64,000 nucleotides of DNA from an uncultured virus (IMG/VR IMGVR_UViG_3300006092_000199). Its lineage: Duplodnaviria; Heunggongvirae; Uroviricota; Caudoviricetes. The position numbers and the translations under genes were made by a program. Shown here one piece after another: positions 1-64,000 of this stretch (positions are counted from its first letter, which is position 1; the number at the start of each line of letters is the position of its first letter). Under the pieces are notes generated by a model. It ran no database searches. It worked only from the letters and a program-made list of their open reading frames with translations, and was not told the origin of the DNA. The stretch is from IMG/VR virus record IMGVR_UViG_3300006092_000199; one strand, written 5' to 3'.

Positions 1-219
1 GGGGGGCAGATGCCTCCCTCGGTGTCCCGTGTTCCTCGCTGGCTTGGCCGCGAGCGGAGGGGGTTGGAAGCCTCTTTGCAGGAACCGACCAATGGTGCCG
101 ACAGCGATCCCGACAGCGTTCCCAATCTGGTCCAAGCAGCCCGGTTGCTCCGACGTGTCGCGCCGCCCACAGTGGGCCACCTGGGCCACCTCAGGTTCAG
201 GCAACTCATGGAGACGAAC

Positions 220-600
220 ATGGATCGTGTGATCCGATTTGACTACACCGTCACGAGCAAGATGATCTGCGACTTGATGACCACCTTCATCGAGAGCGGG
301 GGCATGATCTCGTGGCCGACCAAGGTTCAGTTCTACACTTGGGACACCGAGGGGAACAAGACCAAGGTCTCCTACCACGACACCTGGAAGGAGGGCTCGA
401 CCTTCTATGACGGACGCTGGTCTCTTGAGATCACGGACGAGGAAGGCACCCACATGCTCGGGTGGAAGAAGCTCAAGTGGGCGCTGGAGCGCCCTGAGCG
501 CAAGAAGGACACGGCGGACTTCTTGGATGAGAACTACGACGTCGAAACCGCCGACAACCTCGTTCAAACTGCCATCTTCAAGGAGATCGTATATGGCTGA
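220..600 (+). CDS. hypothetical early protein
   Basis: ATG at 220 after GGAG; codon usage typical of this phage; overlaps the next start. Confidence 0.7.
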   Translation: MDRVIRFDYTVTSKMICDLMTTFIESGGMISWPTKVQFYTWDTEGNKTKVSYHDTWKEGSTFYDGRWSLEITDEEGTHMLGWKKLKWALERPERKKDTADFLDENYDVETADNLVQTAIFKEIVYG

Positions 601-1135
601 GATCAAGACAATGCGCCTGGAGGACCTGCTGGGTCTCATCAGCGGAGGGTCCAAGACCCTCAACAAGGAGGGTGTCGACGGACGCAAGTCCACGATGCTC
701 ACGCTCGACGGACAGGGCGACCGAGCCAGCTTCGTGGCCACGTTCGAGAAGAGCCTCGACGCGGCGATGGAGACTGCCGAGCGCGAGGGCAACGACATCG
801 AGCTGTGCGTCCACGGGACCATCTTCGTGAGCTCGCTCAAGCCGAAGGCCGACGAGCCGAAGAAGGGCTTCACCCTCCCGACCTTCACGGCCATCTTCAA
901 GGCGATGATTGCCGGCAGCTTCAAGCCCATCACCGACTACAGCGGCTTCATGGGCATCGAGGGCGACGGCTTCATCTGGGATGCCCCGGACTTCAGCGTC
1001 GTGATTGACCTGACCGACGAGGGCTACCGCTTCGAGGTCATCGGCCCTGACGGCGAGACCATCGCCATGAGCCCCAGGGCTGTGTCAGTGAACGAGGCGA
1101 TCGGAACCCTGGAGACTCTCCAGCACAAGAAGTGA
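593..1135 (+). CDS. hypothetical protein
   Basis: AGGAG RBS, ATG at 593 (MAEIKTMRL...), coupled to the upstream ORF. Confidence 0.7.
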   Translation: MAEIKTMRLEDLLGLISGGSKTLNKEGVDGRKSTMLTLDGQGDRASFVATFEKSLDAAMETAEREGNDIELCVHGTIFVSSLKPKADEPKKGFTLPTFTAIFKAMIAGSFKPITDYSGFMGIEGDGFIWDAPDFSVVIDLTDEGYRFEVIGPDGETIAMSPRAVSVNEAIGTLETLQHKK

Positions 1136-1220
1136 CGCGGCCTCAGGCCCACCGCGTCGCACGCGGCCCATGGAGTTTCATCCTTTCGCCCTGGGCCGCA
1201 CCTCATCAACGGAGAGACCG

Positions 1221-1421
1221 ATGACCCCCAAGTACCCAGAGATCAAGCTCAAGCTGACCGGATGCGACGGCAACGCCTTCGCGGTGATGGCTCGTGGGCG
1301 CACTGCTCTGCGCAAGGCCAAGCTGAGCGAGGATGTCGTGAAGGAGTTCACGACAGAGGCCACATCCGGTGACTACGACCATCTGCTCCAGACCTGCATG
1401 AAGTGGATGGATGTGAGCTGA
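1221..1421 (+). CDS. small conserved phage protein (GxDGNAF...SGDYDHLL type)
   Basis: GGAGAG RBS; motif LTGCDGNAFAVM...ATSGDYDHLL, which I recognise from small phage hypotheticals. Confidence 0.7.
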   Translation: MTPKYPEIKLKLTGCDGNAFAVMARGRTALRKAKLSEDVVKEFTTEATSGDYDHLLQTCMKWMDVS

Positions 1422-1509
1422 TGGAACGCGGCAGCCCCATTGCCGCGACCCCTCCCCAGGCCCACCCTGGGTGCACGCTGTCAATCAGGACAGCGAAAGG
1501 AGAACGACA

Positions 1510-2124
1510 ATGATCTTCCGTGTATTTGAGATCACCGACGACGGGAGCCTGGTCCGTCGCGGCGAGTTCGACACGCCCGATTTCATCGCGGCTGCCGAGC
1601 TCTTCATCGCGCAGTTCAAGCTCGTGCGGTACAGCAAGTCCCAGAGGGGAGAGCCGATGGGCGTCCTCCACATGATGGACATCTCCAATGGCGAGATCCA
1701 CTGGATGCTGGAGGAGGGACCTCACCAGCTGGCCGTGAAGAAGATGGAGCCGGACGACGTGATGCCGCTCGACTGGCTGGTCCGTCCTCTTGTTGACGCC
1801 CGCGTGGCCGAGCTCGAGGAGAAGATCGAAGAGCTCGAGGACCAGACCGAGGAGCTCGAGCGGGACAAGGACAAGATGGACCGCAAGATCGGCGAGCTGA
1901 TGGACGTGATTGACTCCGCCAGCAGCGACATCACCAATGCTCGCGCAGAGATCAGCAACGTGGCATTCCCCAACATCGATGACATGCGCTCCGAGCTGAA
2001 GGCTGGCATGGAGCGCCTGATCGACGACCTCGTGACCGGGGAGGCCCCCGACCTCGACGACCTGGACAGCACCCTCCAGGGGATCGAGAACGATCTTGAT
2101 GGTGCAGACGGGAGCATCTACTGA
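1510..2124 (+). CDS. hypothetical protein with acidic coiled-coil C-terminal half
   Basis: AAGGAG RBS; heptad-rich segment VAELEEKIEELEDQTEELERDKDK. Confidence 0.7.
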   Translation: MIFRVFEITDDGSLVRRGEFDTPDFIAAAELFIAQFKLVRYSKSQRGEPMGVLHMMDISNGEIHWMLEEGPHQLAVKKMEPDDVMPLDWLVRPLVDARVAELEEKIEELEDQTEELERDKDKMDRKIGELMDVIDSASSDITNARAEISNVAFPNIDDMRSELKAGMERLIDDLVTGEAPDLDDLDSTLQGIENDLDGADGSIY

Positions 2125-2699
2125 TGACCAAGAAGATCTTCATCCTCACTCTCGAGGACGACGCCAAGTCGAGGGAGCTCCTGAGCGAGCTCCTGATGCG
2201 CGGCTTCTCCGTGAAGCCATACATCGCCCCGAAACCTGCGGAGATCGCCAGCGTGGTCTCCCCTGACCAGGCCAAGGCGATGGCGCACTCTCTCATGTAC
2301 GGTGACAAGGTGCTGGTCAAGGATCAGGCCGACCCTGAGATGAATGGTGTGGCGACGGTCCGCACCCTCAACAAGGACGGCTCGGTCCGCATGCCAAAGA
2401 TCAAGCTGGTCAACGGCAAGGGCATCTATGAGAACTTTGTCGAGTGGGTGGGCAGTCGCTCTGCCTTCACCGAGGCCAGCATGAGGATGTGGTTCGCCAA
2501 GCTCGAGGAGAAGTGCGCAGACGGGACCGTCCGCAGGTTCAACTCGCACTCGTTCAGCACCCTCAAGCACGAGCTCACGAAGAGCGGGCTCATGGTCTGC
2601 CACGATGGCAAGTGCCTCGTCGACCCGGACGTCCTGGCCGCGACCACTGGGCAGGAGATGCGGCTCAAGGTCGAGCAGATCCGCAAGTCGCAGTCATAG
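2124..2699 (+). CDS. hypothetical protein
   Basis: TGATG overlap with the previous stop; 191 aa. Confidence 0.7.
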   Translation: MTKKIFILTLEDDAKSRELLSELLMRGFSVKPYIAPKPAEIASVVSPDQAKAMAHSLMYGDKVLVKDQADPEMNGVATVRTLNKDGSVRMPKIKLVNGKGIYENFVEWVGSRSAFTEASMRMWFAKLEEKCADGTVRRFNSHSFSTLKHELTKSGLMVCHDGKCLVDPDVLAATTGQEMRLKVEQIRKSQS

Positions 2700-2705
2700 C
2701 AACCT

Positions 2706-2735
2706 GGTTGGCCTCTGCCTTCGCGGGGGCCAACC
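2706..2735 (+). terminator. stem-loop (possible terminator or processing hairpin)
   Basis: GGTTGGCCTCTGC-CTTC-GCGGGGGCCAACC just after the stop at 2699; no U-tract. Confidence 0.35.
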
Positions 2736-2781
2736 TAGTCTCACCCTGGCAATCGGGCCAGGGGCCAACGAGGATAGACTG

Positions 2782-3297
2782 ATGCAAGGCTCTCTCATCT
2801 ACACCCACCCATGTGGGAACTCATACGAGATCCAGAAGTACCTGGATGTCTCGCTCGCCAAGCAGTGCTCCATGTGGCGATACCGCCTGTGTGACTCCCA
2901 GGTGGATTGGTCCAGTGGCTGGCACCGCGCCGAGGACGCGGTCTCAGCGATCGACGACCTGTGCTTCGACCTCCTGCCCAGGGAGGGCGAGCCTGAGCCC
3001 GCGTGGTTCTCCTGCGCGATCGTCATGCATGACAAGTCGTACGGCGGACCCGAGGAGGGCGGCTGGTGGTACGACACCTTCGAGCCACAGATGGGGCCGG
3101 ACGTCCCGATGCCCGCCATCTTCAAGACCCGCGCCGAGGCCGAGCACTGGTGCGACGAGCAGACTGAGTGGTGCGTCGAGCAGAACCAGGACCGCCACTC
3201 TCCTGGCTCGACCATCAGCGACGGCCACTACACCACAATGATCTACGAGGCAGAGTTCCCCTGCCACGAGCCGAAGGAGGTCCCCCACTATGAGTGA
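2782..3297 (+). CDS. hypothetical protein (YGGPEEGGWWY motif)
   Basis: GAGGA RBS, ATG at 2782; conserved-looking YGGPEEGGWWYD motif. Confidence 0.65.
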   Translation: MQGSLIYTHPCGNSYEIQKYLDVSLAKQCSMWRYRLCDSQVDWSSGWHRAEDAVSAIDDLCFDLLPREGEPEPAWFSCAIVMHDKSYGGPEEGGWWYDTFEPQMGPDVPMPAIFKTRAEAEHWCDEQTEWCVEQNQDRHSPGSTISDGHYTTMIYEAEFPCHEPKEVPHYE

Positions 3298-3553
3298 TGT
3301 CATCCTGAACGTGAGCGCCCGCTCGCACCCGGCGCTGCCGGACCTGCCGATGTGTGTGGTCCTGGGAGTGCTGGTCCAGCACCCGATGGAGCACGGCTAT
3401 CGCGTCTATGTCGCGATCGTCCCTGACAACTCTCTCAATGACCCTCGCTACGAGCTCGTGAGAGACTGGGTGGTCGCCCATGGCCGACACGCCTCGCTCG
3501 CAGAGGCGCGGCTGTTCTATCCCAACCTGGAGGAGGATCGGTACACGAGATGA
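3290..3553 (+). CDS. hypothetical protein
   Basis: AGGAGG RBS; overlapping start/stop chain. Confidence 0.65.
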   Translation: MSDVILNVSARSHPALPDLPMCVVLGVLVQHPMEHGYRVYVAIVPDNSLNDPRYELVRDWVVAHGRHASLAEARLFYPNLEEDRYTR

Positions 3554-3741
3554 GAACACCAGAGATCACCCTGGATGCTCTGCAGCGAGAGATGGAGCGA
3601 GCCATGCGCACGCCCGATCGCAAGAGCGGTGCCTCCTTCGTGCAGCTGGACACTCGGGTCCTCCAGTGGATCCTCGATGACCTGCGTGCCATGGCCCTGT
3701 CCGAGGCAGAGGCCGAGGCCCACAAGACAGGAGTGTTCTGA
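3550..3741 (+). CDS. hypothetical protein
   Basis: ATGA overlap; GGAGG RBS. Confidence 0.6.
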   Translation: MRTPEITLDALQREMERAMRTPDRKSGASFVQLDTRVLQWILDDLRAMALSEAEAEAHKTGVF

Positions 3742-4091
3742 TGGTCATGATCTCAGGGATCGTGCGACTGAGCCGGGTCATCGTCTGCGAGAAGTGCGGC
3801 TGCAAGTCGATGTCCACCACTCGACACGAGCTGGACCGCGTGATGGCCCAGTCACTCAAGGGACGCAGGCTCTCACGAGACCCATTCTCCCGCAGCGAGC
3901 TGTGGGTGATCCGCGACTACTCCTGCTTCACAGGCAGTCGTCGCGGCTGCGACTGGTGCGGCCAGACCCACGAGGGACCTGGTGCCCATCCATACCTGAA
4001 CCACTACTGGCGTGAATACGACAGTGGCCGTCGCGCAGAGATCAACGGTCGCTTCTGCTCGGTGTCCTGCATGCGATCGTACAACCACTGA
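3741..4091 (+). CDS. hypothetical Cys-rich (zinc-binding-like) protein
   Basis: TGATG overlap; CEKC, CDWC and FCSVSC motifs. Confidence 0.55.
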   Translation: MVMISGIVRLSRVIVCEKCGCKSMSTTRHELDRVMAQSLKGRRLSRDPFSRSELWVIRDYSCFTGSRRGCDWCGQTHEGPGAHPYLNHYWREYDSGRRAEINGRFCSVSCMRSYNH

Positions 4092-4104
4092 GAGGAGATA
4101 TCTC

Positions 4105-4461
4105 ATGAAGCCCCACCACTATTCTATCCTGGCCGCGCTCATGGCCCATCACAACATGGGCCTCGACGCTGCCGATCCGACCAACGCCGCCCGCATGCTC
4201 CTTCGCGAGAAGAAGCCATGGATCGAGCGCATGACCGTCGAGTCAGCCAGCAACCACCTGTCCCAGGCCTGGATGGAGAGCGACGAGATCCAGGCTGCCT
4301 TCCACGAGGAGGCCCGCTCCTGGGAGGAGCAGCTCAAGTCCCTGGGCATTGTCCAGATCTTCAAGACCTGGCCCTGGCTGAGCGAGTGCGTGAGCCCGCG
4401 CGAGCTCGAGCCGGACTATGATGCCATGCTCAACAAGGAGGAGGCACGACTGTGCTCATAG
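4105..4461 (+). CDS. hypothetical protein
   Basis: GAGGAG RBS, ATG at 4105. Confidence 0.65.
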   Translation: MKPHHYSILAALMAHHNMGLDAADPTNAARMLLREKKPWIERMTVESASNHLSQAWMESDEIQAAFHEEARSWEEQLKSLGIVQIFKTWPWLSECVSPRELEPDYDAMLNKEEARLCS

Positions 4462-4748
4462 ATCTCGAGTACTACGCCGCCCAGACCATCCGGGCGCGGG
4501 CGCTGGTGAACGTCGACAGCATCCGCATGGTGATGGTGCACCCGGACGGGCAGTGCTCGCTCCGACTGCCCGACCTCACCCTGAGGCTCGTCCCGGAGTG
4601 GCCTGTGGAGCGCCTGCTGGCCGTGCTCCCGATGGCCGTCGAGACCCGCCCAGGAGCCGCGTCTGGCGGTGCCGAGGCCCAGGGGCAGGAGGGTGGCCCC
4701 CGCCAGGGCGGCGCTGCCTCTCCGAGGCGCTCCACCAAGCGGTCGTGA
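4452..4748 (+). CDS. hypothetical protein, possible FlbD/LytTR-like small beta domain
   Basis: GGAGG RBS, GTG start; LVNVDSIRMV motif resembles the minus-strand paralogues at 10-11.3 kb. Confidence 0.5.
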   Translation: MLIDLEYYAAQTIRARALVNVDSIRMVMVHPDGQCSLRLPDLTLRLVPEWPVERLLAVLPMAVETRPGAASGGAEAQGQEGGPRQGGAASPRRSTKRS

Positions 4749-4755
4749 GGCCGCC

Positions 4756-4953
4756 ATGGGGAACTGCCCTCACACGAACTTCACGGCGGGCAAGAGAGTG
4801 CGCGTCGTGACCCACCAGAAGCGCGTGATCCACTGCCGCTTCGTGGAGCAGAGATCGAGGTTCCTCGTCTTCCGGCTGGAGGACGGGACTCATGAGAAGA
4901 TCAACAGACGCGACCTCAAGTCCGTCACAATCGAGAAGGAGCACGGACCATGA
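4756..4953 (+). CDS. hypothetical protein
   Basis: GAGG RBS, ATG at 4756; fills the gap in a coupled operon. Confidence 0.55.
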   Translation: MGNCPHTNFTAGKRVRVVTHQKRVIHCRFVEQRSRFLVFRLEDGTHEKINRRDLKSVTIEKEHGP

Positions 4954-5393
4954 ACCTGGAGAGAATGCTGGAGCTGAGGGACCATCTCTCGCGGCAGAGC
5001 GAGGCCAGCTTCGCCATGGAGGACTTCCTCGTCACCCGCGACCAGTGGGGCGACGAGGTGTCACTCGGCAAGGAGCATTCAGACTGCCACACGGCTGGCT
5101 GCATCGCTGGCCATGTCGCACTGATGTGCTTCCCCGGAGGCACGACCGCGACGGCCATCCGCCGTCATCTGGGTGAGATGGGGACCACGATCCAGGACCA
5201 CGCCGCCACGTTCCTGGGCCTGACCGAGAGGGAGTCAGACACGCTGTTCCTGCCTGACAGCGACGCTCTGCTCGACCTGGGCATCAAGAATGTGTCACTG
5301 CCGATTGCCCTGCGCATGATCGACAACTGCATCGAGGCCGGGGCTGTCACCCCCGAGCTCTGGCAGAGGACCATTCGGGAGTGGCTCTCATGA
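4950..5393 (+). CDS. hypothetical protein (CHTAGCIAGH motif)
   Basis: AAGGAG RBS, ATGA overlap; CxTxGCIAG motif common in phage hypotheticals. Confidence 0.65.
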   Translation: MNLERMLELRDHLSRQSEASFAMEDFLVTRDQWGDEVSLGKEHSDCHTAGCIAGHVALMCFPGGTTATAIRRHLGEMGTTIQDHAATFLGLTERESDTLFLPDSDALLDLGIKNVSLPIALRMIDNCIEAGAVTPELWQRTIREWLS

Positions 5394-5968
5394 AGTACAC
5401 ATCGATCCGCGACATCCCCATGTTCACACGCGCCCCGAACTACCAGGCCGATGTGAGCTGGGACTACATCATCGAGTGGATGGAGAGCCACAGGCCGGAC
5501 CTGGACCCCGACTTCCAGCGCGGCCACGTGTGGACCAGAGATCAGCAGATCGCATTCGTCGAGTTCTGCCTCCGTGGTGGCACATCTGGCCGGAACCTCT
5601 ACTTCAACTCTCAGGACTTCATCCGTCGCGGCAATGATCTCGTCATGGTCGACGGGAAGCAGCGTGTCACGGCGGTGATGAGCTGGCTCCGGGGCGAGTT
5701 CCCTGTCTTCGGTGACACGTGGCGGAGGGACCTGGATGTCATCCCATTCTGCGATCACAACACGTCGTTCCGCGTCCACATCAACAATCTCCAGACAAGG
5801 GCCGAGATCCTCCGCTGGTATCTGGAGATGAACGAGGGTGGCACGCCTCACACTGCCCAGGAGCTGGAGCGCGTCCGCCATCTGGCGCGGATGGAGGCCG
5901 GACCGAGGCCGAGGCCGGATCTCGGCGGCAGGTCGGTGGACGACTTCGTCAAGCTGATGAGAGACTGA
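5390..5968 (+). CDS. DUF262 (ParB/GmrSD N-terminal-like) domain protein
   Basis: LDPDFQRGHVW and VDGKQRVTA match the DUF262 QR...W and DGQQR signatures. Confidence 0.75.
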   Translation: MKYTSIRDIPMFTRAPNYQADVSWDYIIEWMESHRPDLDPDFQRGHVWTRDQQIAFVEFCLRGGTSGRNLYFNSQDFIRRGNDLVMVDGKQRVTAVMSWLRGEFPVFGDTWRRDLDVIPFCDHNTSFRVHINNLQTRAEILRWYLEMNEGGTPHTAQELERVRHLARMEAGPRPRPDLGGRSVDDFVKLMRD

Positions 5969-5970
5969 CG

Positions 5971-6174
5971 GTGAGGACGCTGTACACACTGATCATGGTC
6001 ATCCTCGGTGACGCCGGGGATGATCGTGCATACGTGATTGAGCGAGACCTTCCGCTGCAGCACTGTGCTGGGAGGGCCGCGCAGGAGCGAGGCGCTGCTC
6101 TGGGGACTGCTCTTGAGAGACGAGTGCGCGTGCTCTGCCTGGAGCAGCCTGTGGTGGACTGGAGGGAGAGATGA
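5971..6174 (+). CDS. hypothetical protein
   Basis: GTG at 5971 right after the upstream stop; stop overlaps the next ATG. Confidence 0.45.
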   Translation: MRTLYTLIMVILGDAGDDRAYVIERDLPLQHCAGRAAQERGAALGTALERRVRVLCLEQPVVDWRER

Positions 6175-6566
6175 AGAAGATGAAGACTGTCTGGTTCGAG
6201 GCCGGGAACAAGGTGGCCTGGGACGCCTACTCCAAGAAAGCCGAGCGAGGGAAGGTGTACTGCCGCAGGACTGAGAAAGAGGAGCTGTGCCTTCGCTGCA
6301 TCAATCGAGTGTGGGCTCCCCCTGCCCCTCTGCTCTACAACTACGTGGCAACAGATCAGCAGCGATGCTCCATGTGCGGATGCTACATTGAACCGTCGGA
6401 GTCAGTGCGAAAGAGGCTTCAGGCAAAGCGAAAGTCTGAGGGCCAAAGCGCCTGGGAGAAGCGCGAAGGGATGAGAGAACGAGCCCGTCTGCTCCACGAA
6501 CCCACCCGCGTCGAGTACATCATCGGGTCACCACGGAGGGTGCATGACGTCGATCCTGACACTTGA
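6171..6566 (+). CDS. hypothetical basic protein with CxxC pairs
   Basis: GGAGGGAG RBS; CLRC and CSMC motifs. Confidence 0.55.
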   Translation: MKKMKTVWFEAGNKVAWDAYSKKAERGKVYCRRTEKEELCLRCINRVWAPPAPLLYNYVATDQQRCSMCGCYIEPSESVRKRLQAKRKSEGQSAWEKREGMRERARLLHEPTRVEYIIGSPRRVHDVDPDT

Positions 6567-6776
6567 GCGAGCTCCCCCTGGGGAAGGACCATGGCCCTCC
6601 TGGGCTGTGCGATGGACCTGCTGGACGTCTCATCCCTGAGTCACTGAGTCGGTATGAGAGAGCATCATTATCGTGCCCAGAGAGGAGCTTGCGGCTCATT
6701 GTCTCGGTCACTCATGCCCAGGGGAGGTCGGGTTGCTAGTCCTCCTGGCCGGGAGGATAGGGCTACGAGAGACCCT

Positions 6777-6874
6777 ATTAATTCTCTCTCTCTTTCTTAA
6801 GAGAAGAGAATATATTCTATAAGCTCCTCAAGTTGCACCCTTTTCACTGTCTCTCACAGCAATTCACTGACTCA
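6777..6874. repeat. non-coding element, copy 1 (related to 40853-40952)
   Basis: shares AAGAGAAGAGAAT (6799-6811) and CTCTCACAGCAAttCACTGACTCA (6851-6874, 22/24 identical) with copy 2. Confidence 0.75.
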
Positions 6875-6937
6875 GCTTGAGATGAGTCCACCAGCTCCGC
6901 AGAGTGCCCCTCCCCTGGGCTTGTCCGTCACCTGGGA

Positions 6938-7513
6938 TTGGCCGATCTGTCAGTCCAGACTCACACGTGCGCGGGAGATCCATCGTTGACTGACACTGAC
7001 ACACATATCGTGGAGCGATCTCCAATTCGCTTCGATGATGCAGCGAAGGAACGAGTGATCAACTTCGTCAGGTCCAGCGGCTACTATCCAGGACTGATGG
7101 CCAAGGTCGCATCTGTCAGTCGCGAGACCATCCGTCTCTACATGAAGGAAGATCCTGTCTTCAAGGCAGCGATCGACGACGCGCTGGAGGAGAGGAATGC
7201 AGAGCTTGAGACAGAGGCTCGTCGTCGTGCTGTGGAGGGAGTGACCCGTCGCAAGTACGACAAGGACGGCAATCTGCTCGAGGAGGAGCAGGTGTACAGC
7301 GATCGTCTCATGGAGCGTCTGCTCGAGGCTGACATCGAGAAGTTCAAGAGCAAGAACCCATTCGCGAAGGATGGTGGAGTGGGAGGCGTGCTGCTCATCC
7401 CAGTGATCCCTGCTGAGAAGGCAGTGTCGATCGAGGATCTCTCAGCGAGACTGGAGAAGCTGAGCGTCACGCAGCGATCTCTCGAGGAGACAGAGGGTGG
7501 CACCAAGGAGTGA
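6938..7513 (+). CDS. terminase small subunit (putative; start uncertain)
   Basis: N-terminal HTH-like segment (AKVASVSRETIRLY), then DPVFKAAIDDALEE...LETEARRRAVEG...YSDRLMERLL, typical of TerS. Confidence 0.7.
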   Translation: MADLSVQTHTCAGDPSLTDTDTHIVERSPIRFDDAAKERVINFVRSSGYYPGLMAKVASVSRETIRLYMKEDPVFKAAIDDALEERNAELETEARRRAVEGVTRRKYDKDGNLLEEEQVYSDRLMERLLEADIEKFKSKNPFAKDGGVGGVLLIPVIPAEKAVSIEDLSARLEKLSVTQRSLEETEGGTKE

Positions 7514-7522
7514 TCCCTCCTG

Positions 7523-7566
7523 GAGCCTTCAATCATCACGAGCAACTAGAGCCTTCAATCATCACG
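7523..7566. repeat. 18-bp perfect direct repeat
   Basis: GAGCCTTCAATCATCACG at 7523-7540 and 7549-7566. Confidence 0.9.
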
Positions 7567-7638
7567 GGTGCCCGCTTGCCGCCTGACATCTGCAGGCCCA
7601 CGCTTTGGCATGGCTTTTGAGACGGAAGGAGATCGGCC

Positions 7639-7902
7639 ATGAAGAAGCACAAGTGGACCACTCGCCACTACCAGAGCGAGGCCCCCTATTTCTACGAGCG
7701 ACACCACCTGGTGTGGGAGGTCGACGGTCCGAGCCACGCGGTTGCTGGGATTGTCGCCCACTGCCACGTCCCTGACACCGAGGACTGGTTGTTCGACGGC
7801 GATGCCGACACCCACCCTGTCCTGGGTCCGGGCACCGGACTGGCACATCGCTGGGACGCCAGTGCCCTGTCGCTTGCGAAGCCCACACTGATCCAGGTTT
7901 GA
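7639..7902 (+). CDS. hypothetical protein
   Basis: AAGGAG RBS; 87 aa. Confidence 0.55.
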   Translation: MKKHKWTTRHYQSEAPYFYERHHLVWEVDGPSHAVAGIVAHCHVPDTEDWLFDGDADTHPVLGPGTGLAHRWDASALSLAKPTLIQV

Positions 7903-8100
7903 AGGCCGATGGTCGACCAGAGCACTGGTCGGCCTGGCTTTCTGCCAGACGCCAGAGAGATCCGTCCGTCGGCGACAGATCCATGATTGATCAATCTATA
8001 GATCATGACTGAGAGATCCATCGAGGGTGATCGGCTGATCGGTCTGCGAGAGATCGTGGAGGGTCAGCGACAGATCTCGAGACAGATCTCTCTGGAGCTT

Positions 8101-8463
8101 CGTTAACCTTAATAAGTAAGGTTAATAAGTAAGGTTAATTATTAAGGTTAACGCCGCATTAGGGTTAACCGTTAGGGTTAACGGAGAGTTAACGTTAGGG
8201 TCTCATTAACCTTAACGGTTAGGGTTAATGGAGACTTAACGCGCCGGTAGGGCCATTAACCATAGATCGGTAGGGCCGAGATTGAGAGATCGATCCGTTA
8301 ACCATAGATCAATCGCCGACAGATCGATCTGGCAGCTCTAACGATCTGTTAAGATCTGTCGCCCTATGCGCGTGCGCGCCCACATGATTAACGAGGGCCG
8401 AGGGCCGTTAACCCTCTGTTAACCATGCCTGCCACCGCCTGGTCGCGTTAACGGTCTGTTAAC
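8101..8463. promoter_or_regulatory. array of CtrA-consensus boxes (TTAA-N7-TTAAC) with AT-rich inverted and direct repeats
   Basis: perfect boxes at 8178-8193, 8225-8240, 8408-8423 and 8448-8463; near-match 8338-8352; many half sites; 15-bp inverted repeat 8101-8115/8139-8153. Confidence 0.75.
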
Positions 8464-8550
8464 AATTGGCGGCATATCCTTCGTCTCGTGGTTAGGGCGA
8501 TGCCCACCGCCCCTGGGAAATCCCTCCCTCGGAACTCAATGGAGACTACC

Positions 8551-8883
8551 ATGTCGAAGAAGAACACCCAGAAGTCCGCCCCCGCCGCCGCCCCCGTCGC
8601 GACCGCCCCCGTGATCGCCCCCGTCCAGAAGGGCAAGGCTGCTCCGTTCATGCAGCAGGTGCGCGAGCTCCTCTCCGGAGACGGCCACCCGGTCGCCTTC
8701 CTGTGCGAGAAGCTCGGTCTCTCGGACAAGGACGCGCGTGGCGTTATCGACGCTCTCCGCGCGAAGGAGGGGAAGGGCACCGTCCTGAACGTCTACTCCG
8801 AGAAGGCGGGTCGCAAGGTCTTCCGATACGTCGGTCTCGACGGGAAGGGCATCGCCGCCCCCGCCTCCGAGGCCCAGGCCTGA
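8551..8883 (+). CDS. small basic protein, possible (winged) HTH DNA-binding protein
   Basis: GGAG RBS, ATG at 8551; VRELLSGDGHPVAFLCEKLGLSDKDARGVIDALR followed by a beta-hairpin-like segment. Confidence 0.65.
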   Translation: MSKKNTQKSAPAAAPVATAPVIAPVQKGKAAPFMQQVRELLSGDGHPVAFLCEKLGLSDKDARGVIDALRAKEGKGTVLNVYSEKAGRKVFRYVGLDGKGIAAPASEAQA

Positions 8884-8891
8884 CGGTCCAG

Positions 8892-8913
8892 GGGCGAGGC
8901 CTCGGCCTCGCCC
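8892..8913 (+). other. GC-rich stem-loop between the two CtrA-proximal genes
   Basis: GGGCGAGGC-CTCG-GCCTCGCCC, perfect 9-bp stem. Confidence 0.55.
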
Positions 8914-8948
8914 TCCTCCCTCTCTCTCAGCTCTCAGGAGTCGCCCCC

Positions 8949-9140
8949 ATGCTCTCTCGCCCCTCGCTCTCCGCCCCCGCTCGCCCCTTCGGGCTTCGCG
9001 CTTCTGTGCTCGCTCCCGCAGAGCAGAGCGCCTCTCGCCTCCGCGCCGCCGAGCTCGACGCTGCGTGGCAGAATTTGTTCTGCGCCAGCGATGCCGACTT
9101 CGCGAGCGCGAAGGATCGGTTCGCCCGCGCGAACCACTGA
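8949..9140 (+). CDS. hypothetical 63-aa protein
   Basis: AGGAG RBS, ATG at 8949. Confidence 0.55.
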   Translation: MLSRPSLSAPARPFGLRASVLAPAEQSASRLRAAELDAAWQNLFCASDADFASAKDRFARANH

Positions 9141-9144
9141 TCCC

Positions 9145-9201
9145 ATAGGGTTAACGTCCCCCGCCTTCCCTCCAGGAGCGCAAAGGATCCGTTAACCCTA
9201 T
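9145..9201. promoter_or_regulatory. 12-bp inverted repeat containing GTTAAC half-sites
   Basis: ATAGGGTTAACG (9145-9156) / CGTTAACCCTAT (9190-9201); same TAGGGTTAAC word as in the 8.1-8.25 kb array. Confidence 0.6.
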
Positions 9202-9330
9202 CCGGGCGGCGGGGATCCTGCGCGTCAATCAAGATGGGACTGGACCCCTTCCCCTATTCCTGAGAGGGGACCCTAAGAGGCCCCAGGTCCCCGCTTGTCC
9301 CGCCACCCCACAGCATCCATCCTCCACGGC

Positions 9331-9570
9331 ATGAGCGACATGGTCCCAGTGCAGCCCGACAAGCGCCGTGGCATGGTGGTGCGAGCCGTCATCATCTCAG
9401 GGTGGATCATCACACTCCTCACGATGGTGGCTGTGATCGGATCGGCCATGTGGGCAGTGCTGTCGAAGGGCGCGGCCCCGGAGGAGCTCCGTCAGTGGGC
9501 GGGCGTGGCGCTCGGCTTCCTCTTCGGGACGTTCACCAGCATCGTCAGAGACTACATCAGCGAGGGGTGA
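9331..9570 (+). CDS. small membrane protein (2 TM)
   Basis: two hydrophobic stretches; preceded by TTGTCC-N17-CATCCT. Confidence 0.6.
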   Translation: MSDMVPVQPDKRRGMVVRAVIISGWIITLLTMVAVIGSAMWAVLSKGAAPEELRQWAGVALGFLFGTFTSIVRDYISEG

Positions 9571-9668
9571 TGGAGACGGTGCTGCACATCATCCAGATGA
9601 TGCCAGTGGCGCTGGTCCTGCTGGTGATGGGCATTCTCATCCTCAGCCTCGGGCGTGGAGCGCCGTGA
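9570..9668 (+). CDS. 32-aa single-TM peptide
   Basis: TGATG overlap; METVLHIIQMMPVALVLLVMGILILSLGRGAP. Confidence 0.45.
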   Translation: METVLHIIQMMPVALVLLVMGILILSLGRGAP

Positions 9669-9861
9669 CGAGGGCCATGGCACTGACCAGGTGAGCCTCC
9701 AGGGCATCCTCCATGGCGCGGGTGTTGGTGTGCTCGCCGGACTTCAACGGGCACGTGGTCCTGGCCATCTCCAGGGCCTTCTCAACTCGGAGCCAGGCGA
9801 TCTGGCGCTGCTCGTGGCGACGCTGGGCCTCCTCCGCGTAGCAGTCGTCATAGTGCCCCAT
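9643..9861 (-). CDS. hypothetical protein
   Basis: last gene of a coupled minus-strand block; GGAGG RBS on the minus strand. Confidence 0.55.
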   Translation of the reverse strand: MGHYDDCYAEEAQRRHEQRQIAWLRVEKALEMARTTCPLKSGEHTNTRAMEDALEAHLVSAMALVTALHARG

Positions 9862-10036
9862 CGCTGACCTCCACGAATGCGAGGAACACCCGCCCCTTCT
9901 CAGGGTTGAACACGCACTCCCAGTGGTGCCCCGGCGCGGGCGCGGGGAGCTCGACCGCCCCCTGGGCCTTGAAGGACCGCTCGCTCCCTGGGCGGGCGCG
10001 GCCCCCGGTTCCTCTGGCTGCCTCTGTGTATGGCAT
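9848..10036 (-). CDS. hypothetical protein
   Basis: ATG at 10036 overlaps the stop of the upstream minus ORF. Confidence 0.5.
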   Translation of the reverse strand: MPYTEAARGTGGRARPGSERSFKAQGAVELPAPAPGHHWECVFNPEKGRVFLAFVEVSDGAL

Positions 10037-10281
10037 CACGCCCCCTCGATCACACCAGTCAGGCTCTGCATGACTGTCTTCCGGTCCTGCGGCGAGTGGA
10101 GGATGACGCAGTTGTTCATCTCCACGAAGGTGTGGGCCTTCTGGCTCTGCGGGTCGACGGCCTGCCACATCCGGGTCACCGCGTCTGGGTTGACGAGCTG
10201 GAAGCAGTCACCGCCCTCCAGCTTGAGATACTTGCGGTCGGCGGGGTGCCAGACCATGTCGCAGTAGAGCATCTTCAGCAT
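10036..10281 (-). CDS. FlbD/SwrD-like small protein (putative)
   Basis: LVNPDAVTRM...TFVEMNNCVILHSPQDRKTVMQSL pattern; coupled start/stop. Confidence 0.5.
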   Translation of the reverse strand: MLKMLYCDMVWHPADRKYLKLEGGDCFQLVNPDAVTRMWQAVDPQSQKAHTFVEMNNCVILHSPQDRKTVMQSLTGVIEGA

Positions 10282-10514
10282 CAGTGCATGTCTCCTGTGA
10301 GGATGCGGACTACCTGCTCCATGCTCTCACGCATGACGAGGGCAGAGCGGTCCGTGGTGATGACGGTGCAGCCGCCGCCCTGCTCAGAGGAGTGCGGGGC
10401 GATCCAGACAACCTGCCAGGGGTTGACGAGGAGCGGCGGCAGATCGGGGTTGCGCGGGCGGATCGGCGTCTGGTCGTTGCCGATGGCCGATGGGCTGAGA
10501 GCGACGAACTTCAA
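10281..10514 (-). CDS. FlbD/SwrD-like small protein (putative)
   Basis: TTG start at 10514 after GGAGG; LLVNPWQVVWI...CTVITTDRSALVMRESMEQVVRIL. Confidence 0.55.
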   Translation of the reverse strand: MKFVALSPSAIGNDQTPIRPRNPDLPPLLVNPWQVVWIAPHSSEQGGGCTVITTDRSALVMRESMEQVVRILTGDMH

Positions 10515-10777
10515 GGGAGATCCTCCATGAACGCCAGGTCGCGGCCCATGAACTTGGGGAACACGCCTCCCTGGGAGTGGCTGTAGGTGACGAGGCCCTG
10601 GCGGTCCCGCGCGCACAGGAGGGCGGCGCGGCCAGCAGGCGTCACCGCGAGGGTGCCCACCGCGTCTATGCCATGGGCGGCGCAGACGCGGTCGACGTTG
10701 AGAAGGGCGACGCGCAGCTCGGCGAGAGGGTCCTTCTCAACCTGCACGCGGGCGTGGTCTTCGTAGTGGGTGCTCAT
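10511..10777 (-). CDS. hypothetical protein
   Basis: overlapping start/stop chain. Confidence 0.55.
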   Translation of the reverse strand: MSTHYEDHARVQVEKDPLAELRVALLNVDRVCAAHGIDAVGTLAVTPAGRAALLCARDRQGLVTYSHSQGGVFPKFMGRDLAFMEDLP

Positions 10778-11010
10778 GGTGTGATGTCCAGCGCGTTGGG
10801 GACGTTCTCAATCCGTGCCAGGCGGACGTGTCCGTACCCCTGGGCACTCTCGATGGTCGACTGGAAGTCGGCCATGTCCTCGGCGGTGAAGCCGGGTGGG
10901 TCCCGCTCGATTGAGACGATCAGGACGAGGGCGACCTCCTTGGTCGGGAGCGCCGTGTAGAAGGCGTTCTCAAGCTCGGTGGTCGTGGCGGTCTTGACGC
11001 CCCGCGTCAC
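10774..11010 (-). CDS. hypothetical protein
   Basis: overlapping start/stop chain; GGAGG RBS. Confidence 0.55.
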   Translation of the reverse strand: MTRGVKTATTTELENAFYTALPTKEVALVLIVSIERDPPGFTAEDMADFQSTIESAQGYGHVRLARIENVPNALDITP

Positions 11011-11285
11011 CGGAGCCTCCGGCTCTGCTTCGCAGCAGCGGCGGCCTCTGCCGCCTGGGTGTCGACGTCGAGGCCCAGGGCCTTGAGAGTGTCAGGCTTG
11101 TTCTGGGCAGAGCGGATGTGCACGCCACCCTCGATGATGACGAGGCAGCCTGCCTGGGCTCCGTCCTCGAAGACACACATGACGCGGGCGGGGTCGACAT
11201 CGACCTCGATGGACTTCTTGTCGAGCACCAGCAGCTGGTCGCTGATGGTGAGGGCGACCTGCGTCGCGCGGATTGTCTTGAGCAT
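11007..11285 (-). CDS. FlbD/SwrD-like small protein (putative)
   Basis: AAGGAG RBS, ATG at 11285; VDVDPARVMCV...CLVIIEGGVHIRSAQNKPDTLKAL. Confidence 0.55.
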   Translation of the reverse strand: MLKTIRATQVALTISDQLLVLDKKSIEVDVDPARVMCVFEDGAQAGCLVIIEGGVHIRSAQNKPDTLKALGLDVDTQAAEAAAAAKQSRRLR

Positions 11286-11325
11286 GCGTTTCTCCTTGCT
11301 TGCAGGCCCAGCTTGCACCCGTGAG

Positions 11326-11354
11326 TTGTCCCGCGCTGTCACCTTGTGCTATGC
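11326..11354 (+). promoter_or_regulatory. putative late promoter for terL
   Basis: TTGTCC-N17-CTATGC; the same motif lies upstream of other structural genes. Confidence 0.55.
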
Positions 11355-11388
11355 AGGACCGAGGCGATGTCGCCCAGGAGCAGAGCAG

Positions 11389-12873
11389 ATGCTGTTGACA
11401 GCAGAGGTTCAGACGGACCAGCAGGTGATCTGGCGACCCCAGGCGGGGTCTCAGGAGATATTCCTCACAACCAACATCCCAGAGCTGCTGTACGAGGGCA
11501 CGCGCGGACCCGGCAAGACGGACGCGCTCATCATGGACTTCTGCCGCGATGTCGGCGTGGGCCATGGCACAGCATGGAAGGGCATTCTCTTCCGGCAGAC
11601 CTACGCCCAGCTGACGGACGTGATCTCAAAGTCCAAGAAGTGGATCCCGCAGATCTGGCCCAGCGCCCGCTACAATCAGGCGGAGCACGTGTGGACATTC
11701 CCGCAGGGCGAGCAGCTCCTCCTCCGTCACTTCATGAAGGAGGACGACTATTGGAACTATCACGGCCACGAGTATCCATGGATTGGCTGGGAGGAGCTGT
11801 GCAACTGGGCGATGCCTGGCGGCTATCTCAGGATGATGTCCACGAACCGCTCGTCCACGATGGGCGTGCCCAAGCGCGTGCGCGCGACGACGAACCCATA
11901 CGGCCCTGGACACAACTGGGTGAAGCATCGCTGGAGGCTCCCGTCTCACCGCAACAAGATCATCACCGACTCACGGGATGACGACGGCCACCTGGAGGTC
12001 CCGCGCGGCTCGATCTTCGGCTCGATCTGGGAGAACCAGATCCTGCTCAGGGCGGACCCGGACTACGTCAACCGTCTCAGGTCGGGTGCCAAGAACGAGG
12101 CAGAGCTCAAGGCGTGGCTCCATGGCTCGTGGGACATCGTCGCTGGCGGCATGTTCGATGACGTCTTCGAGTACAAGTGGAACGTCGTGAAGCCCTTCTC
12201 CATCCCGCACACCTGGCGGCTCGACCGCAGCTTCGACTGGGGCAGCTCCAAGCCCGCGTCCGTGGGCTGGTGGGCAGAGAGCGATGGCAGCGACTACGTG
12301 GACAGCGAGGGCCGGACGCGATCGAGCGTGCGCGGCGACCTCCACCGGATCCACGAGTGGTACATCTGGAGCGGCAAGCCGAACGAGGGGAAGCGCATGC
12401 TGGCGGCGGACATCGCCCGAGGGATCGTGCAGCGGCAGGTCGGCTGGGGCATCCACAATCTCGTGAAGCCCGGCCCCGCCGACGCCTCGATCTTCGACGT
12501 TGAGAACGGCGTGTCCATCGCACAGGACATGTCGACGCAGGTGCGCCTCGACTCAGGGCGGGTCTATCCCGGCGTGCGCTGGGTGCCGTCCGACAAGCGC
12601 CCTGGCTCGCGAAAGAACGGCTGGGAGCTCATGCGCAAGATGCTGAAGGCCGCCCACCCGCCGAAGGGAGGAGGGCCGCGCGAGCACCCTGGGCTGTTCA
12701 TCCACGACTGCTGCGAGCACTTCATCCGGACAGTCCCGGTCCTGCCCAGGGACGACAAGGACATGGACGACGTCGACACCGACACCGAGGACCACATCGC
12801 GGACGAGACACGCTATCGCGTGCGGGCCTCCTCGATGCGTCACACCAGCGGTCGCTCGACGGGCTTGTTCTAG
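11389..12873 (+). CDS. terL: terminase large subunit
   Basis: Walker A-like GTRGPGKT, WEEL Walker B, ATTNPYGPGHNWVK, RNase H-like FDWG...DHIADETRY. Confidence 0.93.
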   Translation: MLLTAEVQTDQQVIWRPQAGSQEIFLTTNIPELLYEGTRGPGKTDALIMDFCRDVGVGHGTAWKGILFRQTYAQLTDVISKSKKWIPQIWPSARYNQAEHVWTFPQGEQLLLRHFMKEDDYWNYHGHEYPWIGWEELCNWAMPGGYLRMMSTNRSSTMGVPKRVRATTNPYGPGHNWVKHRWRLPSHRNKIITDSRDDDGHLEVPRGSIFGSIWENQILLRADPDYVNRLRSGAKNEAELKAWLHGSWDIVAGGMFDDVFEYKWNVVKPFSIPHTWRLDRSFDWGSSKPASVGWWAESDGSDYVDSEGRTRSSVRGDLHRIHEWYIWSGKPNEGKRMLAADIARGIVQRQVGWGIHNLVKPGPADASIFDVENGVSIAQDMSTQVRLDSGRVYPGVRWVPSDKRPGSRKNGWELMRKMLKAAHPPKGGGPREHPGLFIHDCCEHFIRTVPVLPRDDKDMDDVDTDTEDHIADETRYRVRASSMRHTSGRSTGLF

Positions 12874-12919
12874 GACTGCCCCTGGGCTATCCCTTGGGCT
12901 CAATCGATGGAGGACACAC

Positions 12920-13048
12920 ATGCTCGGCTTCTTTCTCGGCGTGATGGCCTGCGTCGCCATCTCATACTTCTTCCCGAATGCCTATGCCTCGATGCTTCGT
13001 GTCCTCGGCGCGACCATCCGGGATGTGGCCGACGACGATCGCAAGTGA
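12920..13048 (+). CDS. 42-aa membrane peptide (not in ORF track)
   Basis: GGAGGA RBS; MLGFFLGVMACVAISYFFPNAYASMLRVLGATIRDVADDDRK. Confidence 0.6.
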   Translation: MLGFFLGVMACVAISYFFPNAYASMLRVLGATIRDVADDDRK

Positions 13049-13055
13049 GTGACCA

Positions 13056-14558
13056 ATGGCCGTCAACACGCACCATCCCAAGTTCGATGAGCACCTGGAG
13101 GACTGGGTCCTGCTGCAGGACGCCTACAAGGGCGAGGCAGCGGTCAAGTCGAAGGGGTCGACGTACCTGCCGCCCACCAGCGGCATGATCCTCGACGGCC
13201 TGGCCAATCAGACCCAGCTCGGCTATCAGGCATATCAGGCGTACATCACACGCGCCGTGTTCCCGGAGTTCATGACCGAGAGCGTGAACACGTCGATGGG
13301 CATGCTGTGGTACAAGGATCCGGTCATCAAGCTGCCCGCCGCGATGGAGCCTCTGCTCACTCGAGCGTCGGTCAAGGGCGAGACCCTCAAGCAGCTCTAC
13401 CGCCGCGTGCACGAGCAGCAGCTCAGCACCGGGCGCTGCGGCCTCCTGGTCGACCTCCCGCTCACCGTGCCGGAGGGCGCGGAGATCCTGCCCTACATGG
13501 CGCTCTACGAGACCACCACGATCATCAACTGGGACGACGGACAGATTGGCAGCCCGACGCTGCAGACCCTGAACCTCGTCGTGCTGGATGAGACGGAGCC
13601 TGTCCGCGAGGGCTTCATGTGGACGACCAAGAGCAAGTATCGCGTGCTGTCGCTCGGCGACATGGTCGACAACGAGACCATGGGGACCTACTTCGCCCAG
13701 GTGCAGGTGGTTGAGAATGGCAGCGACAAGGTCGAGCTGCCAGCCTTCGCCCCGATGTTCCGTGGCAAGACACTCGACGAGATCCCCTTCGTCTTCATCA
13801 ACTCCAAGGACCTGCTGCCGGACCCGGACGTCCCGCCGCTCATCTCGCTGGCGCGTGGCTGCATGGCCATCTACCGGGGCGAGGCAGACTACCGCCAGAA
13901 CCTGTTCATGCAGGGCCAGGACACCCTTGTGGTCATTGGCTCGGACCAGGACGACGGCAAGTTCCGCCTTGGTGCGAACGCGGTTCTCGAGCTGCCCACT
14001 GGCGCCGATGCCAAGTACATCGGTGTGAACAGCAAGGGCCTGGCAGAGCAGCGTCTCAGTCTTGAGAATGACCGGCGGCTGGCGGCCAGCCGATCTGGCC
14101 AGCTTGTGGACACGACGTCCCGGCAGCGTGAGTCCGGAGATGCACTTGCAACTCGCGTCGCAGCCCAGACGGCAACTCTGAACGACATCGCGCTCACAGC
14201 CGCTGGCGGCCTCGAGCGTGCGCTGAAGATCATTGCGAAGTGGATGGGGCTCAACCCCGATGAAGTGTCTGTCAAGCCCAACCTGGACTTCGTCAACATC
14301 CAGCTGACCAGCCGGAACATCGTCGAGCTCCAGACCGCGAAGAACCTTGGTGCGCCGATCTCGCAAGAGACGATCCACACGATCATGGCCCAGCGTCAGC
14401 TGACCACCAAGACCTTCGAGGAGGAGATCGAGGCAATCGGCAAGGAGAAGGTCCTTGTCGACGACAAGATCCTCAACCCAGGCGGAGACAACAATGGCGG
14501 ACAAACCAATCCATCCGGGGATCAGAATGGCAGCGGTCGCGGGGCAGCGGGTGTCTGA
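13056..14558 (+). CDS. portal protein (DUF4055-like)
   Basis: 500 aa directly after TerL; YLPPTSG...YQAYITRAVF and ESGDAL motifs. Confidence 0.88.
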   Translation: MAVNTHHPKFDEHLEDWVLLQDAYKGEAAVKSKGSTYLPPTSGMILDGLANQTQLGYQAYQAYITRAVFPEFMTESVNTSMGMLWYKDPVIKLPAAMEPLLTRASVKGETLKQLYRRVHEQQLSTGRCGLLVDLPLTVPEGAEILPYMALYETTTIINWDDGQIGSPTLQTLNLVVLDETEPVREGFMWTTKSKYRVLSLGDMVDNETMGTYFAQVQVVENGSDKVELPAFAPMFRGKTLDEIPFVFINSKDLLPDPDVPPLISLARGCMAIYRGEADYRQNLFMQGQDTLVVIGSDQDDGKFRLGANAVLELPTGADAKYIGVNSKGLAEQRLSLENDRRLAASRSGQLVDTTSRQRESGDALATRVAAQTATLNDIALTAAGGLERALKIIAKWMGLNPDEVSVKPNLDFVNIQLTSRNIVELQTAKNLGAPISQETIHTIMAQRQLTTKTFEEEIEAIGKEKVLVDDKILNPGGDNNGGQTNPSGDQNGSGRGAAGV

Positions 14559-14889
14559 CGACCCACTGCCTGGAGACGAGCAGCCCGAGGAGACCCTCAC
14601 CCCTGAGCAGGCCAAGATCGTCGAGTTCACATCCGAGATCGTCGATCTGCTGAGCGACACCCTCGAGATAATCGACACCAAGCCGATCGCTCAGAACTTC
14701 AATGGTGCCCTGGTCGTGCTCGTGAAGGAGACGCCAGAGGGGAACAGCTTCATGTTCAACACGACTGAGAGCGTGTCGCTGACCTATCTCCTCGGCATCC
14801 TCGAGCTCGTCAAGAGCAGCCTCGTGCAGACACTCATGACGGAGCACATGGAGCCAGTCGATGACGAGGACGAGACCCCCGCGTCTTGA
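14494..14889 (+). CDS. acidic hypothetical protein overlapping the portal 3' end
   Basis: GGAG RBS, ATG at 14494. Confidence 0.55.
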   Translation: MADKPIHPGIRMAAVAGQRVSDDPLPGDEQPEETLTPEQAKIVEFTSEIVDLLSDTLEIIDTKPIAQNFNGALVVLVKETPEGNSFMFNTTESVSLTYLLGILELVKSSLVQTLMTEHMEPVDDEDETPAS

Positions 14890-15196
14890 CTTCCGCCGCC
14901 CGCCCAGGGTGTGCATTCGACCCCTGGGCCGAGAGCAGGCCGATGGGCAGGCCCACATCTGCCCATCCATCGGGCACAAGCTGCATCTCATGGAGATCGA
15001 CCCCAAGCTGCGTGGTCGCATGCTTCTCGAGACCATCATCCACGAGCTGCTGCACCTGATCTTCCCCGGAATGCACGAGGGCGACGTCCGCCGCGCGGGC
15101 CGATGGATCGCGCTCTGCCTCTGGGCATGGGGAGTCAGACTTGATGAGGATCACTTCTACGGGCTTGCCCAGGAGCGAGATCCTGAGGCAGGGTGA
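14861..15196 (+). CDS. HEXXH metallopeptidase-like small protein
   Basis: LETIIHELLH. Confidence 0.55.
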   Translation: MTRTRPPRLDFRRPPRVCIRPLGREQADGQAHICPSIGHKLHLMEIDPKLRGRMLLETIIHELLHLIFPGMHEGDVRRAGRWIALCLWAWGVRLDEDHFYGLAQERDPEAG

Positions 15197-15242
15197 TCAG
15201 GCCGGGATGTCCCGGTGACTCAGGAGCCATAGGAGAAGATGG

Positions 15243-16061
15243 ATGCCCATCAAGGCCGTGTACGACACCGAGGCTGACATCCCGGCAGCCCACAAGGAGC
15301 TCTTCACAGAGCGCAACGGGAAGTGGGAGCTCACCCAGGTCGAGGGGATCAAGACGCAGGGCGATGTCGATCGTCTGCAGACTGCCCTGACCAACGAGCG
15401 CAACGAGCACAAGTCCACCCGTGACAAGCTGACGCCATGGTCCACTCTCGGCAAGAAGCCCGAGGAGATCCAGGCCCAGCTCGACCGCGTGGCAGAGCTC
15501 GAGCTTCTCACGAAGGACAAGGACCCCGCCGCCATCGAGGCCCTGGTCGAGACGCGCATCAAGAGCCGCCTCGCCCCGGTCGAGCGCGAGCGGGACCAGC
15601 TGAAGACGACCCTGGCCGAGAAGGACGGGATCATCAACGGCTTCGAGACCAAGGAGCGCACGCGCACCATCCACGACACCGTCCGCCAGGCGGCGAGCAA
15701 GGTCGGCATGCTGCCGTCCGCGATCGACGACGCCCTCCTCTACGGCGAGCGCGTGCTGGAGGTCGACACCAATGGCAACGTCGTGACCAAGGATGGGGTG
15801 GGTGTGACGCCCGGCCTCGCCCCGGACGTCTGGCTTGGTGATCTCAAGAACAACCGTCCGCACTGGTGGGGTCAGACCCAGGGTGGCGGCGGATCGGGTG
15901 GCGGAGGCGGCGCACGCTTCCCCAACAACCCGTTCTCCGCCGAGCACTGGAACCTCACCCAGCAGGGCGCGGCGATCAAGGCCGACCGCACGAAGGCCGA
16001 GCAGATGGCCAAGGCGGCTGGCACCACCATCGGTGGGCCGAAGCCCGCCGCGAAGAAGTAG
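15243..16061 (+). CDS. capsid scaffolding protein
   Basis: coiled-coil, Gly-rich C-terminus with NNPFS...WNLTQQG; lies upstream of the MCP. Confidence 0.8.
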   Translation: MPIKAVYDTEADIPAAHKELFTERNGKWELTQVEGIKTQGDVDRLQTALTNERNEHKSTRDKLTPWSTLGKKPEEIQAQLDRVAELELLTKDKDPAAIEALVETRIKSRLAPVERERDQLKTTLAEKDGIINGFETKERTRTIHDTVRQAASKVGMLPSAIDDALLYGERVLEVDTNGNVVTKDGVGVTPGLAPDVWLGDLKNNRPHWWGQTQGGGGSGGGGGARFPNNPFSAEHWNLTQQGAAIKADRTKAEQMAKAAGTTIGGPKPAAKK

Positions 16062-16070
16062 GAGGATCTC

Positions 16071-16490
16071 ATGACTCGCTTCCTTCAGACCATCGCCATC
16101 GCGATCGTGATGCTCTTCGTCCTCACGATCCCGTTCGCCTTTGCTGACGAGCAGTGCTCATCCAAGTCAGCCCACATCAGCCGGATCCAGGGAGACCTGG
16201 ATCTCATGAAGAAGGAGCCTGGCTGGGAGAAGACCAGCTACGAGCTGATCTCAGGGACCGCTGTCCCGAAGATGGTCCTCGGCATCTTGAAGGAGGGCAA
16301 TCTCATGCTGTCCTTCACGATCACCAAGGACAAGGCGGAGCGCACGGCCCACATCCTGTGGGTCACGACCGAGGGCAAGCCGAATGCCTACGTCATTCTC
16401 CTCGACAAGGAGAAGTGCTGGATCGTCGATGGTCCCGTGCCCCTGGGCACCTGGAAGCGGATCATGTCCGGCTCGGAGCAGGGGGCCTGA
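16071..16490 (+). CDS. exported protein with signal peptide
   Basis: AGGAGG RBS; MTRFLQTIAIAIVMLFVLTIPFAFA|DE signal-peptide pattern. Confidence 0.7.
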   Translation: MTRFLQTIAIAIVMLFVLTIPFAFADEQCSSKSAHISRIQGDLDLMKKEPGWEKTSYELISGTAVPKMVLGILKEGNLMLSFTITKDKAERTAHILWVTTEGKPNAYVILLDKEKCWIVDGPVPLGTWKRIMSGSEQGA

Positions 16491-16508
16491 CCCCCTCTCC
16501 ACTTTCTG

Positions 16509-16537
16509 TTGTCCCCTGAGACAACTCAGAGCTATCT
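16509..16537 (+). promoter_or_regulatory. putative late promoter for the major capsid gene
   Basis: TTGTCC-N17-CTATCT. Confidence 0.55.
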
Positions 16538-16615
16538 CGCGATCACTAGCAGCGACTGCCATGTGGCGGCTGTCAAGCGAAATCCCCGCCATGACACCCC
16601 AAGGAGGTAACTCAC

Positions 16616-17638
16616 ATGGCCGTCACCAAGATCTCGGACGTCATCGTCCCCGAAGTGTTCACTCCCTACGTCCAGCAGATCACCGAGGAGAAGTCCCGCC
16701 TGATCTCGTCTGGCCTCCTGGTCCGCAGCCCGGCCATCGACGCGATGCTCGCTGGCGGCGGTCTCACCTTCCAGGTCCCCGGCTGGCTCGACCTGACCAA
16801 CACGGCTGAGAACGTCTCGTCCGACGACGACGGCACGAGCTCGACGCCGCTGAAGACCTCCGCCGCGAAGGAAATCGCGGTCCGCATGAGCCGCAACCAG
16901 TCCTGGTCGGACATGGATCTCACCGCCGCCCTTGCCGGCTCCGATCCCATGGAGAGCATCGCCCAGCGCGTTGGCTACTACTGGGCTCGCCGTCTCCAGG
17001 CCGCTGTGATCGCCCTGATGAAGGGTGTCTTCGCCGACAACGCCGCCGCGCCCTCGGGCTCGGAGCACGTCCAGAACGACATGATCGTCGACGTCTCGGG
17101 TGTCAGCTACTCGGCTGGCGTCACGGACTTCAACGCTGAGTCGTTCATCGACGCCTGCACGACCATGGGTGACAGCGCCGACGACATCGTCGCCATCGCG
17201 GTCCACTCGGTGGTCTACTCCCGGATGCAGAAGAACAACCTGATCGACTTCATCCCGGACAGCGAAGGCCGCGTCAACATCCCGACCTTCCTCGGTCGCA
17301 CCGTGATCGTGGATGACGGCATGCCCGTCAGCTCTGGTGTCTACACCAGCTGGCTGTTCGGTCGTGGCGCCCTCCAGCTCGGCGTCGGCTCGCCGGACGT
17401 CCCCACCGAGACCATCCGTGTCCCGGCTGCGGGCAACGGCGGTGGTCAGGAGACCCTGCACAACCGCGTCGAGTGGTGCATCCATCCGACCGGCAACAAG
17501 TACGCTGGCACCGCCGCCTCTGGTGGTCCGTCGAACGCCGCGACCTCGAACAACCTGGCTCACGCCGGATCGTGGCAGCGTGTGTACGCGGAGCGCAAGA
17601 TGATCAAGCTGGCTCAGCTGGTCACCCGCGAGGCCTGA
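16616..17638 (+). CDS. major capsid protein
   Basis: strong AGGAGGT RBS; TKISDVIVPEVFTPY, GSDPMESIA and FLGRTVIVDD motifs; highly biased codons. Confidence 0.9.
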   Translation: MAVTKISDVIVPEVFTPYVQQITEEKSRLISSGLLVRSPAIDAMLAGGGLTFQVPGWLDLTNTAENVSSDDDGTSSTPLKTSAAKEIAVRMSRNQSWSDMDLTAALAGSDPMESIAQRVGYYWARRLQAAVIALMKGVFADNAAAPSGSEHVQNDMIVDVSGVSYSAGVTDFNAESFIDACTTMGDSADDIVAIAVHSVVYSRMQKNNLIDFIPDSEGRVNIPTFLGRTVIVDDGMPVSSGVYTSWLFGRGALQLGVGSPDVPTETIRVPAAGNGGGQETLHNRVEWCIHPTGNKYAGTAASGGPSNAATSNNLAHAGSWQRVYAERKMIKLAQLVTREA

Positions 17639-17666
17639 TAGGCTTCCGCTACGAGATGAGCTATCG

Positions 17667-17694
17667 AGGGCCGGGGTCATTCCCGGCCCTTTTT
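17667..17694 (+). terminator. Rho-independent terminator
   Basis: AGGGCCGGG-GTCATT-CCCGGCCCT followed by a T-run, after the MCP. Confidence 0.85.
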
Positions 17695-17711
17695 CATAAT
17701 GGAGTTTCAGC

Positions 17712-18365
17712 ATGTCCCGAGCACGCAACATCCTGGCGGCCAATCGCGAGCGCAATCGCGACGAGCGCCTGATCGGCGACCCCTTCATCTCAATGAACTT
17801 TCTGGCAGGCGCTGCCACGTGCACTGTCAACGGCACCAACACCGACTTCGATGACATCTGCATCGAGGATCTGGACTGGGGCACGAAGATCGTCGGCTCC
17901 TTCGGGGCCGAGGGTCTGGACAGCTGTCAGGGCGTCCTCCCTGCCGCGCTTGCAGCCGAGCTGGGCACCGATCTCAGCATGGTGGCTCAGTTCTCCATAA
18001 CAGACCTTCCCACTGCCAGCCTGATCCTGGGGGTCCACGACGACCCAGGCTACAACGTGGCGAACTATGCCTCGATTGCGGCAGGCGGCGACCTGGAGCT
18101 GTTCTTCAACAACACTGGCGCGACCTCCACCCCCGGCCTCGAGGAGGCCCAGATGTACACCCTCGCAGTCACCTTCACCCCTGGGCAGATCCAGGCGTGC
18201 ATTGGTGGCGGCTCTGTGTCTCGACTGATCGTCCCGCCTCTGTCGGCCTCCATCAATCAGGTCGCCTGGTTCTGGGAGAATGTGAGCCTGCAGCGCCTGG
18301 AGCTCTTCAAGCTGCCGTTCTCTGAGCTGCAGCTCCGTCGGATCTCGACCCACATCATCTCGTGA
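17712..18365 (+). CDS. putative virion protein (beta-sandwich-like)
   Basis: GGAG RBS; position in the head module. Confidence 0.6.
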   Translation: MSRARNILAANRERNRDERLIGDPFISMNFLAGAATCTVNGTNTDFDDICIEDLDWGTKIVGSFGAEGLDSCQGVLPAALAAELGTDLSMVAQFSITDLPTASLILGVHDDPGYNVANYASIAAGGDLELFFNNTGATSTPGLEEAQMYTLAVTFTPGQIQACIGGGSVSRLIVPPLSASINQVAWFWENVSLQRLELFKLPFSELQLRRISTHIIS

Positions 18366-18447
18366 GGCCGGTGGGCTTCTCCCTCGAGTTGTCTTGAGAG
18401 CCTTCTCGCACTAGAGAGGGCAGGATATCAACCAAGGGAGAAGCCCA

Positions 18448-19269
18448 ATGGCCCGCCTCGCACGTCTTCGTCATCTTCGTCACGGCAAGTTCAGCCGCGT
18501 CCGCCGTCGCGGCAAGATCCTCGACTGGCTCGCAGGAGTTCAGGACACGCTCAACGGCACTGGCACTGGCGTCACCGTCACACTGGCAGGTGGCACCGCC
18601 GCCTCTGGCACCCTCACTCTCGCCGCCAATCCGACCGATGGTGACACCCTGACCCTCGGGGCCAAGACCTATCGCTTCAAGAACACCACGGCCCAGGCGA
18701 ACGATGTGAAGATCGGGGCGTCCGCCGCCGCGACGATCACCAACCTGGTGGCCGCCGTCCTGGCGAACGGCGCGGGCAACGGCACCGACTACCACACCGG
18801 GACCACGGCGAACGCCTCTGTGAGCGCCGCCGATGGCGCGGGCGACACGGTCACCATCACTGCCCTCAACCCCGGCGTGGCGGGCAATCTCATCGCGACG
18901 AGCGAGACCTTCACGAACGCGGGCAACGTCCTCACTGGCGACTACCTGACGGGCGGTGTCGATCTCTCGGTCTTCACCAAGGCCACCCATGGCTATGTGC
19001 CCGGCGATGGTCCCTTCGTCATCACCGCCGCCACCACTCTTCCCTCTGGCTACACCGCTGGCGAGAAGGTCTGGATCCGCACTGCGCCGACTGTCAACAC
19101 CTTCACCGTCACGGGTCGGCGTGGCGGGACCGAGCTGAAGCAGTTCCCGGATGACGGGACTGGCACGCTCACCTTCACCAAGATGGACACTGAGGGAGCG
19201 ATCTTCGATCTTCTCAAGTCCAACAAGGCGGAGACCATCGACAACGCGACCGACGTTGACAATCTCTAA
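18448..19269 (+). CDS. putative head decoration/structural protein
   Basis: Arg-rich N-terminus, Thr/Ala/Gly-rich beta repeats; own promoter motif at 18389. Confidence 0.65.
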   Translation: MARLARLRHLRHGKFSRVRRRGKILDWLAGVQDTLNGTGTGVTVTLAGGTAASGTLTLAANPTDGDTLTLGAKTYRFKNTTAQANDVKIGASAAATITNLVAAVLANGAGNGTDYHTGTTANASVSAADGAGDTVTITALNPGVAGNLIATSETFTNAGNVLTGDYLTGGVDLSVFTKATHGYVPGDGPFVITAATTLPSGYTAGEKVWIRTAPTVNTFTVTGRRGGTELKQFPDDGTGTLTFTKMDTEGAIFDLLKSNKAETIDNATDVDNL

Positions 19270-19279
19270 GGAGCACCCT

Positions 19280-19846
19280 ATGGACTTGAAGGAAGCAATC
19301 GCCTCGCTCGACCCGAAGGTCGACGAGAACTGGACCGAGGCTGGCCTGCCCAGCCTCGAGGTCCTCAAGAAGCTCACGGGCAAGCACGTGTCCCGCAAGG
19401 AGGCGACCGAGGCTGAGCCCCTCCTGACGCGCGAGAAGCTGCTCACCGGGGCCAACACCCAGGTGGACGGCGACCCGGACGCGGACAAGGAGGACACCCC
19501 GGACGTCCAGGTCGCGGACGCTCCCGCCCCTGAGCCCGAGGTCGAGGTCGATCTCGCCGCCGATCTCAAGAAGCAGATCGACGCGGTGAACGCCGATCTC
19601 TCCAAGGCGGAGGCCGCCATGGTCGCGGCTGAGCAGGAGTACAAGCGTCTCCAGGCAAAGTCCGACGCGCTGCAGACGCGGCTCGACCGGATCACGCCGC
19701 CCCACAATCCGACGCATGACATCATGGCGTACCTCGAGTCACAGAAGCGTCAGCGCGAGGCGCGGGCGGGTGCCAACGAGGACACCATGTCTCAGCTCGA
19801 CCGCACACTTCAGACCCGGCGTCGCCCTGTCAGGACGCCTCTCTAA
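19280..19846 (+). CDS. putative virion-associated coiled-coil protein
   Basis: AAGGAG RBS; LDPKVDENWTEAGLP motif. Confidence 0.65.
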   Translation: MDLKEAIASLDPKVDENWTEAGLPSLEVLKKLTGKHVSRKEATEAEPLLTREKLLTGANTQVDGDPDADKEDTPDVQVADAPAPEPEVEVDLAADLKKQIDAVNADLSKAEAAMVAAEQEYKRLQAKSDALQTRLDRITPPHNPTHDIMAYLESQKRQREARAGANEDTMSQLDRTLQTRRRPVRTPL

Positions 19847-19858
19847 GGAGGATGAGCC

Positions 19859-20374
19859 ATGGCATTCACTGTAGAAGACGGCACTGGGATCACTGATGCC
19901 AATGCCTACATCGCCGTGGCTGACGCGGACAGCTACTTCACGGATCGAGGGGGCGTGGCTGCTTGGACAGCCGCGACCTCCGATGCGAAGCAGGCCGCCA
20001 TCATTCGCTCGACCGACTACATCGAGGCGCGGTTCGGCCAGCGGTTCATTGGCACCAAGCTGACAACGACCCAGGGGCTGAGCTTCCCTCGAGACGACCT
20101 GTACGATCGCGACGGGGAGGAGATCGAGGGCATGCCCCGGCCCTTCCTCGACGCGGTGTGCGAGTACGCCGTGCGCGCCCTCTCAGCCGATCTCTGGAAC
20201 GAGCCAGAGCGCGACCCCAAGGGCCGCATCGTGGTCGAGCGCAAGAAGGTCGGACCGATTGAGAAGGACATCCGCTATGCCTTCAACCGGGATGTGAGCC
20301 AGATCAAGCCCGTGCCGGGTGCAGATCGTCTCATCCTTCAGTACTGCAGCCCCTCTGGGATGGCCATCCGATGA
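19859..20374 (+). CDS. head-tail adaptor (DnaT-like family)
   Basis: VEDGTG...ANAY...ADSYF...QGLSFPR. Confidence 0.8.
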   Translation: MAFTVEDGTGITDANAYIAVADADSYFTDRGGVAAWTAATSDAKQAAIIRSTDYIEARFGQRFIGTKLTTTQGLSFPRDDLYDRDGEEIEGMPRPFLDAVCEYAVRALSADLWNEPERDPKGRIVVERKKVGPIEKDIRYAFNRDVSQIKPVPGADRLILQYCSPSGMAIR

Positions 20375-20790
20375 CCGCGTTTGACTATGTCGAGTTCCAG
20401 GATCTGGCAGCCGAGCTCTTCACGGAGTTCGGTCGCTCAGTCACGCTTGTGAAGCTCGACACAGCGATCACGGACAGCAGCAAGCCCTGGCGGGTCAACA
20501 GCGATCCGCGCAACACACCCGACGACACGGCCACCGTCGACGCCGTCTTCCTCGACACCATCAGCTCCCGCTACCTGGGCCTCAACATCGAGTTCGACGA
20601 GGCCGAGAAGGGCGAGCAGAAGCTGGTCCTGGTGGCCACGGCAGCCGCGCCCAGCAAGGACCTGCGCTCCTTCAACGAGCTCATCGATGGCAGCAACCGC
20701 TATGGCATCATAGCTCTCAACATCCTCGAGCCGGGACCGGAGGAGATCTTCGTGGCCTACAAGGCAACCCAGAGGAAGTTGATGACATGA
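20371..20790 (+). CDS. head closure/connector protein
   Basis: synteny; L...EFGRSVTL N-terminus. Confidence 0.65.
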   Translation: MTAFDYVEFQDLAAELFTEFGRSVTLVKLDTAITDSSKPWRVNSDPRNTPDDTATVDAVFLDTISSRYLGLNIEFDEAEKGEQKLVLVATAAAPSKDLRSFNELIDGSNRYGIIALNILEPGPEEIFVAYKATQRKLMT

Positions 20791-21212
20791 GCCTCACCAT
20801 TGCCCAGGCCCGAGACGAGATGCTCACGCTGGTGAAGGACGCGATCGACGCGTCGTCCTACAGCTCCATGCCGCTCGTCTGGGATGACAGCCCAGGGGCA
20901 CCCCCTGAGTCCTCGAACGACGAGTACATGCGCGTCCGCGTGAACCATCTGTTCGGCGGCCAGACCTCCCTGGGCAAGCCTCGAGCCAGGTTCACCCGCC
21001 GTGGCACGATCCGTTGCGAGATCTATACCAGGCGAGGATCAGGAATGTCAGTCGCCGACGAGATCGCACAGATTGTCTTGGACGCCTTCGAGGGGCAGAG
21101 CTCTCCTGGAGGCGTCTGGTTCAGGAATGCCACTCCTCAGGAGAGGGGGCAGGACGGTGTCTGGACGCGAACTGACGTGGTGATCGAGTTCACATACGAC
21201 GAAAGCAAGTGA
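20787..21212 (+). CDS. tail terminator protein
   Basis: synteny before the tail tube; RGTIRCEIY..G.G pattern. Confidence 0.7.
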   Translation: MSLTIAQARDEMLTLVKDAIDASSYSSMPLVWDDSPGAPPESSNDEYMRVRVNHLFGGQTSLGKPRARFTRRGTIRCEIYTRRGSGMSVADEIAQIVLDAFEGQSSPGGVWFRNATPQERGQDGVWTRTDVVIEFTYDESK

Positions 21213-21221
21213 GGACAGAAC

Positions 21222-22763
21222 ATGGCCCAGGTGCCGAACATCGACAGCAACAGCACGGGTCTCTCGGTTGCCCTTGAGAGCGCCCTCAAGACGGTCTCCA
21301 GCCCGACTTGGTATCAGCTGGAACCCAACAGCTACGGCGACTTCGGCGGGCAGAACACGCTCGTCGCACGCAATCCCATCAACGCCAGCCGCCAGCGCAA
21401 GAAGGGCGTGATCGTCGACCTTGAGTCCATGGCGGACTTCGAGACCGATCTCACCTTCGACCGCGATGGCCTCTTCATGCTGTGGCAGGGCGCGATGTGC
21501 GCCAATCCCCATGCGAAGGGCAGCGAGGCGGTCACCGCCGTCGACATCGACGGAGCCAACCCGGACGAGTACGAGGTCGCCTCGACCACGGGCTTCCTGG
21601 TTGACTCACTGATCAAGGGCATCGGCTTCACCAACTCCGCCAACAACGCCCTGAACGTGGTCACGGTCGTCACGACCAACACCTCAGTCGAGGTCGCCAC
21701 GGGTCAGCTGGTCGCAGAGGCCAGCCCGCCCTCCGGCGCCAAGATCGTCGTGGTCGGCCACCAGGGTGCCTCCGGTGACCTCACGATCACTTCCACTGGC
21801 GACTACGCCACGCTCGGCTCCACGCTCCTGGACTTCACCACGCTTGGCATCGTGCCCGGCGAGTGGGTCTTCATCGGTGGAGACAGCGCTGGCCTGAAGT
21901 TCGCCACCGCCGCCAACAACGGCTTCAAGCGGGTCCGCTCGGTCGCCGCCCACGCCGTGGTTCTTGACAAGTCGGACGCCGACATGGTCACGGACACCGG
22001 CACTGGCAAGACCGTGCAGATCTTCTTCGGCTCGGCGATCCGCAACGAGCAGGCCGCGTCGATTGTCAAGAAGACCTATCAGTTCGAGCGCACCCTTGGT
22101 GCCCCGGATGACAGCTCGCCGTCCCAGATCCAGTCGGAGTATGTGGTCGGCGCGATGATCAACGAGGTCGAGGTCAAGATCCAGCAGGCCGACAAGGCCA
22201 CGGTCAACTGGTCGGCCATGGGTCTCGACAGCGAGCTGCGCGACGCGACCACGGGCGTCAAGTCCGGCACCCGCGCCACGCTCAGCACGCTGGACGGCAT
22301 CAACACCAGCTCGGACTTCTCCCGCATCCGTCTGTCCCTGACGAGCACCAGCGACGAGGCCCCCACCGATCTCTTCGTGTACGCGAGCGAGATCACCCTC
22401 AACATCAACAACAACATCTCGGTCAACAAGGCCATCGGCACCCTGGGCGGCTTCGGCCTCACCCTGGGCACCTTCGAGATCAGCGCCGATGTGACCGCCT
22501 ATCTCAGCGACATCGAGGCTCTCGATGCCGTGAAGAACAACTCGTCGGTCACCATCGACGTGGCCATCGTCAAGTCGAACCAGGGGCTTGTGATCGACAT
22601 GCCTCTCGGCACCCTCGGCGACGGTCGCCCGGATGTGTCTCAGGACAACTCCGTCATGGTCCCGCTCAAGTTCCAGGCATCCGAGGCGAGCTCTGTGGCC
22701 ACGGCCTATGACTACACCTTGATGCTGTGCTTCTTCGAATACCTCCCCAGCCTTGCCGGCTGA
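21222..22763 (+). CDS. major tail tube protein
   Basis: 513 aa; LEPNSYGDFGG...VARNPINASRQRKKG, as in YuA-like tail tubes. Confidence 0.8.
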   Translation: MAQVPNIDSNSTGLSVALESALKTVSSPTWYQLEPNSYGDFGGQNTLVARNPINASRQRKKGVIVDLESMADFETDLTFDRDGLFMLWQGAMCANPHAKGSEAVTAVDIDGANPDEYEVASTTGFLVDSLIKGIGFTNSANNALNVVTVVTTNTSVEVATGQLVAEASPPSGAKIVVVGHQGASGDLTITSTGDYATLGSTLLDFTTLGIVPGEWVFIGGDSAGLKFATAANNGFKRVRSVAAHAVVLDKSDADMVTDTGTGKTVQIFFGSAIRNEQAASIVKKTYQFERTLGAPDDSSPSQIQSEYVVGAMINEVEVKIQQADKATVNWSAMGLDSELRDATTGVKSGTRATLSTLDGINTSSDFSRIRLSLTSTSDEAPTDLFVYASEITLNINNNISVNKAIGTLGGFGLTLGTFEISADVTAYLSDIEALDAVKNNSSVTIDVAIVKSNQGLVIDMPLGTLGDGRPDVSQDNSVMVPLKFQASEASSVATAYDYTLMLCFFEYLPSLAG

Positions 22764-22836
22764 TCGGCATAGCTGACTTGTCTCCTCGAGGCCCTGGGGC
22801 TATCCCTGGGGCCTTGACATTTTCAGGAGCAAGTCA

Positions 22837-23265
22837 ATGTCGCTATACAAGGCATACAAGACCAGCGAGAAGCTGGAGACCGAAGGCGTCACGTTCGAGC
22901 TGTACGGCAACCGTGTGACGATGGCCCGCGCCGGGTCGGGCAATCCCGACTTCGTCTCAGCAATGGCCAAGAAGACCCAGCCCTATCGCCGCCAGATCGC
23001 CCAGGGGTCGATGGACCCCAAGGAGGAGCTGCGCGTCCTGCGCGAGGTCTACGCCGAGACCGTCATCCTCAACTGGGAGATCAAGGTCGGCGAGCAGTGG
23101 AAGCAGGGCATCGAGACCGAGGACGGCGGCGTCATCCCCTTCAACAAGGACAACGTCATCCGCACCCTCACGGCCCTTCCCGAGCTCTTCATCGAGCTGC
23201 AGGGCCTGGCCTCCAACGCGGCCCAGTACCGCGCCGAGGACCTTCAGGACGACGCGGGAAACTAA
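22837..23265 (+). CDS. tail assembly chaperone (G)
   Basis: between tube and tape measure; ends in slippery G GGA AAC TAA. Confidence 0.8.
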   Translation: MSLYKAYKTSEKLETEGVTFELYGNRVTMARAGSGNPDFVSAMAKKTQPYRRQIAQGSMDPKEELRVLREVYAETVILNWEIKVGEQWKQGIETEDGGVIPFNKDNVIRTLTALPELFIELQGLASNAAQYRAEDLQDDAGN

Positions 23266-23657
23266 TCGAGCTCCTCACCTTCCACCTGGAGGTAGGAGAG
23301 CGAAACAAGCCCATCATCGCCAACCTGCGGCGGGCCGGGAAGCCGATCCCTGACGATCGCTTCCCGCCCGTCCTCAGGGCTGGCCTGACCTTCTTCTACG
23401 AGGCGTTCATCGCGCTCTCGAGCACCCGCAATCACGGCACTGCCCCCATCTCCTGGCTGTCCATTGAGGAGTATGCAGATCGACTTGGCTTGACCCCAGA
23501 GATCAGGCTAGATCTCCACCATCACATCAGTGCCCTGGACCAGAAGTTTCTGGCTCACCAGGTCAAGACCGGGAGCAAGAAGGGTGAAGATCAGGGCCGA
23601 CATCCTCCGCAAGGACCTCCAGCGAAGCATCCGCCTCGTGGAAGAGGGGGCCAATAA
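23256..23657 (+). CDS. tail assembly chaperone -1 frameshift extension (GT)
   Basis: GGGAAAC at 23256-23262; the -1 frame stays open to 23657 (LIELLTFHLE...LSSTR...PISW). Confidence 0.75.
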   Translation, partial: GKLIELLTFHLEVGERNKPIIANLRRAGKPIPDDRFPPVLRAGLTFFYEAFIALSSTRNHGTAPISWLSIEEYADRLGLTPEIRLDLHHHISALDQKFLAHQVKTGSKKGEDQGRHPPQGPPAKHPPRGRGGQ

Positions 23658-23997
23658 GATGCACACGATCGGTGCCGAGGCCATCCTCCGGCACGTGGTC
23701 CAGGCCACCCGCGTCGACACTGGCAAGGCAGTCTCCAACTGGCGCGTCGGCATCGGCCAGCCCACCCGCGCGGTCATCGAGCCCTACTCCCCTGGCAAGC
23801 TGGGGAACACGGCAGAGGCCAATCGCAACGCCGCCCTCAGCGCAGGCCTGGCCCGTATCGCCACGAAGAAGCCCGGCAACGAGGTCTTCATCTCAAACAA
23901 CGTCGACTATCAGGAGTACATCCCTGGCTTCCAGGATGCCGTGGACAGTGCAATCACAGCTGGTCGCATGGCCATTGAGAATGTGAAGGTGCTCTGA
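23584..23997 (+). CDS. tail completion/neck protein (HK97 gp10-like)
   Basis: TRVDTGKAVSNW and FISNNVDY motifs; GTG start. Confidence 0.7.
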   Translation: MKIRADILRKDLQRSIRLVEEGANKMHTIGAEAILRHVVQATRVDTGKAVSNWRVGIGQPTRAVIEPYSPGKLGNTAEANRNAALSAGLARIATKKPGNEVFISNNVDYQEYIPGFQDAVDSAITAGRMAIENVKVL

Positions 23998-26900
23998 TGT
24001 CCAACATCAACAAGCTCGTCATCGTTGCGACGATCGAAGGTGTCAAGGCTGTTGTCTCCGAGATAAGCAGCATCGGTGACGCTGCTGCTCGCACCGAGGG
24101 CCGAGCCTCGCTCCTGGGCAAGGCCCTCGGTGCTCTTGGATCTGCTGGTGTGCTCGCTGGCTTCGTCAAGTACAGCAACGAGTTCACGAACCTTGAGAAT
24201 AAGCTGAAGGTCGTGACCTCTGGCACCGAGGAGCTGACGAATGTCACGAACAAGCTGTACGACATCGCACAGAACACCCGCACGGCCTACAGCGACACTG
24301 CCAAGCTCTATCAGCGCGTCGCACTCGCTGGCCAGCAGCTTGGCAACACCCAAGAGACCAATCTCCGGGTGACCGACCTGCTCAACAAGTCGATCATCAT
24401 CTCTGGTGCTTCCTCCATCGAGGCCAGCAACGCCATGATCCAGCTGTCCCAGGGTCTCGCCAAGGGCACACTGAACGGCGACGAGCTCCGCTCCGTCCTC
24501 GAGCAGCTGCCCTATGTCGCGGACCTGATTGCAAAGCACATGGGAGTGGCCCGTGGCGAGCTGAGGCAGCTTGGCGCGGATGGCAAGATCACCGCTCAGA
24601 TTGTCCAGGAGTCAATCCTTGGCGCTGGTGACAGCATCGACCAGACCTTCTCCAAGATGGACATGACCATCGGCCAGGCTCTCACCAATGTAGACAGCGC
24701 GTTCACCAAGGTGATTGGCGAGTTCAACAAGGTGACCGGCCTGTCCACTGGTCTCGCCCACGCCATCGACCTTGTGGCCAAGAACATGGCTGTCCTGATG
24801 GGTGCCGCTGGCAGCCTGGCAGCCGCCTTCGCGGTGTTCAAGGCTGCAGAGCTGGTTGCCTGGCTCTCTCAGTTGAAGAATGTGGTCATCGGCCTCAACC
24901 AGGTCCAGGTGGCTGGCGTCGGCATGTCGGTCACAATGACTCGACTTCAGCTTGGTCTCAAGATTGTTGGTCAGGCATTCATGCTGGCTGCGACCGAGGC
25001 TCGGGCGTTCGCTCTCTCCAACCCGTTCACCGCCATTGCAATGGCTCTGACTGTCCTGCTGCCTCTCATGTACGCCTATGGGGACAGCATCAAGCTCAGC
25101 TCTGATGGCACAGTCACCTTCAAGTCTGTCGTGGATGAGCTGTTCGGCGGCATCCAGCAGGGCCTGGTCCCCATCATGGGGACCCTTGGAGACAGCCTCC
25201 AGGCGGTTCTCGGTGTCTTCAACACGCTCCTGCAGGTGCTGGGGACGCTCTTGCTCCCGTTCACCACCCTTGGCCAGAAGCTCGTCGATGTCGGGCAGAA
25301 CGGCGTCTCCCTGGGCCAGATCGTCAACGCCCTCGCAGAGGGCCTGGCCTACATGGGCCGCGTCCTGGTCGCCCTGGTGATTGCTCCCTACCGTGCCCTC
25401 GCCGAGGTCATGGGCTCTCTGGGGCTAATCGCCCCGGAGGCGCTCGACCACATCCGGGCGCAGACCGACGGCGTCCTCAACCTCGCCCAGGCGGCGCGTG
25501 ATGCTCAGCAGCGCATGGCAGACTACGCCAATGGGACCAGCCAGGCGACCAGTGCAAGCGCGTCTGCAGCCTCCCAGGCAGCGGCCACCAGTGGGGCCTA
25601 TGGCAACCTCGCCAATGCCTCTCGGAACGCGGGCGCGGCCATCAAGGAGAAGGCCAGCTATCTCCTCGAGGAGGACATCGCCTACACCAAGATCGCGGGC
25701 GGCATCACCACCTACGTGACCAATCTCACTGGCCTTGGCACCACTCTCAGTGGTACCAAGGAGGCCCAGAGCGGCCTGGGTCAGGCCATCCGCATGAGCG
25801 CGGACGGCATCAACGCAATCACGGCCTCCGAGGCGTACTATGCAGAGCAGTCGAAGGCATCGGCCCAGCACACGGACAACCTCAAGGGCAGCGTCAGCAC
25901 TCTCGATCAGAAGGCCGTCTCCCCTGCCACCACGGCCATGACCTCCCTGGGCACCAGCACCGCGAAGGCAGCCGGGGGCCTGAAGGATGCCAGCACGGCG
26001 GCTACCTCTCTTAAGGAGAGCGTGGCAGGCAGCATCAGCGGCCTGAACAGTCAGGTGACCGCGATGAACAACGCGGCGACGGCGGCTCGCAACCTGGCTG
26101 CAGCATACCGGGAGGCAGCGGCAGCGGCGGCGGCACTCGCAGCCGCCAAGAGCGCCTCTGGCAGCGGCGGAAGCCAGGTCCAGCACAACGGCGGGCTGGT
26201 CAACTCGCAGGCCCCCATCCGCTATCACACTGGCGGCATCGTCGGCACTCCCATGGGGCCGGACGAGATCTCAGCCATCCTCCAGAAGGGCGAGGAGGTT
26301 CTCACCAGGGACGATCCCCGCCACGTGCTCAATCGTGGGACTGCCTTCGGGTGGCAGCAGGGAACGGGCCAGTGGGGCACTTCTGCCAACGAGTATCTCA
26401 CCATCACCCGTGGTATGGGCAGCGGGGCCAATGGCGTCATGGACAGGCTCCAGTGGTGGACGCCGTTGGAGACGATCACCCGCAATCTTCAGAAGGCTGC
26501 AGACGCCACTGGCCAGGATCAGACACTGCCGGACGCGCAGACTTCCTATGTCTCGTCCTACGGCAATCTCAAGGCATTCACGGCTGCGATCCAGTCGTTC
26601 AATGCCTTCGACCCGTTCGGTCAGCGCATCGCGCAGATCCAGACTGGCAACCAGGTCAGTCAGATGTTGGGCGGCGGTCCTCAGATGGATCTTGGTGTCG
26701 GCCTCAACTCCCTGAGCAATCTGCAGCGCCTGCAGGGCATCTTCATGGACAGTCTCAAGGCCGACTGGGTCAGCAAGAATGATCTTGAGAATGTGCTGAC
26801 TGCCCAGCAGCGCAGCGGTTCTGGGTCCCGTGACTATCAGACACTGACCCAGTTCGACCAGGGCTACAAGGGCCAGGGTCCGTCCACTTGGCAGCCCGAT

Positions 26901-27065
26901 CTGGTCGCAACGAAGAATGCCCAGGGGGCAGGTGCGAGCGGCGACATCAATGTGAATGTCGAGCTGAAGGCGCAGGATATGACGTCGTTCCGGCAGAATG
27001 CCGCCACGGTCGACAGCATGATGTACGCGGCGGTTGAACGTGCGAAGCGGAGGATCAATCGATGA
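23997..27065 (+). CDS. tape measure protein
   Basis: 1022 aa, Ala-rich; QLSQGLAKGTLNGDELRSVLEQ tape-measure domain; RYHTGG...AILQKGEEVL motif. Confidence 0.92.
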   Translation: MSNINKLVIVATIEGVKAVVSEISSIGDAAARTEGRASLLGKALGALGSAGVLAGFVKYSNEFTNLENKLKVVTSGTEELTNVTNKLYDIAQNTRTAYSDTAKLYQRVALAGQQLGNTQETNLRVTDLLNKSIIISGASSIEASNAMIQLSQGLAKGTLNGDELRSVLEQLPYVADLIAKHMGVARGELRQLGADGKITAQIVQESILGAGDSIDQTFSKMDMTIGQALTNVDSAFTKVIGEFNKVTGLSTGLAHAIDLVAKNMAVLMGAAGSLAAAFAVFKAAELVAWLSQLKNVVIGLNQVQVAGVGMSVTMTRLQLGLKIVGQAFMLAATEARAFALSNPFTAIAMALTVLLPLMYAYGDSIKLSSDGTVTFKSVVDELFGGIQQGLVPIMGTLGDSLQAVLGVFNTLLQVLGTLLLPFTTLGQKLVDVGQNGVSLGQIVNALAEGLAYMGRVLVALVIAPYRALAEVMGSLGLIAPEALDHIRAQTDGVLNLAQAARDAQQRMADYANGTSQATSASASAASQAAATSGAYGNLANASRNAGAAIKEKASYLLEEDIAYTKIAGGITTYVTNLTGLGTTLSGTKEAQSGLGQAIRMSADGINAITASEAYYAEQSKASAQHTDNLKGSVSTLDQKAVSPATTAMTSLGTSTAKAAGGLKDASTAATSLKESVAGSISGLNSQVTAMNNAATAARNLAAAYREAAAAAAALAAAKSASGSGGSQVQHNGGLVNSQAPIRYHTGGIVGTPMGPDEISAILQKGEEVLTRDDPRHVLNRGTAFGWQQGTGQWGTSANEYLTITRGMGSGANGVMDRLQWWTPLETITRNLQKAADATGQDQTLPDAQTSYVSSYGNLKAFTAAIQSFNAFDPFGQRIAQIQTGNQVSQMLGGGPQMDLGVGLNSLSNLQRLQGIFMDSLKADWVSKNDLENVLTAQQRSGSGSRDYQTLTQFDQGYKGQGPSTWQPDLVATKNAQGAGASGDINVNVELKAQDMTSFRQNAATVDSMMYAAVERAKRRINR

Positions 27066-27664
27066 TCATTGACGCGGTCAGGCTCCCCGTCGATGTGGAG
27101 CGTGGTGCAGAGGGTGGCCCCCTCTTCAGCACGATTGTCAACCGCACGGATGGTGGAGGAGCGATCACCAACCAGAATTGGCAGTACCCACTCTTCAAGG
27201 GCAACATCAGCTATGGCATCCAGAACACCAGCGACCTCGGCCTGGTGCGCGCCTTCTTCTATGCCCGCCGTGGCCGTGCTCGTGGCTTCCTGTTCCGCGA
27301 CTGGTCCGACTACATTGTCTCCGAGGCCGTGAGCATCGGCACCGGGGATGGGGTGGAGACAGACTTCAACTGCTCTGTCATCTATGATGACGACATCCTC
27401 CCCTTCACGCGCCCGATCACCCGTCCGGTCGAGGCCACGATGAATGTGTACGACAATGGCTCTCTGGTCAACCCGTCGCTGTGGAGCCTCCAGACCGGGG
27501 GTGTCGTCCGCTTCGTCACGCCGCCCACCAGCGGGCATGTGATCTCGTGGACTGGAGAGTTCGACATCCCGGTCCAGTTCATGACCGACCAGTTCAAGGT
27601 CGTGATGCAGACCTTCGAGGCAGGTGAGATCCCCAGCCTTGAGATCATGGAGGTTCGCGAGTGA
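27062..27664 (+). CDS. distal tail protein, DUF2460/TIGR02217 GTA-like
   Basis: GGPLFST, FFYARRGRARGFLFRDWSDY and GEFDIPVQF. Confidence 0.88.
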   Translation: MIIDAVRLPVDVERGAEGGPLFSTIVNRTDGGGAITNQNWQYPLFKGNISYGIQNTSDLGLVRAFFYARRGRARGFLFRDWSDYIVSEAVSIGTGDGVETDFNCSVIYDDDILPFTRPITRPVEATMNVYDNGSLVNPSLWSLQTGGVVRFVTPPTSGHVISWTGEFDIPVQFMTDQFKVVMQTFEAGEIPSLEIMEVRE

Positions 27665-28518
27665 GGACGCTTGGTGGAAGTCTCCAGGCTGCGATCGCGA
27701 CAGGCACGACCACTCTCTGCCGCCTGTTCACGATCACGCGCACGAGCGGGCAGGTGCTCCGCTTCACGGACTTTGACGGAGACGTCACGTTCGATGGCAA
27801 TGTCTACAGCGCCAACTCCTCCATCAGCATCACCAATGTCTCAACTGCCATCCAGGGTGGTGTGACGTCCACCAATGCCAAGGTCATCCTTGACGCCGAG
27901 GCTGGCGTCAGCTCAGTCGACTTCATCCGTGGCCGCTACGACGGGGCCACCTTCAAGGTCTCCTGGGTTGACTGGTCCAACCCATCCCTGGGTGAGATCA
28001 TCATCCTCATCGGTCAAATCTCCATCATCGAGGCGACCAACAAGGGGACTGGCAGCTTCGAGGTCCGTGGCATCCTCAATCGCGGCGACATGCGCATCGG
28101 CCAGTTCTACACGCCGGAGTGCACCGCGGATCTTGGAGATGCTCGCTGCACTGTCGATCTGACTCCGACCCTGATGACCGGGACGGTGGCCGCAGTCTCG
28201 ACCCGCACCAAGATCTCAGTCGACCTGTCCGGCGATCCCGCCGATGCCTACTTCTCATTCGGTGTGCTCACGTGGACGAGCGGCAACAACCTCAACCAGA
28301 GCATCGAGATCCTGTCTCAGGCGTATGTGTCGGGCCACGACCAGCTCGTCCTGGCGCTTGAGATGCCCGACGACATCGAGGTCGGCGACACCTTCGACAT
28401 CGTCGCTGGCTGCGACAAGACGAGGGGCACCTGCCAGACCAAGTTCTCAAACATAGCCAACTATCGCGGCTATCCCTTCGTCCCCGGCCCGGATGGCCTC
28501 AGTGACTCCTTCATCTGA
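27661..28518 (+). CDS. baseplate hub, DUF2163/BR0599 GTA-like
   Basis: CTADLGDARC and GCDKTRGTCQTKFSNIANYRGYPFVPG. Confidence 0.9.
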   Translation: MRTLGGSLQAAIATGTTTLCRLFTITRTSGQVLRFTDFDGDVTFDGNVYSANSSISITNVSTAIQGGVTSTNAKVILDAEAGVSSVDFIRGRYDGATFKVSWVDWSNPSLGEIIILIGQISIIEATNKGTGSFEVRGILNRGDMRIGQFYTPECTADLGDARCTVDLTPTLMTGTVAAVSTRTKISVDLSGDPADAYFSFGVLTWTSGNNLNQSIEILSQAYVSGHDQLVLALEMPDDIEVGDTFDIVAGCDKTRGTCQTKFSNIANYRGYPFVPGPDGLSDSFI

Positions 28519-28957
28519 AGAAGAGCTCCGCGCGCAACTGATCGAGAAGGCCAGGTCCTACATCGGGACCAAGTGGCGTCATCAGGGTCGCACTCGGCAG
28601 GGGATCGACTGCCTTGGCCTCATGCTGGTGCCCGCCTTCGAGCTTGGGTTGTGCGACTACCCAGACCAGTACAACTACCCTCGCCGCGCCACCAGCCGCG
28701 AGCTGATAGAGATCTCCCGCCTCTGGGCCCAGGAGGTTCGGCTCGGCCCAGGGGGCATCGACGCCATGAAGGACGGGGACGTCCTCGTGCTCCGAGACCA
28801 CACCTTCCCCCAGCACGTGGGCATGGTGACGAGCATGAATGGTCAGCGGAGCCTGCTGCACAGCTCGCTTGCCCATCGACGGGTCGTTGAGGAATACATC
28901 AACCAGGATCACCGCCAGAGGGCGTTGACGACGTTCAAGTTCAGGGCCTTCACATGA
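28493..28957 (+). CDS. NlpC/P60 family tail peptidase
   Basis: ARSYIGTKWRHQGR...GIDCLGL...HVG...LLHS. Confidence 0.9.
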   Translation: MASVTPSSEEELRAQLIEKARSYIGTKWRHQGRTRQGIDCLGLMLVPAFELGLCDYPDQYNYPRRATSRELIEISRLWAQEVRLGPGGIDAMKDGDVLVLRDHTFPQHVGMVTSMNGQRSLLHSSLAHRRVVEEYINQDHRQRALTTFKFRAFT

Positions 28958-31900
28958 CGATGTTTTGGACTGGCAGCGGGTTTGTCGACATCCCGCCCAC
29001 GATTGAGATCTTCGAGCCGCCAGATGATCGCTATCTGTCGGGCTACAAGATCACGGACAATGTCGACGGCGATGTGAAGACGTTCGGCCCTCGTCTCAAG
29101 GATCTCAACGTCCCCTTCTCGCTCTACGGTCTACCCATCCCGATCACGTTCGGTGTGCGTCGCCTGAACGGCAACATCATCTGGGCGCGGCCTCTCCGCG
29201 AGAGCATCCAGAAGAACAAGAAGGGCGGCAAGGGCGGACCGACGACCAAGTCGACCGAGTACAAGTATTTCGCGACGTTTGCCGTCGCCTTCGGCATCCC
29301 CGGCAACACTGACAGCGACAGTCGCGATGTCATCCGCATGTGGGCGCAGAACGCGCTCATCATGGATCGCCGTGGCTACGCCGCCGCCAAGTGGACTGGT
29401 CTCGACTATACCTTCTACAAGGGCGAGGCCACCCAGGTGCAGGATCCGACCATCGTCTCGTACGAGGGCGCGGATGTCACCCCGGCCTATCGCGACGTCA
29501 TGTACTGTGTGTTCCGCGACATGCCCATCGAGGACTTCAACAACTACATCCCCTCGATTGGCATCGAGATCGGTGACACGACCGCGCTGCAGTACATCAT
29601 CCAGAATATTGACACTCCGGCAGTCGAGGGCCTCCAGGCCGTCGACGCGGGCTTCGCCGACTTCACGCGCGGCACCTACTATGGTGTTCGCAGCGAAGAT
29701 GTCAATAGCCATGACTCTGTCATCCGATCTTACAACCTCGCTGGAGCGAGCTACCTCGGATCGACGACTGCCAACGACGACGGTGTCGGCTGGGACACCA
29801 ACAACGACCCCCTGGGCACCGCTCCACCAGCTCTCAAGCATGAGAAGGGCATCAGCGCCAACTTCAATTCGCTCGGCTACTGCCCCTGGCTCAACCTGCT
29901 CTGGGGCAAGCCGGACAAGCTCAACACAGGCGAGCCGTTCATGCTCATCGATCCCAGCTCGGGCATCGCTCGCTACTGGCTGGGGTGCCACATCTTCAAT
30001 GCGACGGCCCAGGACCCCAAGTGGCCGTCCATGACGAGCCTGACCTTCGGCCCCCTCAATGGCATGATCCCGCAGTGGGAAAATGCCATGTGCTTCAGGG
30101 CATACTCCTCCTTGTCACCAACCAGCTTCTTCATGATCTCGACAACCTACAACGACCTGGTTCTCTTGAAGCTGGACGACGTCATGAACCATCTGGACAT
30201 GGTCTGGTGGTCGGCCAACTGGGGCAAGGCCCGCTGCATGATCGAAGGTGAGCTCCGTCCATACGAGAGCGACTTCTTCCTTGTGAAGAACGGCAGCCCG
30301 CAGGTCTGGCGCATGGTTGTACGGGCGGCAGCCCGCCGCGTGGGCGCAGGCACATCTGCGACCTCTTCTGGTGTGGACGAGCCTGTGCTCAAGTACACGG
30401 CGAACGCCAACATCCACGCCATGCTCTACTACGCGGCGGACAACTCTCTCATCCTGTTCAAGACGAACGGGCACGCGGAGAAGGTCGACATTGAGACGTG
30501 GGCTCAGGTGTGGGACGTTGCCATCAGCGACTACACCTCAGTCGGTCCTGTCTACAGCATGCATCTCCACAACCTGGAGGGAGGCAACTATGCCTGGACT
30601 GCGAATGGCACCGTCCATGAGATGAACCTCGTGACTGGCTATGTCACTGACTGGTCCGAGGCCAGTGGCAGCTACATCGCCTCCGACAAGTACAGCGACG
30701 GTCGCAACTCCTCCATTGCTGGCTTGGCCACTTCCGCCTCCTCTGGCTCGCCCGGTTCGACGTCCAGCTCGGTGGACTACGCCCAGTCCACGCTGCTCTA
30801 CAACCGGATCAGCGACAGCCGCATGCCGCTGTCCGACTTCATCCTCGGCATGTCTCTCTACGCTGGTTTCCAGGAGAGTGAGATCTATATCGACCCGGCG
30901 ATCGATGACACCATCGACGGCGCGATCATCAGCAAGCTCACGAGCTACAAGGCGGTCATGCAGGCCATCTGCGTCGCCTATCGCATTGAGATGTTCGAGA
31001 GCGCGGGCGTCATCAAGTTCACCCGCCGCTCCCTGGGCTCTGGGGCGTCGACCTTCGCGGTTGTCGATGACGACCTGCTCATGCAGGACCCGAACCAGAT
31101 CAACAGTGAGAACCCGACCCTCCAGATCCGTCGCGAGGAGGAGCTGGCTGTTCCTCAGGAGGTCTCTCTCCGCTATATCGACAAGTCTCTTGGCTACCAG
31201 TGGAACATGCAGAGCGCCCACCGCTCGCAATTCATCACCACCAATGGCTCGGACGAGCAGATGAGCCTCGAGTTGCCGATCATCATGCTTGCCAGCGAGG
31301 CCAAGGAGATCTGCACCCGCATTCTCTGGCAGGCGTGGAACAGCCGAGTGTCCTACTCTTTCCGCGTCAGCCAGGAGTTCGTGGCAGTCGAGCCGGGTGA
31401 CTTTGGCACCCTCACTTCTCAGTCCAAGCTGTTCAACATCAAGGTGGCTCAGGTCACCTACAACACGGACTTCAGTCTCAACATCCAGGCCACCAACTCG
31501 ATTTCGGACGAGAGCCTGACGATCGTGGCCGACACTGGTGGTCAGGGAGATGACGCGCCCAAGGGGCCGTCTATCTCTGACATCTTCATCTTCGATGTGC
31601 CGCTCCTGCTCCCCGAGCTCGATGGCTCTGCGACCAGCAACTGGCCCTATTATGTCTATGTGGGGCCGATCAGCTACGAGCAGACCTGGGCTGGCGGAAA
31701 CGGCTTCGTCACGGCGGACGGCACCAACTACGACCAGATTGTCACGAACGTCGACACTGGTCTCGTGCTCGTCGCGAAGACCGTCCCGGACTTTGATGAA
31801 GGCACCTGGATGAGCTGGAACGACGACGCGGAGATCGTCTGCGTGCCCAAGGAGGGCGACATCGACCTGCTCGAGAGCGCCACCAAGGCCGAGGTCCTGG

Positions 31901-32763
31901 CCGGGGCGAACCTCGCCTTCTGGGGCGACAACGGGCGCTGGGAGCTGATTGCCTTCCAGACGGCGACGGACAACGGCGATGGCACGTTCACCCTGGGCGG
32001 TCTGCTCAGGGGCCTCCGGGGCACCGACTTCAACATGGACACCCACATCAAGGGCGACTATGTCGTCCTGGTGAACACCGAGCTCGTCGACGCGGTCGGC
32101 GCCAAGCTGACGGACATCGACCAGAGCCGCACCTTCCGCGCCGTGGGCTTCGGCCTCGAGCTGGCGGACGGGCTCAGCAAGACGACGACGCTCAGGGGCT
32201 ACGGGGCACTCCCCGTCGCGCCGACTGCCGTGACCGCAGAGCGTTCAATTGCCGACGCGACGGGCGACATCGTGCTCAGCTGGGACCGCCGTGGTCGCCT
32301 CATGCGCCCCATGGTCCCTGGGCAGGCCAATGCAGATCTCACGGTCAATGAGACCAACGACTATCTCGTCACGGTCTATCGCTGGCCGCACTATGACACC
32401 TGGACCTTCAGCTCAGGGCGGTGGCACGGCTCCGACACTGGCGTCGACGCCGACAGCTACACCATCGAGGTCACTGGTGCGACCACGACCACTCTCACCG
32501 CGTCGGCTTTGAGGGCGAACCAGATCTATGAGTACGAGGCTCCTGACAACCTGTACTCCTCGGGGTCGACCTTCTCCCAGCACGAGGCTGGATATGAGAT
32601 CGCAGCGAACGCCACCGCGAACGTGCAGATCCCAGACCTGGGCTACGACGAGTTTGTCGCCTTCAGGTCGATTGATGTAATGATCCAGCAGAAGACCACT
32701 GTCGGAAACGAAACTGGCTATGGTCCCGGACGTCGCATGACTATCGTGATCAAGGACACCTAG
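28954..32763 (+). CDS. tail tip/central fibre protein (GTA 'megatron'-like)
   Basis: YGLPIPITFGVRRLNGNIIW, PAYRD and WELIAF...LGGLLRGLRGT; 1269 aa. Confidence 0.85.
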   Translation: MTMFWTGSGFVDIPPTIEIFEPPDDRYLSGYKITDNVDGDVKTFGPRLKDLNVPFSLYGLPIPITFGVRRLNGNIIWARPLRESIQKNKKGGKGGPTTKSTEYKYFATFAVAFGIPGNTDSDSRDVIRMWAQNALIMDRRGYAAAKWTGLDYTFYKGEATQVQDPTIVSYEGADVTPAYRDVMYCVFRDMPIEDFNNYIPSIGIEIGDTTALQYIIQNIDTPAVEGLQAVDAGFADFTRGTYYGVRSEDVNSHDSVIRSYNLAGASYLGSTTANDDGVGWDTNNDPLGTAPPALKHEKGISANFNSLGYCPWLNLLWGKPDKLNTGEPFMLIDPSSGIARYWLGCHIFNATAQDPKWPSMTSLTFGPLNGMIPQWENAMCFRAYSSLSPTSFFMISTTYNDLVLLKLDDVMNHLDMVWWSANWGKARCMIEGELRPYESDFFLVKNGSPQVWRMVVRAAARRVGAGTSATSSGVDEPVLKYTANANIHAMLYYAADNSLILFKTNGHAEKVDIETWAQVWDVAISDYTSVGPVYSMHLHNLEGGNYAWTANGTVHEMNLVTGYVTDWSEASGSYIASDKYSDGRNSSIAGLATSASSGSPGSTSSSVDYAQSTLLYNRISDSRMPLSDFILGMSLYAGFQESEIYIDPAIDDTIDGAIISKLTSYKAVMQAICVAYRIEMFESAGVIKFTRRSLGSGASTFAVVDDDLLMQDPNQINSENPTLQIRREEELAVPQEVSLRYIDKSLGYQWNMQSAHRSQFITTNGSDEQMSLELPIIMLASEAKEICTRILWQAWNSRVSYSFRVSQEFVAVEPGDFGTLTSQSKLFNIKVAQVTYNTDFSLNIQATNSISDESLTIVADTGGQGDDAPKGPSISDIFIFDVPLLLPELDGSATSNWPYYVYVGPISYEQTWAGGNGFVTADGTNYDQIVTNVDTGLVLVAKTVPDFDEGTWMSWNDDAEIVCVPKEGDIDLLESATKAEVLAGANLAFWGDNGRWELIAFQTATDNGDGTFTLGGLLRGLRGTDFNMDTHIKGDYVVLVNTELVDAVGAKLTDIDQSRTFRAVGFGLELADGLSKTTTLRGYGALPVAPTAVTAERSIADATGDIVLSWDRRGRLMRPMVPGQANADLTVNETNDYLVTVYRWPHYDTWTFSSGRWHGSDTGVDADSYTIEVTGATTTTLTASALRANQIYEYEAPDNLYSSGSTFSQHEAGYEIAANATANVQIPDLGYDEFVAFRSIDVMIQQKTTVGNETGYGPGRRMTIVIKDT

Positions 32764-35700
32764 ATGGGCACCAACAACCTCGGAAGGACGAATGTCGTCG
32801 TCGGCGACGACGGCAAGGAAGTCCTCATCGCAGCCTCGGACGACGCTCTAGACGCGGCCCTCACCGCCGAGCTCGAGTTTGCCTGGTCGGGCGCGGACGC
32901 CCTCAAGTCGGTCTCGACTGCCCAGTGCCAGGGGGCCTTCGTCTTCACGATGACCGGGACGACCAGCGATGGTGCTCCGACCCTCAAGTTTCCGGCTGTG
33001 CAGCGTGGCATGGTGCTCGTCAAGAACGAGACCGATGTTCTCATCTATGTTCGCGACTATACCTCGTCCACCTTCGTGCTCTGCCCGGCGAACACCACAG
33101 TCGCCATGTATGTCAGCGCAGACGCTGTCGTCAAGATCTTTGAGAGTGTGAGTGCCACGCTCCCTGACACCTCTATCGACGCCTGCCGTGTCGCGACGAC
33201 TGCCAACATCACGATTGCCACGGCCCTCAACAGCGGCGACACGATCGACGGTGTGGTCCTGGCAGACGGCGACCGCGTCATGGTCTGGAAGCAGACCACT
33301 GCATCGGAGAATGGTGTCTACGTGGTGGACGCCAGCCCCTACCGGGCCACCGACTTCGACGAAGACATCGAGGTTCTCGCGGGCACCCTGGTCGCAGTGA
33401 CCGAGGGCACCGCGAACGGCGACCAGCTCTACATGATGACGACCAACAACCCCGTCATCGTCGGCACGACCGCCATCGTCTTCAAGCGCCTGAGCCAGAA
33501 CGCTGTGGCCTTCGCCACCGCCGCCCAACTCTACGCTGGGACCAATGCCACCCGCTCCATCTCACCCTCCGTTCTCTCCAACATGTGGAAGAAGGGGTCG
33601 AGCATCGCCTCCGCTGGCACTCTCTCAGTCGGATCGGGACGCTACTTCCGGGTCACTGGCACCACGACGATCACGGACATCGACTTCGCCTCTGCCTCGC
33701 TCGATGGTCGCGAGTGCGTGCTCGAGTTCGCCGGGGCGCTCACGCTGACCAACTCTGCCAACCTGGTTCTGCCGGGTGGAGCCGACATCACCACGGCGGC
33801 TGGCGACATCGCAGGCTTCGTTCAGTACAACGCGGACGAGGTCCACTGCGTCTGGTACACCCGCGCGGACGGCACTGCAGTGGTCAACGCGGCCTTCTCT
33901 GCAGCCTCGACGACCGAGCTGCTCACCGCCGCCGACAACACCAAGGCGGCGACGCCTCTCAACCTCTATGCGCTCTGGGGCAAGGGCACCGACACCGCGT
34001 CGGCAGGCACCCTGGTCATCGACGAGGGTGGCTATCTCCATGTCACCGGGACGACCACGATCACTGACATCGACTTCGCCACGGCGGTCAACGGTCGAGC
34101 CGTGACGGTGGTCTTCGATGGCATCCTCACGCTGACCCACAACGCGACGACCCTCAAGCTGCCCAGTGGGGCGAACATCGTCACCGCCGCTGGCGACCGG
34201 GCGTGCTTCGTCCAGGACAGCAGCGACAATGTCATCTGCCTGTGGTACACCCGCGCCGATGGCACTCCTCTCGTCGGTGGCACGATCACCGCCGCCTCGA
34301 CGACCGAGCTGCTCACTGGCACCGACACTGCCAAGACCGTCACAGCCGACGCGGTCGCCGCGCTGTGGGAGAAGGGCAGCGCCGTCGCCTCTGCTGCCAC
34401 CCTCTCCCTGGGCGAGGGCGGCTACTTCCATGTGACGGGCACGACCACCATCACTGACATCGACTTCGCCACGGCAAAGAACGGGCGGAAGGCCATCCTG
34501 GTCTTCGACGGGTCCCTGACCCTCACCCACAACGCGACGACCCTCCTGCTCCCTGGCGGGGCCAACATCACCACTGCCGCCAACGACCGTGCCTGCTTTG
34601 TCCAGGACGCGGGAGACAACGTCTACTGCGCTTGGTACCAGCGAGCGGACGGCACCGCGCTCGTGGCCTCTGGCTTCACTGCGGCCTCCACCACGGAGAC
34701 CCTCACCGGGACCAGCACCACCAAGGCCCTGACGCCTGACTCAGCCGCTGCCCTGTGGGAGCAGGGTTCGAACGTGGCCTCCGCAGCCACCGTCTCCCTG
34801 GGCGAGGGTGGACACTTCCACATCACCGGGACGACCACCATCACGGATATAGACTTCGCCACCGACAAGGCAGGTCGCCGCGCCACGGTCACGTTCGACG
34901 GTGCACTCACTCTCACCCACAACGCGACCACGCTGATCCTGCCTGGCGGTGCGAACATCACGACCGCTGCTGGCGACACGATGAACATCGTGTCTGAAGG
35001 CTCCGATGTCATCCGCGTCACCAGCTACACCAAGGCGGACGGCACCGCGATCACCGCCTCTGGGTTCACCGCCGCGTCGACCACGGAGGTCCTCACCGGG
35101 ACCAACACGACCAAGGGAGCGACCCCTGACGCCATCGCCGCGCTCTGGGAGAAGGGATCGGACGTCGCCTCGGCGGCCACGATCTCCCTGGGAGAGGGCG
35201 GCTTCTTCCACATCACTGGCACCACGACGATCACCGACATCGACTTCGCGACTGACAAGTCGGGACGTCATGCCATCTTGGTCTTCGACGGGGCGCTCAC
35301 GCTCACTCACAACGCCACGACCCTGATCCTCCCTGGTGGAGCGAACATCACCACGGCGGCTGGAGACGCCTGCCTCGTCGTCTCCGAGGACGGCTCCGAC
35401 AACGTGCGCGTGGTCTGGTATCAGAGGGCCAGCGGCAAGTCGGTCAGGCCCGCCACCCAGACGATCGCCATCGCCTGCTCGGACGAGACCACGGCAATCA
35501 CAACGGGCACTGCGAAGGCAACCTTCCGCATGCCCTATGCTTTCACACTGACTGAGGTGCGGGCCTCTGTCACGACTGCCCCGACTGGTGCCATCCTCAT
35601 CATTGACATCAATGAGTCCGGCTCCACCATCATGACGACCAACAAGCTGTCCATCGATGCCAGTGAGAAGACCTCCACAACGGCGGCGACGGCGGCTGGT

Positions 35701-35820
35701 CTCACTGACACTGCTCTTGCAGATGATGCAGAGATCACCATCGACTTTGACCAGGTTGGCTCCACGGTCGCGGGCGCTGGTGTCAAGGTCTATCTCATTG
35801 GCTATCCGACGAATGGGTGA
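32764..35820 (+). CDS. tail fibre with five tandem 130-aa repeats
   Basis: IDGVVLADGDRV...Q...ENGVY fibre motif; TGTTTITDIDFA recurs every 390 bp. Confidence 0.85.
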   Translation: MGTNNLGRTNVVVGDDGKEVLIAASDDALDAALTAELEFAWSGADALKSVSTAQCQGAFVFTMTGTTSDGAPTLKFPAVQRGMVLVKNETDVLIYVRDYTSSTFVLCPANTTVAMYVSADAVVKIFESVSATLPDTSIDACRVATTANITIATALNSGDTIDGVVLADGDRVMVWKQTTASENGVYVVDASPYRATDFDEDIEVLAGTLVAVTEGTANGDQLYMMTTNNPVIVGTTAIVFKRLSQNAVAFATAAQLYAGTNATRSISPSVLSNMWKKGSSIASAGTLSVGSGRYFRVTGTTTITDIDFASASLDGRECVLEFAGALTLTNSANLVLPGGADITTAAGDIAGFVQYNADEVHCVWYTRADGTAVVNAAFSAASTTELLTAADNTKAATPLNLYALWGKGTDTASAGTLVIDEGGYLHVTGTTTITDIDFATAVNGRAVTVVFDGILTLTHNATTLKLPSGANIVTAAGDRACFVQDSSDNVICLWYTRADGTPLVGGTITAASTTELLTGTDTAKTVTADAVAALWEKGSAVASAATLSLGEGGYFHVTGTTTITDIDFATAKNGRKAILVFDGSLTLTHNATTLLLPGGANITTAANDRACFVQDAGDNVYCAWYQRADGTALVASGFTAASTTETLTGTSTTKALTPDSAAALWEQGSNVASAATVSLGEGGHFHITGTTTITDIDFATDKAGRRATVTFDGALTLTHNATTLILPGGANITTAAGDTMNIVSEGSDVIRVTSYTKADGTAITASGFTAASTTEVLTGTNTTKGATPDAIAALWEKGSDVASAATISLGEGGFFHITGTTTITDIDFATDKSGRHAILVFDGALTLTHNATTLILPGGANITTAAGDACLVVSEDGSDNVRVVWYQRASGKSVRPATQTIAIACSDETTAITTGTAKATFRMPYAFTLTEVRASVTTAPTGAILIIDINESGSTIMTTNKLSIDASEKTSTTAATAAGLTDTALADDAEITIDFDQVGSTVAGAGVKVYLIGYPTNG
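33511..35450 (+). repeat. 5 x 390-bp coding tandem repeat
   Basis: TGTTTITDIDFA codons start at 33655, 34045, 34435, 34825 and 35215. Confidence 0.9.
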
Positions 35821-35823
35821 CAC

Positions 35824-37038
35824 GTGAGCTTCGTCCTCAATCCATACCGCTACAGCGCGGCAGCCTTCTACCAGTACGCCTCCTGTGATGGTGCGAATGC
35901 CGACATCTACGACAACGGTGGAATGCACTCCTCTGGTACATTCACGGTGCCTGCTGCCTGGAATGGTCGCAAGGTCCGCGTGGGCGCGGGTGGTCGATCC
36001 TCGGCAAACTCCACCGCCGTCACGATCACCATGAACAAGAATGGATCTCAGTTCGATGGGGCGGCAGAGTATGCAGGCTCCTCTGTCACGAGCAACCCAG
36101 GAGGGGCGACTGGGCACTCCGCGCCCATCGTGGTCTCCACTGGCGACACCTTCACCATGTCTGGCCCTGTCAACAACACCAATGGAAGCTGGAAGTACAT
36201 GGAGGTCCTGGCCAGCGGTGTGAACGGGGCCATGGCAAATCGCAGCAGCACCTTCTCAGTTGGCACTGCCTTCACCACGTGCGAGTGGAACCAGGAGCTC
36301 TACGACACCAATGGATACTTCACGACAGGATCCCCGACGATCTTCACCATCCCGTCTGGGACCTCTGGGCTCCACCGCGTGCAGGTTGGACTGCAGTGCA
36401 CGGCTCCTGGCACCGAGATGGGTCTCCTGCTGTCCACAAGTGCCGACCCTGGCAACATGGAGTGCGACAATGCAGGAGGCGTCCTCAGCATCTTCAGCCC
36501 TCCACTCGCCCTGACCACTGGCAACACGGCATCGGCTTCGGTCCGCACCCAGTCGGCCACGACGATGGCCGCTGACAACAACACCTGGTTCTCAATTGAG
36601 GAGCTGCCGTCCGGCCTGAAGTACGCAATTGGAAAGTGGGGATCTTCCCAGTCGGTTTCCTCTGGTTCGACCTTCACTGCTGTCAACCCTGACACGGAGT
36701 ACGCGGATGTCGGCGGCTGGTTCACAGCGACGCAGGATCACTTCACCGTGCCGTCCGGGACCACGGGCCGCGTCCGCCTGGGCTTCTTCATCAAGAGCAC
36801 CAACACTCTCGGCTCCGCCTGGGGCTTCGGCTTCTTCAAGAACGGCTCGGAGTTCCAGACCATGGCCTACAATGCCCAGACCAATGCCAGTGTCGAGTGC
36901 CTGCATGGCGTCACCGGGATCATCGAGGTATCGGCTGGAGATACCTTTGAGTTCCGCGCCCGCACGGCTGCTGGCGCCATGAGCGTGGCGGCGAGCAGCT
37001 TTGTGTGGATTGAAGAGGTCCCGCTCGTGTCGAGCTGA
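35824..37038 (+). CDS. putative receptor-binding/fibre-tip protein with three internal repeats
   Basis: follows the fibre; three YDxxG...FT(V/I)P..G..RV...GDT-type units (C1q/TNF-like pattern). Confidence 0.65.
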   Translation: MSFVLNPYRYSAAAFYQYASCDGANADIYDNGGMHSSGTFTVPAAWNGRKVRVGAGGRSSANSTAVTITMNKNGSQFDGAAEYAGSSVTSNPGGATGHSAPIVVSTGDTFTMSGPVNNTNGSWKYMEVLASGVNGAMANRSSTFSVGTAFTTCEWNQELYDTNGYFTTGSPTIFTIPSGTSGLHRVQVGLQCTAPGTEMGLLLSTSADPGNMECDNAGGVLSIFSPPLALTTGNTASASVRTQSATTMAADNNTWFSIEELPSGLKYAIGKWGSSQSVSSGSTFTAVNPDTEYADVGGWFTATQDHFTVPSGTTGRVRLGFFIKSTNTLGSAWGFGFFKNGSEFQTMAYNAQTNASVECLHGVTGIIEVSAGDTFEFRARTAAGAMSVAASSFVWIEEVPLVSS

Positions 37039-37062
37039 GTCTCACGCTGGCGGAAAGTTCGC

Positions 37063-37092
37063 TTGCGGAGAGGTCCGAGATCGGGCTAGTCT
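37063..37092 (+). promoter_or_regulatory. putative promoter for the lysis genes
   Basis: TTGCGG-N17-CTAGTCT. Confidence 0.45.
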
Positions 37093-37116
37093 CGGGCGAG
37101 ATCAAGGAGCTCCGTC

Positions 37117-37881
37117 ATGAAGACATCAAAGCGTGCCGTCCAGTTCATCCGGGACCACGAGGGCCTCCGCCTGACCGCCTACAAGGACGCGGTCGGCGTC
37201 TGGACCATCGGCTATGGTCACACATCTGACCCCAAGTATCCCGTGCGACCGGGCATGCACATCACCAAGGCCAAGGCCGAGGAGATGCTGGCCTGGGACA
37301 TCGCCGAGGCCGAGACGGTCCTCGACAAGGCGGTCAAGGTGCCCCTCAACGGCAACGAGTACGGCGCTCTCATCAGCCTCATGTTCAACATCGGGAACGG
37401 GGCCTTCCTCAAGTCCACCCTCCTGAAGCGCCTCAATCGCGGCCAGCGCCGCCTGAACGCCGAGTTCGGGATGTGGGTCAAGGGCACCAAGAACGGGAAG
37501 CGGGTCACGCTCTCGGGCCTGGTCCGCCGCCGCGCCGAGGAGGCAGCCCTCTTCGCCACTCCCGAGGCCCTGGGCGACAAGGTCGTGAAGCAGCCCCCGA
37601 TCGTCGGGGCCACCGAGGAGACGACGGACGCTCGAGACGCCAAGAAGGGCGTGGCCGAGGACAAGTCCAAGGAGCCGCCGATCAAGAGCCTTCTCGGAGG
37701 CGCTCTGGCCGCTCTGCTCGCCCCGATCCTCCAGGTCTATGCCCAGCTGAAGGACGCCTTCGGCGAGGCCGGACCCGTGGCCATCGTCCTGTCGGTGCTT
37801 GCCATGGCCGCCATCGCATACGTGGTCTTCCACTACGTGAGGGCAGGCCGCGCGGACCCTACCGCCGAGGCAGGAGGCTGA
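37117..37881 (+). CDS. endolysin, GH24 lysozyme with C-terminal hydrophobic helices
   Basis: HEGLRLTAYKDAVGVWTIGYGHT (E-D-T triad) and GLVRRRAEE. Confidence 0.92.
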   Translation: MKTSKRAVQFIRDHEGLRLTAYKDAVGVWTIGYGHTSDPKYPVRPGMHITKAKAEEMLAWDIAEAETVLDKAVKVPLNGNEYGALISLMFNIGNGAFLKSTLLKRLNRGQRRLNAEFGMWVKGTKNGKRVTLSGLVRRRAEEAALFATPEALGDKVVKQPPIVGATEETTDARDAKKGVAEDKSKEPPIKSLLGGALAALLAPILQVYAQLKDAFGEAGPVAIVLSVLAMAAIAYVVFHYVRAGRADPTAEAGG

Positions 37882-37883
37882 CC

Positions 37884-38318
37884 ATGGGCTTCATCCTCTC
37901 CCTCGTCGCCTTCGTCTTCACCAAGGTCCTCAGCCCCCTGGGCCTGAGCTTCCTGGAGCCGCTGCTCCGCTTCTTCGAGGCCCGCCAGGCCTCCGACGCG
38001 GTCAAGGTCGGGCACTTCACCACGGCCTTCACAGCGGCCCTCGACGCCGAGGTCCAGAGCCGACGGATCGCCTCCCAGGAGCGGATCGCCCTGTGGGGAT
38101 CGCCCCTCTACAAGCTGCTGATCACGGCCATCGTCCTGCCCCCGGCAGCCTACTCTGCCCTGGTGTTCGGTGACTCGATCTTCCACTGGCAGTTCTACGA
38201 TGTCGACGCCGCGCCGACGCGGTTCGAGGAGCTTGGCTTCAACATCCTGATGACCTTCATCGGGGCGTCCGGGGCTGTGGGTGCAGTGTCTAGTCTCAAG
38301 GGAATGTGGCGAAAGTGA
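37884..38318 (+). CDS. membrane protein (lysis cassette; holin candidate)
   Basis: GGAGG RBS; three hydrophobic segments. Confidence 0.6.
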   Translation: MGFILSLVAFVFTKVLSPLGLSFLEPLLRFFEARQASDAVKVGHFTTAFTAALDAEVQSRRIASQERIALWGSPLYKLLITAIVLPPAAYSALVFGDSIFHWQFYDVDAAPTRFEELGFNILMTFIGASGAVGAVSSLKGMWRK

Positions 38319-38614
38319 CTGAGATGATCTCAAAGAGCGAGGCGCAGGAGATCGCCCAGGCAGCAGCCGATGCCGCCCTGGTTAAGCTCTTCTTGCAGCT
38401 CGATCTGGATGTCAACGACCCGAAGGAGGTTCGCCGTCTCCGGGAGAACCTCAACTTTCTCGAGGCGCAGCGTGATGGGAGTGAGAAGATCAAGGCCAGC
38501 ATCAAGAAGTCGGTCGTCTATGTCGTCTCAACCGCGCTTGTCGGCATGATGTACCTTGGATGGGACATCTTCAAGGCGGGGCTCATCCAGCTCCTGGGCA
38601 AGGGAGGACCGTGA
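38306..38614 (+). CDS. membrane protein (lysis cassette)
   Basis: C-terminal TM; coupled ORF. Confidence 0.6.
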   Translation: MAKVTEMISKSEAQEIAQAAADAALVKLFLQLDLDVNDPKEVRRLRENLNFLEAQRDGSEKIKASIKKSVVYVVSTALVGMMYLGWDIFKAGLIQLLGKGGP

Positions 38615-39144
38615 TGCCGAAGCGAATGCTCTCCTACGTCCGAGAGGCGCACATGGGGATGCGGGACTGGGGCTACCTACTCCTGATCTGCATCGCCATG
38701 ATCCTGCTCACCAACACTGTCCGTCAGTATCTCAAGGACACTGCTCCTCCGGAGGACTATTTCGAGGTCCGGCAGATGAACATCCCGGACTTCTATGAGA
38801 ATGAGAACCCGAAGATCACCTATGATCGCGAGGTCAAGGTCAAGTTCACGGCCTCGTGGATTGCTGAGATCCAGGATGCCTACACCTTCCAGAGCGTCTG
38901 TCAGTCCAACAAGACCAGCCAGTACGACCCTGCGAAGACCCTGCCCAAGGGTGGGCCGACCCTGTCATGGCTAATGTATCGCGAGCCGCTTCCGGATTGC
39001 TCACCGCCTCCGGGGCGCTACCGCGTCAACATCTGCTGGACGATCCAGCGCGTGGATGCCATCCCCGTGCTCTACTGCAAGAACAGCAACGTGTTTGAGG
39101 TATTCGATGAGCGGAGCCGACATCAAGGGGCTGGACCCGACTGA
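38614..39144 (+). CDS. single-TM protein with periplasmic Cys-containing domain
   Basis: N-terminal TM (YLLLICIAMILL); four Cys downstream. Confidence 0.6.
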   Translation: MPKRMLSYVREAHMGMRDWGYLLLICIAMILLTNTVRQYLKDTAPPEDYFEVRQMNIPDFYENENPKITYDREVKVKFTASWIAEIQDAYTFQSVCQSNKTSQYDPAKTLPKGGPTLSWLMYREPLPDCSPPPGRYRVNICWTIQRVDAIPVLYCKNSNVFEVFDERSRHQGAGPD

Positions 39145-40756
39145 GGTCCAGGAGTATTGGCTGGAGACAGGCCAGAACGTGAGCAAGACGGCGCGGCATT
39201 TCGGAGTGACGCGCCAAACCATCCAGAACCACGTGAGAAAGATGCCTGGCTACGGCAAGCCGATCATCGGCGGCAAGGTCGGCGGGCTCAAGACAGTCAA
39301 GGTCCACACCCCTGGGCAGATCAGGCGCTACATCCTGACATCCGCGCAGAACAACACCAAGGTCCCTGACAAGCTGTGGCAGAACCTGCTGGCCCTCAAA
39401 GACTACTACCAGGCCGAGCTCTTCGTCGGGACGTTCACCTACAACAAGTCGGCCTATGGCCCGATGGCCGTCAAGAAGGGCACCTACACCGGGGATGAGA
39501 AGGAGCTCTGGTACGACGAGCGACTACTTCCTTATATCCGTGATGAACGGGTTCAGCTGGCCCAGGGGCTGGTGTGGTGCGGGGAGATGAACATCCTCCC
39601 GACAGCCCAGAGGCCGCTCTCCGAGCTTCACACGTACACTGGTCTCCAGTCGGGCATCTTCCCCCACTCCAAGATTGCCCTGAAGTCCGTCCCGACATCC
39701 AAGTCGGAAGCGCCCAAGTTCAATTACACGACGGGCGCGTGCACCATGAAGAACTACATCCAGAAGCTCGCCGGTCTCAGGGCTGAGTTTCATCACACGT
39801 ATGGTGCCCTCCTTGTTGAAGTCGATGTTGATGGCGTGTGGTACGTCCGTCAGCTTAACGCGGATGCGAAGTGGCGCATATTCGACCTCGACGTAGTCGC
39901 CACGGACGGGGTCGTGGAGCCAGGTCAGGCAGCGGAGGTAGTCGTATGGGGTGATATACATGTCCCACGAACAGATGAACAGATCCTCGAAGCCGCGTGG
40001 TCCGATGGTGGCATTCTCGACCAGCTTCGCCCACGGACGCAGGTCTTTCACGACATCATTGACTTTCATGCTCGCTCCCATCATGAGATCAAGGATCATG
40101 TCAAGATGTTCCGGCGACATGTCCTCGGCGCTGAGTCGATCTGGTCCGAGCTGCGACTTGCAGCCAGCTTCCTCGACCGGGCGTGGCGGGACTGGTGCGC
40201 CAGCGTGGTCGTCAACAGCAATCACGATCGTGCCCTGGAGCGGTGGGTTGTGGAGGCCGACTACAAGAAGGACCCGAAGAATGCGCGGTTCTACCTCGAG
40301 GCCACCGCCGCGTGGTACAAGGCCATCGAGGACAAGAACGACGACTTCTTGCTGACCGAGCACTGCATCACCGCCGCTGGCCTCCAGCACGAGGTCGAGT
40401 TCTTGCGGCGCGACGAGAGCTGCGTCATCAAGGACATCGAGCACGGCTATCATGGAGACGACGGACCGAACGGGTCGCGGGCGACGGCGGCGAACCTCGC
40501 CAACCTGGGCCGGAAGATGAACGTCGGTCACACGCACACAGCTGAGATCCACGACAGCGTCTACATCGCGGGCACCTTCAGCAGTCTGGACATGGACTAC
40601 AACCATGGCCCATCGTCCTGGAGCCACTCGTTCATCGTGGTCTATCGCAACGGCAAGCGTGCCATCGTCACCATGCAGCCGGACGGCAGGTGGCGCGTGC
40701 CAAGCATGCCTGAGTCACCCCGGTCCCTGGGCAAGTACGCTCACGGCCCTGCCTGA
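39107..40756 (+). CDS. HTH + calcineurin-like metallophosphoesterase, T5 A1-like protein
   Basis: N-terminal NVSKTARHFGVTRQTI; YILTSAQNNT; GDIH, HDIID, NSNHD, YHGD and GHTH motifs; ~549 aa. Confidence 0.7.
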   Translation: MSGADIKGLDPTEVQEYWLETGQNVSKTARHFGVTRQTIQNHVRKMPGYGKPIIGGKVGGLKTVKVHTPGQIRRYILTSAQNNTKVPDKLWQNLLALKDYYQAELFVGTFTYNKSAYGPMAVKKGTYTGDEKELWYDERLLPYIRDERVQLAQGLVWCGEMNILPTAQRPLSELHTYTGLQSGIFPHSKIALKSVPTSKSEAPKFNYTTGACTMKNYIQKLAGLRAEFHHTYGALLVEVDVDGVWYVRQLNADAKWRIFDLDVVATDGVVEPGQAAEVVVWGDIHVPRTDEQILEAAWSDGGILDQLRPRTQVFHDIIDFHARSHHEIKDHVKMFRRHVLGAESIWSELRLAASFLDRAWRDWCASVVVNSNHDRALERWVVEADYKKDPKNARFYLEATAAWYKAIEDKNDDFLLTEHCITAAGLQHEVEFLRRDESCVIKDIEHGYHGDDGPNGSRATAANLANLGRKMNVGHTHTAEIHDSVYIAGTFSSLDMDYNHGPSSWSHSFIVVYRNGKRAIVTMQPDGRWRVPSMPESPRSLGKYAHGPA

Positions 40757-40852
40757 TGAATGGGTTGCACAATCTGGTCTGCTCCACTTAGGCCCAGGGG
40801 CGCAAGTTGTGGAGGCCCGGTCCTGCGCGCGTGCTCGAGAGAGGGGCTGGCC

Positions 40853-40952
40853 ACCAATTAACTCTCTTCTTCCTAAGCAAAAGAGAAGAGAATTGGTAAG
40901 TTGTTGTTCGACCAGGCCCTCGAATGGACTCTCACAGCAACGCACTGACTCA
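40853..40952. repeat. non-coding element, copy 2 (related to 6777-6874)
   Basis: ACCAATT..CTCTTCT...AGAAGAG AATTGGT hairpin plus CTCTCACAGCAAcgCACTGACTCA. Confidence 0.75.
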
Positions 40953-42581
40953 ATGGAGATGAGCACAGAGGTCCCGATGCCAAAGGTGACTGCCCATGAC
41001 CCCTGGGTAGGGCAGGCTGCACCCATGCAGTACATCCCGAAGACCACGCCGCTGGATCACCAGCGCAAGCAATTCGAAGAGCACGGCCTCGAGCCTGCCT
41101 GGGCATTGCTCTGGGAGCAGGGCACCGGGAAGACCAAGGAGCTGCTCGATGAGATGGGTGCGTTGATCGCTAAGGGCGCGGTCGACGCGGTCATCGTGAT
41201 CGCGCCGAACGGCGTGCACATGAACTGGCTCAACGATGAGATACCCAAGCATGTGCCGGATGAGCTCCGAGAGCGTCTCCACCCGCACGTGTACCAGACC
41301 ATAAAGGCGGAGACCAAGTGGCACCAGCGGGCGCTGGATCGCTGCATCAAGAGCGCGGGCATCCCCATGCTGCTCTTCAGCTACGATGGCTTCGTGACGC
41401 CCAAGGGCAAGAAGGCCGCGTGGCGTCTCCTCCAGCACAAGAACGTGCTCTTCATCGCCGACGAGGCACACCACATCAAGACGCCTGGTGCTCAGAGGAC
41501 GAAGACGATCCTCGCCGCGTCCAAGTACACCAATCACAAGCGCATCTCAACAGGCACTCCGGTCGCCGTGGGGCCGTTCGACCTCTACGCCCAGCTGAAG
41601 TTCGTCAAGTTCGACGTGTGGGACGAGATCGGCTGCAGCACCTTCTCTGCCTTCAAGACGTTCTTCGGCGTCTGGGAGAAGGGCTACAACAAGAAGCAGG
41701 GGCGCGAGTACGACGTCTTGGTGTCCTACCGGAACCTGCACATCCTGAATGAGATCCTCGGCAAGATCTCCAGCCGCGTGCTGAAGGAGGATGTGCTCGA
41801 CCTGCCGCCGAAGCTCTACACCAATCGCTACTATGACATGACGCCCAAGCAGCGCGAGCTCTATGAGGCCCTGCGCGAGGAGTTCATGATCGACTGGGGC
41901 GATGGTCGCATCACCAATGCCTCTCTGGCCATCGTCCGGCTGCTCCGCTTCCAGCAGGTGCTCTGCGGCTACATCCCGTTCGAGGATGAGATGGGGAACA
42001 AGGGCGTCGAGATGATCGCCGGGAAGAACCCACGACTGGACTGCCTGCACGAGGCGATAGAGGACCTGCCGCACCAGGGCATCGTCTGGGCACGGTTCAC
42101 CAAGGACCTGGACCTGATCATTGACAGGCTGAAGGGCGACGGGAAGAAGATCAGCCGCTACGATGGCACGATGACCGACGAGCAGCTTCTCAAGAGCAAG
42201 CAGGCATTCAACGCCGGGGAGACGGACTTCTTCGTCGGGAACCAGGCGATGGGGGCCGAGGGCCTCACGCTGAACGGAGCCAAGTCGACGTTCTACTACA
42301 ACAACACCTTCCGGTTCATCCATCGTCTCCAGAGCGAGGACCGCAACCACCGCATCGGGCAGGACGGGGCCGAGCACGAGGTCCATGTCCAGGAGGATCC
42401 CTATGCCCAGTGGCAGGACGAGCCGCCTCCGAAGGTGCAGTCCAAGCAAGTTGGCGTTCTGTACACGGACTTGATTTGCCAAGACAGCGTGGACGAGCAC
42501 TTTATACGCAACCTGCTGCGGAAGCAGGATGTCGCCTCCAAGATCACAGGCGACCAGCTCAAGTCGTGGATCTCAACATGA
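40953..42581 (+). CDS. SNF2-like superfamily 2 helicase
   Basis: EQGTGKT, DEAH, STGTP, EGLTL and QSEDRNHRIGQ. Confidence 0.9.
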   Translation: MEMSTEVPMPKVTAHDPWVGQAAPMQYIPKTTPLDHQRKQFEEHGLEPAWALLWEQGTGKTKELLDEMGALIAKGAVDAVIVIAPNGVHMNWLNDEIPKHVPDELRERLHPHVYQTIKAETKWHQRALDRCIKSAGIPMLLFSYDGFVTPKGKKAAWRLLQHKNVLFIADEAHHIKTPGAQRTKTILAASKYTNHKRISTGTPVAVGPFDLYAQLKFVKFDVWDEIGCSTFSAFKTFFGVWEKGYNKKQGREYDVLVSYRNLHILNEILGKISSRVLKEDVLDLPPKLYTNRYYDMTPKQRELYEALREEFMIDWGDGRITNASLAIVRLLRFQQVLCGYIPFEDEMGNKGVEMIAGKNPRLDCLHEAIEDLPHQGIVWARFTKDLDLIIDRLKGDGKKISRYDGTMTDEQLLKSKQAFNAGETDFFVGNQAMGAEGLTLNGAKSTFYYNNTFRFIHRLQSEDRNHRIGQDGAEHEVHVQEDPYAQWQDEPPPKVQSKQVGVLYTDLICQDSVDEHFIRNLLRKQDVASKITGDQLKSWIST

Positions 42582-42877
42582 GTCGGTCCTACACTGCTGA
42601 GGGCGTGCACGAGTTCTACCATCCCACGCGGGATTGGGAGGAGGAGCCGCATACTCTCAAGGTCGTGATGGAGCTCGAGGAGGGAACCGACTATGAGGCG
42701 TATGGCTCCACATACGTGCCACGCCACTGGTGTGAGTGCAGTGGAGAGACATGGTTCCTGGACGACCTTGAGGTCGCCGACTGGGCCTTGCAGCATCACC
42801 TGCGTGTCATGGGCTTCACGCAGGAGCAGGTGAACAAGATGAAGGAGAAAGCCCGAGACACAGGAGTAAATACATGA
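42578..42877 (+). CDS. hypothetical protein
   Basis: ATGA overlaps on both sides. Confidence 0.6.
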   Translation: MSRSYTAEGVHEFYHPTRDWEEEPHTLKVVMELEEGTDYEAYGSTYVPRHWCECSGETWFLDDLEVADWALQHHLRVMGFTQEQVNKMKEKARDTGVNT

Positions 42878-43437
42878 CCGAGACGCACGACTACAGCGAG
42901 TTCCACGAGGCACCGAAGGCTGGCGACAACGCCATGGCCCGCCTCTCTGGGCTTGCCCGCGACCAGAAGGCTGCCGAGGCCAAGGTGGCCAAGATCCAGC
43001 AGCAGCTCCAGGAGGCCCAGGAGGAGCTCGACCGCATCGCCCAGAAGGAGCTCCCGGAGCTCATGCAGGAGCTGCGGCTGAAGGACTTCACGACCGAGGA
43101 TGGTGTGACCATCCAGGTCAAGGAGAGCATCCACGCCTCCATCCCGAAGAGCCGCGCCGACGAGTCATTCCAGTGGCTCGAAGACCACAACAACGCTGGC
43201 ATGATCAAGCGCACTGTCACCGTCGCCTTCCCGCGCGACGAGGAGAAGTGGGCCAAGAAGTTCCTGGCCGACATGGCCAAGCGGAAGCGGCCTCTCGACG
43301 TGAAGGTCGAGCGCAGGGTCGAACCGGCAACCCTCAAGGCGTGGGTGACCCGCCAGCTCGAGGCGGGCGTCGATCTCCCGCAGGAGCTGTTTGGCATCCA
43401 CCGCCGCAAGATCACCCAGGTGGAGGTCAAGACTTGA
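42874..43437 (+). CDS. conserved replication-module protein (coiled-coil N-terminus)
   Basis: AGGAG RBS; ELPELM...FQWLEDH...VEPATLKAWV. Confidence 0.7.
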   Translation: MTETHDYSEFHEAPKAGDNAMARLSGLARDQKAAEAKVAKIQQQLQEAQEELDRIAQKELPELMQELRLKDFTTEDGVTIQVKESIHASIPKSRADESFQWLEDHNNAGMIKRTVTVAFPRDEEKWAKKFLADMAKRKRPLDVKVERRVEPATLKAWVTRQLEAGVDLPQELFGIHRRKITQVEVKT

Positions 43438-43652
43438 AGAAGCAGCTGAAGCCGACCGTCGTCATGGTCGGGGAAGATCAGGCACCGGGTGGCATCCTTG
43501 TCATCCGGTTTGACGAGAACACCAGCCACTCTGGCATCATGAAGCAGGTCATCGACGGCCTGGTCGAGGCCAAGTGGGCGAAGCGCCGTGAGATGGAACA
43601 GGAGATGGCCACATGTCTGAAGAACGGACTGTACCGCAGGACAATCGGCTGA
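43434..43652 (+). CDS. hypothetical protein
   Basis: GGAGG RBS, TTG start overlapping the previous stop. Confidence 0.45.
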   Translation: MKKQLKPTVVMVGEDQAPGGILVIRFDENTSHSGIMKQVIDGLVEAKWAKRREMEQEMATCLKNGLYRRTIG

Positions 43653-43918
43653 CGCAGCTCCCGGAGAGCATGCGGGCCGACTTCCTGATCTACCTCGAGA
43701 GCCCAAGCACGGGCCTCGTCGTCACCGTCCGCCTGGGCAACCTCCGCTCGCTCCCGTCCTGCTTCGAGCCCGACGCGGCCAAGCTGATGGTGGCCGAGGG
43801 CCTGAACAAGCTGGCCACGGACTGGCGTCTCATGACCTCTGACGAGATCGACAAGTATCTCAAGGAGGAGGACGAGGACGCCGCCCAGACCATCATCGAG
43901 GAGACCTACACGCTGTGA
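43613..43918 (+). CDS. hypothetical protein
   Basis: GGAG RBS; 101 aa. Confidence 0.55.
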   Translation: MSEERTVPQDNRLTQLPESMRADFLIYLESPSTGLVVTVRLGNLRSLPSCFEPDAAKLMVAEGLNKLATDWRLMTSDEIDKYLKEEDEDAAQTIIEETYTL

Positions 43919-44202
43919 CCATGCAGGCCCGCAAGATCCACGAGATGAAGTCCTGGCCCTGGTTCTTCCAGGCGTTCATGGACGGCAACAAGCTGCACGA
44001 TCTCCGGCAGAAGGACCGCGACTTCCAGATCGGCGATGTGGTTGTGCTCAAGGAGTACGACCCTCGCACTGGCAAGTACAGTGGTCGCGAGCTGGCCATG
44101 GAGATCAGCTACATGACATCGAATGACACGCCGTGCGCTCTCTCATCGAACGCGCTCGCACGTGACCACGTGATCCTCAGTCTCCGGAAGTGGATTACAT
44201 AA
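43915..44202 (+). CDS. DUF3850/ASCH (PUA-like) domain protein
   Basis: HEMKSWPWFFQA..DGNK..DLR..DRDFQIGDVVVLKEY. Confidence 0.8.
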   Translation: MTMQARKIHEMKSWPWFFQAFMDGNKLHDLRQKDRDFQIGDVVVLKEYDPRTGKYSGRELAMEISYMTSNDTPCALSSNALARDHVILSLRKWIT

Positions 44203-44331
44203 AGGGACACCACGCAGCCCTCCCCTGGGCTATGCTGCCAATTGACCGACGCCCAGCGGTATATCAGGGCAACAAGGCCGAAGCACGGAGCGGCCATAAA
44301 TTGCCTCCCTGCGAAACATAGGAGATCCCAC

Positions 44332-45180
44332 ATGGGAACCGCCAAGAAGAACGTGCCTGCCAAGACCGAGGAGCCTGGTGCCCTCACCAATGGAGCCTAT
44401 GACTACGGCGCGGACGCCGGGGCTGGCTTCGAAGGGACCAAGTCGTCTGACCTCGCAATCCCTTTCCTGAACGTCATGCAGTCCAACTCGCCCTCCGTGG
44501 CGGATGGCACTCACAAGAACGGCGACATCGTCAACTCCGTCACTGGCCAGGTCTGGGCAGGCGACAAGGGCGTCCCGTTCCAGCCTGTCCACCACGAGCA
44601 CAAGTTCGTCAAGTGGCGTCCGCGTGACAGCGGCGGCGGCATTCTCGGCACCTACGATCCCGAGGATCCGTATGTCGCCCAGACGCGCAAGCTCAACGAG
44701 AGCGCCTTCGGCAAGCTGCGCACCCAGGACGGCAACGAGCTCATCGAGACCCACTATGTCTACGGCCAGGTCCTCAACGAGGACGGCTCCGACAGCGATG
44801 GCTTCGCCGTGATGGCGTTCACCAGCACCAAGATCACCCCCTACCGCAAGTGGTCGACCGCGATGTTCCTGCTCAAGGGCAAGCCGCCGCTGTTCGCCAA
44901 CCGCGCCCGGATGGTCACGGTGAACGACAAGAACGAGAAGGGCCAGGCGTTCAAGAACATCGAGTTCAAGCCCCTGGTCGGCGCCAACTGGCTGAACAGC
45001 CTCATCCCGCCTGCGACCGAAGCGGGGCGCAACCTCCTCGAAGGTGCCAAGAACCTGCGCGAGATGATCCTGTCCGGTCTCGCCAAGGCCGACTACTCGA
45101 CCCAGGACACGAGCGGCGAGGCCGCTCCGTCGGGCGAGAACGCGAAGGCCGGCAAGCCGGACGGCCACGTCCCGTTCTGA
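44332..45180 (+). CDS. putative ssDNA-binding/annealing protein
   Basis: AGGAG RBS; DLAIPFLNVMQSNSP; flexible tail ending VPF; highly biased codons. Confidence 0.6.
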   Translation: MGTAKKNVPAKTEEPGALTNGAYDYGADAGAGFEGTKSSDLAIPFLNVMQSNSPSVADGTHKNGDIVNSVTGQVWAGDKGVPFQPVHHEHKFVKWRPRDSGGGILGTYDPEDPYVAQTRKLNESAFGKLRTQDGNELIETHYVYGQVLNEDGSDSDGFAVMAFTSTKITPYRKWSTAMFLLKGKPPLFANRARMVTVNDKNEKGQAFKNIEFKPLVGANWLNSLIPPATEAGRNLLEGAKNLREMILSGLAKADYSTQDTSGEAAPSGENAKAGKPDGHVPF

Positions 45181-45204
45181 GGTCCCATGCAGCCTCGGAA
45201 CACT

Positions 45205-45234
45205 GGGGGATGGCTGTTGCGTCGTCCATCCCCC
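45205..45234 (+). terminator. stem-loop after the putative SSB
   Basis: GGGGGATGG...CCATCCCCC, flanked by AACACTGG on both sides; weak U-tract. Confidence 0.45.
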
Positions 45235-45256
45235 TTCAACACTGGAGGGACGTCTC

Positions 45257-45559
45257 ATGGAAAAGTTTGTCACAGATCAGCCGCTGCCCGAGGGCGTCGA
45301 TCGCGAGCTGCTCACCATTCTCGCCGAGGAGTGCTGCGAGGTCGGCCAGCGCGTCAGCAAGGCGCTGCGCTTCGGCATCAAGGAGGTCCAGAAGGGCCAG
45401 CCCCTGAGCAACGATCAGAGGATCGCCCAGGAGCTGGGTGATGTGATCTGCGTTGCCAACATGCTGGTCGGTCGCGGCCTGTTCACCCACGATGAGATCC
45501 AGGCCGCTGCAGCTGACAAGCGCAAGCGGCTGATGAAGTATCTGCAGAGCGAGTTCTGA
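45257..45559 (+). CDS. MazG-like NTP pyrophosphohydrolase
   Basis: LAEECCEV..RVSK...QELGDV (EExxE...ELGD). Confidence 0.75.
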   Translation: MEKFVTDQPLPEGVDRELLTILAEECCEVGQRVSKALRFGIKEVQKGQPLSNDQRIAQELGDVICVANMLVGRGLFTHDEIQAAAADKRKRLMKYLQSEF

Positions 45560-45560
45560 A

Positions 45561-46802
45561 ATGGAGTGGTCTCCAGAGCAGGAGCGGGCACTGGGTGCTG
45601 TCAACGATTGGATGACAGACCGTGGCTCGCAGGTGTTTCGTCTCTTCGGGGGCGCGGGCACTGGCAAGACGACGATCGCCAAGGCGATTGCAGAGGGAGT
45701 GGGTGGCACCGTCATGTTCGGGGCCTACACCGGGAAGGCCGCGCACGTTCTGCAGACCAAGGGCTGCCACGGCGCGAAGACCATCCACAGCATGATCTAC
45801 CACAGCCGGGACCAGAGCGCCGCCCGACTGAAGGAGCTCGAGCAGCGTGTCCTTGAGCTCCTGAACGAGCTCCGCTCCGAGCTGCACGACGAGGACAAGC
45901 ACCTGGCCGACAGCGACCCCAGGGTCATGGAGCTGAAGGCACAGATCGACCAGGAGCGGCAGAATGTCTCCAGGCCCATGTTCCAGCTGAACTATGACAG
46001 TGAGGTCAAGTACGCGGACCTGGTCATCATCGACGAGTGCTCGATGGTGGACGGGGCGATGGCCGATGACCTGCTCTTCTTCGGCACCAAGATCCTGGTG
46101 CTCGGCGACCCTGGGCAGCTCCCACCCGTGATGGGCGAGGGCTTCTTCACCAAGGAGCAGCCGGACTTTCTCCTGCAGGAGATCCACCGCCAGGCGAGAG
46201 ACAACCCCATCATCGACATGGCGGCGAGGGTCCGCGCGGGCGAGTCACTGGAAGTCGGGACCTGGGGCGAGAGCCGGGTCATACCGCTCAGCGAGGTAAA
46301 TCCCCAGCTTGTGTTGGACGCCAGCCAGCTCCTTGTGGGCCGCAACGCGACGCGGCGAGACTACAATCGGCGCATGCGCCAGCTCCTCCATCCTGAGCAC
46401 CAGTCCTGGATCCCCCTGGGCGGTGACAAGCTGGTCTGTCTCCGCAACAATCACGAGGTCGGCCTGCTGAACGGTGCCCAGTGGGAGGCCATGGGTGTCT
46501 TGAGCGCGGACGAGGACCGCATCATCATGAAGGTCCGGTCCATGGACAACGATGCCCTGCTGGACGTCGAGGCTCACTCCCACCACCTGCTCGGCAGGAC
46601 CGACGCGATCCCGTGGTGGTCCCGCAAGGAGGCCGAGGAGTTCGACTATGGCTATGCCATGACCGTGCACAAGTCTCAGGGCTCACAGTGGGATGACGTG
46701 GTCGTCTTCGATGAGAGCTACTGCTTCAGGGAGGATCGTCACAAGTGGCTCTACACAGCGATCACCCGCGCGGCCAAGACGATAACCGTCGTCAAGACGT
46801 AG
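45561..46802 (+). CDS. RecD/Dda-like SF1 helicase
   Basis: GGAGTGKT, DECSMV, GDPGQLPPV, YAMTVHKSQGS and YTAITRA. Confidence 0.92.
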   Translation: MEWSPEQERALGAVNDWMTDRGSQVFRLFGGAGTGKTTIAKAIAEGVGGTVMFGAYTGKAAHVLQTKGCHGAKTIHSMIYHSRDQSAARLKELEQRVLELLNELRSELHDEDKHLADSDPRVMELKAQIDQERQNVSRPMFQLNYDSEVKYADLVIIDECSMVDGAMADDLLFFGTKILVLGDPGQLPPVMGEGFFTKEQPDFLLQEIHRQARDNPIIDMAARVRAGESLEVGTWGESRVIPLSEVNPQLVLDASQLLVGRNATRRDYNRRMRQLLHPEHQSWIPLGGDKLVCLRNNHEVGLLNGAQWEAMGVLSADEDRIIMKVRSMDNDALLDVEAHSHHLLGRTDAIPWWSRKEAEEFDYGYAMTVHKSQGSQWDDVVVFDESYCFREDRHKWLYTAITRAAKTITVVKT

Positions 46803-46988
46803 GGCGTCTGCTTGAGCGTGTGCACAAGGATATATGCAGAGCACTGGAGCCCATAGGCTACATGCTGGTCAAGCGCCGCATGTCCAGAGCGAGGACCCTC
46901 GAGGTGGCAAGCATGCTAGAGAGGATCTCGCAGGACATCCGCCGGACGCTTGCTGACTGACACAACCAGAACATAGGATCAAAGCCTC

Positions 46989-48743
46989 ATGCAATCAAGA
47001 GGACACAAGAAGATGATCGGCCCACAGACCCCGCTCGCCCAGGAGACACACGCCCAGAAGTATCGCGAGGAGGGCGAGGATTTCCGGGAGTACACCAATC
47101 GTGTCGCCAATGCCCTGACCGATGGGCCTGACGAATACCTGGCATTCCGCGACGACCTGGCCGATCAGGTCACCCTGCCGGGCGGGCGCATCCAGAAGGC
47201 CGCTGGCTCGATCCGTGGCGTGACGATGTACAATTGCTTCGTCTCCGGCACGATCCAAGACAGCTTCGTTGCAGGCGACGGCAGCATCATGCAGCGACTC
47301 ACCGAGGCCGTCACGACCATGCGCCTGGGAGGCGGCATCGGCTACGAGTTCTCAACGCTGCGTCCCAAGAACGCCACCATCAAGAAGCTGGGCTCCAAGA
47401 GCTCGGGGCCGCTGGCCTTCATGGACATGTTCGATGCAGGATGTGCCTGCGTCAAGTCGGCGGGCGACCGCCGTGGTGCCCAGATGGGCACGTTCGACAT
47501 CCACCACCCGGACATCATGGACTTCATCCATGCCAAGCAGGGGTCCGGTCGCTTCAAGAATTTCAACCTCTCCGTGCTGGTGACCGACGAGTTCATGGCC
47601 GCGCTGAAGTCCGGCCAGCCGTATGAGCTACGCTTCGGCGGGGAGAGCTATGGTGCCGCCGACCCGCGTGTCGTCTGGGACGCCATCATGCGGTCGACCT
47701 ACGACTGGGCCGAGCCGGGTGTGATCTTCATCGATGAGATCAATCGCCGCAACAATCTCAACTACTGCGAGACGATCCGCGCCACCAATCCCTGCGGCGA
47801 GCAGCCGCTGCCTCCCTTCGGGGCCTGCCTCCTGGGCAGCATCAACCTGACCAAGCTGGTCGACACCTGGGGCGGTCGCCGCGTCTTCAACTTCACCCGT
47901 CTGCGCCAGGTGGTCGAACGCTTCGTCCGGGCCATGGACAACGTGGTGGACCGCAGCATCTACCCGCTGGAGGCCCAGCGCCTCGAGGCCCTCCAGAAGC
48001 GCCGGATGGGCATTGGAGTGACCGGGCTGGCCAATGCCATCGAGGCCCTCCTGAACCGCCCTGCCTACGGCGACGACGAGTTCGTCGAGTGGCAGCACAA
48101 GATCATGCAGGAGATCGCCCTGGTCGCCTACGAGACCTCCATCAAGCTCGCCGTCGAGAAGGGACCGTTCCCGCTGCTGGACCGTGGCAAGTACCTGTCC
48201 GGCGACGGCTTCGCGGCGAAGCGCCTCCCTGAGCATCTCCAGGAGCTGATCTGGAAGCACGGCATCCGCAACTCCCACCTGCTCTCCATCGCCCCGACAG
48301 GGACGATCTCCCTCAGCGCTGACAACGTGAGCTCCGGCATCGAGCCCGTGTTCCTCCACAGCTACACCCGCGACATCCTGCTGGACGACGGAAAGCGGAC
48401 CGAGACGATCGAGGACTACGGCATCCGGACCTTCCAGGTTGGTGGGCGCACGACCGAGGAGGTCACCGTCGACCAGCACATCAAGGTCCTGGCCAAGGCC
48501 ACCGAGTGGGTGGACAGCGCCGTGTCCAAGACGGTCAACATCCCGTCGGACTACTCGTTCCAGGACTTCAAGCAAGTCTACATGAAGGCGTGGGAGGCGG
48601 GGGCCAAGGGCTGCACGACCTTCCGCTCAGGGGGCAAGCTCCAGGGCATCCTGCGCGCCGAGGAGAAGGAGACCGTGGCCGAGGAGAAGCCCGCCGAGGC
48701 CTGCTTCTTCGACCCGGTGACTGGCAAGAGGGAGTGCGCCTGA
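46989..48743 (+). CDS. nrdJ: class II (B12-dependent) ribonucleotide reductase
   Basis: NCFV, GGGIG, RRGAQM, TNPCGEQ and APTGTIS; no ATP cone and no beta-subunit gene; start may be 47013. Confidence 0.85.
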   Translation: MQSRGHKKMIGPQTPLAQETHAQKYREEGEDFREYTNRVANALTDGPDEYLAFRDDLADQVTLPGGRIQKAAGSIRGVTMYNCFVSGTIQDSFVAGDGSIMQRLTEAVTTMRLGGGIGYEFSTLRPKNATIKKLGSKSSGPLAFMDMFDAGCACVKSAGDRRGAQMGTFDIHHPDIMDFIHAKQGSGRFKNFNLSVLVTDEFMAALKSGQPYELRFGGESYGAADPRVVWDAIMRSTYDWAEPGVIFIDEINRRNNLNYCETIRATNPCGEQPLPPFGACLLGSINLTKLVDTWGGRRVFNFTRLRQVVERFVRAMDNVVDRSIYPLEAQRLEALQKRRMGIGVTGLANAIEALLNRPAYGDDEFVEWQHKIMQEIALVAYETSIKLAVEKGPFPLLDRGKYLSGDGFAAKRLPEHLQELIWKHGIRNSHLLSIAPTGTISLSADNVSSGIEPVFLHSYTRDILLDDGKRTETIEDYGIRTFQVGGRTTEEVTVDQHIKVLAKATEWVDSAVSKTVNIPSDYSFQDFKQVYMKAWEAGAKGCTTFRSGGKLQGILRAEEKETVAEEKPAEACFFDPVTGKRECA

Positions 48744-48949
48744 TGGGCAGCCGAGACATGACTGACTACAACGTCCACGTCGTCCGCCTGAGTGACAAGG
48801 CGGTGCTGGTGAAGCACGATGCCGACGACGACGATGACGACGCCTTCTGGCTGCCGCTCTCACAGATCGAAGGCGGCGACAACGTGACCCCTGGGGAGGG
48901 TGCCATCCTCGGGGTGCCGGACTGGCTGGCCCGAGAGAAGCACATGTGA
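48743..48949 (+). CDS. small conserved phage protein
   Basis: SDKAVLV...WLPLSQI...VPDWLAREK. Confidence 0.65.
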   Translation: MGSRDMTDYNVHVVRLSDKAVLVKHDADDDDDDAFWLPLSQIEGGDNVTPGEGAILGVPDWLAREKHM

Positions 48950-49107
48950 TGTGCGAGGCCTGCGAGAACACCGATGATCTTCCCGAGTGCGAGGGCTGCG
49001 GTTGCTGTCAGGACTGCTGCAACTGTGCTGAGACTGACTGCGACTGCGACGCCTGCCTCGGGCGTCGTGACATCAGCCCACCGCCGCCAATTATGGACAG
49101 CGCCTGA
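48949..49107 (+). CDS. 52-aa Cys-rich metallothionein-like peptide (not in ORF track)
   Basis: TGATG overlap; MCEACENTDDLPECEGCGCCQDCCNCAETDCDCDACLGRRDISPPPPIMDSA. Confidence 0.6.
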   Translation: MCEACENTDDLPECEGCGCCQDCCNCAETDCDCDACLGRRDISPPPPIMDSA

Positions 49108-49183
49108 CCCCTGGGTGGTGCACCATGCCCAGGCACGCCCCACGGGGCTCAACAGAGGAAAGACGTCATGAAGGACGACCGCA

Positions 49184-49498
49184 ATGTCTGAGGGCAACAA
49201 GAAGAGCCACTCAGGCCTCCACAATCTCAAGCGCAAGAAGAACCGCCTTGCCGATGGCATCGCCGCCTGCCGCAACATGATCAATGATCAGGCAGTCCAG
49301 GCCCGCCTCCGGCAGCAGTACCGTGCCATGCATCTGGCCGACTGCTACATGCGCGGGCGCTCCTACTCCTTGGTGGAGGCCAAGCGCCACACCCAGCCGA
49401 TCTGGGACCTGGTCGCTCACTACGTTCACCAGCACGGTGGGCCGATTGTCGTCATGCCTCCTCTCGACGAGTGGGCGATGACCAACACGAATGCGTGA
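49184..49498 (+). CDS. hypothetical protein
   Basis: AAGGA RBS; HLA..YMRGRSY..VE motif. Confidence 0.6.
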   Translation: MSEGNKKSHSGLHNLKRKKNRLADGIAACRNMINDQAVQARLRQQYRAMHLADCYMRGRSYSLVEAKRHTQPIWDLVAHYVHQHGGPIVVMPPLDEWAMTNTNA

Positions 49499-50084
49499 GC
49501 CACTGCTCATAGGGCAGGCACCGGGTCCCAACACGGACCCGGCGCTGCCGCTCTATCCTCTGCCCAAGACCAGCGCGGGCGGTCGGCTGGCAGAGATCAT
49601 GGGGCTGAGACCTCATGAATATTTCACGACCTTCGAGCGGATCAACCTGCTCCACAAGTTCCCAGGGAAGCACAAGCGCGACGACAAGTTCCCGATGAGG
49701 GACGCCAAGATCGCCGCGCGGGCAATCGAGCCGCTGCTGGCCGATCGCACTGTCGTCCTGGTCGGACGCAACGTGGCAAGTGCCTTCGGCCTGGACCTTC
49801 CGTTCCACTGCTGGAGCGAGGAGACCGCCCCCTGGGCAAGGATCGCAGTCGTGCCTCACACATCAGGCCGCAACTTCTGGTACAACGATCCCAGGAACCG
49901 GATCGAGGCCGAGCTGTTCTGGCTTGATCTGCTCAAGCAGCACGTTCCTGACAAAAACCAGTTGCCCAACATATTCTCAAGGCGCATAAAGCAGGACAGC
50001 CTGCTTAGGGCTCAACAGGAGTTACTTTCTCATGACAACGGTGACATTCCAGGGCATCCAGTTCACGGAGGCCATGCTGGCTGA
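49491..50084 (+). CDS. uracil-DNA glycosylase-superfamily-like protein
   Basis: LLIGQAPG (motif A-like), INLL, VVLVGRNVASAF and VPHTSGRNFWYN (HPS-like motif B). Confidence 0.6.
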   Translation: MREPLLIGQAPGPNTDPALPLYPLPKTSAGGRLAEIMGLRPHEYFTTFERINLLHKFPGKHKRDDKFPMRDAKIAARAIEPLLADRTVVLVGRNVASAFGLDLPFHCWSEETAPWARIAVVPHTSGRNFWYNDPRNRIEAELFWLDLLKQHVPDKNQLPNIFSRRIKQDSLLRAQQELLSHDNGDIPGHPVHGGHAG

Positions 50085-50586
50085 GGAGAGCCTCGGCGAG
50101 CTTCTCAAGACCTACAACAAGATCGCCAAGGAGAACGGCGAGACCACGGTCAACAAGTTCTCCGACAAGAAGTCGGCGGTGCGTCGCGTGTGGGCCATGC
50201 TTCAGAAGCACGGCAAGGCGACCAAGAAGACCGCCAAGGAGCCGAGCGAGCGCCGCGTGCGTGTCAAGCGGTTCAACTATGTCGCGGTCGGCCAGCCCAA
50301 GGCGTCCCGCGAGGACAGCGACGAGAACCCGGTCCTCCGGAACATGCTGCTCAAGGGCCTGCTGTCCAAGGACGGCCTCAGCTTCAACCAGGCCGTGGGC
50401 GTGGTGAACGAGTTCGATGCTCGCCGCCGCAAGCTCAAGAAGCCGATCCGCAACAACGGCAAGACCGTGGAGACGCGGGCCTACGAGGGCCTCCGCCTGA
50501 TCCACTACTATCTCAACTACAGCCTCAAGCAGGACGGCGAGGGCGACGACGCTCCGATCAAGATCGTCGGCAACCGGAAGTCCTGA
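50032..50586 (+). CDS. basic hypothetical protein
   Basis: AGGAG RBS; Lys/Arg-rich. Confidence 0.65.
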   Translation: MTTVTFQGIQFTEAMLAEESLGELLKTYNKIAKENGETTVNKFSDKKSAVRRVWAMLQKHGKATKKTAKEPSERRVRVKRFNYVAVGQPKASREDSDENPVLRNMLLKGLLSKDGLSFNQAVGVVNEFDARRRKLKKPIRNNGKTVETRAYEGLRLIHYYLNYSLKQDGEGDDAPIKIVGNRKS

Positions 50587-50587
50587 C

Positions 50588-51454
50588 ATGGGACGCAACT
50601 ATGAGCGCCTGAGCATCGAGGACTTTGGCGCTCATCTCCTCCACACCGGGGACCTCGACCCCATCTACATCGCGCTCGACAAGATGGAGCTGGACCCTGT
50701 CCGGCTGTCGCAGTGGCTCGTGTCCTACTGGTGCCTCTATCACGCCGGGACCGCCTGCTGGATGGCCGATCAACCTGTGGGCCAGTTCTGGGACAACCTG
50801 ATGACCGCCGCTGTGAACACGGCAGAGACCCCCATCGGTGGTCGCTGGCCGCGTGGTCACGAGCGCCGTCACTTCCGTGGCCAGCAGGCCATCGACGGCG
50901 TGAACAGCCTCCGCGCACGACATCCCTCTGGGCCTGCCGACATGGTCGCTGGCTTCCCTGCTCTTCTCTGTGGACGACCGAGTGTGCCGTTCAAGGAGAT
51001 CAGCGAGCGTGCCCAGGAGGAGCGTGGCTTCGGTCCTTGGATCTCCTTCAAGATCGGGGACATGGTGGATCGCCTGGGGATTGTCCCGGTGAGCTTCGAC
51101 CAGGCCGAGGTCTTCATGTTCAAGGACCCGACCGAGGCCGCGCTGAAGCTGTGGCGTCTCAAGGCTGGTCTCCACGAGGACGCCCAGCCGAAGGATAAGA
51201 TCGGCGCCATCACGCAGGTGGTCGACTACCTGCGCATGAGGTTCAAGGACGAGACCGCGCCGCCCACTCACGAGCGGGCCGTGGACCTGCAGGAGATCGA
51301 GACGATCCTCTGCAAGTGGAAGTCTCACATGAACGGCCACTATCCCCTGCTGAACGACACGCTCGAGATCCGAGCTGGTCTGGCAGCCTGGGGCCAAGTC
51401 TCACCCATGGCCGCGCAGATGCGCCGCCTCATGCCGGAGGGGAACATCGCATGA
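50588..51454 (+). CDS. amino acid:DNA transferase (aGPT-Pplase2/ADDT family)
   Basis: GDLDPIY, RGHERRHFRG, HhH-like GFGPWISFKIGDM and ETILCKWKSH; M6/PaMx11-type context. Confidence 0.8.
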   Translation: MGRNYERLSIEDFGAHLLHTGDLDPIYIALDKMELDPVRLSQWLVSYWCLYHAGTACWMADQPVGQFWDNLMTAAVNTAETPIGGRWPRGHERRHFRGQQAIDGVNSLRARHPSGPADMVAGFPALLCGRPSVPFKEISERAQEERGFGPWISFKIGDMVDRLGIVPVSFDQAEVFMFKDPTEAALKLWRLKAGLHEDAQPKDKIGAITQVVDYLRMRFKDETAPPTHERAVDLQEIETILCKWKSHMNGHYPLLNDTLEIRAGLAAWGQVSPMAAQMRRLMPEGNIA

Positions 51455-51612
51455 CCTACATCACGCATCTGCTCGCCGCCGCCCTGGGCCTGGTCTGCGG
51501 CGCTCTGCTCATGGGCCTGGCCACCATGGCAAGCATGGACCACGGCCAATTCATCAACCGTGCTGAGAAGGGTGACCGTCTCACCATAATCCCGGAGCAG
51601 CTGAGACAATGA
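51451..51612 (+). CDS. small membrane protein within the modification cassette
   Basis: ATGA overlaps at both ends; N-terminal TM. Confidence 0.5.
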   Translation: MTYITHLLAAALGLVCGALLMGLATMASMDHGQFINRAEKGDRLTIIPEQLRQ

Positions 51613-52415
51613 AGGTTGGCATCGTCGGAGCCGGACTGTTTGGCTCGATCATTGGCCGCCACCTGATGGCCCAGGGGCACAGCGTGGCGATCATGGACTC
51701 ACGCGAGGAGGGCAGCGGGTCGAAGCCCGCCGCCTGTCTGATGAAACCGGGGTGGCTCTCCAAGATCCCGCAGCTGAACAAGTGTCTCGAGCTGCTTGAC
51801 ACCTACTATGGTGTCCGGGATATCTCATTCAATGTGAACGGGCTGCTCAACCAGACCGTCCACTGGGTCGACCCTCGCCGCGTGCTGAGCCTTGGCCATG
51901 TCTACAACACGACTGTCATGTCGGTCGATCCTGTCCGGGGGATCGTCGACACGCCCAGGGAGAAGTTCGAGTTCGACCACGTGGTCGTCGCGGCGGGCAT
52001 CTGGACGAACAAGCTGTGCCCCTGGACCGTCAAGGTGGAGCCGCGCTGGGGCACTGCCTTCCTGTGGCCTGAGCACGCCCAGAGCCACGTCCCGCCGTTC
52101 ATAAGCCAGTGGGCACCCTACCGCCAGGTGGTGGCCTTCCAGCGCGGGGACGGCCTCTGGGCAGGCGACGGCAGCGCCCTCAAGAGCATGACTCCCGAGC
52201 GCGAGCTCGAGTCACTCCGACGCTGCCAGGAGAAGCTTGACATATGGCAGCAACCCACTTTCTTGAGGGGTGCAAGGCCCTATGGTACACCAACACCAGG
52301 AGCGCCGTGTGTGCTTGACCGCGAGGGCAAGGTCACGGTGGCGACTGGTGGGGCGAAGAATGGGACCGCCGCCGCCGCGTGGTGTGCCCTGAAGATTGGA
52401 GAGTACCTTGCTTGA
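51609..52415 (+). CDS. FAD-dependent oxidoreductase/lyase (DAO/glycine oxidase-like)
   Basis: VGIVGAGLFG dinucleotide fold, VVVAAGIW, GARP and TGGAKNG. Confidence 0.85.
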   Translation: MKVGIVGAGLFGSIIGRHLMAQGHSVAIMDSREEGSGSKPAACLMKPGWLSKIPQLNKCLELLDTYYGVRDISFNVNGLLNQTVHWVDPRRVLSLGHVYNTTVMSVDPVRGIVDTPREKFEFDHVVVAAGIWTNKLCPWTVKVEPRWGTAFLWPEHAQSHVPPFISQWAPYRQVVAFQRGDGLWAGDGSALKSMTPERELESLRRCQEKLDIWQQPTFLRGARPYGTPTPGAPCVLDREGKVTVATGGAKNGTAAAAWCALKIGEYLA

Positions 52416-52869
52416 CAGCCCGTACATCATGCGCGAGGCTCGTGTGGAGGAACACGACGAGATCGCGCGGCTGGCGAAGACCAGCCCGTACACACGAGAC
52501 TTCACCAACAGGGTGATGTTCAGCAGCGACGCGGCCTATGCCAAGGGCTGGATCCGCGTCCTGATCAAGGACAAGAAGATCATCGGCTTCTACTGCATCC
52601 GCAACAAGGTGCGCGGAGACCGAGCCACGAAGCTCTACTTCATCACCGTCCATCCAGACTGGCGCGGCAAGGGCGTGGGTGAGATGCTGATGCTCGCACT
52701 CATGGAGCAGGCACGGCGGCACGGCGGCGTGATCGAGCTCGACGTCGCCAAGGACAACCGGGCCAAGTCATTCTACGACCGCCACGGCTTCCGAGTGGAA
52801 CATGGCGAGGCCCTGGGTGGAGCAGCATGGAGGATGAGATGGGACGCGCCCGCCTCCGTGTCACTGTAG
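52408..52869 (+). CDS. GNAT acetyltransferase
   Basis: ITVHPDWRGKGVG motif A and N..AKSFYDRHGF; TTG start inferred. Confidence 0.88.
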   Translation: MLDSPYIMREARVEEHDEIARLAKTSPYTRDFTNRVMFSSDAAYAKGWIRVLIKDKKIIGFYCIRNKVRGDRATKLYFITVHPDWRGKGVGEMLMLALMEQARRHGGVIELDVAKDNRAKSFYDRHGFRVEHGEALGGAAWRMRWDAPASVSL

Positions 52870-53165
52870 ACCGCTACGACATTCTCCGCTACGAGGCCGT
52901 CGAGTCAGGCGTCTTCGCCAGCGGGGACGAGTTCGACCAATTCGCGGATGGCACCCTGGTCAGCCGGGAGGTCTCCTATCGAGTGCAGGGGCTGACGTAC
53001 AACCCAGGGCACCTTCTGCTCGACGAGCTGGAGAACCTCCTGGACCAACTAGCGGAGATCATGGATGATCATCAACGTAAGAGGGACCAGCGGGTCCGGA
53101 AAGTCAACACTGCTGAAGGCGGTGATGGACCTGTACAAGGGACAGAAGCTCCGCATCAAGCGTGA
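52827..53165 (+). CDS. hypothetical protein
   Basis: fills the gap between GNAT and kinase; overlaps both. Confidence 0.45.
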   Translation: MEDEMGRARLRVTVDRYDILRYEAVESGVFASGDEFDQFADGTLVSREVSYRVQGLTYNPGHLLLDELENLLDQLAEIMDDHQRKRDQRVRKVNTAEGGDGPVQGTEAPHQA

Positions 53166-53634
53166 GGGCCGCAAGCAGCCGACAGGCTACGTGCTGAACC
53201 GCGCCGAGGGCGGTCGCCAGCTCTTCGTCCCTGGGCACTACGAGGTCGCCTGCGGCGGCTGCGACACGCTCGGAGGCTACGAGGAGAGCTACAGCATGAT
53301 CCGCGAGGCCGACGCCCAGGGGATGGACGTCCTGTACGAGGGACTGCTGATCAGCGGCGAGGCCCAGAGGCCGATCGACCTGAAGGGTGAGGGCCGCGAC
53401 ATCCGGGTGGTCGTCCTGACCACGCCCATCGAGGAGTGCATCGCCTCGATCAACGCCCGCCGTCAGGAGAAGCGCGGGCCGGACGCGCCGCCCGTCAAGG
53501 AGAAGAACACCCGCGCCAAGGCACGAGCCGTCGAGCTCGCTGTGAAGCGCATGACCGAGGCAGGCATCCCGTGCATCCCGGCTGATCGCGCCGGGGCGCT
53601 GGACCTGGTGAAGGAGCTGCTCAATGTCGGCTGA
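53065..53634 (+). CDS. P-loop kinase, putative 5-hmU DNA kinase
   Basis: IINVRGTSGSGKST and GHY...CGGCDT; position in the cassette. Confidence 0.8.
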   Translation: MIINVRGTSGSGKSTLLKAVMDLYKGQKLRIKREGRKQPTGYVLNRAEGGRQLFVPGHYEVACGGCDTLGGYEESYSMIREADAQGMDVLYEGLLISGEAQRPIDLKGEGRDIRVVVLTTPIEECIASINARRQEKRGPDAPPVKEKNTRAKARAVELAVKRMTEAGIPCIPADRAGALDLVKELLNVG

Positions 53635-54493
53635 GACCTTTGTCTTGAACCACCCCGACTTCTTCTGGCTGGCCCGCGAGCGAGAGAAGGTGCGGCTGGC
53701 TCGTCTCACCAACCAGGCACCGCCCTGGACCCACGACAACATCCTCGCCGAGTACCGCTTCTGCAATGTGCACCGCCGCCTGGACAAGGTGAGCGAGTGG
53801 CTCTGCTCGCAGGTGTACGATCGGCTGGAGGGACAGCCCCACATCTTCCTCGCCGCCATCCTCGCCCGCTGGATCAACAAGCTGGAGACACTGCAGGCCA
53901 TCCAGCCTGCTCTCCTGGGCGATCCCAGCTTCGACATCCGAATGGCCCTGAAGGCCATCCACAAGGCGGGCGCTCCTGTCTTCGGCAGTGCCTACATCAT
54001 CCAGAGCCCGACAGGGAAGGACAAGATCGACGGAATCCTGTGGGCCTTCGAGCAGATCGTCCAGCGCTGGCACGAGGGCTACAAGATCGCCCTTGAGACC
54101 AAGTCCATGGAGAAGGTCCACGAGTGGCTCATGCAGTTCCCTCACATGGGGCCGTTCATGGCCTACCAGGTGGTGTGCGACCTGACCTATGGCTGGCTGC
54201 TCAGGGACGCGGTCGACAAGATGGACTGGACGGTCGCTGGCCCAGGGGCTGCCCGAGGGCTGGGCTGGCTTGTTCACGACGACCCCGCCGCGTTCAACTA
54301 CAACGGCGTCAAGGATCAAATCGTGATGCGGGCCTGGATGTACGACCTGCTAAAGTTGAGCCAGGAAGAACGTCGGTGGCCGCAAGCTGCCGGGCCGTGG
54401 GAGCTGGCAACCGTCCAGCACTGGTCCTGCGAGTATGACAAGTGGAGGCGCGGCCACGCGGGTGAGCGCCTGAAGAGGAGGTTCCAGCCGTGA
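53624..54493 (+). CDS. 5-hmU DNA kinase helical-domain/aGPT-Pplase1 family protein
   Basis: PPWTHDNILAEYRFCNVHRRLDKVS, GPFMAYQVVCDL, GPGAARGL and CEYDKW. Confidence 0.8.
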   Translation: MSAETFVLNHPDFFWLAREREKVRLARLTNQAPPWTHDNILAEYRFCNVHRRLDKVSEWLCSQVYDRLEGQPHIFLAAILARWINKLETLQAIQPALLGDPSFDIRMALKAIHKAGAPVFGSAYIIQSPTGKDKIDGILWAFEQIVQRWHEGYKIALETKSMEKVHEWLMQFPHMGPFMAYQVVCDLTYGWLLRDAVDKMDWTVAGPGAARGLGWLVHDDPAAFNYNGVKDQIVMRAWMYDLLKLSQEERRWPQAAGPWELATVQHWSCEYDKWRRGHAGERLKRRFQP

Positions 54494-55527
54494 TTGTCAT
54501 CAATGTGGAGAATGTCCACACAGCGCTGCCGGAGGTCCTGCATCAGCTGGACCTCAAGGGCGTCAAGCGCGAGAGCCGCAATGGTCCGGTGATCATGTTC
54601 CCCGATCCTGTGGCCATCGTCTACAAGCACCCCACTCAGCGGGTGATCCGCTGGGAGCAGCGGGATGCCAACCCGTTCTTCCATTTCTTTGAGAGCTTGT
54701 GGATGCTGAACGGGCAGCGCGACGTCGCCTTCGTTGAGCAGTTCGCCTCGAACATGGCGTCCTACTCGGACGATGGCCGGGTCTTCAACGCGGCCTATGG
54801 CCATCGCTGGCGGCAGTGGTTCCAGGTGGACCAGATCGCCACGATCATCGAGGCGCTGAAGGCCGACAAGGACAGCCGCCGCCAGTACCTCGACATCTGG
54901 GACGGCCACCACGACCTTGGGCTGCAGAGCAAGGATCTTCCCTGCAATGTCGGCGCGACCCTCCAGGTGAACGACCGGGGCGCTCTGGACATGGTCGTCC
55001 ACAACCGCTCCAACGACATCGTGTGGGGTGCTCTCGGCGCGAACGCGGTCCACTTCAGCATGCTGCAGGAGTTCATCGCCAGCGCCGTCGGTGTCCCGGT
55101 GGGTCGCTACTGGCAGGTGAGCAGCAATCTCCATGCGTACGAGAAGACGCTGGCTGGAGTGCACGATCTCGCCGACCTGGCGGCTGATGGCTACCGGACG
55201 CAATACTCCAATCCCTACAAGGCCGGGGTCGTCGAGCCGTATGAGATCATGTCGGTCGACTACAAGACCTGGCAGCAGGACCTGTCCATCTTCATGAAGG
55301 AGGGGCCGATCATCGGCTTCCGGGAGAAGTTCTTCCGTCAGGTGGCCACGCCGCTCTGGCAGGCGCACAAGGCGTTCAAGACGAACACTGGCCTCGCCAA
55401 GTACGAGGTCCCGATGGAGATCCTCGACCAGTGCCGAGCCGCCGACTGGCGGATGGCCTGCCAGGAGTGGATCCAGCGCCGCCGTGCCAAGTGGTCACGT
55501 GCCAAGGATGATGGGGTGCACGCATGA
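54490..55527 (+). CDS. thymidylate-synthase-fold dUMP hydroxymethylase (putative)
   Basis: AYGHRWR, SRR, DLPCN (catalytic Cys), RSNDIVWG...N (Asn indicates dUMP specificity) and NLHAY. Confidence 0.82.
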   Translation: MIVINVENVHTALPEVLHQLDLKGVKRESRNGPVIMFPDPVAIVYKHPTQRVIRWEQRDANPFFHFFESLWMLNGQRDVAFVEQFASNMASYSDDGRVFNAAYGHRWRQWFQVDQIATIIEALKADKDSRRQYLDIWDGHHDLGLQSKDLPCNVGATLQVNDRGALDMVVHNRSNDIVWGALGANAVHFSMLQEFIASAVGVPVGRYWQVSSNLHAYEKTLAGVHDLADLAADGYRTQYSNPYKAGVVEPYEIMSVDYKTWQQDLSIFMKEGPIIGFREKFFRQVATPLWQAHKAFKTNTGLAKYEVPMEILDQCRAADWRMACQEWIQRRRAKWSRAKDDGVHA

Positions 55528-55745
55528 GGCGGGCTGCTCGCATGTTCGGTCGCGCCTGCATCTGGGCGGCGGTCTTCAACCTGGGCGTGGTGTTCTACAT
55601 CGCCTTCGTGAACAGCAACTTTGAGACCCATGGCATCAGTATGCTCGCCAAGTCCCTGCTGGTCACTGGCATCGGTCTCATTGGTGTAGTGGCCAACGAC
55701 ATCGCCCAGGTCATCCTTCCACCAATCGAAGACGGAGATATCTGA
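55524..55745 (+). CDS. small membrane protein (2 TM)
   Basis: coupled ORF; hydrophobic. Confidence 0.55.
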   Translation: MRRAARMFGRACIWAAVFNLGVVFYIAFVNSNFETHGISMLAKSLLVTGIGLIGVVANDIAQVILPPIEDGDI

Positions 55746-56308
55746 TGTCCATGGAAGACACGTCCAAGGCCCTGTCCATCATCGGCGCTCGCTCAGGGGG
55801 CAAGGTGGAGCGGTGCCATGCCATCCCGCACATCGGTTCCTACAGCAACGCCGCCCACTCCTGGGGCGTCGCCATGCTGATGTTCCAGCTCTGGCCGGAG
55901 GACTTCCCGCGACTGGCCTATGCCTGCCTCGCCCACGACATCCCTGAGTCGTGGACCGGGGACATCCCCGCGCCCGTGATGCGCCATGTCCCTGGGCTGA
56001 AGGAGCGGATCGGCCAGGTCGAGGATCTGCTCATGGAGCGGCTCAACCTGCCGCACTTCAACCACCTGGCCCCCGAGGACCACGCGAAGCTCAAGGCATG
56101 CGACTGGCTCGAGTTCTACCTGTGGTGCCGCGAGCAGGGCGAGTTCGGCAACGCCTATGCCTACGAGGGCCAGAAGGAGATCGAGCTCTACATCGACAAG
56201 ATGGGATTGCCGGCTCCGGCCCAGGGTGTCTATGAGAAACTGCGCGACATGCACATCGTCGGTGCGCAGTCGGGCGTGATGCGGACCATCATGGAGAGGA
56301 TGCAATGA
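55745..56308 (+). CDS. HD-domain phosphohydrolase (YfbR-like)
   Basis: R.H...SNAAHSW, LAHDIPE..TGDIP and KACD. Confidence 0.85.
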   Translation: MSMEDTSKALSIIGARSGGKVERCHAIPHIGSYSNAAHSWGVAMLMFQLWPEDFPRLAYACLAHDIPESWTGDIPAPVMRHVPGLKERIGQVEDLLMERLNLPHFNHLAPEDHAKLKACDWLEFYLWCREQGEFGNAYAYEGQKEIELYIDKMGLPAPAQGVYEKLRDMHIVGAQSGVMRTIMERMQ

Positions 56309-56700
56309 CTGACGTGAATGAAAAGCAGGTTGGCGGACGGCACTACAAGTCCGGCTATCAGCACTGGGACTTCGTGATCACCCACGAGCTCCACTATCTC
56401 CTGGCCTGCGCCACCAAGTATGTGACCCGGCGCAAGGGTGATCGCTTTGAAGATCTCCAGAAGGCGATCCACTACATCGAGAAGATGATCGACGCCTCCA
56501 AGTCCGGCTCCGTCGAGATCGGCTGCAAGTTCTTCGCCGAGCGGCAGGAGGACATCGAGCTGTTCTGTCGCGAGAACGAGCTGACATTCCGCGAGTACGA
56601 GGTCATCCGCGAGATCGTGGTGGCCACCGACGCCGAGGGTCTCGAGACTGCCATCGAGATCATCCGCGAGATCATGAAGAAACTGCCGGGAGGCTTCTGA
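56305..56700 (+). CDS. DUF3310-like protein
   Basis: QVGGRHYK...KYVTR..KG...DLQKAIHY. Confidence 0.8.
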   Translation: MTDVNEKQVGGRHYKSGYQHWDFVITHELHYLLACATKYVTRRKGDRFEDLQKAIHYIEKMIDASKSGSVEIGCKFFAERQEDIELFCRENELTFREYEVIREIVVATDAEGLETAIEIIREIMKKLPGGF

Positions 56701-58764
56701 TTGGCCAAGAAGAGCATGAGTCGCGGCGGGGGCCTCCAGCTCCCGCTGCTGCCGCCAGAGACGACCTTCGTCGTGCCGCGCCTGGCCGATCTCCCTCAGG
56801 ACTGGAATGCCTGCAGGCGGATCGGCTTTGACGTTGAGACACGCGACGAGGAGCTCAAGACCCTGGGCATCGGGGTCCGCCGTCCTGGCTGCTACATGGT
56901 CGGCTTCTCCTTCGCCTTCGAGGACGGGGCCTCCTACTACGTGCCCCTGAGGCACTTCGGGGGCGACAACGTCGAGGACCCTGAGCAGGCGCTGCGCTAT
57001 CTCAGGCATCAGGTCAAGAACTACCGTGGCACGGTGGTGGGTGCGAACATCCAATACGACCTGGACTACACTGCCCAGGAGGGGGCCTGGTTCGAGAACG
57101 CGGAGTACATCCGCGATGTCCAGATCGCCGACCCTCTCATCTATGAGCTGCACCAGAGCTACAGCCTGAAGAACATCGCCGAGCGTCACGGCATGCCCGG
57201 CAAGGACGAGGAGGAGCTCCGCCGCGCCGCCTCTGCCTATGGCGTGGACCCCAAGACGGGCCTCTGGAAGCTGCCGGGAAAGTACGTGGGCCGCTATGCC
57301 GCCCAGGACGCCGCCGCTCTGCTGCCCCTCCTGCGCAAGCAGGAGCGTGCCATTGACGAGCTGGACCTGTGGGACCTCTACAACCTCGAGTCACAGGTGA
57401 CGCCCGTGCTCGTGAAGATGCGTCGCCGGGGCATCCTGGTCGACTTCGATCATCTCCAGCGCCAGGAGGACTGGTCGCTCGCCGAGGAGGCCAAGGCCCT
57501 GGGCGAGGTCAAGCGCCTGACAGGCTACGATGTCGGCGTCGGCAACGTGTGGAAGAGCGACGCCATGGCCGAGCCGCTGCGTCGGATCGGGATCGACGTC
57601 CCGGTGACCAGCAAGGGCGATGACAGCATCGACAAGGACTTCCTCTCCAGCATCGACCATCCGGTGGCGAAGCACCTGGCCTGGGCACGGAAGACCAACA
57701 AGCTGAGGACGACCTTCGCCGCGTCTCTCCGGCGCTACATGGTGAACGGGCGGATCCACTGCACCTTCAACCAGATCGCCGTGGACGACGGAGACGGGCA
57801 TGGTCTCAAGGGTGCCCGCTATGGACGCCTCTCCTGCTCCGACCCCAATCTCCAGCAGCAGCCGTCCCGGGACGAGTTCGCCCAGGACTGGCGGCGGTGC
57901 TACCTCCCTGAGCACGGGAAGCTCTGGTGCTCGAACGACTACAGCCAGCAGGAGCCGCGCTGGACCACTCACTTCGCCGAGGTCTATCCGTTCGAGGACC
58001 CGATCGTCCGGGCCTCTGCCCACAGGGCAGCGCAGACCTACCGGGACGACCCGAACGCCGATAACCACGACATGATGACCCGCCTCGTCTACGGCGAGGA
58101 CGAGGTCCGGAAGCTGCTCGAGCGCGAGGACAAGAAGACCTACAAGACCTGGCGCACCCGCTGCAAGATCATCTACCTTGGCCTCGTCTACGGCGAGGGA
58201 GGGGCGAAGCTGTGCGACGATCTGAAGCTGCCGACGCGGTGGGCCGTGTCCTACTACGTCGGACGGGAGCGCCGCCTGGAGTTCTTCCAGGAGGAGGCCG
58301 ATGCCCGCGCCCACGCCCGCGAGGTCGAGCGGGCATACACCTGGAGGGCGGCGGGCGAGGAGGGCCAGGGCATCCTGGACCAGTTCAACGGGAACGCCCC
58401 TCATCTCTCGAAGCTCGCCAAGGCAGCCACCGAGATAGCCAAGACCCGAGGCTCGGTGAAGACGATCCTGGGGCGGATCCTCCACTTCCCTGAGCAGGTG
58501 GGTGGGGGCTTCGAGTGGACCCACAAGGCCCTCAATCGGGTCATCCAGGGCAGCTCCGCCGACCAGACCAAGAAGGCCCTCGTCGAGATTGACCGGGCCG
58601 GGCACTTCCTCCAGCTCCAGGTGCATGACGAGATCGCATGCTCTGTGGAAGATGAGAGCGAGGGGGTGGCCATCGCAGACATCATGCGGGAGTGCGTCCC
58701 CGCGAACGTCCCCTTCAAGGTCGACACCGAGTGTGGTCGGTCTTGGGGCGACAGCATGGGTTGA
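56701..58764 (+). CDS. polA: DNA polymerase family A with 3'-5' exonuclease
   Basis: FDVET exo I, GRLSCSDPNLQQ, DYSQQEPR (motif A), KIIYLGLVYG (motif B) and VHDE (motif C). Confidence 0.95.
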   Translation: MAKKSMSRGGGLQLPLLPPETTFVVPRLADLPQDWNACRRIGFDVETRDEELKTLGIGVRRPGCYMVGFSFAFEDGASYYVPLRHFGGDNVEDPEQALRYLRHQVKNYRGTVVGANIQYDLDYTAQEGAWFENAEYIRDVQIADPLIYELHQSYSLKNIAERHGMPGKDEEELRRAASAYGVDPKTGLWKLPGKYVGRYAAQDAAALLPLLRKQERAIDELDLWDLYNLESQVTPVLVKMRRRGILVDFDHLQRQEDWSLAEEAKALGEVKRLTGYDVGVGNVWKSDAMAEPLRRIGIDVPVTSKGDDSIDKDFLSSIDHPVAKHLAWARKTNKLRTTFAASLRRYMVNGRIHCTFNQIAVDDGDGHGLKGARYGRLSCSDPNLQQQPSRDEFAQDWRRCYLPEHGKLWCSNDYSQQEPRWTTHFAEVYPFEDPIVRASAHRAAQTYRDDPNADNHDMMTRLVYGEDEVRKLLEREDKKTYKTWRTRCKIIYLGLVYGEGGAKLCDDLKLPTRWAVSYYVGRERRLEFFQEEADARAHAREVERAYTWRAAGEEGQGILDQFNGNAPHLSKLAKAATEIAKTRGSVKTILGRILHFPEQVGGGFEWTHKALNRVIQGSSADQTKKALVEIDRAGHFLQLQVHDEIACSVEDESEGVAIADIMRECVPANVPFKVDTECGRSWGDSMG

Positions 58765-58775
58765 GGAGTATATTC

Positions 58776-59033
58776 ATGATAGACGAGGAAGTGTTCGAAG
58801 AGTGGCTTCGGGGTGCCCGGCCTGGGCAGTGGCTAACCTACCACATCGGGCAGCACTTGTTTGGTCTCAATGGCCAGAAGAAGCGGACAGCCAGCATGGC
58901 CTTCAAGGCTGCCGAGGCTGGCGAGGTCTTCATCTGTCAGGCACGGGTCGAGGGCGGCGAGTTCGCCTACAAGGCCCTTCGATTGGACGACAAGCTGAGG
59001 AAGAGGATGCAGTCATGGACCTTGAAGCAGTAG
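58776..59033 (+). CDS. hypothetical protein
   Basis: GAGGAG RBS; W...A.PG..LTYH.G motif. Confidence 0.6.
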   Translation: MIDEEVFEEWLRGARPGQWLTYHIGQHLFGLNGQKKRTASMAFKAAEAGEVFICQARVEGGEFAYKALRLDDKLRKRMQSWTLKQ

Positions 59034-59494
59034 GGCTGAGCAAGTGGGATCTCCGCTTTCTCAAGTTGGCGGACCACGTGGCCCAGTGGAGCAAGGACCC
59101 GTCCACCAAGGTGGGCGCGGTCATCGTCGACAGCGAGCGCCGCGTCGTCGGGATGGGCTACAACGGATTTCCCAGGGGCGTGGCCGATCTCCCTGGGCGA
59201 CTGACCGACCGGACTGAGAAGCTCCGCTTCGTCGTCCACGCCGAGGTCAATGCGATCCTCAACGCGGTGCGCACCGTCGAGGGCTGCTGCCTCTACACAA
59301 CCCCGATGTTCACCTGCGGCGACTGTGCCAAGGTGGTGGCCCAGGCAGGGATCCTGAGGGTGGTGTCAATCCAGAAGCCACTGGCCAACATCACGGACTG
59401 GGCGCTGCTGATGGACACGGCGCAGACCATCTATGACGAGGCGGGCATCAAGTATGTCCGCGTCACACCGGAGGTTCTGGAGCATGTCGAATGA
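59015..59494 (+). CDS. dCMP deaminase
   Basis: WSKDPSTKVGAV, GYNGFPRG, HAEVNA and CGDC zinc motifs. Confidence 0.92.
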   Translation: MDLEAVGLSKWDLRFLKLADHVAQWSKDPSTKVGAVIVDSERRVVGMGYNGFPRGVADLPGRLTDRTEKLRFVVHAEVNAILNAVRTVEGCCLYTTPMFTCGDCAKVVAQAGILRVVSIQKPLANITDWALLMDTAQTIYDEAGIKYVRVTPEVLEHVE

Positions 59495-59889
59495 GCGAGG
59501 CACACATGCGCCGTCGCGTCATCCAGTGGCTGAAGCCATTGAACGCGATACCAGTGGAGAACCCTGCGCAGCCTGGGACGCCAGACGTCAACTACGCCGA
59601 GGGCTGGGTGGAGCTGAAGAAACTGGCCGCGTGGCCCAGGGATGGCGAGGCTGTGGTCCGGGTCGAGCACTTCACGCCCCAGCAGCGCAACTGGCTGAGG
59701 CTGCGAAGGATGCGGGGCGGGCGGGCCTTCCTGCTGCTCCAGGTGAAGGACGAGTGGCTGCTGTTCCACGGTGAGATCGCCGCCGAGCATCTCGGCAGGG
59801 TCGACCGACAGATGCTGGAGCGGCTTGCCGCGAGGCACTGGCGTAATGGATTGCGGGCCGACGAGCTGCGGGGCATGCTTACACAATGA
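59491..59889 (+). CDS. PD-(D/E)XK nuclease, putative Holliday-junction resolvase/VRR-NUC
   Basis: GTPDV...WVELK...Q..W. Confidence 0.75.
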   Translation: MSEAHMRRRVIQWLKPLNAIPVENPAQPGTPDVNYAEGWVELKKLAAWPRDGEAVVRVEHFTPQQRNWLRLRRMRGGRAFLLLQVKDEWLLFHGEIAAEHLGRVDRQMLERLAARHWRNGLRADELRGMLTQ

Positions 59890-62264
59890 TTGAAGTGACG
59901 CAGGCACAGAACCAGGAGGTCGCCGACTTCCTGGAGTGGTTCTATCCGGGCGGGCCGTGGGGCCTCTCGGCAAAGATCGACAACAAGCAGTTCATCACCC
60001 GTGTCTTCTCGGACAAGGTCGATGCTCTCAAGTTCATCACCGAGCACAACGGTGTGAACAACATGTATCTGGCCATCAACCCCTCCATTGGCGGCGGTGA
60101 CGACAAGAAGTCCAAGAAAGAGAACATCAAGGAGATGCGCTGGGTCCATGTCGACATCGACACCCGGCGCGGCGAGGACATCCCCACAGATCTCATCCGC
60201 ATTCGTGGTCTGCTGACCGAGCGGTGGCCGGACCTGCCAGAGCCGAGCCTGATCGTCTTCTCAGGTGGCGGCTACTGGGTCCTGTGGCGACTTGACGCCC
60301 CTGTCCCGGTGAATGGCGATGAGAAGCTCGCCGAGGAGCTCGAGCTCTACAACGTCCGGATCGCGCAGATCCTCGAGGGCGACGCCTGCCACAACCTGGA
60401 CCGCGTCATGCGTCTGCCAGGGACCTGGAATTTCCCCGACGAGCGCAAGCTCAGGAAGGGGCGCAAGCCCGAGCTCAGCACCATCTTCAAGCAGAACGAT
60501 GGGGTGCACAGTCTCTCCAAGTTCGCCAAGGCCGCGCCTGTCCAGTCGGGCGGCACCCTGGGCTTCAAGGCCACCGAGCAGGACAAGGTCGTGCTCAGCG
60601 GCAACGTGGCACGGGTGCAGGACCTGGAGGAGCTCAGGCAGTACAACCTGAACGATCGCACCCTGGTGATCATCCAGGGCGGTCAGGCCGGGGCCGTCGA
60701 GATCCTGGGGCCGAAGCTCGAGGGCAAGGACAACAGCCGCTCCGGCTGGCTGTTCGAGGGCGTGTGCTCCATGGTCCGGGCCAAGGTGCCAGATGAGACC
60801 ATCTACGCCATCCTGATGGACCCCGCGTGGGGGATCAGTGAGTCGATCATCGACAAGGAGAACCCACACAAGCACGCCGTCCACACGATTGAGCGTGCCA
60901 AGGCTGTGGCCCGCGATCCCATCCTCGCTGAGATGAATGCACAGTTCGCTGTCATCGGCTCGATAGGCGGCAAGTGCCGGATCATCGAGGAGGTCGAGGA
61001 CCACGCCCTGGGCCGGACCCGTCTCGTCAAGCAGACCTTCGAGGACTTTGCCAACAGGTGGAAGCACAAGAAGGTCGAGATGATGGGGAAGGACGGACCC
61101 ATCTATGTGCCCATGGGCAAGTGGTGGACCGAGCACGCCGAGCGTCGCCAGTACGACAGCATCGTGTTCCTGCCGAAGCGCGACCCGCCGAACGTCTACA
61201 ACCTGTGGCGCGGCTTCGCTGTGGAGCCTCGCCCAGGGAGCTGCGACCTGTACCTGGCGCACCTTCGGGACGTCGTCTGCGGCGGGAACCTGGAGCACTA
61301 TGAGTACCTGCTCGACTGGATGGCCTGGGCCGTCCAGGAGCCTGGCAAGGCGGGCGAGGTCGCGGTGGTGCTCAGGGGCGACCAGGGAACGGGCAAGGGC
61401 CTGACCATCAAGGTCTTCGGCCACCTGTTCGGTCGACACTTCCTCCAGATCTCCGACAGCAAGCACCTGACGGGCAACTTCAACGTCCACCTGCGAGACG
61501 CGGTGGTGGTCTTCGCCGACGAGGCATTCTACGCTGGCGACAAGAAGCATGAGAGCATTCTCAAGACCCTGGTCACGGAGCCCACCCTGATGATTGAAGG
61601 AAAGGGTGTCGATGCCGAGGTCGCACCCAACTGCATCCACCTGATGATGGCGTCCAACTCAAACTGGGTTGTCCCGGCTGGCAAGTTCGAGCGCCGCTAC
61701 TTCGTGCTCGATGTCCAGTCCACTCATCGCCAGGACACGCTCTACTTTGGCGCCATGATGAAGCAGCTCGAGGAGGGTGGCTACAACGCTCTGCTCCTGA
61801 TGCTCCAGGGCCGGAGCGTCGACGTCCACCGCGTCCGGCAGGTGCCCAAGACCGAGGCCCTCAGTCGTCAGCAGGACTTCACCCTCTCGTACGAGGAGAG
61901 CTGGTGGTTCGAGAAGCTGCAGCTCGGCGAGCTCTTCCCTGGGCAGGGCTGGCCGAAGGAGATCGTGAAGGACGACCTGTACCGGGACTGGCTCAACCAC
62001 GCCAAGAACCTGAACGTCTACCGCCGCCTCACTGAGACTGCCTGGAACCTGTTCATCAACGAGGTCCTGGCCGAGCCGCGCAAGATCCAGAAGCTGGTCC
62101 GTCTCAAGGAATACGACGCCGATGGTGTGGCAACTGTCCGCACCGCGCGCAAGTATGTGATCCAGCTGCCGGATGTCCACACGGCCAGGAACCTCTGGAC
62201 CCAGGCGCACGGACCCAGGAGCTGGGAGGCGCTGGAGGCCACGCCGGAGCTCGAGCTCGAGTAG
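59886..62264 (+). CDS. primase-helicase (RepB-like primase + DUF5906-type P-loop)
   Basis: HVDID, SGGGY and DRVMRLPGT; GDQGTGKG Walker A, FADE and ERRY. Confidence 0.85.
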   Translation: MIEVTQAQNQEVADFLEWFYPGGPWGLSAKIDNKQFITRVFSDKVDALKFITEHNGVNNMYLAINPSIGGGDDKKSKKENIKEMRWVHVDIDTRRGEDIPTDLIRIRGLLTERWPDLPEPSLIVFSGGGYWVLWRLDAPVPVNGDEKLAEELELYNVRIAQILEGDACHNLDRVMRLPGTWNFPDERKLRKGRKPELSTIFKQNDGVHSLSKFAKAAPVQSGGTLGFKATEQDKVVLSGNVARVQDLEELRQYNLNDRTLVIIQGGQAGAVEILGPKLEGKDNSRSGWLFEGVCSMVRAKVPDETIYAILMDPAWGISESIIDKENPHKHAVHTIERAKAVARDPILAEMNAQFAVIGSIGGKCRIIEEVEDHALGRTRLVKQTFEDFANRWKHKKVEMMGKDGPIYVPMGKWWTEHAERRQYDSIVFLPKRDPPNVYNLWRGFAVEPRPGSCDLYLAHLRDVVCGGNLEHYEYLLDWMAWAVQEPGKAGEVAVVLRGDQGTGKGLTIKVFGHLFGRHFLQISDSKHLTGNFNVHLRDAVVVFADEAFYAGDKKHESILKTLVTEPTLMIEGKGVDAEVAPNCIHLMMASNSNWVVPAGKFERRYFVLDVQSTHRQDTLYFGAMMKQLEEGGYNALLLMLQGRSVDVHRVRQVPKTEALSRQQDFTLSYEESWWFEKLQLGELFPGQGWPKEIVKDDLYRDWLNHAKNLNVYRRLTETAWNLFINEVLAEPRKIQKLVRLKEYDADGVATVRTARKYVIQLPDVHTARNLWTQAHGPRSWEALEATPELELE

Positions 62265-62363
62265 AGGCCGTCTGCTGGACCGCCTGAGGTGCCGTTCTAA
62301 GGCACCTGGTTGCCCACCGACATCCGCCGTGCCACGCTGCCCCTGTAGCAAAGGAGTGCGACG

Positions 62364-62978
62364 ATGAAGACGAACGCGATAAAATTTCGAGAGGAATGGC
62401 TGCACGAGGGGGTGCGGCGCTTCCGTCCGTGGTTCAAGGACCTCAAGGCCCCGATCCCGGACAAGGTCTATGTGAGCTGCGGCTTCCCGAAGGGTCGCCA
62501 CGGCGCGGGCCAGGCGATTGGCCAGTGCTGGCCCCCGAAGTCGACGGTCGATGGCACGACGCAGATGTTCATCTGCCCGACGCAGGACGAGCCTGTGCGT
62601 GTCCTTGACATCCTCCTCCACGAGTGCGTCCACGCGGGCTGCGGAAATGAGTGCGGACACAAGGGCGAGTTCAAGCGGGTCGCCCGCGAGCTGGGCCTCG
62701 AGGGCAAGCTGACCGCGACCTTCGCCTCGCCTGGCAGCGTCCTGCACTCCAACCTGACTCAGGTGGCCAATGATCTCGGCCCCTATCCTCACTCGGGCAT
62801 GATGCTCGTGAAGAAAATCAAGAAGGAGAGCAACTGGATCCGGCTGAAGTCTCCCAACGACGACGAGTACACGCTCGTCATCTCCAAGACCTCCATCGAG
62901 GAGAAGGGATGGCCGCTGGATCCCCAGGGCGAGCAGATGATCCCGAAGAAGGGCGACTGGGAGCCTGGCGACGAATAG
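62364..62978 (+). CDS. SprT-like zinc metalloprotease
   Basis: LLHECVHA...GHKGEFKR. Confidence 0.75.
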   Translation: MKTNAIKFREEWLHEGVRRFRPWFKDLKAPIPDKVYVSCGFPKGRHGAGQAIGQCWPPKSTVDGTTQMFICPTQDEPVRVLDILLHECVHAGCGNECGHKGEFKRVARELGLEGKLTATFASPGSVLHSNLTQVANDLGPYPHSGMMLVKKIKKESNWIRLKSPNDDEYTLVISKTSIEEKGWPLDPQGEQMIPKKGDWEPGDE

Positions 62979-63041
62979 CCTATAACCCACAGCCTGCGAC
63001 GTGCCCCTGGCCTATACTAGGGGGCAACTAAGGAGAGACGA

Positions 63042-63224
63042 ATGGAATTTCTGTGGAAGGCGCTGGCCGTGTACCTGCTTGTCGGTGTGCTGATCAGCAT
63101 TGTTGGCAAGCAGTGGGGGCCGCTGCGTCCTGGACAGACACCCACCATGCGGTGCATCCAGCTCTTCTTCGTCATCGTGCTGTGGCTGCCGTCAATCATC
63201 CTGCTGAGCATGAAGAAGGAGTAG
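63042..63224 (+). CDS. small membrane protein (2 TM)
   Basis: AAGGAG RBS; TATACT upstream. Confidence 0.6.
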   Translation: MEFLWKALAVYLLVGVLISIVGKQWGPLRPGQTPTMRCIQLFFVIVLWLPSIILLSMKKE

Positions 63225-63227
63225 AGC

Positions 63228-63644
63228 ATGCCCGTCTTGAACGACCCCTTTGCCCAGGTGGCAGAGTTCCACCGGACCTTTGGGCGAGAGCCTGACCCGG
63301 TGTCCATGGTGAATGGACTGCTGGACGCGAAGATCGACCTTCGCGAGGACCTGATCACCGAGGAGCTGGCCGAGCTGCGCGAGGCCATCCAGTCCGGCGA
63401 CCGGGCCAAGATCCTGCAGGAGATCAGCGATCTCCACTATGTCCTGATCGGCTACTACCTCACCCTTGGCATCAGTCCCGAGCTCGCCCGCGTCGCCTTC
63501 AACGAGGTCCACTCGGCGAACATGAGCAAGCTCATGCCCGATGGCACGGTGAAGCGCCGCGAGGACGGCAAGGTGCTGAAGGGACCGAACTACCGCCTGC
63601 CGGACCTGCACGGAGTGCTGGCCCGCTTCTATGGAGAGAGCTGA
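63228..63644 (+). CDS. MazG/PRA-PH-like nucleoside triphosphate pyrophosphohydrolase
   Basis: VAEFH, LITEELAEL, EISDLHYV, EVHSANMSK and REDGKVLKGPNY. Confidence 0.88.
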   Translation: MPVLNDPFAQVAEFHRTFGREPDPVSMVNGLLDAKIDLREDLITEELAELREAIQSGDRAKILQEISDLHYVLIGYYLTLGISPELARVAFNEVHSANMSKLMPDGTVKRREDGKVLKGPNYRLPDLHGVLARFYGES

Positions 63645-63994
63645 TGCAGTCGAAGGATGACGTGATGCCGAACGGAATGAGGATCCCGGACATGGCCAAG
63701 GAGCCGTCCGCCCAGGCCAGGGGCGAGGAGCGGCGAGCCAGCGCCCGCCGTGCCATGCGCGCCCGCAAGAAGAGGCTCGACCCCCAGGCCTCCTGGGACA
63801 TGGAGCGTGCCTTCTTCAATCACCCGGACACCAAGTTCCGGACGAACGGCACGATGGCGCGGGCCATGCACTACAACACCCTGGCAGACGCGCAGCGAGC
63901 TGCTCGGAGAGCCGCCAGGGCCACGCGCAACAGCAAGCGCCCGCCGTGCGGTCACGTGCGTGAGAAGCTGGCTCTGCTGGAGCTGGTGCGGTGA
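63644..63994 (+). CDS. basic hypothetical protein
   Basis: TGATG overlap; Arg-rich. Confidence 0.55.
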   Translation: MQSKDDVMPNGMRIPDMAKEPSAQARGEERRASARRAMRARKKRLDPQASWDMERAFFNHPDTKFRTNGTMARAMHYNTLADAQRAARRAARATRNSKRPPCGHVREKLALLELVR

Positions 63995-64000
63995 AGGCCG

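Follow-up and report, generated by a model that had tools for sequence, protein, structure and literature searches.

A predicted CtrA-activated promoter and a separate half-site lattice between the terminase genes of a YuA-like wastewater phage

Gene content of the locus

The window, by which we mean the whole 64 kb stretch of DNA analysed here, derives from a wastewater phage with a GC content of 63%. The runs containing at least half of the stretch were from activated sludge and wastewater, no RNA run was found among the recorded runs that contain it, and comparison with a close strain indicated that the true genome is ~1 kb longer. A YuA-type TerL, polymerase, primase-helicase and modification cluster were found in the same order, with TerL ~59% (56-60%) and polymerase ~50% identical to those of YuA-like phages. 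Judged by its genes, the phage is thus a lytic, YuA/phiJL001-like and Mesyanzhinovviridae-like phage. Scans of the 86/87 called genes of the window with PHROGs and/or Pfam returned no integrase and no CI-Cro repressor family, as the first-pass annotation had noted, and the repressor pair and integrase of a lysis-lysogeny switch were thus not found among these genes. That annotation had gone on to propose the locus as the main decision module of the phage. The proposal rested on the absence of integrase and CI, which is family-wide, since the correctly classified genomes of the Mesyanzhinovviridae are all described, in the available text, as free of integrases (PMC11946847), and it is therefore unsupported.

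The locus lies within a 3.8 kb insert that separates the terminase small subunit gene (6938..7513, + strand, start at 6938 or 7055; phrog_4044, E 1e-21) from the terminase large subunit gene (11389..12873, + strand; phrog_979), whereas the two genes adjoin each other in YuA, CN2 and phiJL001. From left to right, the insert contains an 87-aa ORF with no assigned function (7639..7902, + strand), for which tblastn found no match in L028, the L042/L043 loci or G002, an intergenic gap of 648 bp (7903-8550) that houses the array of TTAA sites, two small genes encoding 110-aa and 63-aa proteins, as first described (8551..8883 and 8949..9140, both + strand), and, over 9331..11285, a 79-aa hydrophobic ORF on the + strand and seven small minus-strand ORFs to which no family was assigned. 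No Rfam match to a structured RNA was obtained in 5900-11500 at E<=0.1, and the nearest database record (G001) is without the region.

Read depth over 4000-14000 was compared as one figure per contig for runs X2, X3, X7 and X13, four among the 20 runs listed. In X3 it was 93 at 5846-7003, 235 at 7088-8324, 163-184 at 8295-9199 and 119-131 at 9170-12779, and in X13 the contig at 8253-9215 had a depth of 87 against 15-35 for the other seven contigs listed. The raised depth near the array is a weak hint of terminal redundancy, and it may also come from expression or pooled strains. In X3, bins further right have depths of up to 170-190, coverage in X7 is shallow, and the source run may be X2.

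The winged-helix and 63-aa proteins

The 110-aa protein, which had been described as HTH-like, carries a variable Pro/Ala/Val-rich N-terminal arm and has 17 homologues. A structure model built from 13 sequences (mean pLDDT 63, ~70-80 in the core) contains three helices and a hairpin (H31-41, H48-55, H59-73, E78-83 and E88-93). Foldseek ranked winged-helix proteins first, none at E<=0.001, the top viral match being a DUF3489 protein (E 2e-3), and the Atlas look-alikes scored 0.83-0.85. The model thus gives the HTH-like label a more definite form, that of a predicted winged-helix (DUF3489-like) fold. The window protein gave no Pfam match above the cut-off, DUF3489 (PF11994) included. A distant homologue in the genome G005 passes the DUF3489 cut-off (DUF3489/HTH_11), its alignment with the window protein covering 29 residues only, and is encoded in a two-gene unit behind a one-mismatch box. 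The G005 protein in turn finds an unannotated homologue in the Pseudomonas phages Epa5 and Epa43 (G005-Epa5, 42%), so that the homology between the window and Epa5 proteins, transitive through G005, is weak. No cultured phage matched the window protein itself at E<=1. Matches to repeat proteins among the 20 listed (P0020, P0023-26, P0028 and P0033) were set aside as products of the low-complexity arm. The 63-aa protein, of unassigned function, has four homologues at 67-97% and a 37% match in L028, and gave no family match in PHROGs/Pfam scans.

TTAA copies and CtrA boxes in the intergenic gap

TTAA occurs 29 times in the window, with 21 copies starting in 8103-8459, two at 9151 and 9192, and six elsewhere in the 64 kb (Poisson P ~1e-34 for the cluster after scaling by the number of such windows). 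The first-pass count of about 21 copies in 8101-8463, with TTAA rare elsewhere, is thereby confirmed (21/29 in 8103-8462). The four perfect TTAA-N7-TTAAC boxes that it listed, at 8178, 8225, 8408 and 8448, are real, each preceded by a G, as is the near-match at 8338, which is one of four one-mismatch boxes together with 8148, 8195 and 8298. All eight window boxes that depart from the consensus at no more than one position, and hence 4/4 of the perfect ones, fall within 8148-8463, a concentration measured here by box counts, which is a different measure from the entropy score of Mascolo 2022. The last box, placed by the first-pass annotation about 90 bp before the 110-aa gene, ends 88 bp before the ATG at 8551.

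Random placement of 21 TTAA in the span gave at least four N7 pairs in 471 of 20000 trials (2.4%), and the N7 count alone is therefore modest evidence. N9 pairs are at least as enriched, with at least five arising in 93/20000 placements (0.5%). TTAA is also scarce in relatives, at five copies in 48.7 kb of YuA and two in 50 kb of PaMx11. As it is scarce across the phage family whatever the host, its rarity in the rest of the window does not point to avoidance of CtrA. A possible cause is the composition of the genome, which is rich in TC/GA and poor in TA throughout.

Conservation in related phages

In the TerL tree the window forms a 100/100 clade with L028 and G002 (TerL identity 85% and 83%, respectively). 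The close strain L003 matches the window exactly over 5846-8400 and is missing the 40 bp that contain box 8408; the repeat arm of its winged-helix gene is longer, and its identity to the window over 8629-9190 is 94%. L028 likewise carries its insert between terS and terL, with the winged-helix gene inverted and two perfect boxes upstream of it, a dense block of sites following terS, downstream of the winged-helix gene, and a homologue of the 63-aa gene preceded by a box of its own. The G002 contig, which excludes terS and the lattice region, begins just before a perfect box upstream of its winged-helix homologue and has a second box after the small genes. Thus a perfect N7 box precedes the homologous gene in both diverged clade members that were found, where the spacer letters differ and the N7 length is kept. 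No perfect box was found in Simon or in the parts examined of YuA (48.7/58.7 kb), PaMx11 (50/59.9 kb, terminase region not included) and CN2 (50/62 kb); phiJL001 (50/63.6 kb) and RHph_I72 (50/55.7 kb) were also represented in part. These comparisons strengthen the reading of the sites as CtrA boxes, as first proposed, which remains a prediction from sequence.

The inverted cassette of L028, together with inverted repeats between the lattice and 9188-9200, led us to consider an invertible segment. This was rejected as no recombinase was found and no strand-change joint was seen among those listed, and the L028 inversion is treated as an evolutionary rearrangement, not as an invertible switch.

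The first-pass annotation had viewed the two small genes as one CtrA-bracketed unit. This view is not supported, as the winged-helix gene is inverted in L028 and is there followed by the dense left block, the 63-aa homologue of L028 has its own promoter copy, and the core of the right-hand motif includes non-CtrA letters. On comparative grounds, the array is instead three separate parts, namely a putative promoter, a half-site lattice and a right-hand motif.

The predicted promoter before the winged-helix gene

The distal CtrA box (8407..8427, + strand), which has the TTAACCAT extension and a counterpart in L028, lies within a 40-bp unit (8406-8445) missing from close strains; the corresponding joint, 8405-8446, is seen in runs X3 and X7. 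The proximal element (8447..8480, + strand) comprises the box 8448-8462, 12 nt and a -10-like hexamer, TATCCT (8475-8480). The layout of a box, 11-12 nt and TAnnnT occurs once in the window, three times in L028 (11 nt) and once in phiJL001 (11 nt), in the last case before a 58-aa gene. If TATCCT is the -10 element, the first base of the box falls at -38/-39, a layout conserved in L028. Full CtrA motifs placed near -35 in Caulobacter switch on transcription in predivisional cells, the box of the CtrA-activated ctrA P2 promoter standing at -39 (PMC4287350). No sigma-70 consensus promoter was found in 5900-11500, and because box 8448 would occupy the -35 position with no TTGACA-like element, the arrangement would be of the activating kind. 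We thus predict that 8408-8480 is a CtrA-activated promoter, with an inferred start at ~8487. In G002 the box ends 19 nt before a sigma-70-like promoter, TTGCAA-N17-TATGTT (identified by eye), and so does not stand on the -35 position.

The half-site lattice, its flanks and the right-hand element

The lattice (8101..8262) is made of RTTAACC[ACT]T[AG] half-sites on both strands at 6/7/11/13-bp steps and includes the full boxes 8178 and 8225; its N9 pairs are extended half-sites placed head to tail. To its left lie GATC-rich degenerate repeats of the GCGACAGATC type (7950..8095), in which nearly every T is in a TG/TC context (fraction 0.87) and which have a homologous flank in L028. To its right is a second GATC-rich flank (8263..8400), with a TTAACCAT half-site at 8298 and the near-box at 8338, whose promoter-type counterpart is on the minus strand of L028. 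Across the window, GATC is at its densest in 7950-8410 (18 versus a mean of 3.8 per 460 bp). The lattice is not the winged-helix promoter, because it is downstream of that gene in L028.

The extended half-site fits 13/23 local TTAA (0.14 expected from composition), the pattern having been chosen after seeing the data and its copies possibly being duplicates. Elsewhere it was found in L028 (7), Delta (4), Poludnitsa (10) and Ccr10 (6), and was absent from the other nine sequences tested, including G002, phiJL001 and RHph_I72. The strict form, TTAACCAT, has three copies in the window, all within the array; it is described as an ungapped CtrA motif (PMC6180460) and as the top SciP ChIP motif (PMC4083442). 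Three copies of the SciP motif TGTCGC were counted in the gap against 0.63 expected, but these lie inside the GATC repeats and the motif is disputed (PMC4083442), and SciP control is not claimed.

A blastn search with 7500-9700 returned 17 phage records, all of phages isolated on Caulobacter or Brevundimonas and all matching via the lattice. The lattice shares 26-51 of its 166 10-mers with gaps of Caulobacter/Brevundimonas phages, versus 0-2 with YuA, CN2, Simon and RHph_I72. Ungapped identity is 61/85 to the Delta gap, the closest resemblance, and 65/92 to the Poludnitsa gap, and the TTAGGG-TTAA repeats of Ccr10 match at 28/31. Collinearity with the Poludnitsa gap was marginal (7/150 segment shuffles), and we therefore claim a shared grammar and not shared descent. 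In IMG/VR, an initial lattice pattern gave no match, and the lattice-pattern scan returned two contigs, the close strain and L048, which belongs to an unrelated phage of the Lacusarx/phiCbK-like kind and has 19 perfect boxes within its 9.4 kb. The array that the first-pass annotation had suggested looking for in related phages is thus represented by boxes in L028 and G002, and its lattice by sequences in Brevundimonas/Caulobacter phages.

The right-hand element (9145..9220) combines an inverted half-site pair with a core that is conserved and phage-specific and has a G-run and GATCC at its end. The closing GTTAAC pair reported at 9145-9201 proved to be a perfect 12-bp inverted repeat (9145-9156/9190-9201, 33 nt between the arms), without a full CtrA box. 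The motif is conserved in the window, L028 and G002, its core spanning non-CtrA letters too, and the 41-bp spacing of its TTAA words is kept in L028. A pattern scan for the element returned three contigs, G002 and two unrelated chance matches that were dropped.

Evidence for the host

GANTC, the CcrM site (PMC4287350), is the most depleted of the 256 gapped 5-mers in the window (O/E 0.34). Comparable values were obtained for Delta (0.30) and RHph_I72 (0.27), whereas a third alphaproteobacterial phage gave 0.77 and YuA, PaMx11 and CN2 gave 0.81-0.92. We take GANTC depletion as a putative host marker, as checked on these six phages only. G002, of the same clade, is not depleted (O/E 0.87) despite its boxes. 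A restriction enzyme can deplete GANTC as well, and the words affected here are mostly GAWTC. A gene-transfer-agent-like tail tip (27062..32763, + strand; DUF2460, BR0599 and Rcc01698-like by Pfam/similarity) matches mostly Caulobacter, Rhodobacter, Brevundimonas and Roseobacter phages. The endolysin search was not decisive: it gave seven genome matches in mixed genera, full-length only in two Bartonella records, and its best phage matches were Pseudomonas prophage lysozymes, over the catalytic domain only. The alphaproteobacterial host on which the first-pass annotation depended is thus supported as likely by GANTC depletion and the tail-tip matches. The host is probably an alphaproteobacterium, with the Caulobacterales as the most likely order. 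The role of CtrA in many alphaproteobacteria is to control motility and not the cell cycle (PMC9437464); sensing of the swarmer/stalked state would require a dimorphic host, and such a host is suggested here.

Thymine hypermodification genes

A six-gene cluster at 50588..55527 (+ strand) is 37-52% identical to PaMx11 gp46-gp51, in the same order, with Pfam matches to ADDT, DAO, GNAT, HMUDK_hel and thymidylate synthase. It thus contains the genes of a PaMx11-type pathway (amino acid:DNA transferase, FAD oxidoreductase, acetyltransferase, 5-hmdU kinase and dUMP hydroxymethylase), which makes hypermodified thymine (PMC8989533). In phage M6 the modification appears to be targeted to TG and TC (PMC6449724), with the other positions ending up as plain thymine in the virion (PMC8989533). 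If the PaMx11-type specificity expected of the window phage is the same as that of M6, then incoming DNA should be readable by CtrA, since TTAA half-sites have no TG or TC step. In the lattice 11% of T is in a TG/TC context, versus 79% overall and 87% in the left flank. The low value over 8101-8470 is due to the TTAA words themselves (0.59 without them), and TG/TC depletion beyond GC content was found only in G002 1-880 and, weakly, in L028. TG/TC is scarce, too, in the AT-rich gaps of YuA and Simon.

A bolder proposal can be framed on these genes, in which CtrA reading would be gated by phage chemistry, with plain T in the virion and 5-hydroxymethyl-U during replication. The lattice would then be a distinct, as yet unnamed cis-element common to unrelated alphaproteobacterial phages, a deliberately unmodified, host-readable island in the terminal redundancy beside terS, fenced by GATC repeats carrying heavy modification; CtrA would gate replication/packaging directly, phage chemistry would time its reading, and lytic deferment would gain its first named relay in the winged-helix protein. 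We regard this combination as unlikely.

A model for the locus and its alternatives

The reading that we favour, and consider probable, is that CtrA~P activates the promoter at 8448, yielding a small regulator when CtrA is active, with the distal box tuning the response and the lattice serving as a second host-factor array. In this model CtrA~P would bind box 8448 and substitute for a -35 element, and the activated promoter would drive expression of the winged-helix protein and the 63-aa gene. Box 8408, gained or lost among strains, would tune the response, and the winged-helix protein would relay the host signal as a transcription regulator of the phage. The lattice at 8101-8260 would offer that host factor a second, independent place to dock, comparable to the arrays in gaps and terminal repeats of Brevundimonas/Caulobacter phages. 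Of all this, the motifs, their conservation, the promoter geometry, the fold class and the modification genes are observed, whereas binding and activation by CtrA, the host, the timing and any delay in lysis are inferred.

The lattice and its GATC flanks could instead be a replication origin or a packaging/entry signal gated by CtrA or another host factor, the winged-helix promoter being a side matter. This proposal concerns 8101-8260 only and is compatible with CtrA-driven activation at 8448. The first-pass annotation had pointed to five CtrA sites in the Caulobacter origin. In L028 the lattice stays after terS while the winged-helix cassette is inverted; it is AT-rich, with direct repeats on both flanks; CtrA inhibits replication at Cori (PMC4083442), and headful packaging is described for the family (PMC11946847). 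However, the phage has a further AT-rich element ahead of terS and another ahead of the helicase gene, at the positions where YuA-like phages carry theirs, no DnaA or IHF motif was found within one mismatch in 7900-8550, and there is no skew switch at the array. The L048 lattice, repeated before many small genes, is a better fit to transcription control. Taken together, we consider an origin or packaging role unlikely, though it is the alternative to which we give most weight.

A rather less likely variant accepts CtrA binding but assigns it repression, or has CtrA soaked up by the array, with the genes coming on once CtrA is cleared. Repression by CtrA is reported for DELTA_120 (PMC9437464), the window lattice is most like the Delta gap (61/85, as above), and the sigma-70-like promoter of G002 may not need CtrA. 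Against this, the proximal box appears to stand on the -35 position with no TTGACA-like element, which would be an activating arrangement, and, for titration, a single genome copy would offer few sites until replication is under way. Least probable, in our estimate, is that a phage protein, for instance the winged-helix protein or terminase, uses the sites as its operators, their CtrA likeness reflecting convergence of an AT-rich palindrome. The adjacent winged-helix gene, the N9 spacing, which differs from the CtrA consensus, the phage-specific core of the right-hand element and the short TAAGTAAG repeats before terS in YuA and CN2 could all be explained in this way. But the YuA and CN2 repeats overlap the array sequence by no more than 10 bases, and the same lattice is present in Delta, Poludnitsa, Ccr10 and L048, while no cultured phage matched the winged-helix protein at E<=1, as mentioned above. 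In addition, the 5.2 kb around the Epa5 homologue are free of TTAA and contain a plain TTGCCT-N16-TAAGAT promoter (identified by eye), and thus the boxes look like a host-specific addition and not the protein's own operator.

Comparison with known CtrA-regulated phages

Mascolo 2022 described the same CtrA-site signature in at least five phage lineages and put forward lytic deferment as a hypothesis; CtrA binding and control were shown for Delta and phiCbK sites, with activation at phiCbK genes, and the targets tested were without assignable function (PMC9437464). In the window the sites likewise lie in one spot, intergenic and promoter-proximal (a -10-like hexamer follows the proximal box, which ends 88 bp from the ATG), and on sequence criteria the locus is a further predicted instance of this published class and not a new type of switch. 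We found no literature report on CtrA sites of this phage lineage by title or abstract start, and the supplements of Mascolo 2022 may bear on phiJL001. What would be new is a CtrA target with a predicted DNA-binding fold, in a phage with thymine-hypermodification genes that should spare TTAA; the available text of PMC9437464 makes no mention of hypermodification. The clade offers a natural series, in which strains differ by the presence of a box, one relative has the cassette turned round and a Pseudomonas-phage homologue has no box beside it, and its short fragments would suit tests in laboratory Caulobacter with existing reagents. It also raises the question of whether a host regulator that reads thymines can work on a genome with chemically replaced thymines.

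Like Delta, the window phage has nearly all its TTAA in one intergenic stretch by small unassigned genes near the packaging module, with the same half-site grammar. In contrast to Delta, the window phage belongs to another lineage, of ~65 kb with a YuA-type core, its array lies between terS and terL and not between divergent arms, and, whereas DELTA_120 is repressed, the window promoter geometry predicts activation. The CtrA-activated promoters of CbK_gp005, gp018 and Cp1R7A-A1 gp19 resemble the one predicted here in having a full box before a small gene, but they are in long direct terminal repeats of unrelated large phages. Unlike the targets of Mascolo 2022, that of the window has a predicted DNA-binding fold, and hypermodification genes are present. 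Within the family, phiJL001 has a single box of the same geometry, whereas the non-alphaproteobacterial Mesyanzhinovviridae show no CtrA box in the parts examined. The nearest bacterial counterpart of the predicted layout is ctrA P2 (PMC4287350), in which a box with its 5' end at ~-39 replaces the -35 element, the window promoter differing in that its start is a prediction and the gene it is predicted to serve belongs to a phage.

Variation within the two-gene cassette

Comparison of the two-gene unit (window 8460-9190) with its counterparts in the close strain L003 and in L010 revealed a divergence of ~6% between strains, set within flanks that were 99.9-100% identical. This pattern of a diverged unit in near-invariant surroundings suggests that the cassette is exchanged as an allele among strains. 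Across close relatives the winged-helix protein encoded by the unit ranged from about 110 to 154 aa, and proteins P0001-P0013 showed a constant core preceded by an N-terminal arm (window 8570-8625) that is a variable tandem repeat. A small winged-helix gene without annotation was also seen in Pseudomonas phage Epa5 (L045, about 2460-2750), and likewise in Epa43.

In G002 (L020), a diverged relative, the entire small-gene unit (1-880) displayed a TG/TC of 0.43 vs 0.61, lower than its GC content explains (P about 4e-11), and this depleted stretch stopped at the conserved right-hand motif.

GANTC sites and elements flanking terS

GAATC/GATTC occurred once in the whole window against ~40 expected, while GACTC/GAGTC was down only to about half, and thus avoidance is chiefly of GAWTC. 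Of the 51 GANTC sites in the window, five lie inside 330 bp ahead of terS (6638-6962), with a sixth at 6399; this cluster may be a promoter that is sensitive to methylation. An AT-rich (TC)n/(AG)n element is present in two diverged copies, upstream of terS (6772-6897) and of the helicase (40852-40973), with 89/115 aligned bases identical, and L028, another diverged relative, has a comparable stretch ahead of terS. These elements are possible origins or late/replication promoters. Immediately 3' of terS, two copies of a 21-nt direct repeat are separated by 26 bp (7520-7566). The early-gene region of this phage, which is predicted to hypermodify its own DNA, carries a gene for a stand-alone GmrSD N-terminal (DUF262-type) domain (5390-5968).

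CtrA boxes in other phages

TTAA clusters were found ahead of terS in RHph_I72 (L031 17362-17810; 10 in 400 bp) and CN2 (L033 36268-36900; 8 in 400 bp), and the extended half-site grammar was absent from both. Judged by these clusters, a TTAA cluster by itself is not a CtrA signature. phiJL001 (L030 27907-28141) carries one perfect CtrA box upstream of gp47, with the same promoter geometry as in the window. In L048, a Lacusarx/phiCbK-like contig with 19 perfect boxes and 21 copies of TTAACCAT, the box-plus-lattice module recurs ahead of successive small genes (1-5720).
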